This document shows positions 1 to 32,000 of a stretch of DNA of 32,000 bases, one piece after another (positions within the stretch are counted from its first letter, which is position 1; the number at the start of each line of letters is the position of its first letter). The notes below the pieces were generated by a model that was not told the origin of the DNA, searched no databases, and saw only the letters and a program-made list of their open reading frames with translations. Made by a program: the position numbers and the translations under genes. The DNA is from Candidatus Saccharimonadota bacterium (GTDB lineage Bacteria; Bacteroidota; Bacteroidia; Cytophagales; Amoebophilaceae), in assembly GCF_964030745.1 (NCBI RefSeq), contig NZ_OZ034918.1, positions 780,001 to 812,000 on the forward strand. Direction: 5' to 3'.

Positions 1-1
1 T

Positions 2-655
2 GCAACCGATATTGAAGTAGAGATCATTTCTGGTGTAGAGGAGGCTACTTTAATTTATCATGGCATTAGCGCCTGCTTTGCATTAACAGATGGCCATGGT
101 TTAATTATGGATATAGGAGGTGGGAGCGTTGAGTGCATTATCTTTAATCATGTAAAACCATTATGGGAAAGAAGTTTTGCACTGGGTATACGGCGTGTTG
201 CTGCTCAATTTACCTATAGTGACCCTATTACACCCAGGCAAGTAGCCCTTTTAGAAGACTATTACCGCAGCATTTTACCCCCTCTTTTTGTTGAAATGAA
301 TCGCTACAAGCCTAGCCAACTCATTGGTAGTTCTGGCGCCTTCCGTACCTTATTGATGTTGTATAACTGCCACTACAACCTGCCAGCTATTGAAATAAAT
401 AGTGGCATAAAAAGGGTTTCTACAGAACAATTTTTTAAAATTTATCAAGTTATACTAACAACTCCTGTAGATGTTTGGAAAAGCAAGCTTGCTATTGAGC
501 CTGTTTTCTTAAAGCTCATTCCACTATCCGCCAGCCTTATTAAGATCATTCTTGAAACATGCAACCTGCAGGAGATTGTTATTTCAGGTAACTCTCTAAG
601 AACAGGTTTATTTATTCGAGAATGGAACCGTTTAAGACAAGAAAAGCGTATTTAA
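2..655 (+). CDS. Ppx/GppA-family phosphatase (exopolyphosphatase / pppGpp phosphohydrolase-like), C-terminal ~217 aa; 5' end outside window
   Basis: Frame is open from nt 2. Translation ATDIEVEIISGVEEATLIYHGI...LIMDIGGGSVECIIF carries the ISGxEEA and DIGGGS-x-E motifs typical of the ASKHA-fold Ppx/GppA family. Stop at 653-655. Confidence 0.8.
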   Translation, partial: ATDIEVEIISGVEEATLIYHGISACFALTDGHGLIMDIGGGSVECIIFNHVKPLWERSFALGIRRVAAQFTYSDPITPRQVALLEDYYRSILPPLFVEMNRYKPSQLIGSSGAFRTLLMLYNCHYNLPAIEINSGIKRVSTEQFFKIYQVILTTPVDVWKSKLAIEPVFLKLIPLSASLIKIILETCNLQEIVISGNSLRTGLFIREWNRLRQEKRI

Positions 656-921
656 GGTTGGCTATATTGGACCCTATAAGATGCCATCTGCCATAGCATC
701 ATGTAGTATCCCATCATTTTCTTTGGATTGTTTCGGCAATAATTGTAGATTAATGTGGTTGTTTCTTTTTAATACAACGCTTTATTATTTTTGCTATGAT
801 ATCATTTAAAACTGGTTTTGCCATTGCAATAGTACTATATATGATTGCAATGAATTATTTGTTGTTCCATTACGTACGAGACAAGTACTTTCGTAAGTAA
901 ACATTCAATCAGAATGTCCAT

Positions 922-1058
922 TAGGCCTCTTTCGAAATCTATTTGCAGTGCGCAATGTACCAGAAGTACAATCCAGCATTCTAGCCTATTCAGCTGTATA
1001 TGCCACATACAAGTAAGCCTTTAATAAGCTGTTAAAATCAAGTTTTAAAAGAGGCCTA
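922..1058. repeat. 137-bp MITE-like element, family 2 (TTCGAA-cored terminal inverted repeats)
   Basis: Ends TAGGCCTCTTTCGAAA (922-937) and TTTTAAAAGAGGCCTA (1043-1058) are near-perfect inverted repeats. The interior begins CTATTTGCAGTGCGCAAT, like the copy at 3824-3960. Confidence 0.4.
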
Positions 1059-1422
1059 GTTACAAAATCTTAATAAGCAACGACCCTTTATAGCGCTTAA
1101 GCAACCTAAGCCCATACACTTTCCTAACTTTATCCTTTCTATCACGATTCACCCTATTTATAAAATCAGCTTAAAATCAAAAAATAATCCTATAAAGGTT
1201 GGTTGTTGTGTTGGGCAATTGATAGGTGCTGTTTTTTGCTTACTAACATAATTTTTAAAATAAATATCTATATGGCTATTTATTTTCGATTAATATTGTT
1301 AAATTTTAAGTGTGTTTATTATTTAGCATATTATTTGAAACATGCAAATAATAGTATAGAAAAAAGTTGGTTGTAAGCTATTTTGTAGTTCTTGCAATGC
1401 TAAGCATATATCTAAGAAAGGC

Positions 1423-2832
1423 ATGGAACATAAGAAAGTTTTGCTACTGTGGCTGCTAATATTGTGTAGCTGTAACACTGGCGTTAAGCAAGATATAGCT
1501 CCTGGCCCCCCATCGTTTTGTTTGAAGGTCCATACCATGCTTAATGATCCTAGTAGGGGTTGCAATGCTGATTCTATGTCTGCTACTGATTCTCATGCAT
1601 ACCTTAGACGTGCTGCTGATTTAATCTCCCTTTCTACCGATAAATTTATTTCCAATTTTTGTTCCGCTATTGATGCTGCCCCCTCTGTTGTTGCTGATGA
1701 TTTGACTACTGCTTTTCATTCTGCTGCTGGTGTTAGAACTGCTGCTGATGATCAAGCTAAAACTGCTCGTGATGCTACCAGTGCTGCTCAGCAGGAGGCT
1801 GACACTATTGCTGCTGCTCAGAAGGTTGCTGCTAGCCATGCTAATGCTGATGCCCGTGCTGATATTGCCCGTGCTGATACTACTGTTGCACGTGCTTTTG
1901 GGGATAATATTGTTGCACCCGCTCTTTACGTTCGTGCTGCTTCTAAATGTGCTGTTGCTGCTGCTGCTGTTGCTCGTGCTGTTTCTGCTTATACTGCTGT
2001 TGCTGCTGCTTATGCTGCTGCTGCTCGTGCTGCTTATGTTGCTTATACTGCTGGCTATGTTACTGCTTTTGCTCAAGTTGCCCGTGCTGCTGCTAATGCT
2101 CGTGCTGCTGCTGCTACTGCTCATGATTTTGCTGCTGATGCTGCTCATTTTGTTGCTGCTACTCATCATTATCTTGCTAGTGCTGAAAATGCTGCTGCTG
2201 CTGCTGCTTGTGCTGCTACTTGTACTGCTAGTATGCGTTCTGTTGCTTCTGTTGCTGTTGCTCGTGCTGCTGCTACTGATTCTGTTTCTATTGCTGCTAC
2301 TGTTGCTGCTGGTATTCGTCATGCTGCTGATGCTGCCCGTGATGCTTCTAATGCTGCTGAGACTGCTGCTGCTGATGCTCGTGCTGCTTCTGCCTCTGCC
2401 TCGGTTGCTGCTGCTTATGCCTCTTCTGTCCGTGCTGCTAATGCTTCTCTTGCTGCTTTTGAGGGTGCTTGTCGTGTTGCACGTGCTGCTAGAGTGTGTA
2501 TTCGTTGCTGCTTTAATATCCTTAGTGCTTCTTCTGCTCCTGCTAATAACGCCCGTCGTCTTGCTTCTCTTCGTAACTACACTGAATCTGCCAATGCTGC
2601 TTCTGCTGCTGTTGATGACGGTTATGCTGCTGTTGTCTCTGCTCATGCTGTTGCTTGTCATGAGGCTTCTCTTGCTCGTCGTGAGGTTGCTGCCGGTTGT
2701 GTTGATCCTGATGTTGTTGCTGCCGTTGCTGCTGCTACTCATTTTGTCTCTGCTGCTTACATTGCTGTTGATTTTTGTGCGCATATTCAACGTTTGCAGC
2801 GAGGCGCTGCTGCTCATTTTCCTGTTCGGTAG
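1423..2832 (+). CDS. Alanine-rich putative lipoprotein, low-complexity, NNT-codon tract
   Basis: N-terminus MEHKKVLLLWLLILCSCNTG has a basic n-region, a hydrophobic core and a lipobox-like LCSC. About 400 aa dominated by Ala follow. This frame was preferred over the overlapping +2 (Leu-rich) and antisense (Ser-rich) open frames because only it has a signal peptide and extends beyond the biased tract. Confidence 0.6.
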   Translation: MEHKKVLLLWLLILCSCNTGVKQDIAPGPPSFCLKVHTMLNDPSRGCNADSMSATDSHAYLRRAADLISLSTDKFISNFCSAIDAAPSVVADDLTTAFHSAAGVRTAADDQAKTARDATSAAQQEADTIAAAQKVAASHANADARADIARADTTVARAFGDNIVAPALYVRAASKCAVAAAAVARAVSAYTAVAAAYAAAARAAYVAYTAGYVTAFAQVARAAANARAAAATAHDFAADAAHFVAATHHYLASAENAAAAAACAATCTASMRSVASVAVARAAATDSVSIAATVAAGIRHAADAARDASNAAETAAADARAASASASVAAAYASSVRAANASLAAFEGACRVARAARVCIRCCFNILSASSAPANNARRLASLRNYTESANAASAAVDDGYAAVVSAHAVACHEASLARREVAAGCVDPDVVAAVAAATHFVSAAYIAVDFCAHIQRLQRGAAAHFPVR

Positions 2833-3175
2833 TTATTAAAACTATATAAAAACATTGCCTATCTATTGCAATAAAGTTATGGTATAGTATGTCGTATGTT
2901 CACCATTGTGGTAATAAAAGCTATTGTGTGCTCCGATAAAGGAATGCGGTGCTTCAGTAAAACTTGGGTCTTTGAGTACGCTGCTTTTCAGTGGATCAGA
3001 AAAATAGCTTGTTTGAAGCTCATGCAGTGGGCGATTTCTGTTTTTTTCGATGCAAAATAGATCTTTTTATTATTTTTATTCTGTGCCCAATCTTTTCTAA
3101 GCGGCTAAAAATAGGGTGGTATATTAAATAATACATTCGCAAAAATGCTATTCTGTTTAATAGTTAATAACATTC

Positions 3176-3197
3176 ATTCCTTAAGTTGACGCCATTG
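3176..3197. repeat. 22-bp perfect inverted-repeat arm (partner at 10277-10298)
   Basis: ATTCCTTAAGTTGACGCCATTG is the exact reverse complement of CAATGGCGTCAACTTAAGGAAT at 10277-10298. The flanks show weaker similarity over roughly 60 bp. Confidence 0.8.
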
Positions 3198-3318
3198 AGC
3201 CTTTAGTTGCATTTGTTTTTAAAAAACCTTTTGATTACCTTTCGCCCATAAGCAGCAGAAAAGAAATCAACTGTTTAGGCTGTAGATGACTGTCTGCTAA
3301 ATAGTAAATAAGCCAAGG

Positions 3319-3564
3319 ATGAACTTATCGATCATATCGCCTACTGGTAAACTTTTTAATGGAGAGGTGCATAGTGTAATGTTGCCAGGTACACTTGGTC
3401 CATTTCAGGTGCTTCCCAATCATGCTCCTGTTGTCAGTAGTTTAACAGCAGGGAAGATCACTTATACGGTTGGAGCAACATCATCGTCCGTTTCAGTCAG
3501 TAGTGGTTTTACCTCAATAGCTGATAACCAGGTTATGGTAGTTTGTGAACCTATCGAATGGTGA
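3319..3564 (+). CDS. atpC: F0F1 ATP synthase epsilon subunit (short Bacteroidetes-type, 81 aa)
   Basis: MNLSIISPTGKLFNGEVHSVMLPGTLGPFQVLPNHAPVVSSL matches the conserved epsilon N-terminal beta-sandwich pattern (V.P...F.G.V..V.LPG..G.F.VL..HAP....L). Confidence 0.85.
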   Translation: MNLSIISPTGKLFNGEVHSVMLPGTLGPFQVLPNHAPVVSSLTAGKITYTVGATSSSVSVSSGFTSIADNQVMVVCEPIEW

Positions 3565-3823
3565 ACATAAAGTGAACATAAAGGATATAAAATTGCTGAT
3601 CACAAATAGTTTTTGCAGAAGGTCTATGGTTGTAAATGTTTTTTTATGACTTTTAAGCTAAAAATGATAACTCTTTAAGAGTTTGAGTGAACAAGTGATT
3701 TAAAAATGTAATATATTAGGCAATAAAGCCTCTTGGCTCATTTAAGTGGATCGATGCAAGGAGTAGCCAACCTCGTAAACCCAATAAATGGGCCTACGGG
3801 TACAGATCATTAAAATAATAACA

Positions 3824-3960
3824 CCCCGCTTTCGAAAGCTATTTGTAGGGGGCAATTTTGGAGAGCAGTATGGTCGAGCGTTGCAGCATGCTCCGCTCTA
3901 CTTTGAAGGGTATAGACTGGTTTTAAAATTGCCATTGGCAATCACGTTTCGAAAGAGGGG
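3824..3960. repeat. 137-bp MITE-like element, family 2, directly upstream of the CIS operon
   Basis: Ends CCCCGCTTTCGAAAG (3824-3838) and GTTTCGAAAGAGGGG (3946-3960) are inverted repeats. It has the same length and the same CTATTTG-AG-G-GCAAT interior start as 922-1058. Confidence 0.4.
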
Positions 3961-3977
3961 CAATAAAGCGGCTAACA

Positions 3978-4538
3978 ATGCTACATCATTGCACTAGTAC
4001 TATATTATCTGAGGCGAATCAATACATTCAATCTAAGGCGAATGTAAAGGGGCCGGCTATATCCTTGGCGATTCTGGGCAATTCGCAAGCAGAAAGCAAG
4101 TCCTCGAAAGGCATTATGATGCGATTGGTGGATATCACTTCTGTAGAATTGTGCAGCAATCCTACGCAGTATGTGCCACAGGGCGATGGTTTTATTGTAC
4201 GCAAAGTGCCAGAAGCATTTAATCTTTATTTTTTGTTTTCTATTGACTATAAGCCATCTGACCTGTTAAAAAATTTAGAATTACTTGCTTATGTGGCAGC
4301 ATTTTTTCAAACTAAATCACACTTTGATGGCTCTAATACGCCTATTTTACAGGAAATAGGGATTGAGAGTTTTTCTGTCGAGTTGGTTAAAATGACTCCA
4401 CCAGAGAAGGCCATGCTTTGGGAAAGCTTACATGCTCCTTATAGTCCTTCTTTACTCTATAAGGTGGGGCTGATATTTATAGGAGATGCTACGATGGGTT
4501 TAAAGGTAGTATCAGCATTTTCATCACGTGAAAGGTAA
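3978..4538 (+). CDS. DUF4255 / Pvc16-Afp16 N-terminal-domain-like protein (CIS tail cap/terminator candidate)
   Basis: 186 aa, first gene of the CIS operon, 5 nt before the next ORF. The size, the position ahead of the sheath, and the pattern (AISLAILGN...IMMRLVDITSVE...PSLLYKVGLIF) resemble DUF4255 proteins that open Bacteroidota CIS loci. Judged by eye only. Confidence 0.5.
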   Translation: MLHHCTSTILSEANQYIQSKANVKGPAISLAILGNSQAESKSSKGIMMRLVDITSVELCSNPTQYVPQGDGFIVRKVPEAFNLYFLFSIDYKPSDLLKNLELLAYVAAFFQTKSHFDGSNTPILQEIGIESFSVELVKMTPPEKAMLWESLHAPYSPSLLYKVGLIFIGDATMGLKVVSAFSSRER

Positions 4539-4543
4539 TCGTT

Positions 4544-5404
4544 ATGGCATTTACCACAAAATTATTTCGAATAACTATTTCAAATAATTACTATAAGTCT
4601 AATAATGCCTGCAATGATTTCGATATAGAACCAACCAGGTCTACCGCTTCCTGGATGGCTGCACGCAGGGTGCGCATGTTGCGTCACCTAGATGGCATAG
4701 AGCTGATATGGCTTTCGCAGGATTATGATCATCCGTTGGAGTTGTTTCAAAAAAAGGCAGATGGCATTACCCTTTCTTTTGTGATGACATTAAAGAATAG
4801 CCAAGCATTGAATCTTTTGGAATTAGAGTCTGGTTATTCAACAGGCCAAGTCTACCATTTGTATAATTGGCATGCACACCATCATAATTGGCTGCACAGC
4901 AAACCCTTTATGGGTAGTGTTGATTTGGTTAAGATTGAGGAAGTAGCCCATTACCCTACCGGGCCAGGTGGGAATGTTTTTGCGCTGATTGATATAGATC
5001 TTAACCATTTAGGCCAAGCGATATCCAAGCAAAAAGAGCCTCTTTTTGTTGAGCCTATTACCTATACCATTAAGGTTCAAAACCGCTCCACTTTTTGGAG
5101 ATATTATTTAGTAGATACCAACAAGCGGCTTGGTGGATCTTTGGGTATTCTCTCTAAAGGAGATGCCTCTTACTTTGGCAAAGTAAAGGTTTCTACAGAG
5201 TTTCCTAATACCTATTGTGCAGAATCTACCATGCCCATGGAGCTTTGTGATCAATATGATCGTTCTTTTTCACTTTGTAAACTTGGTGGCGAAAAAGGTG
5301 CAACCATATTATTAGAGAAATTGCCTTATCCTACTTTTGATTCGCTCAAAAAGGATAAGGTTAATAAAAAGAAACACTATAGTGATATAGTTGTATATGT
5401 TTAG
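4544..5404 (+). CDS. Hypothetical protein, CIS-operon-associated (286 aa)
   Basis: Long ORF tightly packed between the DUF4255-like and sheath genes. No recognisable motif. Confidence 0.6.
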   Translation: MAFTTKLFRITISNNYYKSNNACNDFDIEPTRSTASWMAARRVRMLRHLDGIELIWLSQDYDHPLELFQKKADGITLSFVMTLKNSQALNLLELESGYSTGQVYHLYNWHAHHHNWLHSKPFMGSVDLVKIEEVAHYPTGPGGNVFALIDIDLNHLGQAISKQKEPLFVEPITYTIKVQNRSTFWRYYLVDTNKRLGGSLGILSKGDASYFGKVKVSTEFPNTYCAESTMPMELCDQYDRSFSLCKLGGEKGATILLEKLPYPTFDSLKKDKVNKKKHYSDIVVYV

Positions 5405-5450
5405 TTTAAACTTAATTTTAACTGTTATATAATTCATAAAATCAAATAAA

Positions 5451-6938
5451 ATGGCTGAAAATTTAAAAACTCCCGGCGTGTACATCGTCGAGAAGGATAC
5501 GGGTGCCAACGCCGTGGTTCAAGTATCAACTGCAGTTCCTGCTTTTATAGGTTTCACTGAAAGGGCTGAAATTAATGGGAAGTCGTTTCATATGAAGCCG
5601 GTTCAGATCTCTTCACTTTCTGAATATGAGTTGTTTTTTGGAGGACCAGCAGTCCCTGTCTATACCATTAAGGAGGTAACCAGTGGGGATAAAGATTTGG
5701 TGATGAATGGCAAATCTTATCTCATGGAGCAGAGTGCAAACTCTACATTTTATCTATATAATAGCTTGAAGCTATTCTTTGATAATGGTGGTGCAGATTG
5801 TTTTATTGTCTCTGTTGGTCAATATGGTGATCCAAATGTACAGTTAGAAATTACACCAGATGTATTCAAACAAGGTATAGATACGCTAGCTGGAGAAGAG
5901 GTGCCCACTATGTTGTTAATGCCAGACTCACTCTTACTAGATGAAGAAGATGCCTCTTACTATGCGGTGCAGACCTATGGGTTGGCACATTGTGGCAAGT
6001 ATCTGAATAAAGTCGCATTATTTGATATATGGGGTGGCAACAAGGAATTATCTATAGAGGATAAAAATAAATATGTCAACAGGTTTCGTGAATATATTGG
6101 ATTAGATAATTTGAGTTATGGTGCCGCCTATTATCCATGGGTTAAAACAAACATTATCCCATTGAATAGTATTGATTATAGAAATTTTGATCTAGAGTCG
6201 CTCAAGGGTGTATTACAAGAAGAGCACAAAGCAATGCTCTCTAATCTAATGAGCGCTTCTACAGAGAAAGAGAAAGTCTATTGGGATGCTGGGCTAAAGA
6301 ATACCAGTAAGGAGTACAAATTGCTGCGTAAAACTATTGCAGATCGGTTAAATATTCTTCCAGCTGCTCCAGCTATGGCTGGACTTTACACCAGAACAGA
6401 TAAAGCCAGAGGGGTATGGATTGCACCAGCCAATCAAAACTTAAACTCTGTGGTGGAGCCGATGGTTAAAATTACCCATGAAGAGCAAGAAGCACTGAAT
6501 GTAGATGGTATTAGCGGGAAATCGATCAATGCCATTCGGACCTTTAAAGGAGCGGGTGCTGCAGTCGTTTGGGGAGCGAGAACCTTGGCTGGCAATAGTC
6601 CAGAATGGCGGTATATTAACGTCAGAAGGTTGTTTATTCTGATTGAGCAATCTATCAAAAATGCAGCATTTTCGGTTGTGTTTAGGCCAAATGTTCCTGT
6701 TACTTGGGCAGTTGTACAGGGCATGATTTCCAACTTCCTAACCAATCTTTGGCGGCAAGGTGCTTTAGTAGGTGCAAGTCCTGCAGAGGCATTCACCGTA
6801 CTTTGTGGGTTGGGTGAGACCATGTCTCAAGATGATGTAAATGAAGGCATCATGCGTATTTCAGTAAAAGTATCGGCTCCTAGACCAGCTGAGTTTATTG
6901 TGATCACCTTTGAACAAAAAATGGGTGCAGATGGTTAA
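5451..6938 (+). CDS. Contractile tail sheath protein (Afp2-4 / Pvc2-4 / phage tail sheath family)
   Basis: N-terminus MAENLKTPGVYIVEKDTGANAVVQVSTAVPAFIGFTERA and C-terminal VWGARTLAGNSPEWRYINVRRLFILIEQSIKNA...FRPNVPVTWAVVQGMISNFLTNLWRQGALVGASPAEAFTVLCG are the hallmark sheath N- and C-terminal signatures. Confidence 0.93.
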   Translation: MAENLKTPGVYIVEKDTGANAVVQVSTAVPAFIGFTERAEINGKSFHMKPVQISSLSEYELFFGGPAVPVYTIKEVTSGDKDLVMNGKSYLMEQSANSTFYLYNSLKLFFDNGGADCFIVSVGQYGDPNVQLEITPDVFKQGIDTLAGEEVPTMLLMPDSLLLDEEDASYYAVQTYGLAHCGKYLNKVALFDIWGGNKELSIEDKNKYVNRFREYIGLDNLSYGAAYYPWVKTNIIPLNSIDYRNFDLESLKGVLQEEHKAMLSNLMSASTEKEKVYWDAGLKNTSKEYKLLRKTIADRLNILPAAPAMAGLYTRTDKARGVWIAPANQNLNSVVEPMVKITHEEQEALNVDGISGKSINAIRTFKGAGAAVVWGARTLAGNSPEWRYINVRRLFILIEQSIKNAAFSVVFRPNVPVTWAVVQGMISNFLTNLWRQGALVGASPAEAFTVLCGLGETMSQDDVNEGIMRISVKVSAPRPAEFIVITFEQKMGADG

Positions 6939-6954
6939 ACATGCACCTGTGTGT

Positions 6955-6981
6955 ATATAGGGGGTATTTTCCCCCCTATAT
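6955..6981 (+). terminator. Perfect 10-bp stem hairpin just after the sheath gene (possible attenuator/partial terminator)
   Basis: ATATAGGGGG (6955-6964), a 7-nt loop, then CCCCCTATAT (6972-6981), followed by TTATT. Confidence 0.4.
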
Positions 6982-7033
6982 TTATTAAAGATTATTGCTT
7001 ATAATTTGAAAAATATTTAAAACTGAAATAACC

Positions 7034-7498
7034 ATGGCTGATAACTTATTAGTACCTGCTATAGTCCATTTTAATTTGGGCTCCTCAAAGGTTAGTATAA
7101 CGGACTACCATATAGCAGTTACCATAGAAAATGGATCCGAGTATATTAGATCAGTTAATGCACAAGGTAAGTCTGCTTATGCTATATGTAAAGGAGGAGA
7201 GATTCGACAAAAGGCTGATATTAAAGTTTCTATACTTAAAACACCAGATGGAAAATTTGATGATGATATTAAAAAAGTAGAAAAAAACTTAGATGCCAGT
7301 AAGGAAAATGATCCTAAAAAATATGTGGAAAATATGCTTTTTAGTTTTGCAACCAATGATGATAAGCCATTCGCACATATACAATTCCAAGGGTATGTTT
7401 GTGAGAAGAGCGAGGATGTAGATCCTGAAACTCAAATACCTGTAGTGACAGCTGAACTTGCTGTTTATGATCCAGTTAGCTTTGTGATTAAACAATAG
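7034..7498 (+). CDS. Small CIS-operon protein (154 aa), possible divergent tube/Hcp-like component
   Basis: Position between the sheath and the canonical tube gene, and tube-like size. No motif recognised by eye. Confidence 0.5.
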   Translation: MADNLLVPAIVHFNLGSSKVSITDYHIAVTIENGSEYIRSVNAQGKSAYAICKGGEIRQKADIKVSILKTPDGKFDDDIKKVEKNLDASKENDPKKYVENMLFSFATNDDKPFAHIQFQGYVCEKSEDVDPETQIPVVTAELAVYDPVSFVIKQ

Positions 7499-7572
7499 CG
7501 TACTGCATTTATGATTGAGTTTTTAGAATATATTAAGTAGTTTAACTAACTAGAATTTCACAGAAAGATATT

Positions 7573-8016
7573 ATGCAAAGAGTAACTATTGATTATAAAC
7601 ACTTTAATAAAGCAGGTTTTGATAGTAAAACTTGTAGTGTTTTGGTTGTTGGTATACCAAATCAAAAAACATCGACCCAGGCAACCGTATATGATACGGC
7701 ATCCTCTGCACCACTTCGTTATAATCAACGCAGTGCTCCAAAAATTGCAACTTTCACCGTAGATTTCTTACCCCGTATAACGAGCAAAGATTTGTTATCA
7801 AAAGCACATGATTTGGTTAAAGAAGTGTCTGGGGATAAGTATAATCCAGAACCATTTACCCTTTGTGTACATAAAAAAGACGGATCAATAGATACAAAAA
7901 AAACGCTAAATGATGTGATCGTACAAAGCGTAAGCTTGTTTTTGGATAGGAAGAACGAAACTACAGGTGAAAAGGGGTATGTTCGTATACGCTTTACTTT
8001 ACAAGGATTAGTATAG
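7573..8016 (+). CDS. Small CIS-operon protein (147 aa), possible divergent tube/Hcp-like component
   Basis: Same arguments as 7034-7498: co-directional, short gaps, tube-like size. Confidence 0.5.
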   Translation: MQRVTIDYKHFNKAGFDSKTCSVLVVGIPNQKTSTQATVYDTASSAPLRYNQRSAPKIATFTVDFLPRITSKDLLSKAHDLVKEVSGDKYNPEPFTLCVHKKDGSIDTKKTLNDVIVQSVSLFLDRKNETTGEKGYVRIRFTLQGLV

Positions 8017-8063
8017 CGAGATAAAAAGTAATCATATGATGTTTTTAACCTTGTGCTGATTTT

Positions 8064-8513
8064 ATGGCTGATTTTAATTTAGTCCACTCGCATTCTTTTC
8101 AAGTAGAGGTATTGGGTGTAACAGATGGTAGTTCCCCTGAATATTTCTATAAGATAGAAGGGTTAAATAATTCTTTGAATATGGAGCCCTATCTGCCTGG
8201 AGGAGCTAATAGGCCCTATTATAGAGCCAATGCATGTGAGACTACTGATTTAATCTTGACTAGGCCATTAATAGAGGGTAAAACGAAAATGACCGTTTGG
8301 TGCGAGGAGGCCATTGATAAAGGCCTTTTTAAGCTTACACAAGCCCATATTTTGGTCCTTAACAAGGAAGGCAAGATTCTGGCACAGTGGAAGATAGAGG
8401 ATGTCTATCCAAAGGGCATAGCCATTACGCCATTCCAGTTAAATGGTCAAACAGATCTTGGAATAGGGGAAACCATTACGATTGGCTATTCTAGGCTTGT
8501 ACGGACAAAGTAA
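8064..8513 (+). CDS. CIS tail tube protein (T4 gp19 / Afp1-Afp5-like)
   Basis: HSFQVEVLGV...FYKIEGLNNSLNMEPYLPGGANRPYY....DLILTRPL...VWCEEA...ILVLNKEGKILAQWKIEDVYPKGIAITPFQLNG...IGETITIGY follows the conserved tail-tube pattern (F.V.I.G...F..vsGL....e..ey.eGG.n......g.....nl.L.R........W.....). Confidence 0.8.
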   Translation: MADFNLVHSHSFQVEVLGVTDGSSPEYFYKIEGLNNSLNMEPYLPGGANRPYYRANACETTDLILTRPLIEGKTKMTVWCEEAIDKGLFKLTQAHILVLNKEGKILAQWKIEDVYPKGIAITPFQLNGQTDLGIGETITIGYSRLVRTK

Positions 8514-8562
8514 TATCGATAATGCTTCATCTGCTTGGTCTACAAAATTAATTTTATTAATT

Positions 8563-8736
8563 ATGTCTGTTGTAATTAAAGAGCTGCTGATCCAGCTTAA
8601 AGTTTGTGAACCCAATAACCAAGTGGACAATGCTAAAAACTTGCCAAGTAATTTTGCAATGCACCCTACGGAGCAGCAAAAATTGGCGTTAGAACGAGAT
8701 TTTTTACGCCTATTGGAAGACCGGGAAGCAAGGTAA
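8563..8736 (+). CDS. Afp6/Pvc6-like mini-protein (DUF5908-like, 57 aa)
   Basis: The internal ATG at 8563 gives MSVVIKELLIQLKV..., resembling the M-x-I-E-I-K/R-E-L-x-I-K/R-x-x-V start of DUF5908 proteins. Those sit between the tube and tube-initiator genes in CIS loci. The longer ORF from 8482 would overlap the tube gene. Confidence 0.5.
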   Translation: MSVVIKELLIQLKVCEPNNQVDNAKNLPSNFAMHPTEQQKLALERDFLRLLEDREAR

Positions 8737-8757
8737 AATAAACTTCTTTCTATAGTT

Positions 8758-10119
8758 ATGAGTAAAGTTAGTAAACTAGTTATTAAAGCATGTAGTGACA
8801 ATAAATTTTCCTCTTTTACAGGGGAATTTATTACATCTATTAATCCAGAAAATTTAGCGATTAAAAGTGCAGTGTCCTACCATGTGCCTGAAGGAATGTC
8901 GGGTGCTAACTTGCTTAAATACCGTGGTTCTCCTCCAAAACTACTCTCCTTTAGTCTGTTGTTTGATAATACAGGGATTATGCCTGGTAGCAATGCCATT
9001 GCTGTAATGGAACAGGTCAAGCAGTTACAAGATGTTGCCTATAGTGTCCATAAAAAGAATAATGCCCCTAATTACATTCGTGTGATTTGGGGGCAGATTG
9101 ATTTTAAAGGCAGGTTGGTAGCGCTAGACATCGTTTATTCTATGTTTCAAGTAGATGGTACACTGGTTAGAGCAGAGGCGCATATATCTGTATTAGAGGA
9201 GCTGGTTCCTTTAGGTAAGGGAAAAGCTGCTGCAGGTGTAGACAGTAACTATACCAAGCCATCTGGTGCCAATGCAACTGCAAGTCGTAAGGTGGCTGCT
9301 AGTCAAGCTACATCTAACCAGGAGGCTTTTGCCCCAACGCCTAATGGTATGAGTGGCGCCTATAGCGGTGCACCACCTGGTGCCTACGATGGAGGTCCTG
9401 ATGCCATCTATCATGGGTCGAATGGCACTGGGGGAGCGGTTTATAGTGCCAGCACGGGTGCTACACCTTCTGGTGGAGGTCTCTCCACTGTTGGCGCGGC
9501 TCCTTCGAGCAATTATGATGCTGGTTATGACGCTGGTACTGGTCGTTCTGCTAGTTATAGTGCTAACCCTGGTGCTGGTCCTTCTGGTAATAGCTTAAAA
9601 GGCGGTGTTGCGGGTAATGGACCTGGTGGCAGTGGGGGGGGCGTTGGGGGAGGAGGTCATGGGCCGGCTCTAGGGGCAAGTCAATCTGGAAGTGCTGCAA
9701 GTGGTGGATCACTAACTAGTGGTTCAGGGCAGTCTGGTCGGACTACTCCTCCTGCAGAAGTAGGTGGCCATTCCAGTAAAGCTGGCACAAGTGGTAGTAG
9801 TCATGGCGTGGGCAGTGGTGCGGCTGGATCTACAAAAAATAATGTGGCTGCTGGATCAGTGAGTGGTGGAGCTGGAGGGAAAGGTAGTGGTTTGAAAGCG
9901 GGTAGCATTGCAGCCGCTGGTGTAGCGGGTAGTGCTGCTGCAGCTGCAGCAGCTGCAAATGGAGCAGATAGTTTGCGTAAACTAAAGGCAAATGTTAATC
10001 TTATGCAGACAATGAAAAATAAAGTCAGTTTCTGGAGAAGGCTCAAAAATTTTGCTAAAAAAACATGCCCTAAGGCATATGATGCTGGAAAAAAAGTAGT
10101 AAAATCAAGCGGTTTTTAA
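8758..10119 (+). CDS. Afp7-like CIS tube-initiator N-terminal domain fused to a ~250-aa Gly/Ser/Ala low-complexity region and a basic C-terminal tail
   Basis: Residues 1-150 (KLVIKA...F.GEFITSINPENLAIKSAVSY...LLKYRGSPPKLLSFSLLFDNTG......VMEQVKQLQDVAY...NAPNYIRVIWGQIDFKGRLVALDIVYSMFQVDGTLVRAEAHISVLEE) fit the conserved tube-initiator pattern (NPe.l.......y......f.g..p..l...l.fD.......v...v..L........pp.v.f.WG...f.g.l.sl...y..F...G.P.RA.v...l.E). Confidence 0.7.
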   Translation: MSKVSKLVIKACSDNKFSSFTGEFITSINPENLAIKSAVSYHVPEGMSGANLLKYRGSPPKLLSFSLLFDNTGIMPGSNAIAVMEQVKQLQDVAYSVHKKNNAPNYIRVIWGQIDFKGRLVALDIVYSMFQVDGTLVRAEAHISVLEELVPLGKGKAAAGVDSNYTKPSGANATASRKVAASQATSNQEAFAPTPNGMSGAYSGAPPGAYDGGPDAIYHGSNGTGGAVYSASTGATPSGGGLSTVGAAPSSNYDAGYDAGTGRSASYSANPGAGPSGNSLKGGVAGNGPGGSGGGVGGGGHGPALGASQSGSAASGGSLTSGSGQSGRTTPPAEVGGHSSKAGTSGSSHGVGSGAAGSTKNNVAAGSVSGGAGGKGSGLKAGSIAAAGVAGSAAAAAAAANGADSLRKLKANVNLMQTMKNKVSFWRRLKNFAKKTCPKAYDAGKKVVKSSGF

Positions 10120-10129
10120 AGCAAGAGTA

Positions 10130-10147
10130 GGGGAAAGTATTTTCCCT
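10130..10147 (+). terminator. Weak hairpin plus T-rich tract at the end of the CIS operon
   Basis: GGGAAA (10131-10136), loop GTAT, TTTCCC (10141-10146), then TATTTCATTTTCTC. Confidence 0.3.
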
Positions 10148-10276
10148 ATTTCATTTTCTCTTGTTTAATAACAATCTCTCGATATCCAAATATCTTTCAA
10201 TTAATTTACCTACATTTCAAGGTATCCATTCGTTACTATGGGTATTGTTTTTCTCAAAAAGCAGTATGTGTTCAAC

Positions 10277-10298
10277 CAATGGCGTCAACTTAAGGAAT
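10277..10298. repeat. 22-bp perfect inverted-repeat arm (partner at 3176-3197)
   Basis: CAATGGCGTCAACTTAAGGAAT is the exact reverse complement of 3176-3197. Confidence 0.8.
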
Positions 10299-10360
10299 TT
10301 GTCTTATTTTTTACTCAGCACTGTGGTTGAAAACGCATTTCTTCTAGTTTTTTAAAGAAC

Positions 10361-10432
10361 TTCATTACACGCCTGTAGCTGGGCCCCTTATCTCCTTCGA
10401 TAAAAAGTCTGTCCCGATAGTAAATAGCTGAA
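10361..10432 (+). repeat. Partial (left-end) copy of MITE-like family 1
   Basis: TTCATTACACGCCTGTAGCTGGGCCCCTTATCTCCTTCGATAAAAAGTCTGTCCCGATAGTAAATAGCTGAA matches the left ends at 10521-10592 and 14178-14246. Confidence 0.7.
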
Positions 10433-10520
10433 CAATAGATTGTTTCATTGCCTTTACTGCGCGCCAAATCTTTTATCGGTGGCCATAAGTGCTGCGTATA
10501 CCAATGCTCCATGTAAAAAA

Positions 10521-11137
10521 GTATCCATTCACGCCTCTGGCTGGCCGCCTTATCTCCTTCGATAAAAAGTCTGGCCCGATAGTAAATAGCTGAATCGATA
10601 CATTTTTCAGCGGGAAAATCGTGAACTCAGCCCGCAAGCGGGCTTCAAACAGACGATTTTCTAATCCGCTGAAAAAGATATCGCTCAGGTGTTAGTGTTT
10701 TACTAGAGCGCCATTTTTTTATCGAAGGAGACGCGGGGGCTGGTAATGGACTAGCCACTTGTTTTTTCAGCCAAACGTAGCGTATGCGTTTAACGCTATG
10801 TCCATAGTAGAAAAATGCCCCTGTAAAAAGTGGGGAAATAGGCCTCATCCCTTGCAGATGATTAGGAAAAACAGATTCCTTTGAAGCCCGCGCAGCGGGC
10901 GACTTCTGTTTTTCCATCTGTAAGGGGTGAGGTCCCCCAACTTTTTACCGAGGGCTTGATTTTTTGTCCACTTTTTTATCAAGAAAAAAGTGGAATACAA
11001 TTCATTATTAACCAGTGACGTGAATAGATACAAAAAAGGTCTCCCACTTTTTACCGAGGGCTTGATTTTTTGCCCACTTTTTTATCAAGGAAAAAGTGGA
11101 ATACAATTCATTATTAACCAGTGATGTGAATAGATGC
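10521..11137 (+). repeat. MITE-like family 1, copy A: full element with a nested 116-bp palindromic module (10822-10937) and a tandemly duplicated right-end unit (10938-11031, 11041-11137)
   Basis: Terminal inverted repeats GTATCCATTCA (10521) and TGAATAGATAC (11021-11031). Internal long hairpins are centred on CAGCCCGCAAGCGGGCT (10628-10644) and GCCCGCGCAGCGGGC (about 10887-10901). Internal arms GGGCCCCTTATCTCCTTCGAT and ATCGAAGGAGACGCGGGG are mutually complementary. Related copies lie at 14178-16105 and 24535-24783. Confidence 0.75.
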
Positions 11138-11168
11138 GTTAAATTTCCTTGGTTATCAATAATAAAAA

Positions 11169-11945
11169 CTACAATGGAAGCTGGTTGAGCGTTGGCTCAA
11201 AGATTGTTTCAGCATTTTGTGTGGTGATGGATGCCACTTCTGCTAAGGTTACTCCTTTTATTGCTGCAACTGTTTCTGCTGTATAACGTAGGTAGCTTGG
11301 CTCGTTGGGTTTTCCCCGAAAAGGTACTGGCGTTAAATACGGACTGTCTGTTTCTAAGACCAAATGTTTGAGATCTATAGCGGCTACTGTTTCGGCTAAC
11401 CCATTTTTAGGTATCGTAATAATCCCACCAATCCCTAGCAAAAAACCCAGTGCTATACATTTTTTTGCTTCTTGTAAGCTGCCTGTGAAGCAGTGAATCA
11501 CTCCTCTTAGACTACCGTCCTGTTCTTTTTCCAATACTTCAATAACTTCCCTAAAAGCATTTCTGCAATGAATGGATAGAGGCAGATGGTGGCGCTTGGC
11601 TAAATCAAGTTGAATCTTAAATGCTTCCTGTTGTGCTGCAAATAAAGTAGTATCATGATATAGGTCTATACCAATTTCACCCACTGCTATAAACGCAGCT
11701 TTGTCAAGCCATTGTTCTACTAAGTATAACTGTTTGGAAAAGTTTTGTTTGATGTGGCAAGGGTGGATGCCCATCATGGGTAGGCAAGAAGGGTATCTTC
11801 CTGCTACTTCCATCAGCCCTCCGATGGTTTCTTCATCTATATTGGGCATATAGATTTTTTTGATATGATGTTTTTGTGCGTTTTCTAAAACCAGTGGTAA
11901 TGTAAGGTCATATACATGTGCATGGGTGTCAATAAATTGCATCAT
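11169..11945 (-). CDS. TatD-family metal-dependent hydrolase (DNase)
   Basis: FIDTHAHV at the N-terminus, plus GEIGIDLY, SIHCRNA, VIHCFTGS and LVLETDSPYL, the conserved TatD metal-binding blocks. Confidence 0.85.
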   Translation of the reverse strand: MMQFIDTHAHVYDLTLPLVLENAQKHHIKKIYMPNIDEETIGGLMEVAGRYPSCLPMMGIHPCHIKQNFSKQLYLVEQWLDKAAFIAVGEIGIDLYHDTTLFAAQQEAFKIQLDLAKRHHLPLSIHCRNAFREVIEVLEKEQDGSLRGVIHCFTGSLQEAKKCIALGFLLGIGGIITIPKNGLAETVAAIDLKHLVLETDSPYLTPVPFRGKPNEPSYLRYTAETVAAIKGVTLAEVASITTQNAETIFEPTLNQLPL

Positions 11946-11954
11946 CCTAAATGG

Positions 11955-12488
11955 TTAGTTATTGTTTATTAGTGCTCCCCTGATTCCTAACTCTATAACC
12001 TCTATATTGCTAATCTTTTTGTTGTCTATTTCAAAACGCAATAAGGTACGCATATAATGAGAACCATGGCGTCCAGCGGCACCAGGGTTAAGGTAAAGCA
12101 GAGGAGGTCGTTTTATATCATACATTACCCGCAAGATATGTGAGTGGCCACCCACCAAAATATCAGGTTGTGCTTTGCTCAACTTGGCACGTACCTGTGG
12201 AGTGTATAAAGGCGGATAACCAGTTATATGTATGAGCCATATATGCACTTGTTCACATTTGAATTCTTGAAACTCAGGGTATTTTTGTCTTATTGTACAG
12301 TCATCAATATTGCCATATACTGCTCTAAAATGGTTGAAACGATCAAATGCGGTGAGCAATTCAGGGTCACCAATGTCTCCTGCATGCCATACCTCGTCAC
12401 ATTTTTCAAAGTGATCAAAAATTTTAGGATCCAACCACCCATGGGTATCTGCAAGCAAACCAATTTTCATCTTTTTATCTTGTGCCAA
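11955..12488 (-). CDS. Metallophosphoesterase, YfcE/MJ0936 family
   Basis: Motifs LLADTHG, WHAGDIG, YGNIDD and VGGHSH in the canonical calcineurin-like phosphoesterase order. Size 177 aa. Confidence 0.8.
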   Translation of the reverse strand: MAQDKKMKIGLLADTHGWLDPKIFDHFEKCDEVWHAGDIGDPELLTAFDRFNHFRAVYGNIDDCTIRQKYPEFQEFKCEQVHIWLIHITGYPPLYTPQVRAKLSKAQPDILVGGHSHILRVMYDIKRPPLLYLNPGAAGRHGSHYMRTLLRFEIDNKKISNIEVIELGIRGALINNN

Positions 12489-12561
12489 CTGTTTAACGTA
12501 AACTTATCTATCACTATATAAAAATAAGATACAAAATAATTGCCCAAAGCAATGGCCTGCT

Positions 12562-13098
12562 TTATTGCATGTGCTCTAATGTGAGCAATCTTTTTTTAAC
12601 ATCTAGTCCTGCAGCATATCCCCCTAGCGACCCATCACTTCTAATTACCCTATGACAAGGAAGTATAATAGACAAAGGATTTTTACCGATAGCTGAAGCT
12701 ACTGCTCTGATTGCATTTGGATAAGCTGCTAAAGAGGAAAATGTTTTATAGGTTAATGTCTTTCCATAGGGGATTGCAGCCAATCTTTTCCATACATTTA
12801 TTTGAAAATCGCTCCCATATAACTTATAATCAATATGAAACGAAATCCTTTCTAAGGTGAAATAGCCATCCAGTTGTATCTTTGTGTTGGTAAAGACGGC
12901 TATATGTTCATTATATTGCCAATAGCGTTGTATAACAGGAAAATGCTTTTGTCCTTCGATATAAAGCCCAATTAGCTTACCATTGCTAGCTATTAATAAT
13001 AGCTTACCGATTTGAGTTATTATATAGGTATAGTAGATTATGGGGCTATCTGTTGTGCTTGCACATGGTTGGATCGATTTTGAAGACATAGTTTTCAT
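12562..13098 (-). CDS. ogt: Methylated-DNA--protein-cysteine S-methyltransferase
   Basis: IPYGKTLTYKTFS...AIRAVASAIGKNPLSIILPCHRVIRSDGSLGGYAAG contains the PCHRV active-site motif. Confidence 0.88.
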   Translation of the reverse strand: MKTMSSKSIQPCASTTDSPIIYYTYIITQIGKLLLIASNGKLIGLYIEGQKHFPVIQRYWQYNEHIAVFTNTKIQLDGYFTLERISFHIDYKLYGSDFQINVWKRLAAIPYGKTLTYKTFSSLAAYPNAIRAVASAIGKNPLSIILPCHRVIRSDGSLGGYAAGLDVKKRLLTLEHMQ

Positions 13099-13177
13099 AG
13101 GCTGTGTCCTGAATGTTGTTTATCCGTAAGTTATCATTTTTAGAAGTCTTCCTCAATAAATTTAAATATTGACCATT

Positions 13178-14152
13178 ATGCCTAGATGCTTCATATTAAC
13201 TATTTTCTTTTTGCTATCTAACTTTTCAAGTGTAGAATTTGAAAAAAATAATTTGAAGTTTATTGAATTATTGAAGAACATACCCATTACAATCGTTGCG
13301 CCTGCTTCAGGCCTCAATAAAGGTGAGTTAACTGTTTTGAAAAGTATTGCTTCATTCAAATTACATATACCAAAGGGGTGCTTTGATGGAAGGCATTCTC
13401 CTTTTCATTCTAATAGTGATGCAGGAAGATTTAAATACTTAAAGGATGCATTGTTTGATGATCCCAATCATGTAATATGGACATTGCGTGGAGGATATGG
13501 CTCTGCTAAGCTTATACCTGCTTTACAGAAATTAACAATACCTACTAGAAAGAAATTTTTTATAGGATATAGTGATATAACTGCGCTCCATATTTTCCTG
13601 ACCCAAGAATGGGGCTGGAAAACCATTCATGGCAGTGGCATGATTGAAATGCTTAGAAGTGATAAAAATCGTGCTAATTTCACAAAGATAGCTGAGATTA
13701 TTTCCGGAAAAGTCAAACAGGTTACTGTTAGTCAACTAGCTGCAATGAATTCGGCAGCTCGGTCCAATAGTCCCCTGAACGGCAAACTTACAGGTGGTAA
13801 TATAACAGTGCTCCAAACAGGCATTGGTACAAGTTGGCAAATACAAACAGCCGGTAAAATTCTTTTTTTAGAAGATACGCAAATAAAACCTTATCAATTG
13901 GATCGCACGTTACTCCATTTTGAGCAAGCTGGTTTATTAAAAGATGTAAAGGCTATAGTATTTGGTAGTTGCGGGTCTGATCATAAGGATATGATGATAA
14001 TGCTTAATCAATTTGCATCTACTTTGTCTATTCCAGTGTTTAAAACGAATAGATTTGGACATGGAAGCATTAATGATCCAATTATTTATAATACCATTAG
14101 TCAGATTGTTCCTGTTAATGATGGTAGCTTTCAGCTAATCATGAAGGTATAA
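13178..14152 (+). CDS. ldcA: LD-carboxypeptidase (peptidase S66, muramoyltetrapeptide carboxypeptidase-like)
   Basis: VAPASG, LRGGYGSAKL, FIGYSDITALH (nucleophile Ser block), LFLEDT and a C-terminal FGHG. The N-terminal hydrophobic segment suggests export. The ORF track starts at TTG 13169; ATG 13178 was chosen. Confidence 0.8.
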   Translation: MPRCFILTIFFLLSNFSSVEFEKNNLKFIELLKNIPITIVAPASGLNKGELTVLKSIASFKLHIPKGCFDGRHSPFHSNSDAGRFKYLKDALFDDPNHVIWTLRGGYGSAKLIPALQKLTIPTRKKFFIGYSDITALHIFLTQEWGWKTIHGSGMIEMLRSDKNRANFTKIAEIISGKVKQVTVSQLAAMNSAARSNSPLNGKLTGGNITVLQTGIGTSWQIQTAGKILFLEDTQIKPYQLDRTLLHFEQAGLLKDVKAIVFGSCGSDHKDMMIMLNQFASTLSIPVFKTNRFGHGSINDPIIYNTISQIVPVNDGSFQLIMKV

Positions 14153-14403
14153 ATTTTCTTAATGCGACAAAGGGCTTGTATCTATTCATGCTTGTAGCTG
14201 GGCCCCTTATCTCCTTCGATAAAAAGTCTGGCCCGATAGTAAATAGTCGGCCCTGAAGTATTCATACTTCAAGTTATTTATTAAAAAAATAATCACCTGC
14301 CCCATTTCAATTTTTTCATGTTCTGTATCTATTCTAATCCTGGTATCTGTATACGTTAGTTCAGGATAAAGCATCTTAGTGCTATAGGTTTTATTTTACC
14401 TGA

Positions 14404-15249
14404 TTAGGTGGGTATTAGGAATGTTTTTCTTGTAATAAGGCGTAGATTATGGCTAATAGCACATAGAATAGCATTGAGTTTGTCTCCCAATATTCCTTTC
14501 AAGTAGTTAACCGCTAATTTACCATCAGATTTCATATGACCAATATGTGGTTCAATAGCAGATCTTCTTTTTAGTGCTTTTTTGAGACTAGGCGTTATAC
14601 CTCTTTTAGAGCCGCTTATAAATATATTACATTGACTATTAGGTATATTATGACCTCTGTAACCCCTGTCTACGAAGACGTGTTTTACCTGAGTACCAGA
14701 TAGTTTTTCTGCTTGTAATAAACTTCTATGCAAGGTATGTCCATCATATTCATTAGGATGTAAAGCTTCCGTTGATACAATCAAGCCTTGTTTATGGGTG
14801 AGCGTAAATTGCACCTTACAACCATACTCATAGGGATTTAAAGCCTTACCTTTACTTACGCAGTAAACAGCAGGTTCATGGATACTATAGACTTTATTTT
14901 TACTTTTTTTTGATTGGTTAATAATCCTTTTACTTATAGAAAGCAGATGTCTAAACTGGGTGCGTATTGCTTCATCACACGATTGTATAGAGCGTTCTAC
15001 ATCTCTTACCACCCGACCAAGATAGTTTTTTAATGTTTTAACGCCTTTGGCTAAACGTTTAAACTGTTTAGCATGTGCATAGCCATCTACTTTACGTTTG
15101 ATAGCTGGCCCTAGACGTTGGTAGGTTTGACGGAGTTTAACGCCTGTTTTCTTAGCTATAGCCACTAGTTTTTGTCTAGCCTTATTAAGCAACGAAGAAT
15201 CAGTTGGATAGCGAATATTTTTCTCCATTACAGTAGTGTCGGATATCAC
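14404..15249 (-). CDS. IS5-family transposase, DDE catalytic part, orfB (-1 frame relative to orfA; frame open from 15282)
   Basis: DTTVMEKNIRYPTDSSLL (first D), VFVDRGYRGHN (second D) and RRSAIEPHIGHMK (E-x6-K of the YREK signature). Confidence 0.8.
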   Translation of the reverse strand: MISDTTVMEKNIRYPTDSSLLNKARQKLVAIAKKTGVKLRQTYQRLGPAIKRKVDGYAHAKQFKRLAKGVKTLKNYLGRVVRDVERSIQSCDEAIRTQFRHLLSISKRIINQSKKSKNKVYSIHEPAVYCVSKGKALNPYEYGCKVQFTLTHKQGLIVSTEALHPNEYDGHTLHRSLLQAEKLSGTQVKHVFVDRGYRGHNIPNSQCNIFISGSKRGITPSLKKALKRRSAIEPHIGHMKSDGKLAVNYLKGILGDKLNAILCAISHNLRLITRKTFLIPT

Positions 15250-15272
15250 TTTTTCAAGTTCTTTTGGGCAGA

Positions 15273-15683
15273 CTACTTTTTTTTAATGGCTAATTGTATA
15301 GTCATCGATAAGATCTTATTAAGACCTTCTGCTCCCAATCTTTGACGCCAACGAGTTAATGAACTAGGGTGACAAGCTGCCTTAATCTGAAAATAATCAT
15401 AGCCACAAAGGTATTGCCAATAAGGATTTTCTACCCATCTAGCAACTACTTGCTCATCAGAAACTTGGTACATATGACTGATAATGAGTAGGCCTACAAT
15501 CAAACGAATAGGTAAAGGAGGTTGACCGGGTCCATAGCTAAAGCTGCGGTCTAAATCTGATTCTAAGGATTGCCAAGGAATGGAATCAGCTAACTGAAAT
15601 AAGGCGTGTTGGGGATTAAGAATCCCAGATAAGCGTTGCTCAAAAAGCCTACCACAAGAATGATTTATCCTCTTAGATTTCAT
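15273..15683 (-). CDS. IS5-family transposase, N-terminal part (InsH N-terminal/DUF772-like), orfA
   Basis: LFEQRLSGILNPQHALFQLADSIPW...PGQPPLPIRLIVGLLIISHMYQVSDEQVVARWVENPYWQYLCGYDYFQ is the typical IS5-family N-terminal domain. It ends in ...AIKKK-stop inside an A8 run. Confidence 0.8.
   Translation of the reverse strand: MKSKRINHSCGRLFEQRLSGILNPQHALFQLADSIPWQSLESDLDRSFSYGPGQPPLPIRLIVGLLIISHMYQVSDEQVVARWVENPYWQYLCGYDYFQIKAACHPSSLTRWRQRLGAEGLNKILSMTIQLAIKKK
15277..15284 (-). other. A_AAA_AAG slippery site linking transposase orfA and orfB (-1 frameshift site or homopolymer indel)
   Basis: Minus strand reads GCC ATT AAA AAA AAG TAG. A -1 slip on A_AAA_AAG continues as GTA GTC TGC CCA..., giving ...AIKKKVVCPKELEKVISDTTVMEKNIRYPTD. 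Confidence 0.6.
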
Positions 15684-16118
15684 CCCTATTTTGCAAGGTT
15701 TTATACAAAAAAACTCTAAAAATGGTTATTATATATACTATAATATACGGTTTTTTATATTCATAAACAAATAAATATATAATATTTCAGGGCCGACTAA
15801 ATAGCTGAATCGATATCTTTTTCATCGGGAAAATCGTGAACTCAGCCCGCAAGCGGGCTTCAAACAAACGATTTTCTAATCCGATGAAAAATATATCGCT
15901 CAGGTGCTAGTGTTTTACTAGGGCGCCATTTTTCATCGAAGGAGATGCGGGGCTGGTCATGGGTTAGCCATTGTATGCGTTCAGCGCTATGGCCATAGTA
16001 GTAAAATGCCCCAACTTTTTACCGAGGGCTTGATTTTTTGTCCACTTCTTTATCAATAAAAAAGTGAAATACAATTCATTATTAACCAGTGACGTGAATA
16101 GATACAAAAGGTAGATCA

Positions 16119-16913
16119 TTATACTGCAATAGCGGCTTTAATAGCTGGATGATGCATATAATTAAGCAATGTAAAATCCTCATAAGTAAAATCAAACAAA
16201 TCTGTTACCCGGTTGCAGAGTTGCATGGTTGGCAGTGCGTAGGGTATGCGTTTGAGTTGCAAATTTGCCTGCTCTAAGTGGTTATAGTATAAGTGAGCAT
16301 CCCCTAGCGTATGAATCAGTGTACCAGGCTTTAGCTGACATACTTGAGCCATCATCATGGTTAACAGCGCGTAAGATGCAATATTAAAAGGAACCCCTAG
16401 AAAAACATCGGCACTACGTTGGTAGAATTGGCAGGATAGTTTGCCATTTGCTACGTAAAATTGAAAAAAAGCATGGCAAGGTGGCAAAGCCATTTTAGGA
16501 ATTTCACCTACATTCCATGCACTGACCAATAGCCTGCGTGAGTCAGGGCGTGTTTTGATTTCCTCTATAATGGTGCTTATTTGATCAATTTTTTCCCCTG
16601 TTGCTGTAGGCCAGCTCCTCCACTGGTGCCCGTAAATAGGGCCTAGTTCACCCTCTTTAGTAGCCCACTCATTCCATATGGTAACCCCATGTTGCTGTAA
16701 ATAAGCTATGTTTGTATCTCCCTTTAAAAACCAGAGCAACTCATGAATAATGGAATGGAGGTGTACTTTTTTAGTGGTAAGCAATGGGAATCCCTCATCT
16801 AAGTTAAACCGCATCTGGTGGCCAAAAATACTCTTGGTGCCGGTTCCCGTCCTATCTTCTTTGTCAATTCCCTCTACTAAAATATGTTGCAGTAAGCTTA
16901 AATATTGTTTCAT
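16119..16913 (-). CDS. thyA: Thymidylate synthase
   Basis: [60 protein letters not shown], and [13 protein letters not shown] with the active-site Cys. 264 aa. Confidence 0.95.
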
Positions 16914-16953
16914 TGGCTTGAGTTGTCTATATGGTATGTAAGATTCAGCAGCT

Positions 16954-17502
16954 TCATATCTCTATAATTTTTTGTAAAAGCTTAGAACTTTTTACTATAT
17001 CGAATGCTTCTATGCACCATGGTGTAAAGTTTGCTAGGTGTGCATTTAAGAAGTTAATAGATTCAGACCATTCTAGGAGCCGTACCTCTTCTATTTCTGC
17101 TTTGTTTATGGTGATTGTTTCATCTGATTGTGCTATATAAATAGGACATATTTCATATTCCATTATATTACTACCTTTCATGGTGCATTGATAACAATAA
17201 TCAGCTACATGATAGAGCGCTTGTAGGCTAATGCCTAGCTCAAATTGACTATGCCTGTGTACGGCTTGCTCATATGTTTCAGTAATTTGAGGATGTCCGC
17301 AGAAACTATTAGACCAAAACAATGGCCAGGTTTTTTTTAGGCTGCTTCTTCTTTGTAATAGTAATCTTTTGTTATGGTCAAAGAGGAATACACAGACTCC
17401 TCTATGCAAAGGCGTATGGGCGTGATGTGCCTCTAATTTATTTTGTATACCCAGTATGTTATCTTTATGATCAACCAATACAACATGTTTAGATTCTAGC
17501 AT
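16954..17502 (-). CDS. idi: Isopentenyl-diphosphate delta-isomerase, type 1 (Nudix fold)
   Basis: [12 protein letters not shown]...[47 protein letters not shown] matches the IDI-1 pattern (LHRAFS.F.F......LLQ.R...K...P..W.NS.CGHP). Confidence 0.85.
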
Positions 17503-17716
17503 TTTTTAACAGTTTTATTCTGGCGTTGATTTCTTTTTCAAGTAAAAAAACACGCTTTCAATTAACCATCGAATTTATGCCAATTCCTGGTTGTGAGCAA
17601 GTGCTTTATTGCTTTGTTTACGCCACCCCATGGCCTTAGCTTGAGAAAAAGCAACAGCTGCTTAAACAAGCACAAGGTAGGCTACCTATTTCTTTGATCA
17701 TTTATTTGAAAAAATA

Positions 17717-17747
17717 TTTGCGGTTTAAAAAAAAAGCTATACCTTTG
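17717..17747 (+). promoter_or_regulatory. Candidate Bacteroidetes-type sigma-A promoter for the 23S-5S unit
   Basis: TTTG (17717-17720), a 19-nt spacer, then TACCTTTG (17740-17747). This fits the TTTG / TAnnTTTG (-33/-7) consensus and lies about 175 nt upstream of mature 23S. Confidence 0.45.
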
Positions 17748-17921
17748 TAGTACGATTCAGCGTAGAAGAGAGCAAAGCACTGAAGGCGTTAGCATAAAGG
17801 TGCTAAGGTCTTAAGTAATGCTACGTTAGGTTTCGAAAGATGTTCTTTGACTTATTGTAAAAGCAAAATAGGGTAGGCGGGTCCCTTTTAGGGATTCAGC
17901 ATATTTCCATTTCAAGAGCGA

Positions 17922-20864
<2,943 letters not shown>

Positions 20865-20963
20865 TTTTTTCTTGATTTTGCTTTTACAGTAGTCAATTAC
20901 ACTCTTGTTTTAGGGTGGTAAATGGTTGATCTATCAACCTATAAAATTATAGTATTAAAAATA

Positions 20964-21072
20964 AAGGCGACGAAAGCGCTGGTGTGCACCTCTTCCCATT
21001 CCGAACAGAGCAGTTAAGCCCAGCAGCGCCGATGGTACTTCGGTAATACGCGGGAGAGTAGGTAGTTGCCAT
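20964..21072 (+). rRNA. rrf: 5S ribosomal RNA
   Basis: GGCGACGAAAGCGCTGGTGTGCACCTCTTCCCATTCCGAACAGAGCAGTTAAGCCCAGCAGCGCCGATGGTACT...GGGAGAGTAGGTAGTTGCC, with 5' GGCGAC pairing to 3' GTTGCC. Confidence 0.92.
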
Positions 21073-21088
21073 CTTTTTATTTTTTTTT

Positions 21089-21126
21089 GCCATGCAGTGA
21101 TCGTTCACTGTATGGCATTTTTTTTA
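21089..21126 (+). terminator. Rho-independent terminator of the rRNA unit
   Basis: GCCATGCAGTGA (21089-21100), loop TCGT, TCACTGTATGGC (21105-21116, one G-U pair), followed by a T8 run. Confidence 0.8.
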
Positions 21127-21161
21127 TATATGCTTAGCATAAGCATTAAGCACTATTTTGT

Positions 21162-23207
21162 ATGTTAACAATCCCTCTGTTTTTACACACATTTTTTCTT
21201 AGCATATCGCTTCCTGCTATACAGGATAAGCTAGAAGCATTAAAAAATGATCCTACCATTACAGAACTTACTTTTTTTAAAGGGCGTATAAAAGTCGCTG
21301 AAGTTGAGGCCCTTGCGCAGGGGCTAAAGGGTACCCAAATTACAAAGCTTGTGTTTGCTTGCGAGTTTGTAGGAGATGCTGGCGCTGAGGCGCTTGCAGC
21401 AGTGTTGAAAGATACAAAAATTACAACCCTTGAACTATATTGTACGAGCATAGGAGACGCTGGCGCGAAGGCACTGGCAGAAGGATTAAAGGGCTCGCAC
21501 GTTACCACACTTAACCTTGATTCTAATCTCATACATGCTGCTGGCGCTGAGGCGCTTGCAGCAGTGTTGAAAGATACAAAAATTACAACCCTTGACCTGA
21601 GTGGTAATTCTATGGAGGCTGCTGGAGTTAATCTTCTTATACAAGGATTAAAGGGTACGCAAGTTAGAACGCTTGCCTTGAATGGCAATCATATGGGAGA
21701 CGCTGGAGCTAGTTTTCTTGCCCAAGGATTAAAGGATACGCAAATTACAAAGCTTGACCTGAGTATCAATCACATTGGAGAAGTTGGCGTTAGGGCTCTT
21801 GCACAAGGATTGAAGGATACGCAAGTTACAGAGCTTGATCTGAGCCGCAATAAGATAGGAGCCGCTGGCGCGAAGGCACTTGCACAACTGTTGAAAGATA
21901 CCAAAATTACAACCTTGAACCTGAGTCATACCAACATAGGAGATGCTGGTGCTGAGGCACTGGCACAAGGACTGAAAGATACCCAAGTTACAACACTTGA
22001 CCTCAGTAACACCAATGTAGGAGACCTTGGTGCTAAGGCCCTTGCACAAGGACTCCAAGGTACACAGGTTACAACACTTAACCTTGGTAAAACTAAGGTG
22101 GGAGCTGTTGGCGCTAAGGCCCTTGTGCAAGGATTAAAGGATACACAAATTACAGAAGTTGGTATTTATGAATGGCACTATTCTGATGTGCAATCTGCAA
22201 AAGGGTTAGTGATAACACTTGATCTTAGCCATCCTGATGTAGGGCCTGCTAGGGTTCGGGTACTTACAAGAGGGTTAAAAGGTACCCGAATTACAAGGGT
22301 TAATTTGACTGATAATCACATAGGAAATGCTGGCGCTAAAGCCCTTGCGCAAGGATTAAAGGATACTCAAATTATAAAGCTTGACCTTGATAAAAATGGA
22401 ATAGGAGATACTGGTGTTAAGGCCTTGGTGGAGGGATTAAAGGATACGCAAGTTAGGGAATTTATCCTTGCTAATAATTTTATAGGAGCAGCTGGCGCTA
22501 AGGCCCTTGCCAAAGGGTTAAAGGATACTCAAATTATAAAGCTTGACCTTGATGGTAATAGGATAGGAGACCCTGGTGTTAGGGCACTTGCATCAGTGCT
22601 CAAAGATACTCAAATTAGGAAGATTAACCTTCGCCGCAATGTAATAGGAGAGGCTGGAGCTGTGGCACTTGCACAAGTACTAAAGGATATTCCAATTACA
22701 ACACTTGACCTGACTGATAATGTAATAGGAGAGGTTGGCGCTATAGCACTTGCACCAGTGCTCAAGGATACTCAAATTACAGAGCTTAACCTTACTGGCA
22801 ATTATATAGGGGATGCTGGCGCTATAGCACTTGCACCAGTGCTCAAGGATACTCACATTACAGAACTTTGCCTTAGTCACAATGATATAGGGGATACTGG
22901 CGCTATGATACTTGCACCAGCGCTCAAGGATACTCAAATTACAGAGCTTGACCTTGGTAGTAATTATATAGGGAATGCTGGTGCTAGGACGCTTGCACAA
23001 GGATTAAAGCATACGCAGATTACAAAGATTAGTCTTTATAATAATAACATAGGAGTTGTTGGTGCTAGAGCCCTTGCAAAGGGGTTAAAGGAGACGCAAG
23101 TTAGGGAGATTAAGCTTGATAGCAATAATATAGGTGCCGATGCGGCTAAAGTCCTTGCACAAGAATTTAAGAACTGTAAAAGCAAATTGAAATTTAGCAT
23201 ATTTTAG
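21162..23207 (+). CDS. Leucine-rich repeat protein, RNI/NLR-like class, ~24 tandem 27-residue repeats (candidate host-interaction effector)
   Basis: 81-nt periodicity. Repeat consensus TQITxLDLSxNxIGDAGAKALAQGLKD. Two units share a 56-nt identical block (21378-21433 and 21540-21595, 162 nt apart). One degenerate unit lies near 22140-22270. Confidence 0.85.
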   Translation: MLTIPLFLHTFFLSISLPAIQDKLEALKNDPTITELTFFKGRIKVAEVEALAQGLKGTQITKLVFACEFVGDAGAEALAAVLKDTKITTLELYCTSIGDAGAKALAEGLKGSHVTTLNLDSNLIHAAGAEALAAVLKDTKITTLDLSGNSMEAAGVNLLIQGLKGTQVRTLALNGNHMGDAGASFLAQGLKDTQITKLDLSINHIGEVGVRALAQGLKDTQVTELDLSRNKIGAAGAKALAQLLKDTKITTLNLSHTNIGDAGAEALAQGLKDTQVTTLDLSNTNVGDLGAKALAQGLQGTQVTTLNLGKTKVGAVGAKALVQGLKDTQITEVGIYEWHYSDVQSAKGLVITLDLSHPDVGPARVRVLTRGLKGTRITRVNLTDNHIGNAGAKALAQGLKDTQIIKLDLDKNGIGDTGVKALVEGLKDTQVREFILANNFIGAAGAKALAKGLKDTQIIKLDLDGNRIGDPGVRALASVLKDTQIRKINLRRNVIGEAGAVALAQVLKDIPITTLDLTDNVIGEVGAIALAPVLKDTQITELNLTGNYIGDAGAIALAPVLKDTHITELCLSHNDIGDTGAMILAPALKDTQITELDLGSNYIGNAGARTLAQGLKHTQITKISLYNNNIGVVGARALAKGLKETQVREIKLDSNNIGADAAKVLAQEFKNCKSKLKFSIF

Positions 23208-23624
23208 TGTATTATAGGTAGCATTCAGAGTTGAAAATTGCTAAAACTGCAATTAAAATATTGGATAACATCGCCTCCATGCTAGCCACACACAATGTGC
23301 TAGCCCACCTTTGATGCAAGGCCATTCCAATCAGTCGTATCCCCTCTATGGTCAATAGAAAATTTTCTGCATCATAGTCAATAGATTAATTGTACCGTAA
23401 TATAAACAATCATACTACGCTAGTGTAGTGTGTATTGCACATGCATCTTGCTTTTATATGCTTTATTCCATAACTCATAAGAAAGGATAGCTTTATTCGA
23501 CTCTATCTGTTTTTATCTTTTAACTGATATAGCTATGGGTAAGAAATATATAAAAGTGTTGGTGTTAAAGTTGGTATCTATAACTCAGTTTATCCAATGT
23601 ACTATTTTAAGTAGTGAATTGCCT

Positions 23625-24488
23625 ATGGGTAATAGCAATAGTCTGCCACGGCATCAAGATGGCTCAGAGAGAGGGATTAAAGAACAAGCTGAGCAAGGGC
23701 ATCAAGAATATACAAAAGTATGCTGTATTGATTTGTATGCCTTATTTGAGAAAGGGAAAGCTGGTCTAGAAAAATGTATAAAAGGTGATGGGGCCAAGAC
23801 ATCTCCCATCATCATGTCTGGTAATAAACATTCTAATAGTGATTGTTATCATGCGATAGCTCTTTGTAATGAAACAGCGCTTAGTAACGATGTTGTTGTT
23901 CTGGAGGGTCAATATCCTAAAGCAGGATTAGAGCGCATCAGGCAGGGTGTTCATGATCTAGAGGGCTTTAAGTCTCTGATTGCGCATCTTTTAGCGCAAA
24001 ATTATAAGGTGGTTGTTTTTGCTTCTATAGAATACCCTGCTTGCATTCCTCTAGTGTTAGGGCATGTTATTGGCCTTACTAAGGAGCAGTTAAGCAGTAT
24101 ATATATGATATTTAATGGATTTGATGCAAATAATAATAGTGCTGGTAGCCAAGGCAAACATATAGTGTTGGCTGAGCGCGAAATTGGTATAAAAGGCAAA
24201 GGAGGAAATGGTTTGGTAGTATCAAGTTTAGCCCCTAGTCCTGAAAGCTATTTAGGTGCTGCGATTAATTATATATGCATGGATTTAAATGGTAAAAGTC
24301 AATCGAATAATTCAGTTTCAACTAGTTCGTATTGGTCTAGGCTAATAGAATTTGAAATGCAGCGATATAGGCTTATGCAAAAAATGGAAAAAGATAAAGA
24401 GCCTTGTATAAACTTGAATAATCAACTTTGGAGCTTTGCAGAGGAATTAGCGCTTTCTGTTAGTTTTTTTGATAGCGATTCCTCTTAG
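23625..24488 (+). CDS. Hypothetical protein (287 aa from the internal ATG) with N-terminal MGNSNS motif; candidate effector
   Basis: Long ORF with no recognised domain. Start choice is uncertain: the ORF track ATG 23535 adds 30 hydrophobic/basic residues. Confidence 0.55.
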   Translation: MGNSNSLPRHQDGSERGIKEQAEQGHQEYTKVCCIDLYALFEKGKAGLEKCIKGDGAKTSPIIMSGNKHSNSDCYHAIALCNETALSNDVVVLEGQYPKAGLERIRQGVHDLEGFKSLIAHLLAQNYKVVVFASIEYPACIPLVLGHVIGLTKEQLSSIYMIFNGFDANNNSAGSQGKHIVLAEREIGIKGKGGNGLVVSSLAPSPESYLGAAINYICMDLNGKSQSNNSVSTSSYWSRLIEFEMQRYRLMQKMEKDKEPCINLNNQLWSFAEELALSVSFFDSDSS

Positions 24489-24534
24489 CAAACAGGATGT
24501 GTGATCATTTCAACAGAAGCGAGACATTTTTCTT

Positions 24535-24783
24535 GTATCTGTTCAACACTATGGCCATAGTGATAAAATGCCCCTGTAAAAAGTTTCGAAATAGAAGCCA
24601 CCCCTTGCAGATGATTGGGAAAAACAGATTCCTTTGAAGCCCGCGCAGCGGGCGACTTCTGTTTTTCCATCTGTAAGGGGTGGCTTCCGGAACTTTTTGC
24701 CGAGGGCTTGATTTTTTGTCCACTTTTTTATCAAGAAAAAAGTGGAATACAATTCATTATTAACCAGTGACGTGAATAGATAC
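24535..24783 (+). repeat. MITE-like family 1, copy C: short variant (right half) carrying the 116-bp nested palindromic module (24575-24690)
   Basis: Starts GTATCTGTTCAACACTATGGCCATAG and ends TGAATAGATAC (24773-24783). The module has the near-perfect long inverted repeat GAAGCCACCCCTTGCAGATG...CATCTGTAAGGGGTGGCTTC around GCCCGCGCAGCGGGC. Confidence 0.75.
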
Positions 24784-25206
24784 TTTTTCTTTTCCATTTT
24801 AGGTAGGTGCTATCTTGTGGTAAGATAGGCTTACTATCCCAGTACACTTTTTTGTAGCGTTTCTGCTGAAGCTGTACAAAAGTTTTAAGCATAAATACCT
24901 AAAAATCAATAGAATTGAACCTTTTTGTAGTTTATTCTTAAAATAAAAGACAAGTTTTATAGTAAAGAATAAATGCTTACTGCAACGGCTTCAAGATAGC
25001 TATGACAGATTAGCAACCCAAAATTTTTCTAAAATAGATCAAAAGTGCTATATTTGCCCAGTTGGGGAGCTATTACATCATTTTATTGGATCAACCATCT
25101 TTACTTTATTTATAGCAGGTTTACCAGCATGCACCATACCATAGGCCTTCGTAAGTTCCTTATTTGCATTTACCGATCTGGTTTCATTCTTTATTTCGCC
25201 CTAAAT

Positions 25207-26469
25207 ATGGGTTGTGTTTATGGAAATTGTTCTGGAAGCCAGAATAAAAATGAAAAACCCTCTAGTTCAAGTCAAGGATCTCTATTGGCTCCACAAGCTC
25301 CGTTAAAAGGCATGTGTCTCTCTCAAAAAGTCAATAAACAAGCACCAACGGATGTATCAAATATAAATGATTCAGATGATTTTGAACCATCTACAAAAAA
25401 AGTAAATAATTCAGGGCGTGTTGCTAAAGTGCCAGAGGTTCTGCAGGTAATTTTGTTTCTTCATGGACTACATAGACTCTCTTATGATTTTGAGAAAATG
25501 AAGGCAGACCTACAAAAAAAATTTCCAGATGCTAAGATACTGGCTTTAAAATGTGTCAATAAAGACCCTAATAAACAGGGTCACTTGGAGCCTTCTCCTA
25601 CTCTCGAGTTCTCTATCCAGGAGCAGGCTAAACGGGCTTATGAAGAGATTAAAAAAAGAGTTCCCCGCGGTAGCCATATTGTATTAGTAGGCCATAGCCA
25701 AGGGGGGCTACGCGCTTTTACCCTTGCTAAAGAATATGGTAGCCGTTTGGAGAGCGAAGATGAAATCTTTATAGATAAATTGGTTACTATTGGTACCCCT
25801 TGGAAAGGCGCACCAATAATGAACTATATCAAAAATATCAAAAAGTTTAAGGAACAATTTGACAAGATAGAAACAACTTTAAATCGTATAAAGAAAGGGT
25901 ATAGCAAGGCTGTAAGGGGATATTTTTTTAAAGTTATGCCAGGATTCGCAAATTCATGGCCTTGGCTATATGAAAAATTAGTTCCATACATCATGGAAAA
26001 AAAATATCTAGGAGCTGCAAATTTAGATCCAGGTCACTATTTTATTCGTGACTATATTCCATCAGCTCTCAAAGAAATCGATCTGCCTATTACCGCTATT
26101 GCTGGTGTGTTGACCGATTTTTCTAAGCTTTTTGCGCCACTCCCATCTTCTATTCTGTCCCACGAATTGGCTCAACTCAATGCTACTTATGCAGAGCTGA
26201 TTGGAGGCGATGCACAATGTGAGCATGATATGTTACTGCCTGTTGCTACACAACATGCAGAAGGGTTGGCTACGAAAAATTTTAAACGTATCAAAGTATA
26301 TGGTGCCTGTCATGGCAATAAAGTAGGAGTTGCAATAAAACGTAAATTTTCTGAACTCAATAATCAAGAGGTGATAGACAAGGTAGCCGAATCTATAGAA
26401 GAAGTCTTTTACGAGGAAAAAGAAGCGGTAGATATAGCAGCAGCGGGCAGCTTGCCCTCTGCTGCTTAG
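25207..26469 (+). CDS. Alpha/beta-hydrolase lipase/esterase (PGAP1-like / lipase class 2-like), 420 aa from the internal ATG, N-terminal MGCVYGNC motif; candidate effector
   Basis: FLHGL (oxyanion-hole HG), IVLVGHSQGG (nucleophile elbow G-x-S-x-G), LVTIGTPWKGAP, and later candidate acid/His residues (CEHDMLLP, GACHGN). Alternative starts are GTG 25045 and ATG 25129. Confidence 0.7.
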   Translation: MGCVYGNCSGSQNKNEKPSSSSQGSLLAPQAPLKGMCLSQKVNKQAPTDVSNINDSDDFEPSTKKVNNSGRVAKVPEVLQVILFLHGLHRLSYDFEKMKADLQKKFPDAKILALKCVNKDPNKQGHLEPSPTLEFSIQEQAKRAYEEIKKRVPRGSHIVLVGHSQGGLRAFTLAKEYGSRLESEDEIFIDKLVTIGTPWKGAPIMNYIKNIKKFKEQFDKIETTLNRIKKGYSKAVRGYFFKVMPGFANSWPWLYEKLVPYIMEKKYLGAANLDPGHYFIRDYIPSALKEIDLPITAIAGVLTDFSKLFAPLPSSILSHELAQLNATYAELIGGDAQCEHDMLLPVATQHAEGLATKNFKRIKVYGACHGNKVGVAIKRKFSELNNQEVIDKVAESIEEVFYEEKEAVDIAAAGSLPSAA

Positions 26470-26537
26470 TTGTGTGTACTGTTAGGGAACGTAATAAAAA
26501 AATTAGCATCTTGAAAAGTATAAAAAGTAAGGAGGTT

Positions 26538-27935
26538 ATGGTGCCATTAGCGGGGATAGCCAATCATTTAATCTTACGTGAGATCGGTGAGATGGCCGAT
26601 GCGCTTCAACTAGAGACCTATGTAGTAGGGGGATTTGTGCGAGATCTATTGTTGGGGCGTGTTTCTAAAGATATTGATATTGTCTGTGTAGGAGATGGCA
26701 TGGTGCTAGCACAGGCTGTAGCACAAGATAAAGGTGTTTCAGTTAGCCTATTTAAAAGTTTTGGTACCGCCATGTTGCAGTGGAATGGATGGGTGGTGGA
26801 GTTTGTAGGTGCTAGAAAAGAATCTTACTTGTTGGATTCTCGCAATCCCAGTGTATCCACTGGTACACTCTCTGATGATCAAATGCGCCGGGATTTTACC
26901 ATTAATGCAATGGCTATTTCCCTAAATAAAGCAACATATGGTCAGTTATTAGATCCCTTTAACGGACAGCAAGACTTGGTAGATCGGCTGATTAGAACCC
27001 CTTGTGATCCCAGGCAAACCTTTTCCGATGACCCTTTGCGCATCATGCGTGCCATTCGCTTGGCGGCTCAGTTGCATTTTACCATCACACCAGAAACACG
27101 CGCCGCCATGACGGCTGCTGGCGATCGATTGGGTATTGTGGCGCAGGAACGTATCTCCGAAGAGTTACATAAAATGATGGCTACCGATAGGCCTGCTTAT
27201 GGATTTAAACTTTTATTCGATGCCAATCTGCTATCCATTGTACTACCAGAATTGCAAAAGCTTTCAGGGAAAGAACAAATTGGATGCCATTCCCATAAAG
27301 ATAATTTTCTTCATACACTTGCTGTGTTGGACAACCTGGTACAGCATTCTACAAAACTATGGCTTCGTTGGGCAGCTATTTTTCATGATATTGCCAAGCC
27401 GTTGACTAAACAATTTGATCCTGTACATGGTTTTTCTTTTCATGGTCACGAAGATCTGGGCGCTAGAATGTTGCCTAGGCTATTTAAAAGAATGCGATTT
27501 CCCGTCAGCAAGGAGGTACTGGGCTATGTACAAAAATTGGTTAGATTGCATTTACGCCCTATAGCCTTGGCAAAGGAGGTTACGGATACTGCTATACGCC
27601 GACTTTTATATGAGGTTGGAGATGATTTAGAGGATTTGTTTTTGTTGTGTAGGGCTGATATTACCTCTAAAAATGAAATAAAGGTGCAGCAATATTTGTC
27701 TAACCTGGATAAGGTGCATAAGCGGGTGTTGGAAGTAGAGGCACGTGATAAAATTAGAAATTTTCAACCCGTTATTACCGGTGCGGTTATTATGGAAACA
27801 TTTGCACTCAAACCATCTGCTCAGGTAGGCCTTATTAAAGAGGCTGTTAAAGAGGCTATATTAGAGGGTAAAATTAAAAATGAATACCAAGAGGCATTTG
27901 ATTATATGTTGATGGTTGGCAGGCATTTATGTTAA
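26538..27935 (+). CDS. tRNA nucleotidyltransferase (CCA-adding) / poly(A) polymerase family protein with HD domain
   Basis: YVVGGFVRDLLLGRVSKDIDIVCVG (GG-x-VRD...D-x-D nucleotidyltransferase motif), RRDFTINAMA, DPLRIMRAIRLAAQL, and the HD region HSHKDNFLHTL...AAIFHDIAKP. ATG 26538 is preceded by AAGGAGG. The ORF track start is GTG 26472. Confidence 0.85.
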   Translation: MVPLAGIANHLILREIGEMADALQLETYVVGGFVRDLLLGRVSKDIDIVCVGDGMVLAQAVAQDKGVSVSLFKSFGTAMLQWNGWVVEFVGARKESYLLDSRNPSVSTGTLSDDQMRRDFTINAMAISLNKATYGQLLDPFNGQQDLVDRLIRTPCDPRQTFSDDPLRIMRAIRLAAQLHFTITPETRAAMTAAGDRLGIVAQERISEELHKMMATDRPAYGFKLLFDANLLSIVLPELQKLSGKEQIGCHSHKDNFLHTLAVLDNLVQHSTKLWLRWAAIFHDIAKPLTKQFDPVHGFSFHGHEDLGARMLPRLFKRMRFPVSKEVLGYVQKLVRLHLRPIALAKEVTDTAIRRLLYEVGDDLEDLFLLCRADITSKNEIKVQQYLSNLDKVHKRVLEVEARDKIRNFQPVITGAVIMETFALKPSAQVGLIKEAVKEAILEGKIKNEYQEAFDYMLMVGRHLC

Positions 27936-27941
27936 TGCTAT

Positions 27942-28149
27942 GAGACCTCGTTCGGCACCAAAATGGCTATTTCGCAATCGAGTTTCGAAGGAGGCTATTA
28001 GACCTGCACTTGCATAGATCCATTTCCTTATAGATCTTTGTATATTATGGGAGGGTGCTTGAAATTTTCAATCAAACTTCCGGGGTATGGCCTTCTGTGG
28101 AAAAACGCTTAGGCTTTTGGTAGCGGTAGCAGTTTCGCGAAAAGGCTAA
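27942..28149. repeat. Possible degenerate third copy of MITE-like family 2
   Basis: GAGACCTCGTTCGGCA...GGCTATTTCGCAAT resembles the left end and interior start of 922-1058. GTTTCGAAGGAGGCTATTA (about 27982) and GTTTCGCGAAAAGGCTAATG (about 28131) resemble the right end. Confidence 0.25.
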
Positions 28150-28175
28150 TGTTTGGTATAAAACTATTTTAAACT

Positions 28176-28502
28176 ATGGATCAAAACGTTATAGAGATTA
28201 CAGATGTGCAGTTTGATGAGGCTATTGGCCAGCATAAACTTGTTTTGGTAGACTTTTGGGCACCTTGGTGTGGGCCTTGCTTAAAGCTTGCTCCCGTTAT
28301 AGAGCAGATTGCTGCTCTGTATAAAGGGAAAGTATATGTCACTAAGCTGAATATCAGCGAAAATAGCCAAGCACCTTCTAAGTATTTCATTACTACCATA
28401 CCTACTATGTTGTTTTTTCATGAAGGTCAACAAGTAGATCGTTTGGTTGGCAATGTACCGATTAGCCAAATTCAGGCATCCCTAGATAGATATTTACCTT
28501 AA
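28176..28502 (+). CDS. trxA: Thioredoxin
   Basis: LVDFWAPWCGPCLKLAPV with the WCGPC active site. 108 aa, and TIPTMLFF in the expected position. Confidence 0.93.
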   Translation: MDQNVIEITDVQFDEAIGQHKLVLVDFWAPWCGPCLKLAPVIEQIAALYKGKVYVTKLNISENSQAPSKYFITTIPTMLFFHEGQQVDRLVGNVPISQIQASLDRYLP

Positions 28503-28536
28503 TGTAATTGTGTAGCCTCTTTACACTTTTCCACTC

Positions 28537-30306
28537 ATGCAATCCATTACTAAAAATCTAAAAACTTTTATCTGGCACTTTGTAGGCCAATACAAATGGC
28601 ATTTCCTTGCTATGGCTTGTTTGCGCATGTGCTTTGTGTTGGATAATTTAGTAGTTCCTTATGCCTTTAAGGTATTGGTCACACAACTTACAGCATTAGC
28701 CGACGATAGAACAGCTGTTTGGATCAAGCTGGGTTGTCCACTGATCGCTTTATTGGGTGTAATTGTCCTCATAGAGCTTTTTTTTCGTTTATTTGACTAC
28801 ATGAAGCTTAGGACGATTCCTGCTTTTGAGGCAAAAATACGTATCTGGATTGTACAGTATCTGCAAGGTCATTCTTATCAGTTTTTTACAGAGCATTTTT
28901 CTGGTGATTTGGTAAAACGGGTCAACGACTTAACAGATGGCATCAGTCAGATCATGATGATTATCATTTCATCATTTTTGCCTACATTTTGCACCATGTT
29001 GGCGGGTGTCTTTTCTTTTGCCTATATACAGCCTACTTTTGGTGCGATGTTAATGGCTTGGTTGATATTGCATACGACCACTTATCTTGTCTATTCAAAA
29101 AAGTGTCGTCATCGTGTAGCAATGCATGCAGAAAAAGGTAGTCGTTTATCTGGAAGCATTGTAGATGGCTTTACCAATATCTTAAGCATTAAGCTTTTTG
29201 CACGAAAAAATCAAGAAACCACCCATTTATTGGTTCCACAAGCAAGAGAAAAACGTGCACATGAATCAGCTTTAAAGCTTATTATGCAGCTCCATTTTAT
29301 CATTAGTGGTCTTTCTATTGGCTTTATGGGTGTAGGCATGCTTGCTTATATGATCTATTATTGGCAGCTTGGTAAGCTTTCTATTTCTGAAGTCACCTAC
29401 ATTTTTTATGCGGGCAATAATATTTGCAACTTGGTTTGGGTTTCTGTGGCAGAGTTTCCTGATTTTTTTGAAGAAGTTGGCTATTGCCAACAGGCTTTAA
29501 AATTATTACAAAGACAACATGCTGTTTTGGATGCCCCTGATGCGGCTGTGCTTACCTGCCAATCTGCCTCTATTGCCTTTAAAGATGTCTCCTTTGCTTA
29601 TGTGCCCGATAAGCCTATATTTGAAGATCAAAGCATTGATATAGCAGCTGGTGAAAAGGTAGGTTTGGTTGGCTTATCTGGTAGTGGTAAAACTACTTTT
29701 ATTAATCTATTGTTAAGGTTTTTTGATTTGAATAAAGGGGTGATTACCATTGATGGTCAAGATATATCCACTGTTACGCAAGAATCATTGCGTGCGGCTA
29801 TTTCCCTTATACCTCAAGACACGGTGCTTTTCCATGATAGTATTTTAGAAAATATTCGTTATGGTCGCAAAAATGCAACCGATGAGGAAGTTGTTGCCGC
29901 TGCCAAAAAGGCAAACTGTCATAGCTTTATTATGGGTTTGGCACAAGGATATCATACATTGGTGGGTGAAAGAGGATCAAAGCTTTCAGGTGGACAGCGC
30001 CAACGCATTGCTATTGCACGTGCTGTATTAAAAGATGCCCCTATTTTAATATTAGATGAGGCGACTTCTGCATTAGATGCTGTTACTGAAACTGAAATTC
30101 AAGAAAGCCTCTCTAGGATTATGGCTAATAAAACAACTATTGTGATTGCGCATAGATTGGCGGTTTTGGCTGCGATGGATCGGGTGCTGGTATTTAATGG
30201 TGGTAAAATAATCGCAAGTGGATCCCATGAGACGCTTTTAAAGATTAGCCCGCTCTATGCAAATATGTGTAGGCTTCAGTTTGATGGCATGCGTTCGTTA
30301 CAATAG
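28537..30306 (+). CDS. ABC transporter, fused permease/ATP-binding exporter (MsbA/multidrug-like)
   Basis: N-terminal six-helix-type hydrophobic half. Walker A GLSGSGKTT, Q-loop IPQD, signature LSGGQRQRIAIARA, Walker B ILILDEATSALD, H-loop IAHRL. Confidence 0.9.
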   Translation: MQSITKNLKTFIWHFVGQYKWHFLAMACLRMCFVLDNLVVPYAFKVLVTQLTALADDRTAVWIKLGCPLIALLGVIVLIELFFRLFDYMKLRTIPAFEAKIRIWIVQYLQGHSYQFFTEHFSGDLVKRVNDLTDGISQIMMIIISSFLPTFCTMLAGVFSFAYIQPTFGAMLMAWLILHTTTYLVYSKKCRHRVAMHAEKGSRLSGSIVDGFTNILSIKLFARKNQETTHLLVPQAREKRAHESALKLIMQLHFIISGLSIGFMGVGMLAYMIYYWQLGKLSISEVTYIFYAGNNICNLVWVSVAEFPDFFEEVGYCQQALKLLQRQHAVLDAPDAAVLTCQSASIAFKDVSFAYVPDKPIFEDQSIDIAAGEKVGLVGLSGSGKTTFINLLLRFFDLNKGVITIDGQDISTVTQESLRAAISLIPQDTVLFHDSILENIRYGRKNATDEEVVAAAKKANCHSFIMGLAQGYHTLVGERGSKLSGGQRQRIAIARAVLKDAPILILDEATSALDAVTETEIQESLSRIMANKTTIVIAHRLAVLAAMDRVLVFNGGKIIASGSHETLLKISPLYANMCRLQFDGMRSLQ

Positions 30307-30309
30307 GGC

Positions 30310-31488
30310 ATGGTGATGCATTTTTTGCTGGGTCAAAAAGCATGGTTTGCATACCTAAGGTTATTGCTTCTGGGGCTTGTTTCTTTCTTGCCCCTTTTTG
30401 CATATAGTAAACCATCAGCTATTTGTGATGGTAGCGAGCCACCTCCCTTAGCCAGCAACTATTCAGCTAAGCTGCTGTGCACCATAAATGGCCAGAGCTT
30501 TATAGACAATACAGAGTATTTCAATAAAATTATGGAAGGGGAGACCTTGTTTGGGTTTCATTTTCTGCCTGGTTTAACCTTTTTAATGGCTGAAGAGATA
30601 GGGCTTAACTTGGGGCTCATCTGGGAGAAACACTTTGGCCATATGCAACCATGGTTTGGTATTAGGCCTGCGCTATCCATCTATTATAGCCACAAACAAA
30701 CTAGTTGTGTATTGGGTATTTTTGATCTACAAGACTATCCTCCTACCTTATTAGAGCCCCTCTATGTAAGACGTAAGCCTTTTATGGAGGGATTCCATTT
30801 TAAACTAGCAAAACATAAAAGCTATCTATCAGGTTGGCTCAATTGGCGCACGTTACTAGCTAAGCAAGATAACCAACCAGAAACTTTTACATTGTATTTG
30901 GATGGAGCATGGTGCCAGGACCATTCAAGCCAAAAGATAAGCTGTACCATACCCTTTCAACTAGCTGTTTATCATTTAGGTGGCCAGGGCATTTCGGTAA
31001 AAGATTATAGTCTATGGTGTGGTGCGGGTGGTCTTTCCTTGCGTTTGCCCAATAGCTTTAGCGGCCCCATTTACGGGGCTAGTTATCTATTATTCAATAA
31101 ATATGTAAAAGAAATAGATCGACCTTTTAAAGCAGGGTGGGGGCAACTGCATACGATCGACTGGCGCATGAATTTTCTGGGCGTATCACTGAGTTATTGG
31201 TATGGATATCATTTTTCTTCTGAAAATATGGGCCATCTGCTCTATCAATCTATGCGTATAGAAAATCATAAGGCGATCTACTATGAACCTATCAGAAGTC
31301 TTTTATTTTTATCTATATATAGGGATTGGGTGCTCCAATCAGGTATAACGCTTCAAGTTGTTTTGAGGCCCTATTACGATTTTAGCAACCGACTGTTAGA
31401 GTATGGTTTTTCATGTAAATTGGTTTATTCTAGAAAGGTTCAGCTCACTACTTTGCGTTATGTAGATGTTCCGATGAGCAAAGCGTAG
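30310..31488 (+). CDS. Hypothetical exported protein (392 aa), possibly outer-membrane; 3 nt downstream of the ABC exporter gene
   Basis: N-terminal hydrophobic segment LRLLLLGLVSFLPLFAYS is signal-peptide-like. The body is rich in aromatic residues and Gly. No recognised motif. Confidence 0.5.
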   Translation: MVMHFLLGQKAWFAYLRLLLLGLVSFLPLFAYSKPSAICDGSEPPPLASNYSAKLLCTINGQSFIDNTEYFNKIMEGETLFGFHFLPGLTFLMAEEIGLNLGLIWEKHFGHMQPWFGIRPALSIYYSHKQTSCVLGIFDLQDYPPTLLEPLYVRRKPFMEGFHFKLAKHKSYLSGWLNWRTLLAKQDNQPETFTLYLDGAWCQDHSSQKISCTIPFQLAVYHLGGQGISVKDYSLWCGAGGLSLRLPNSFSGPIYGASYLLFNKYVKEIDRPFKAGWGQLHTIDWRMNFLGVSLSYWYGYHFSSENMGHLLYQSMRIENHKAIYYEPIRSLLFLSIYRDWVLQSGITLQVVLRPYYDFSNRLLEYGFSCKLVYSRKVQLTTLRYVDVPMSKA

Positions 31489-31506
31489 GGCTAACCAATG
31501 TATCTT

Positions 31507-32000
31507 ATGGCTGAGTTATTGATCTATCGTGCTTCTGCAGGTTCTGGCAAAACCCATATATTGGTAACCCGTTATATTCAATGGGCCTTACGTTATCCAG
31601 ATGCTTTTAAGCATATCTTGGCGGTAACCTTTACCAATCGTGCAACCCAAGAAATGAAACAGCGGATGCTGGACTATTTACACAGCCTATCCATTGGGGA
31701 AGCAACTGATTTACAAGAAACGCTATGCCAAGCAGGATGGACACCTGAGCAACTACAGCTGCGCAGCAAGGAAGTACTATCCATGATGGTCTATCAGTAT
31801 GGCGATTTGTCAGTAGTCACCATCGATAGTTTCTTTTATAAGATCATTCAATCCTTTTCTAAAGAGATGGGATTACAGCACCATTTTGCTATTGAAATGG
31901 ATGAACCACTCGCTTTGCAAGAAACCGTAGATACATTGACTACCTTGGATGATCCACTGCTTCAACAGTGGATGGTGGATTTTGCACTTACCAAACTATT
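31507..32000 (+). CDS. UvrD/REP (AddA/RecB-like) superfamily-1 helicase, N-terminal 164 aa; 3' end outside window
   Basis: The ATG 31507 frame is open to the window end. MAELLIYRASAGSGKTHILVTRY (Walker A), ILAVTFTNRATQEMKQR (motif Ia), VVTIDSFFYKII. Confidence 0.8.
   Translation, partial: MAELLIYRASAGSGKTHILVTRYIQWALRYPDAFKHILAVTFTNRATQEMKQRMLDYLHSLSIGEATDLQETLCQAGWTPEQLQLRSKEVLSMMVYQYGDLSVVTIDSFFYKIIQSFSKEMGLQHHFAIEMDEPLALQETVDTLTTLDDPLLQQWMVDFALTKL

Follow-up and report, generated by a model that had tools for sequence, protein, structure and literature searches.

The window, by which we mean the whole stretch of 32,000 nucleotides analyzed here, comes from a Cardinium chromosome; its G+C content is 40%, and its sheath protein (5451-6938) is 95-98% identical to the sheath of named Cardinium genomes. 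Near its left end lies an open reading frame (ORF) for an Ala-rich protein, preceded by ppx and a small conserved ORF and followed by an atpC-like ORF and an Afp-like contractile injection cluster (Table 1). The latter is a phage-derived secretion system known from Cardinium (PMC3486910). Scans for promoter and terminator consensus sequences returned counts equal to chance, and no Bacteroidetes -7 motif was found upstream of the Ala-rich ORF.

Table 1 Features at the locus of the Ala-rich ORF, with coordinates in the window.
Feature	Coordinates	Strand	Remarks
ppx	107-655		Upstream of the Ala-rich ORF
Small conserved ORF	796-900		Upstream of the Ala-rich ORF
Conserved start context CTAAGAAAGGC	1412-1422	+	Directly 5' of the ATG; nearly identical in Cardinium sp. 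TP, together with ATGGAACATA
Ala-rich ORF, predicted lipoprotein gene	1423-2832	+	469 codons
Predicted signal peptide and lipobox (MEHKKVLLLWLLILCS followed by C)	1423-1473	+	Cys17 codon at 1471-1473; PROSITE PS51257-style rule
N-terminal stretch of the mature protein	1474-1599	+	Near-ordinary codons; third-position T 47.5% over codons 1-59
NNT-coded, Ala-rich (37%) mature region	1600-2829	+	Predicted all-helical and amphipathic; third-position T 82.5%
By-product antisense frame, ANN codons	1621-2817	-	398 aa, rich in Ser; not regarded as a gene; no lipobox, no Pfam match
By-product +2 frame, NTN codons	1730-2839	+	369 aa, rich in Leu; not regarded as a gene; no lipobox, no Pfam match
Core of 120 codons (codons 181-300)	1963-2322	+	Third-position T 96%; no recognisable higher-order repeat
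ATP-synt_DE_N ORF (atpC-like)	3319-3564		81 aa; downstream of the Ala-rich ORF
Afp-like cluster: Pvc16_N, sheath, gp19-like tube, CIS_tube	3978-10119		Pfam; downstream of the Ala-rich ORF

The ORF is set apart by its third codon positions. T occupies this position (T3) in 78.1% of codons across the whole ORF and in 82.5% for 1600-2832, whereas the remaining 24 ORFs in the window have 26-48% and 44% would be expected from the amino-acid content of the protein and the background local codon usage. A first-pass annotation, made from the letters of the window, had put the share of codons ending in T at roughly nine in ten; the pattern is there, and the core surpasses that figure, but the overall fraction is lower. 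Its other compositional statements agree with our counts. GCT, described as dominant, makes up 139 of the 156 Ala codons (40% in the background), a uniformity of codons for the prevailing residue that marks slippage-born sequence, and T is kept in 79% of the non-Ala codons as well. K, E, Q, M and W, described as rare, account together for 4.6% of the mature protein, as opposed to 19.2% for the remaining proteins encoded in the window, and the period-3 spectral signal, which the annotation had proposed to compute, is 156 here and 11-41 in four other genes. NNT coding is not a general habit of Cardinium low-complexity sequence, because the G/S/A tails of the CIS tube proteins show ordinary T3 values (0.30-0.53).

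No residual tandem repeat or long pure run was recognized in this tract of about 410 codons, about 60% of which no longer encode Ala. The longest GCT run has six units, the placement of Ala is random (runs test z=-0.13), the arrays reported by TRF match at only 59-81%, and the repeat search finds similarity within the tract only. The many overlapping in-phase copies returned by both programs, which we considered as candidate higher-order repeats, reflect composition only, as self-similarity equals that of codon-shuffled controls. The core likewise has neither long GCT runs nor clustered Ala, and it is no more self-similar than the shuffled codons.

A T at every third base leaves three frames free of stops, since NNT, NTN and ANN codons never stop. 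Within 1600-2832 the three open frames contain 1, 2 and 1 stops, all terminal or at the edge, versus 26-47 in the other three, and the long +2 and antisense frames exist as first described. As this openness is automatic, the length of the ORF is only weak evidence of a gene, and the open frames provide no independent evidence of one. The integrity of the ORF also counts for little, as the chance that none of its 72 non-NNT codons is a stop is, by a rough estimate, P ~0.24.

The N-terminus was examined with a PS51257-type rule, which asks for K or R among residues 1-7, an h-region free of charges and [LIVMFWSTAG](2)-[LIVMFYSTAGCQ]-[AGS]-C with the Cys at residues 15-35. The ORF conforms to it, with K4, K5 and LLLWLLILCS in front of Cys17, and neither of the two other open frames does; the first-pass annotation had likewise credited the + frame alone with a lipobox-like N-terminus. 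After the Cys, the motif C-x-T-G-[VI]-[KR]-Q-D-x-x-P-G-x-x-S-F is common to this protein and that of Cardinium sp. TP. The product is probably lipid-anchored in the envelope.

Next, we asked what the first two codon positions encode. They are not independent of each other (chi2 113, 9 df, p=3e-20): CGN (Arg) occurs at 3.4 times expectation, whereas CCN (Pro) reaches only 0.17 and GGN (Gly) 0.27 of the expected number, and the TP copy deviates in the same direction. Hydrophobicity along the protein recurs every 3.40 residues (P<0.001 across periods 2-8, with 0 of 1000 shuffles reaching its power; 3.38 in the core and 3.42 in the C-terminal part), although 3.4 codons correspond to 10.2 bp, so that a DNA-level periodicity is not fully separable from the protein-level one. 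The mean helical hydrophobic moment lies 3.75 sd above shuffles. Structure prediction, another of the checks that had been proposed, gave a nearly unbroken helix, with low confidence, when AF2 was run on the single sequence (mean pLDDT 53, reaching 60-77 in residues 290-460), and a Foldseek search of this model against the PDB returned generic or designed helical bundles only (E>0.04), with no fold match. The Arg excess, the Pro and Gly deficit, the 3.4-residue periodicity and the lipobox thus argue for selection at the amino-acid level in frame +1. We infer that the product of this frame is translated as an amphipathic, Ala-rich helical lipoprotein, as these features make sense only so.

The uniform third position was compared with the substitution process of this genome. 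We estimated a GTR matrix from four-fold sites of the flanking genes, comparing the window with seven Cardinium loci at p-distances of 0.33-0.43; the matrix assumes reversibility, and four-fold sites may be not fully neutral. The leaving rates were 1.18 for G, 0.77 for C, 0.44 for A and 0.37 for T, which means that G and C are replaced 2-3 times as fast as T. A pure (GCT)n tract decayed under this model for t=0.33 was then set against 1600-2829. G at position 1 was predicted at 0.53 and observed at 0.55, T at position 3 was predicted and observed at 0.83, and A, C and G at position 3 were predicted at.03,.08 and.06 and observed at.04,.09 and.04; C at position 2 was predicted at 0.66 and observed at 0.50, more decayed than in the model. 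In addition, 5 of the 15 four-fold sites in the blocks alignable with TP differ, compared with a background p-distance of 0.38. This is the background rate, and therefore the synonymous T of these blocks is under no visible constraint. Over the gene as a whole, the contrast of the third position with the first two is therefore largely the look to be expected of a decayed GCT tract in this genome. The first-pass annotation had read this contrast as a third position that is fixed while the first two vary; gene-wide it mostly reflects slow loss of T, and only in the core does T exceed the model.

In the core, a T3 of 0.96 implies t ~0.07, yet G at position 1 stands at 0.62 and C at position 2 at 0.58. 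Positions 1-2 have changed about 3.5-6 times more than T3 predicts, a factor that by our own estimate falls to about 1.5-2.5 at the edge of the binomial error on T3. Under the model, then, the T purity of the core is higher than neutral decay predicts. A selected RNA structure was considered and rejected, the core mRNA being less structured than shuffles (z=+2.8). The core may be the youngest or least decayed part of the tract, quickly diversified at the amino-acid level.

The gene has a very narrow distribution. A full phmmer search of 1.84 billion representative proteins and a word-index search of 5.8 billion clustered proteins each found no homologue but the protein itself, and Pfam, NCBIfam and the sequences of the PDB gave no match. 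Among the loci compared, it occurs only here, in a near-identical, independently assembled strain (Logan SRR15069915) and in Cardinium sp. TP. The two independent assemblies agree at 99.8% identity in this gene, and therefore its sequence is real. They differ at 3 of 1410 bases, all nonsynonymous (H3Y, I13M and T439A; 0 synonymous), with zero differences in 1501-2500 and a density of differences equal to that of the flanks; the same two strains diverge by 10-20% in a tract 4 kb away.

The TP copy, at the same site, has about 270 codons as against 469, with 74% NNT and 39% Ala. Length polymorphism, which the first-pass annotation had suggested looking for among strains, therefore exists, and it represents the length turnover expected for slippage-born sequence. 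The copy shares the start context, the lipobox and two blocks, C-x-T-G-[VI]-[KR]-Q-D..P-G..S-F and ADARA..ARADT-x-VARAF; a global alignment is unreliable beyond a few such anchor blocks and the anchors alone were used, the identity at the three codon positions being about equal (0.62/0.59/0.66). It carries at least three frameshifts, which run into stops and shorten the product, so that a stop-proof property brings no rescue there. In the Nabis strain and in cBcalN2, the small ORF and the atpC-like ORF are kept with about 1 kb between them that lacks the gene, and the remaining loci have different genes upstream. One locus came from a scan of metagenomes with the atpC-like ORF that lies downstream; it has other upstream genes and no homologue. 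A neighbor-joining tree of the sheath gene is nearly a polytomy for the window, the Nabis strain, Cardinium sp. TP and a further locus, L005. With frameshifts in one strain and no copy in others, the gene appears, from these comparisons, to be dispensable.

We also considered the protein as a component of the neighboring Afp-like (T6SS-iv) injection cluster. This was rejected, as the gene does not accompany the cluster across loci: no homologue stands beside it at the syntenic site of the Nabis strain and cBcalN2, nor in the other 13 loci. For Cardinium biology, the gene adds a strain-specific, probably envelope-anchored protein that adjoins the injection-system genes, with no functional tie indicated.

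Taken together, we favor, as a fairly probable reading, a lineage-restricted Cardinium lipoprotein gene whose mature part is a diversified in-frame GCT expansion behind a signal peptide. Our model suggests that a GCT (Ala) triplet tract would have expanded in frame behind a pre-existing signal peptide and lipobox. Point substitutions would then have diversified the tract, visibly so mainly at codon positions 1 and 2, because this AT-biased genome loses G and C 2-3 times faster and third-position T decays slowest. Selection on amino acids in the + frame may have kept the helix-compatible V, S, D, T, R, H, Y and F and removed Pro and Gly, and the outcome would be a long alpha-helical protein, amphipathic and rich in Ala. 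That K, E, Q, M and W are so scarce, and that two further frames stay open, would follow passively from the NNT ancestry. This is the first of two options that the first-pass annotation had offered, in which a (GCT)n expansion degenerated under selection for a surface protein rich in Ala and probably helical, and it agrees with the fit of positions 1 and 3 to decay (position 2 fits less well) and with the predicted amphipathic helix and lipobox. Since no trace of a repeat remains, it is composition alone that points to the (GCT)n ancestor.

A less favorable reading, which we regard as unlikely, is that the locus has no function and is a decaying triplet tract behind a relic signal peptide, open only since NNT codons never stop. 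The automatic openness is what this reading predicts, and the missing homologues and family matches, the absence of the gene from the syntenic site of the Nabis strain and cBcalN2, the frameshifts of the TP copy, the three nonsynonymous and zero synonymous differences between the near-identical strains and the nearly equal identity at the three codon positions are all in line with it. Against it, both copies avoid Pro and Gly and are enriched in Arg, the amphipathic periodicity is significant, and two assemblies have an intact ATG, signal peptide and lipobox, all in phase with the Ala frame, the first 59 codons being of ordinary composition and without a stop.

It is also conceivable, but in our judgment quite improbable, that T3 is actively maintained, either by selection at synonymous sites or by a homogenizing process; candidate causes are short-patch in-phase gene conversion inside the tract, and selection for open alternative frames, with which slippage frameshifts still give long products. 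What speaks for maintenance is the core, with its 96% T3 in spite of diversified positions 1-2 and undetectable repeats. The same can be said of the ancestor of the window and TP copies, which the decay model, from T3 values of 0.83 and 0.74 and the four-fold distance, back-calculates to about 85-96% NNT, and of the ordinary T3 in another Cardinium low-complexity tail, that of the CIS tube. However, the four-fold sites in the blocks alignable with TP change at the background rate, the parts of the gene that flank the core fit neutral decay, the frameshifts in TP do meet stops, the weakly structured core mRNA means that no RNA fold is selected, and the alternative-frame products have neither a signal peptide nor a domain. 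Were the NNT state actively held in this way, by in-phase conversion or frameshift-tolerant coding, the core would be a natural restricted-alphabet device; no better odds attach to its being a repeat-born domain under very strong positive selection (omega ~3-6 over 120 codons).

That another frame encodes the real product, either the +2 frame, with T at codon position 2 and hydrophobic L, V, I, F and M, or the antisense Ser-rich frame, is very improbable. Both are open for 369 and 398 codons, and seen from +2 a fixed T2 with variable positions 1 and 3 is what purifying selection would leave. Nevertheless, neither has a signal sequence or lipobox, a Pfam match or a plausible architecture, and the coupling of positions 1 and 2 and the 3.4-residue alternation of polar and apolar residues make sense only in frame +1. 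Moreover, to our knowledge no known protein class resembles the loop-free stretch of 369 residues, almost purely L, V, I, M and F, that the +2 frame would give.

Least credible of all is the second of those two options, a stop-proof design for high mutation, with the gene as a DGR variable target or the object of another codon-position-targeted hypermutation and NNT as an NNY-type outcome: only the pattern recalls it (diverse positions 1-2, a uniform position 3 and an A-poor coding strand), and it is contradicted by the background rate at four-fold sites, by the frameshifted TP copy and by the results of searches of the kind that the annotation itself had proposed, which found no reverse transcriptase in the window (Pfam on ORFs of at least 100 aa), no A-periodic or similar second copy as a template repeat in the window and loci, and, in place of hypervariable alleles, zero differences in 1501-2500 between near-identical strains in which a tract 4 kb away differs. 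Typical DGR variable regions are also about ten times shorter than the 1.2 kb concerned here.

Returning to the GCT expansion, the impression that every codon ends in T seems to stem from a GCT-repeat origin, for which special mutation machinery is not required. More generally, caution is warranted with such patterns, as a fixed third position can arise without a special mechanism if the ancestral codon ends in a base that the mutation bias protects. The gene would be a natural example of a triplet-repeat expansion that came to lie behind a signal peptide and became most of a protein, and it combines an NNT-restricted alphabet and by-product open frames with measurable selection at the amino-acid level.

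Finally, we compared the gene with known systems. It shares with DGR variable regions and with synthetic NNT or NNY libraries the diverse positions 1-2, the restricted position 3 and the avoidance of stops, but differs from DGR regions in reverse transcriptase, template, strain variability and length, as set out above. Like bacterial lipoproteins that are Lgt and LspA substrates, it begins with a basic n-region and a hydrophobic core, followed by L-C-S-C with Cys17; unlike assigned members, its lipoprotein status is predicted and its mature part matches no family.

Ala-rich amphipathic helical proteins include the type I fish antifreeze proteins and the alacoil helices. The protein resembles these in its Ala content of over 35%, its helix, which is predicted to be continuous, its periodically placed polar residues and its strongly biased Ala codon. 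In contrast, its period is 3.40 residues and not the 3.67 of the 11-residue repeat, no sequence or fold match links them (best PDB E>0.04), and its context is that of a bacterial lipoprotein. Its codon repertoire is also the composition postulated by Trifonov's (GCU)n triplet-expansion model, in which early coding sequences are reportedly GCU and its point-mutation derivatives. Unlike the situation in that model, the expansion would be a recent event in one symbiont lineage, and it serves as an illustration of the model, not as evidence for it.

The closest relatives in kind are the slippage-born low-complexity coding regions, which likewise show one dominant codon (here GCT), a purely period-3 signal, length differences between orthologues, fast divergence and lineage restriction. 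Two papers link codon homogeneity to slippage origin and youth (PMC10124876; PMC3523016). The present tract departs from such regions in its 410 codons, of which some 60% are non-Ala, in the lack of residual tandem structure, in the T that the non-Ala codons also keep (79%), and in forming nearly the whole mature protein and not an insert in a globular one. With these differences, the gene is an orphan of the slippage-born, codon-homogeneous kind, and a new mechanism is not involved.

Within the Afp-like contractile injection cluster, two small genes diverge by 10-20% between the window and L001, a near-identical strain (99.8% identity otherwise). Differences between the two strains across this stretch number 52, 106 and 11 per 500 bp, as against 0-5 elsewhere, and we conclude that it is a sharply bounded recombination or diversifying tract. 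Neither gene had a match in Pfam or NCBIfam.

Features of the window discussed in this section
Feature	Position	Strand
34-codon ORF, MISFKTGFAIAIVLYMIAMNYLLFHYVRDKYFRK, upstream of the lipoprotein gene	796-900	+
C6 homopolymer, N-terminal part of the lipoprotein gene	1506-1511	
81-aa ORF, solely ATP synthase epsilon N-terminal beta-sandwich (PF02823)	3319-3564	+
Two small genes within the injection cluster	7034-7498, 7573-8016 (tract 7001-8100)	
CIS_tube protein with a Gly/Ser/Ala-rich tail of ~300 aa	8758-10119	+
Transposase in two ORFs (DUF772, DDE_Tnp_1)	14404-15683	-
23S and 5S rRNA genes	17923-21074	
681-aa protein, densely filled with LRR_6-type leucine-rich repeats	21162-23207	+

Two other genes of this region were compared across related genomes. 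Among the 17 Cardinium/Amoebophilaceae loci, 13 have the stand-alone PF02823 ORF immediately upstream of Pvc16_N, whereas it was not found in L010-L013; it may be a co-opted component of the injection cluster. The tail of the CIS_tube protein has a basic C-terminus and keeps the GGVAGNGPGGSGGG motif across Cardinium strains. The fraction of its codons with T at the third position is ordinary when the tail is taken overall, and reaches up to 0.62-0.68 in parts of it in L002 (the Nabis strain), L004 (cBcalN2), L005 and L006.

Upstream of the Ala-rich putative lipoprotein gene, the 34-codon ORF is enclosed in a 185-bp block with 83-88% identity in the Nabis strain and in L003 (Cardinium sp. TP). 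Its protein is 94-97% conserved across these two and cBcalN2, and its substitutions, judged by eye, appear mostly third-position. It is likely an unannotated gene for a small membrane protein; it had no match in NCBIfam. In the lipoprotein gene itself, the C6 homopolymer is identical in L001, while its counterpart in Cardinium sp. TP reads CCCGGGG, with the frame broken a few codons downstream; that copy carries an additional 1-nt deletion, in the signal peptide. There was no evidence of phase variation at the homopolymer in the window, L001 or Cardinium sp. TP.

Further downstream, the split transposase probably represents an IS element that has been degraded or has acquired a frameshift. The gene immediately after the rRNA genes encodes the leucine-rich repeat protein, a candidate host-interaction effector. 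Neither a 16S rRNA gene nor any tRNA gene was found in the 32-kb window, and the rRNA operon, with 23S and 5S present here and 16S absent, appears to be split, an arrangement found in many reduced symbiont genomes.

Follow-up and report, generated by a model that had tools for sequence, protein, structure and literature searches.

Gene content of the tail operon

We have analyzed a window of 32 kb from a Cardinium strain. Eight ORFs on the forward strand occupy positions 3978 to 10119, separated by gaps of only 5, 46, 95, 74, 47, 49 and 21 nt, and we could reproduce the coordinates and the 5-95 nt spacing given for these co-directional ORFs by an earlier sequence-only reading of the same DNA. 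The features of the operon and its surroundings are the following.

3824-3960, no strand: imperfect palindromic insertion, strain-specific (36-nt arms, 72% complementary, 65 nt apart)
3978-4538, + strand: cap protein of Cis16A / Afp16 N-domain type (Pfam Pvc16_N, E 2.8e-18)
4544-5404, + strand: cap adaptor, Cis16B family (profile matches to SalCis16b, the AlgoCIS adaptor and All3326)
5451-6938, + strand: contractile sheath, orthologue of CAHE_0458 / Aasi_1074 (Pfam Phage_sheath_1C, E 1.8e-10)
6960-6975, + strand: G+C hairpin with T-rich tail, terminator-like site GGGGGTATTTTCCCCC, 3' of the sheath gene
7034-7498, + strand: divergent protein of predicted tail-tube/Hcp fold, orthologue of CAHE_0459 / Aasi_1075 (AlphaFold2 and Foldseek)
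7573-8016, + strand: lineage-specific 147-aa protein, orthologue of CAHE_0460 / Aasi_1076
8064-8513, + strand: gp19-type tube protein, orthologue of CAHE_0461 / Aasi_1077 (Pfam Phage_T4_gp19, E 1.8e-12)
8563-8736, + strand: 57-aa probable plug protein of Cis6 / Alg6 / DUF5908 type, orthologue of Aasi_1078 (position, length and iterative search)
8758-10119, + strand: Afp7-like tube initiator (Pfam CIS_tube over residues 3-147, E 4.6e-32)
10125-10151, + strand: terminator-like hairpin at the operon end (stem of 12 pairs with a T-rich tail behind it, 6 nt past the stop codon)
10363-11135, no strand: nested copies of a dispersed MITE-like repeat, in place of two DegP-like genes of other strains
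14178-14246 with 15798-16109 (a single copy split by an IS), and 24533-24783: further copies of the same repeat

The eight ORFs are the orthologues of CAHE_0456-CAHE_0463 of Cardinium hertigii cEper1. Amoebophilus has the identical set in the identical order (Aasi_1072-Aasi_1079), including the three genes without Pfam domains, and the same block is present in the Cardinium endosymbiont of Nabis limbatus. The identities first proposed for five ORFs (Afp16-like, sheath, gp19 tube, DUF5908/Afp6-like and Afp7-like) held, the DUF5908 one with a weak Pfam score. Three ORFs had been left without assignment, and the Pfam search gave nothing for any of them (4544-5404, 7034-7498 and 7573-8016). The first can now be described as a cap adaptor and the second, by its structural model, as a tube-fold protein, while 7573-8016 stays without a match.

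Cap, sheath, plug and initiator

The cap ORF codes for 186 aa and consists of the Pvc16_N domain only, i.e., a short cap. Its orthologues CAHE_0456 and Aasi_1072, the latter at the equivalent position in Amoebophilus, are paired in Table S5 of Penz et al. (2012; PMC3486910). For the following ORF, a profile built from 34 sequences of its family matched SalCis16b (9r9n_C) with an E value of 1.2e-51, the AlgoCIS cap adaptor (7adz) with 1.4e-25 and Anabaena All3326 (7b5i) with 4e-22. When the profile was restricted to Amoebophilaceae, All3326 was still found at 1.1e-5. Besides, in about 40 loci of the clade Ib type this family is invariably located between cap and sheath. The assignment of this ORF to the Cis16B cap adaptors is an annotation gain of the present analysis.

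The sheath ORF also contains a Phage_sheath_1 match, under the Pfam cut-off. The protein shares 98% identity with its counterpart in the Cardinium endosymbiont of N. limbatus, 96% with that of C. hertigii, 77% with Amoebophilus Aasi_1074 and 46–47% with the Algoriphagus sheaths. In cEper1, the sheath was reported at expression values of about 2400-3900 and the three genes behind it at about 300-650 (PMC5698495). The hairpin at 6960-6975 probably works as a partial terminator, and this step in expression may be linked to it.

The plug ORF is the 57-aa reading of the longer ORF 8482-8736. Pfam DUF5908 gave an E value of 0.0068, under the cut-off, and an iterative search tied the protein to Aasi_1078, which carries PF19265 and is the published homologue of Alg6. 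In the initiator, the CIS_tube domain is followed by a low-complexity linker of about 250 residues that is hypervariable across lineages, then by a degenerate motif resembling LysM and, last, by a basic tail. Pfam detected no LysM domain in this protein; in the alignment the motif (...DSLRKL...) falls on the LysM-like part of a canonical relative (locus L016), whose own LysM match is weak (Pfam E 8.9e-4, just under the cut-off). Alg7 of AlgoCIS differs in having a C-terminal LysM domain (PMC8894135), and the Afp7-like protein of Amoebophilus has a different linker composition and, behind the LysM-like motif, a hydrophobic stretch without counterpart in the window.

Tube proteins

An inner tube of gp19/Hcp fold, as expected in clade Ib, is represented by ORF 8064-8513 (Pfam) and, by its structural model, ORF 7034-7498. 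When the family of the former was compared by hhalign with the tube paralogues of related loci, the second paralogue (Alg5 position) matched better (1.6e-20) than the first (Alg1 position, 4.2e-11).

ORF 7034-7498 had no match by sequence search or in Pfam, NCBIfam, PHROG and PDB, and its small family counts 25 representatives in a set of 1.84 billion proteins. Its AlphaFold2 model (pLDDT 91.9) was compared to the PDB with Foldseek, and the top matches were all tube proteins, among them the Anabaena CIS 7b5h_AN and others from the Streptomyces CIS, Hcp and phage tubes. Superposition on the 141-residue chain of AlgoCIS entry 7adz gave TM values of 0.65/0.70 and an rmsd of 3.8. The model thus assigns a tail-tube/Hcp fold to this protein, a further annotation gain of the present work.

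Homologues of ORF 7573-8016 are found only in loci of the Amoebophilaceae type, in every case flanked by the tube-fold ORF and the gp19 ORF. Searches of Pfam, NCBIfam, PHROGs and PDB gave no sequence or profile match. Only two usable sequences were available for AlphaFold2 and the resulting model (pLDDT 50.6) is unusable, so that its Foldseek matches to PAS/LOV domains (E > 0.04) are meaningless. A word-index search with 7034-7498 and 7573-8016 concatenated retrieved two proteins only. When the families of these two ORFs were aligned by hhalign to tube families, the probabilities were below 6%. This was the case even for 7034-7498 with its clear tube-fold model, indicating that profile methods are blind to a relationship of this kind.

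In the related loci of the clade Ib type that were retrieved, sheath and plug are separated by two recognisable gp19 paralogues; in the Amoebophilaceae lineage there is one, together with two divergent ORFs. As a tentative reading, the canonical major tube gene adjacent to the sheath might have been replaced in Amoebophilaceae by the fast-evolving, lineage-restricted pair 7034-7498 and 7573-8016. If 7573-8016 also had a tube fold, the tube, or the stack of tube and initiator, would consist of four different tube-fold layers instead of the usual three, and the bulk subunit would be invisible to sequence profiles.

Class of machine and mode of action

The domain matches of sheath, tube, cap and CIS_tube confirm the class first suggested, Afp/PVC/T6SS-iv-like, and the machine is a phage-tail-derived contractile injection system of clade Ib, to which T6SS-iv, AlgoCIS and MAC belong. 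The feature that separates clade Ib from clade Ia is a double cap, and we found it in the operon as a short Pvc16_N cap with a separate Cis16B adaptor. The sheath is of the Phage_sheath_1C type found in clade Ib. The T6SS-iv of Amoebophilus asiaticus, with its genes Aasi_1072-Aasi_1079, has reportedly been treated by Penz in 2010 and by Boeck et al. in 2017. AlgoCIS of Algoriphagus machipongonensis (PMC8894135) and SalCIS (PMC13266070) have in common with the window the 16A and 16B proteins, the sheath and tube-fold proteins and, less clearly, the plug and an initiator of the Alg7 type. The clade Ia systems, Serratia Afp and Photorhabdus PVC, follow the same overall plan (sheath, tube, Afp7-type initiator, Afp16-type cap), but have no cap adaptor, carry three sheath paralogues and keep all genes, toxins and the AAA+ ATPase in one cluster. 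The similarity of Afp/PVC proteins to those of Cardinium is low (Penz et al., 2012, Table S6; PMC3486910).

AlgoCIS is extracellular, and its set of cap, cap adaptor, plug and initiator equals the one assigned here; clade Ib includes both modes of action. Even so, we regard it as improbable that the Cardinium machine is a released particle (an eCIS, like Afp, PVC and AlgoCIS) and not a cell-anchored, T6SS-like one. The closest characterised relative, the Amoebophilus T6SS-iv, is described as anchored in the inner membrane, and electron microscopy revealed AFP-like fibril structures in regular arrays inside Cardinium cells (Penz et al., 2012; PMC3486910). Only in Amoebophilus has anchoring to the membrane been described, and these eight genes by themselves do not reveal the mode of action.

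Location of the spike and baseplate genes

As noted before from the sequence, the window lacks the other half of the machine: among the 18 other large ORFs tested, none had spike, PAAR, gp25, Baseplate_J, tape-measure or AAA+ domains. The layout is not the single-locus one of eCIS/Afp, and the operon stops at the Afp7-like gene both in the window and in two other Cardinium strains. In the Nabis strain, whose genome is the closest complete one, the tail half occupies about 87-92 kb and an intact VgrG-PAAR-gp25-Afp12-like module about 952-957 kb, with VgrG about 860 kb away from the tail half. The intact module was detected in nine Cardinium/Amoebophilaceae genomes, and VgrG also in two truncated loci; in none of these 11 loci was a tail-half gene found upstream of VgrG within the available flank. 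In Amoebophilus, VgrG, PAAR, gp25, an 831-aa wedge protein and a CIS_TMP tape-measure protein follow the block after a gap of 866 nt, a link that is broken in Cardinium. In cEper1, which has the orthologous eight-gene block, 16 AFP-like genes are likewise scattered over five genome regions, and the Baseplate_J and Afp14-like genes of Cardinium are known only from that work (Penz et al., 2012; PMC3486910). Judging from the closest genomes, the spike and baseplate genes of the window strain are presumably located elsewhere in its chromosome. The eight ORFs very probably make up the half with the tube and the distal end in the contractile injection system (T6SS-iv / AFP-like) of Cardinium, as in the first of the options considered in the sequence-only reading, that of a baseplate half encoded elsewhere.

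That reading had also considered a split by repeat-mediated rearrangement and had named the split architecture as worth study. The Cardinium tail operon is real but not new. Its dispersed layout and its expression are already in the literature, the split having been published in 2012 (Penz et al.) and compared over seven Amoebophilaceae genomes in 2019. The repeats themselves are where they had been seen, at 10363-11135, past the predicted hairpin that closes the operon (10125-10151) and before convergent genes, the first coding for TatD (11169-11945). They begin about 240 nt past the operon, and when this strain was assembled from short reads the sequence ended 186 nt beyond the stop codon. 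Besides, two other Cardinium genomes carry related copies close to VgrG: in Cardinium sp. TP about 430 nt upstream of the gene, and in the Oedothorax strain just downstream of gp25, inside the spike module. We nevertheless find it very hard to believe that recombination at these repeats split the locus, or that the junction is an assembly artefact hiding adjacent baseplate genes. The Nabis strain (locus L004) and another Cardinium (L027) show the identical break after the Afp7-like gene, followed by two Trypsin_2+PDZ (DegP-like) genes and not by repeats, and the split must therefore predate the repeats. The VgrG neighbours differ among strains, and the repeat family is generally dispersed, with further copies at three places in the window. 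As to the assembly, an independent read set gave a sequence 100% identical through the operon and up to those 186 nt beyond the stop codon, and the TatD-phosphoesterase-MGMT block past the repeats has the same gene order in the Nabis strain, which makes a misassembled junction unlikely. The repeats mark a later, strain-specific deletion of the two DegP-like genes, of which no remnant was found at 10363-11135, and not the ancestral split. This loss of two proteases is an addition of the present analysis.

Two other candidates were discarded. The repeats could have been the ends of the IS at 14.4-15.7 kb, but the IS proper (14244-15799) carries 19-nt terminal inverted repeats of its own, is bordered by a TAAATAG duplication and is inserted into a repeat copy. 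ATP-synthase neighbours (atpC here; atpA and atpG before the Nabis VgrG) might have indicated an old junction, but atpA/atpG homologues were not found upstream of VgrG in any other Cardinium locus.

The palindrome at 3824-3960 ends 17 nt upstream of the first ATG and probably lies in the 5' leader of the first gene. It is missing from L004 and L027, both of which align on either side, and is one of the features that set this strain apart from cEper1; the absence of the two DegP-like genes distinguishes it from the Nabis strain and L027. The inverted repeat is real, but it is only a putative MITE, a second copy being found neither in the window nor in about 1 Mb of other loci. At such a distance from the start codon it could affect expression in this strain.

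Selection and expression

A non-canonical or decaying module had been considered as well. In its favour, IS and MITE-type elements abound in the genome, a palindromic element has been inserted directly before the first gene, two neighbouring genes were lost and the 32 kb contain no baseplate gene. Against this, all eight genes are full length, with dN/dS values of 0.01-0.41 in comparisons with strains at dS 0.5-0.9: 0.06-0.10 for the cap, 0.01-0.03 for the sheath, 0.30-0.33 for ORF 7573-8016, 0.07-0.10 for the gp19 ORF and 0.08-0.12 for the N-domain of the initiator. These ratios indicate purifying selection on all eight. An intact spike/baseplate module is kept in every other Cardinium genome examined. 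Furthermore, all 15 AFP-like genes of cEper1, the orthologues of the present ones included, are transcribed in the wasp host, with the sheath 10th-11th in expression rank (Mann et al., 2017; PMC5698495). A dead remnant, deprived of its baseplate half and unable to assemble, is therefore a most unlikely explanation.

Proposed assembly and significance

Work on AlgoCIS and SalCIS has established what cap adaptor, plug and initiator do (PMC8894135, PMC13266070). By analogy with these systems and with Amoebophilus, plug, initiator and spike would nucleate the tube on the baseplate, the sheath would polymerise around it and the cap with its adaptor would terminate assembly; the contracting sheath would then push tube and spike from the bacterium into the host cell. 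VgrG, PAAR, gp25, the Afp12-like and Afp11-like proteins and other spike and baseplate components would be supplied from other chromosomal sites, the operon being one among several unlinked transcription units of a single machine. Such a scattered layout is very probably ancestral to Cardinium and compatible with function, and the repeats 3' of the operon reflect a later event in this strain that removed two neighbouring protease genes.

ORF 7573-8016 is a conserved and fairly fast-evolving gene confined to the Amoebophilaceae lineage, and a T6SS-iv with four tube-fold layers, if true, would be a variant of tube architecture undescribed for any solved CIS. Cardinium is a widespread symbiont that manipulates reproduction in arthropods. 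This machine is its sole candidate for protein injection, and the cytoplasmic-incompatibility effectors are presumed to pass through it.

The operon and its gene assignments

Eight co-directional ORFs occupy positions 3978-10119, with intergenic gaps of 5 to 95 nt. Their assignments are listed below together with dN/dS values (at dS 0.5-0.9) against the Cardinium endosymbiont of Nabis limbatus (Nabis strain) and against L027, the third Cardinium locus compared.

Genes of the operon, with the evidence for each and dN/dS against the Nabis strain and L027, in that order
3978-4538, +, cap; Pfam Pvc16_N, E 2.8e-18; 0.10, 0.06
4544-5404, +, cap adaptor Cis16B; profile search, no Pfam match; 0.21, 0.24
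5451-6938, +, sheath; Pfam Phage_sheath_1C, E 1.8e-10, Phage_sheath_1 just under its cut-off; 0.01, 0.03
7034-7498, +, tube-fold protein; AlphaFold2 and Foldseek, no Pfam match; 0.19, 0.15
7573-8016, +, ORF with no Pfam match; 0.30, 0.33
8064-8513, +, gp19-type tube protein; Pfam Phage_T4_gp19, E 1.8e-12; 0.10, 0.07
8563-8736, +, plug, 57-aa reading of ORF 8482-8736 from the ATG at 8563; DUF5908 hit, weak and short of its cut-off, E 0.0068; 0.41, 0.32
8758-10119, +, Afp7-like tube initiator; Pfam CIS_tube, residues 3-147, E 4.6e-32; 0.08, 0.12 (N-domain)

The sequence-only reading had named the class of machine correctly, and Pfam agrees with the five gene identities that it proposed (cap, sheath, gp19 tube, DUF5908 and Afp7-like), for DUF5908 weakly. 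The absence of spike and baseplate genes from the window was also borne out, as none of the other large ORFs codes for a spike, PAAR, gp25, Baseplate_J, tape-measure or AAA+ protein. These ORFs are housekeeping genes, mobile elements and candidate effectors, and the window holds Ppx/GppA, ATP synthase epsilon, TatD, a phosphoesterase, MGMT, LD-carboxypeptidase, ThyA, a NUDIX protein, an IS, 23S and 5S rRNA, an LRR protein, an alpha/beta hydrolase, CCA/poly(A) polymerase, thioredoxin, an ABC transporter and an LpxZ-like protein. The suggestion that the module is decaying finds no support, since purifying selection acts on every one of the eight genes (dN/dS 0.01-0.41).

The family of ORF 4544-5404 is positioned between cap and sheath in ~40 related loci. 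Its 34-sequence profile matched SalCis16b of the characterised system SalCIS (E 1.2e-51), the cap adaptor of AlgoCIS (1.4e-25) and Anabaena All3326 (4e-22), the last of which was still found with a profile built from Amoebophilaceae members only (1.1e-5). These profile matches identify the ORF as the Cis16B cap adaptor. Deletion of the cap adaptor disrupts sheath assembly in AlgoCIS (PMC8894135) and SalCIS (PMC13266070).

The family of ORF 7034-7498 is small: 1.84 billion proteins contain 25 representatives of it. Its AlphaFold2 model had a pLDDT of 91.9, and the top Foldseek matches were all CIS tube proteins, Hcp proteins or phage tail tubes, so that the protein has a tube fold, one invisible to sequence profiles. 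ORF 7573-8016 gave a poor model (pLDDT 50.6), and the hints on its identity are weak: its secondary-structure elements are predicted in an order similar to that of the tube-fold protein next to it, and its best hhalign match was the adjacent gp19 family, collinear and non-significant (probability 5.6%).

Candidates for the major tube protein

Related loci of clade-Ib type carry two gp19 paralogues downstream of the sheath, whereas those of Amoebophilaceae have a single recognisable gp19. In AlgoCIS the two paralogues are Alg1, which forms the tube, and Alg5, which makes the first layer of the initiator (PMC8894135). By hhalign, the Amoebophilaceae gp19 is closer to the second, Alg5-position paralogue (E 1.6e-20) than to the first, Alg1-position one (4.2e-11), which favours ORF 7034-7498 as the bulk tube, this being the ORF that occupies the Alg1 position. 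On the other hand, the gp19 ORF is better conserved across the compared strains (89% identity versus 77-81% for 7034-7498), which favours the gp19 ORF. Expression values of the three small genes in Cardinium hertigii cEper1 (~520, 466 and 398; PMC5698495) do not separate the candidates. With indications that oppose each other, we make no choice between the two.

The Afp7-like protein continues beyond its N-domain with a low-complexity linker of ~250 residues (~150-400), followed by a degenerate LysM-like motif and a basic tail. The linker is rich in Gly/Ser/Ala in the window (local G+C up to 51%), in Glu/Lys/Asn in the related locus L030 and in Ala/Thr in Amoebophilus; although its composition differs completely between lineages, the N-domain and the C-terminal motif are conserved. 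In AlgoCIS the Alg7 linker has been reported to be cleaved (PMC8894135). Just 3' of the sheath gene, at 6960-6975, a G+C hairpin runs into a T-rich tail; this would fit the pattern in cEper1, where expression falls ~six-fold beyond the sheath (PMC5698495).

Two halves of the machine at separate loci

The sheath shared 98% identity with a protein on the 1,158,289-bp Nabis-strain chromosome, 96% with one from Cardinium hertigii and 77% with Aasi_1074 of Amoebophilus asiaticus. The operon was also present at 100% identity in the Logan assembly of run SRR15069915. The window therefore comes from a Cardinium genome (Amoebophilaceae, Bacteroidota).

Amoebophilus has the same eight genes and, beyond a gap of 866 nt, genes for VgrG, PAAR, gp25, an 831-aa protein and a CIS_TMP protein, and two Amoebophilus-like metagenome loci (L029 and L107) still have the tail half linked to spike/baseplate genes. 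The Nabis-strain chromosome, however, has the tail half at ~87-92 kb and an intact VgrG-PAAR-gp25-828-aa module at ~952-957 kb. Nine Cardinium or Cardinium-like genomes have this four-gene module in intact form, and two more, truncated loci have VgrG; tail-half genes were upstream of VgrG in none of the 11, within the flank available. The break 3' of the Afp7-like gene is therefore an old and shared one. The earlier proposal that the baseplate half is encoded elsewhere was correct, as seen in the relatives, from which we infer that the spike/baseplate genes of the window strain also lie elsewhere in its genome.

In the Nabis strain (L006, 6468-9750) VgrG is preceded by atpA, atpG and a PqqF-like gene, and the tail half of the window by atpC; the atp neighbours were not found in the other strains. 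In a divergent relative (L109, 707-3221) a gene called as a transpeptidase immediately precedes the sheath, and neither a cap nor an adaptor gene was called upstream, pointing to further fragmentation of the cluster in other lineages.

Downstream repeats and loss of DegP-like genes

The repeats that follow the operon (10363-11135) are nested copies of a dispersed family, with further copies at 24533-24783 and at 14178-14246 plus 15798-16109. The last of these is interrupted by an IS (14244-15799) with 19-nt terminal inverted repeats, a flanking TAAATAG duplication and a transposase split into two minus-strand ORFs, DUF772 (136 aa) and DDE_Tnp_1 (281 aa). As the IS sits inside a repeat copy with ends of its own, the repeat family is independent of it. 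The copy at 24533-24783 directly follows a 317-aa ORF (23535-24488) for which Pfam, NCBIfam and PHROGs gave no match.

The view that these repeats had split the locus is contradicted by the Nabis strain and L027, where two tandem Trypsin_2+PDZ (DegP/HtrA-like) genes follow the Afp7-like gene at the same break.

Region of the DegP-like genes
14937-17957, L004 (tail-half locus of the Nabis strain)
10621-13485, L027
10120-11168, counterpart in the window

In the Nabis strain TatD comes next after the two genes. No remnant of them was found in the window, where the repeats take their place and mark a strain-specific loss of ~3 kb. Related copies were seen in Cardinium sp. TP, ~430 nt ahead of VgrG, and inside the spike module of the Oedothorax strain, just 3' of gp25, but the family is dispersed generally, so these positions say little.

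Upstream of the operon, the 137-nt imperfect inverted repeat at 3824-3960 has been inserted by comparison with two other strains, whose sequences align on both its sides. No second copy was found in the window or in ~1 Mb of retrieved loci, so that the element is at most a putative MITE. Further upstream, a block at ~3640-3730 is conserved among strains and may be the promoter region, so that the insertion would lie in the 5' leader.

Other features of the window

The rRNA genes (23S 17923-20865; 5S 20963-21074) form an unlinked operon, with no 16S gene or tRNA anywhere in the 17.9 kb upstream of the 23S. Such operons are common in reduced endosymbiont genomes. Directly 3' of the 5S gene, 21162-23207 is highly self-similar DNA that codes for a protein of 681 aa, nearly all of it LRR_6-type leucine-rich repeats; it is a eukaryote-like candidate for host interaction and a possible cargo.

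A segment of 2.3 kb (900-3209) is missing from the Nabis strain. It has a G+C of 47%, a strong T-over-A skew and long ORFs also on the opposite strand. ORF 1423-2832 (469 aa), also called in the Logan contig, has a lipoprotein-like N-terminus (…LLILCSCNTG…), after which the protein is of low complexity, very rich in alanine and internally repetitive; family searches gave no match.

Relation to previous work

The injection-system operon and its split layout are already known, and the split cannot be considered novel as first proposed. Penz et al. (2012) described 16 AFP-like genes spread over five regions of the cEper1 genome. Their Table S5 gives Aasi_1072-1079 as orthologous to CAHE_0456-0463, with VgrG, PAAR, gp25 and an Afp12-like gene at CAHE_0763-0760, the Baseplate_J/Afp11-like and the fibre-like gene at CAHE_0037/0036 and, at CAHE_0118, an Afp14-like gene (PMC3486910). 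Mann et al. (2017) found the AFP-like genes of cEper1 to be transcribed (PMC5698495). Siozios et al. (2019) compared the organisation of the cluster in seven Amoebophilaceae genomes (PMC6387759). What our analysis adds, besides one gene that remains without explanation (7573-8016), are the cap adaptor, the tube-fold protein and the deletion of the DegP-like genes.

Follow-up and report, generated by a model that had tools for sequence, protein, structure and literature searches.

An MGC motif in a lipase-like hydrolase of a Cardinium endosymbiont probably belongs to the end of a lipoprotein signal peptide

Gene model and genomic neighbourhood

The DNA analysed here, hereafter called the window, is a 32,000-nucleotide stretch from the Cardinium endosymbiont of Philonthus spinipes. 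It carries a gene for a lipase-like hydrolase immediately upstream of cca (Table 1). The first-pass annotation had described the mechanical reading frame 25045-26469 as a lipase translated from ATG 25207, with MGCVYGNCSGSQNKNEKPSSSSQGS (MGCVYGNC) at its N-terminus, a low-complexity linker and the motifs FLHGL, GHSQGG and TIGTPWKGAP; all of these elements are present in the sequence. The loci of relatives were found by an alignment-based scan of genome contigs, while a scan of contigs with the single protein found no relative. N-termini and starts were compared across 10 Cardinium loci, and stop and indel statistics across 9; residue conservation was read from an alignment of 30 family sequences, and lipoboxes were searched in 28 family N-termini and 12 distant paralogues.

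Table 1. Features of the hydrolase locus, with nucleotide positions in the window and residue numbers of the 446-aa precursor
Feature	Position	Strand	Remarks
Conserved promoter-like block	25024..25056	+	TTTC (-33-like) 25026-25029, 19-nt spacer, TATATTTG 25049-25056
Mechanical ORF	GTG 25045 to TAG 26469	+	474 aa
Most likely true start, Met1 of 446-aa precursor	25129..25131	+	ATG at homologous position in 10/10 Cardinium loci
Predicted signal peptide, residues 1-28, MHHTIGLRKFLICIYRSGFILYFALNMG	25129..25212	+	Basic n-region (R8, K9, R16), hydrophobic h-region
Lipobox-like L-N-M-G-C, residues 25-29	25201..25215	+	Cys29 (25213-25215), predicted lipidated +1 residue
Internal Met27, lipobox -2	25207..25209	+	Start in first-pass annotation and in public annotation (P0001, 420 aa)
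Disordered low-complexity tether, residues 30-93	25216..25407	+	pLDDT <50 for residues 28-93
Recombinant (mosaic) tract, ~700 bp	25390..26080	+	Spans catalytic Ser and lid; identity drop vs L002
Alpha/beta-hydrolase (lipase-like) domain, residues 94-433	25408..26427	+	pLDDT mostly >90
His112-Gly113, HG oxyanion-hole motif in FLHGL	25462..25467	+	Invariant in 30 sequences
Ser190, nucleophile in G-H-S-Q-G-G	25696..25698	+	H189, S190, Q191, G192 and G193 invariant in 30 sequences
Asp367, predicted triad acid (E-H-D-M-L-L-P)	26227..26229	+	H366, D367 and M368 invariant in 30 sequences
His395, predicted triad base (C-H-G-N-K)	26311..26313	+	H395 and G396 invariant in 30 sequences
C-terminal Ala-Ala, then TAG stop	26461..26469	+	-AA end in 20/30 family members and 3/12 distant paralogues
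cca, CCA tRNA nucleotidyltransferase	26472..27935	+	Pfam and NCBIfam; directly downstream of hydrolase

The adjacency of hydrolase and cca is found in 11 of 13 loci, covering Cardinium and two Amoebophilaceae MAGs. The real start of cca is probably ATG 26538, and the two genes are probably co-transcribed. Upstream, the hydrolase had been grouped with an LRR gene and the MGNSNS reading frame (ORF317) into an effector islet (21162-26469). This grouping does not survive the 13-locus comparison: no other hydrolase locus contains the LRR gene or ORF317, whereas the synteny with cca is conserved. ORF317 has one relative, 99% identical, and an IS-associated dispersed repeat (24720-24772) lies between it and the hydrolase. 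Judged by this synteny, the hydrolase is outside the strain-specific LRR/orphan insertion.

A mosaic tract is apparent in comparison with the locus L002. Its nucleotide identity to L002 is 54-84%, as against 98-100% over the rest of 24757-32000; at the protein level, a column-based comparison gives 90% for the linker, 57% for the centre and 98% for the C-terminal part. The in-genome paralogue P0042 was considered as donor of the patch by gene conversion and rejected as far too divergent (profile E 6.5e-39).

Hydrolase domain and tether

Weak Pfam matches, the invariant triad and HG motif, and the AF2 model together support an alpha/beta-hydrolase of lipase type, in agreement with the first-pass annotation. 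Asp367 is assigned as triad acid from the Ser-Asp-His order of the fold. The AF2 model (mean pLDDT 81.8) places a helical insertion or lid at about residues 229-316, and the preceding tether, widely variable in length and sequence among orthologues, holds a second, semi-conserved cysteine, Cys34 (25228-25230; C-x4-C). A family assignment by HMM search had been proposed with DUF676 and PGAP1 among the candidates. DUF676 is the sole Pfam family above threshold (21.3 bits for a cut-off of 20.3), with Palm_thioest (25.9 vs 26.8), PGAP1 (18.7 vs 24.3), Abhydrolase_1, Lipase_3 and LCAT all under theirs; no NCBIfam model reaches its cut-off for the hydrolase. The serine-esterase families DUF676, Palm_thioest and PGAP1 give the best sequence-profile matches, which lie in the N-terminal half of the domain and reach from the HG motif to the strand that follows the nucleophile. 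Since these matches span only about 130 residues, and Palm_thioest and PGAP1 score below their cut-offs, they are best read as superfamily-level similarity and not as membership.

The structural search points to family I lipases. Foldseek found 375 matches in the PDB with E<=1e-3, and lipases of families I.5 and I.2 stand at the top of the list (E 1e-9 to 1e-7). The best structural matches are 5ce5, 2w22, 2es4_B, 1tah and 4lip (E 1e-9 to 4e-7), from the group of Burkholderia/Pseudomonas LipA (I.1/I.2) and Geobacillus T1/L1 (I.5) lipases, of which 1qge, 1tah and 1cvl also appear as weak matches in the profile search. These enzymes and the window protein have in common the G-H-S-Q-G-G elbow, an HG oxyanion motif, a triad in Ser-Asp-His order and a helical lid, but the sequences are no more than 11-15% identical and the TM-scores, at 0.37-0.58, are modest. 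The lid insertion also differs, and the window protein has a predicted lipoprotein leader and a tether of about 65 residues in place of a type II or type I secretion signal. By sequence profile, the best solved structure is 7x2p, a 252-aa "putative lipase" (E 3.3e-6) of which the literature search found no trace. The aligned part takes in the nucleophile elbow and the T-I-G-T-P-W-x-G strand, although it covers only about 85 residues, and the elbow of 7x2p reads HSRGG where the window protein has HSQGG.

Translation start and coding status of the leader

The promoter-like block upstream of the gene overlaps GTG 25045, which argues against a start at that codon. The first-pass annotation had noted TATATTTG, a Bacteroidota-type -7 box, and the lack of a TTTG at -33, and both are indeed seen: no TTTG stands at -33, and a TTTC is found instead, 19 nt upstream of the -7 box. 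Because TAnnTTTG by itself is about as common in the window as chance predicts (20 matches on the + strand, 19 expected), solely its conservation counts as evidence; the block TTTnTAAAATAGATCAAAAGTnCTATATTT[GA] is kept in 7 of the 9 orthologous loci, within poorly conserved flanking upstream DNA. A scan for sigma-70-type promoters gave nothing relevant, the sigma-70 consensus being ill-suited to Bacteroidota. The first ATG downstream of the block is the one at 25129, which supports a start there. The predicted transcription start lies at about 25062-25066.

Comparison with relatives also indicates that translation probably begins at ATG 25129, and neither at 25207 nor at 25045. The frame is closed by a stop only 4 codons ahead of the conserved ATG in L005 and L008, so an earlier start is impossible in these two loci. 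Most loci have no Met at the position equivalent to 25207; hence, their proteins must start upstream of it. Orthologues such as P0004 (N-terminus MHHTIGLRRDLIAICRSGWIFYLVLGIAC) are annotated from the Met equivalent to 25129. The first 54 residues of the GTG frame had been taken for translated spacer. This description fits residues 1-28, which overlap the promoter-like block and contain in-frame stops in orthologues, but not residues 29-54 (nt 25129-25206), a conserved coding leader, MHHTIGLRKFLICIYRSGFILYFALN, that nearly matches the P0004 N-terminus. On the other hand, the NCBI annotation (PGAP) starts P0001 and P0007 (locus L004) at MGC, which counts against the 25129 start. If ATG 25129 is used, as seems probable, the public annotation is 26 codons short and the true start lies 78 bases upstream.

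The leader has the same layout in all 10 Cardinium loci, where the conserved ATG opens 28 residues ending in x-[GAS]-Cys. Across 9 loci, the 29 codons from ATG to Cys contain no in-frame stop, whereas the two alternative frames hold 25 and 15 stops and the upstream 87 nt hold 11 in the same frame. The leader is also free of indels in these 9 loci, in contrast to the linker directly behind the Cys, the length of which varies greatly. Over these 29 codons pN/pS is about 0.4-2.2, which is uninformative and gives no sign of purifying selection on amino acids, and no third-position periodicity was found in the leader; the coding case therefore rests on stop and indel statistics and on motif conservation. 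In the window protein, the h-region GFILYFAL follows R8, K9 and R16, and AF2 models a helix at residues 9-27 of the precursor. Two features of this N-terminus count against a lipoprotein: no Lys or Arg is found in the first 7 precursor residues, and the maximal 9-residue Kyte-Doolittle mean of the h-region (1.89) is the lowest in the orthologue set (1.9-3.6).

Were the public annotation correct, the product would be a cytoplasmic 420-aa hydrolase starting at Met27, devoid of acylation, and the 78 nt before that codon would serve as a 5' UTR or a regulatory segment. We regard this as quite improbable: a UTR is not expected to retain, in 10 loci, an ATG, basic residues, a hydrophobic core and a frame that stays open and free of frameshifting indels, even if the 62-87% nucleotide identity of the leader without codon periodicity, a pN/pS near 1 and the twofold choice of the 25207-type start by PGAP would agree with it. 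The nucleotide conservation of the leader could still reflect, in part, a 5' UTR element.

Lipobox, cysteine anchoring and competing readings

Cys29 is aligned in all Cardinium orthologues. In contrast, the Met before Gly-Cys is encoded by ATG in only 4 of the 10 loci (the window, L002, L001 and L004), the others having ATA or ATT (Ile), GTG or GTT (Val), or a Thr codon, and the Gly is replaced by Ala or Ser in several orthologues. MGC as such is thus not a conserved motif. The substitutions suggest that it is a look-alike, which arose in one sub-clade when Ile or Val at lipobox position -2 changed to Met.

The PROSITE lipobox expression {DERK}(6)-[LIVMFWSTAG](2)-[LIVMFYSTAGCQ]-[AGS]-C, with Cys at position 15-35, is fully matched by 17 of the 28 orthologue N-termini and by 8 of the 12 distant paralogues. 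Canonical lipoboxes (IIGC, VIGC, LAAC, LIGC) occur in most orthologues and paralogues, and the paralogues without a match carry SPI-like leaders, so that the whole family appears to be exported. The window sequence, with its Cys at position 29, fails the expression at Asn -3 only, a residue also present in P0017; its atypical lipobox (Asn -3, Met -2) counts against the lipoprotein reading.

The same departure from consensus would fit a protein exported without lipidation, either held in the inner membrane by an uncleaved signal anchor or released by SPI as a soluble periplasmic or secreted hydrolase. Such a product is unlikely: every Cardinium orthologue strictly keeps the Cys immediately behind a small residue where the h-region ends, an AxA site is not evident ahead of this Cys, and most orthologues and paralogues have canonical lipoboxes. 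The points that speak for it, besides Asn -3 and Met -2 in the window, are the SPI-type leaders of the paralogues P0028 and P0038 (by sequence) and CAHE_0777 (by SignalP 6), and the single helix modelled by AF2 at residues 9-27.

We therefore favour as the likely product a 446-aa Sec/SPII lipoprotein, translated from ATG 25129, anchored through Cys29 and carrying a tethered hydrolase resembling family I lipases. In this lipoprotein, residues 1-28 would form a Sec-type signal peptide ending in the lipobox L-N-M-G-C. Lgt would add diacylglycerol to Cys29, LspA would cut the Gly28/Cys29 bond, and Lnt would N-acylate the new N-terminus; the Lol system may finally carry the product to the outer membrane. 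The mature form would be a membrane-tethered serine hydrolase, its domain carried by the disordered linker of about 65 residues and its catalysis relying on the HG oxyanion motif, the Ser190/Asp367/His395 triad and the helical lid. Lipid or acyl esters in the symbiont envelope or at its surface would be its substrates.

The required machinery is annotated in the sister strain Cardinium cEper1, whose supplementary gene table lists lgt (CAHE_0749), two lspA genes (CAHE_0224/0225), lnt (CAHE_0177) and lolD (CAHE_0310). In the main texts on Cardinium, our literature search found no mention of lspA or lgt, and the genome paper (Penz 2012) does not mention lipoproteins. SignalP 6 assigns several Cardinium proteins to Sec/SPII and the paralogue CAHE_0777 to Sec/SPI (bioRxiv 10.64898/2026.06.05.730497). 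The proteome tables of cEper1 yielded this paralogue only, and no direct orthologue of the hydrolase. The predicted Sec/SPII lipoproteins CAHE_0757, CAHE_0406, CAHE_p0043, CAHE_p0044 and CAHE_0028 belong to the same genus and have the same leader type as the window hydrolase, but are unrelated to it in sequence and domains, none being a hydrolase of its family. CAHE_0028 has a second Cys shortly after the lipobox Cys, as does the window hydrolase. For CAHE_p0044, the GenBank start hid an SPII peptide opened by an in-frame ATG 27 aa upstream (bioRxiv 10.64898/2026.06.05.730497), the same annotation error as proposed here.

The first-pass annotation had interpreted MGC differently. SH4-type dual acylation motifs, such as MGCVQCKDK at the N-terminus of the Src-family kinase Fyn, share with the window protein the M-G-C-V string and a nearby second Cys. 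Among injected effectors, dual acylation at an MGC-type N-terminus is established in type III effectors of plant pathogens such as AvrRpm1. In this model, the hydrolase starts at 25207, is delivered to the host (a contractile injection system would be one possible route) and acts there as a membrane lipase after myristoylation and palmitoylation of Gly2-Cys3 by host enzymes. We judge this highly improbable. SH4 motifs act only at the extreme N-terminus, and the window MGC is preceded by a conserved leader of 26 residues: all 4 loci with MGC keep the upstream ATG and the open leader, and in other orthologues the Met is changed to Ile, Val or Thr while the Cys and the leader persist. A start at 25129, which buries MGC and had itself been named as the case that would overturn the proposal, is thus the one favoured by the comparative evidence. 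The presence of MGC, NCBI's choice of this start for P0001 and P0007, and a contractile injection system cluster within the window are all in keeping with host acylation. The PROSITE myristoylation pattern G-{EDRKHPFYW}-x(2)-[STAGCN]-{P} is matched by the window (GCVYGN) and by P0005 but not by P0007, and its specificity is low, as about one third of random sequences after G-C would pass (an estimate from residue frequencies). In addition, the gene belongs to the syntenic core and lies outside the accessory insertion, and Sec-type leaders throughout the family, paralogues included, are at odds with cytoplasmic loading into an injection system. Of the earlier proposal, the part that finds support is a probable lipid anchor through the same Cys that had been singled out; the host-acylation mechanism and the effector role are not supported.

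Within the Met27 sub-clade (the window, L002, L001 and L004), both starts might be used, giving a lipoprotein from 25129 and a leaderless cytosolic isoform from 25207 whose Gly2-Cys3 N-terminus could be host-acylated if the contractile injection system of the window delivered it. A single Cys would then receive its lipid from the bacterium in the lipoprotein and from the host in the cytosolic isoform. We consider this extremely improbable, and nothing was found in support of internal initiation at 25207.

Under the favoured lipoprotein reading, what resembles a eukaryotic acylation motif in this endosymbiont probably marks the end of a signal peptide of a bacterial lipoprotein, and a late start in the annotation of at least two Cardinium genomes probably hides an export signal. 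Cardinium lipoproteins are now proposed as cytoplasmic-incompatibility effectors, so correct starts matter for effector mining in the genus. In Amoebophilaceae, the family would represent a lipase-like hydrolase that is membrane-tethered, conserved and fast-evolving, and whose catalytic and lid region is recombinant between near-identical strains. It is a reasonable, if unproven, candidate for envelope lipid turnover or for interaction with host lipids.

Elsewhere in the window, the reading frame 1423-2832 also starts with a lipobox-like leader, MEHKKVLLLWLLILCSC, as judged by eye, a further point in favour of the lipoprotein reading.

Translation start and promoter of the hydrolase

The lipase-like hydrolase of the window appears to be an ordinary exported bacterial enzyme, and its start has probably been miscalled. 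The first-pass annotation described its ORF accurately: the mechanical frame runs from GTG 25045 to TAG 26469, TATATTTG lies at 25049-25056, ATG 25207 yields MGCVYGNCSGSQNK, and a low-complexity stretch as well as the FLHGL, GHSQGG and TIGTPWKGAP motifs are all present. The product is 100% identical to the NCBI protein P0001 (420 aa) of 'Cardinium endosymbiont of Philonthus spinipes', encoded on a 1.09-Mb contig. Hence, the window is DNA of an insect endosymbiont of the Bacteroidota (Amoebophilaceae). The annotated start of P0001 is the Met of MGC, as chosen at first pass.

Many Cardinium orthologues in the homologue list start about 26 residues ahead of the Cys, with a common leader, M-[RHY]-[YH]-x-I-G-[LI]-x-K-x-L-I-x-I-x-R-S-x-L-...-L-x-x-[GAS]-C. 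In the window, ATG 25129 opens the same leader (MHHTIGLRKFLICIYRSGFILYFALNMGC), a near match to that of the homologue P0004 (MHHTIGLRRDLIAICRSGWIFYLVLGIAC). The upstream DNA was read in the other three 'MGC' orthologues and in seven further Cardinium loci. All four MGC loci (the window, L002, L001 and L004 from Oedothorax) have an open frame and the conserved ATG, while a stop four codons 5' of this ATG makes an earlier start impossible in L005 and L008. Across nine loci, the 29 codons from ATG to Cys contain neither in-frame stops nor indels, as compared to 25 and 15 stops in the other two frames and 11 in-frame stops in the 87 nt upstream of the ATG. Unlike the leader, the linker following the Cys varies strongly in both its length and its sequence (30-sequence alignment). 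Only four loci have ATG as the 'M' codon of MGC; Ile (ATA/ATT), Val (GTG/GTT) or Thr is encoded at the others, and every locus compared keeps the Cys codon.

In the Philonthus and Oedothorax Cardinium genomes, the NCBI models (P0001, window 25207; P0007, L004) take the internal MGC Met as their start and so lack the conserved leader of 26 residues. Both are likely to be start-site errors of a systematic kind, which conceal lipoprotein signals. A direct precedent is reported for CAHE_p0044, in which an ATG located 27 aa ahead of the GenBank start, and overlooked there, supplies an SPII peptide (bioRxiv 10.64898/2026.06.05.730497).

GTG 25045 falls inside a conserved promoter-like block (see table) located 73 nt 5' of ATG 25129, and no other ATG was found between the two in the window. 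TAnnTTTG by itself occurs at chance frequency, so that only its conservation carries weight. On that ground the -7 box proposed earlier is probably real, but it would serve the start at 25129.

Coordinates of features in the window
Feature	Position	Strand	Remarks
ORF with lipobox-like leader	1423-2832		GC 0.47; AT skew -0.48
Contractile injection system cluster (AFP-like/T6SS-iv), part	3978-10119		CIS_tube protein at 8758-10119
Dispersed repeat, ~106 bp	10930-11135, 16042-16094, 24700-24783		4 copies (2 in tandem)
IS5-family transposase fragment	15273-15683		Near one dispersed-repeat copy (16042)
LRR_6 (RNI-type) repeat protein, 681 aa	21162-23207		Directly after 5S rRNA gene; strain-specific
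ORF317 with internal MGNSNS	23535-24488		Orphan; one 99%-identical match
Promoter-like block, TTTC-19 nt-TATATTT[GA]	25024-25056	+	Conserved in 7/9 loci
MsbA-like ABC exporter and LpxZ-family/lipid-A-deacylase-like protein	28537-31488		Downstream of hydrolase-cca-trx block

Lipoprotein-like leader and the host acylation reading

The leader is organised like a lipoprotein signal peptide, with basic residues, a short hydrophobic core and a small residue before the Cys. The PROSITE lipobox regex, with Cys at position 15-35, is matched by 17 of 28 orthologue N-termini and by 8/12 proteins from a set of remoter paralogues gathered by exhaustive profile search, including P0042 (MFQSNITLYITIFFFSIIGC), a second hydrolase of the window's genome. 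Paralogues lacking the Cys carry SPI-like leaders, and the C. hertigii cEper1 paralogue CAHE_0777 is Sec/SPI according to SignalP 6. The whole family thus appears to be exported.

The window lipobox, L-N-M-G-C, deviates from the regex at Asn -3 only, an Asn shared with the homologue P0017, and no orthologue in the set has a less hydrophobic h-region. Given this atypical lipobox and weak h-region, we retain export without lipidation as an alternative, albeit an unlikely one, to lipidation at Cys29. The annotation of cEper1, a different genome from that of the window, includes lgt, two lspA, lnt and lolD (supplementary gene table), and several abundant Sec/SPII lipoproteins are reported in Cardinium (bioRxiv 10.64898/2026.06.05.730497).

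Five residues past the lipobox Cys stands another, semi-conserved Cys (C-x4-C, window 25213-25230; CVYGNC, CSSKNC, CEGGRC), with C-x-C or C-x3-C in paralogues and C-DS-C in the Cardinium lipoprotein CAHE_0028. Such a closely following Cys is unusual among lipoproteins.

MGC had been taken for a signal for myristoylation and palmitoylation by the host. The PROSITE myristoylation pattern, which is permissive, does match the window sequence, yet P0007 does not fit it. Moreover, the motif must lie at the extreme N-terminus, and MGC is preceded by a conserved translated leader; the host-acylated effector is therefore without basis. Internal initiation at 25207, giving a minor leaderless isoform, is highly improbable. 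The case amounts to an annotation correction and a caution about eukaryotic motifs read in raw ORFs.

Genomic neighbourhood

The hydrolase lies directly 5' of cca (CCA tRNA nucleotidyltransferase) in 11/13 loci, two Amoebophilaceae MAGs included, and evolves much faster (51-57% identity versus 78-86% for cca). The LRR_6 protein and ORF317 are missing from all other loci among the 13 related loci compared. With the hydrolase-cca pair kept, the supposed three-gene effector islet resolves into a strain-specific insertion beside a core gene. A dispersed-repeat copy (24720-24772) stands between ORF317 and the hydrolase promoter; others lie at 10968, 11074 and 16042.

This repeat, probably an IS end or MITE, contains a hairpin (CCACTTTTTT-ATCAAG-AAAAAAGTGG), and the L002 contig terminates within it. 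The LRR_6 protein is made of 81-bp (27-aa) tandem units, and long antisense ORFs there were dismissed as repeat artefacts. Pfam and NCBIfam searches with ORF317 gave no match. Its internal MGNSNS satisfies the myristoylation pattern, the rival start being the first ATG (MGKKYIKV); there is no TAnnTTTG upstream, and its single near-identical relative leaves no homologues to choose between the two. GTG 26472 is probably too early for cca: orthologue alignments begin at residue 10 at the earliest, and the L002 gene call corresponds to ATG 26538, preceded by AGGAGG (26530-26535).

Enzyme domain, divergent patch and other features

Regarding the family, DUF676 is just over its Pfam cut-off; PGAP1, also suggested at first pass, is under its own, as are Palm_thioest, Abhydrolase_1, LCAT and Lipase_3. 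These matches are at superfamily level only, and an NCBIfam search returned no meaningful match. H112-G113, G-H-S190-Q-G-G, H-D367-M and C-H395-G are invariant in the 30-sequence alignment and, judging by sequence, are the canonical HG oxyanion motif and Ser-Asp-His triad. An AF2 model derived from this alignment (mean pLDDT 81.8; residues 94-433 mostly above 90) shows a helix at residues 9-27 and disorder at 28-93. Foldseek places Geobacillus (family I.5) and Burkholderia (family I.2) lipases at the top of its PDB matches, and the top sequence-profile match is 7x2p, a 'putative lipase'. 'Lipase-like' labels the predicted fold and motifs, as opposed to a proven activity.

Over 24757-32000, the window is 98-100% identical in nucleotides to L002 outside a ~700-bp patch inside the hydrolase gene (~25390-26080; approximately 634-1320 in L002), where identity is 54-84%. 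The patch takes in the catalytic Ser and the lid. Protein identity is 90% in the linker, 57% in the centre and 98% in the C-terminal part, and either centre is just as distant from its counterpart as it is from the remaining Cardinium orthologues. The patch resembles a tract acquired by recombination from a lineage outside the sampled data, in which no donor occurs; L002 being a Logan contig, it may instead be an assembly chimera between co-infecting strains.

A conserved C-terminal -[PSL]-A-A (window 26461-26466; alignment columns 624-626) occurs in 20/30 aligned family members and a terminal AA in 3/12 distant paralogues (AAAA, AEAA, EEAA); this ending resembles C-terminal signals recognised by tail-specific proteases and ClpX.

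Elsewhere, the injection-system cluster encodes Pvc16_N, sheath, T4 gp19-like and CIS tube proteins; the long Gly/Ser/Ala-rich C-terminal extension of the CIS_tube protein accounts for a local GC of 0.51. The ORF with the lipobox-like leader (MEHKKVLLLWLLILCSC, judged by eye) is extremely Ala-rich and of low complexity beyond it, without a Pfam match, and its TGCTGC-type repeats leave the remaining frames, and the opposite strand, open over long stretches. Finally, the MsbA-like exporter and LpxZ-family protein indicate that the symbiont retains an outer-membrane lipid A pathway.
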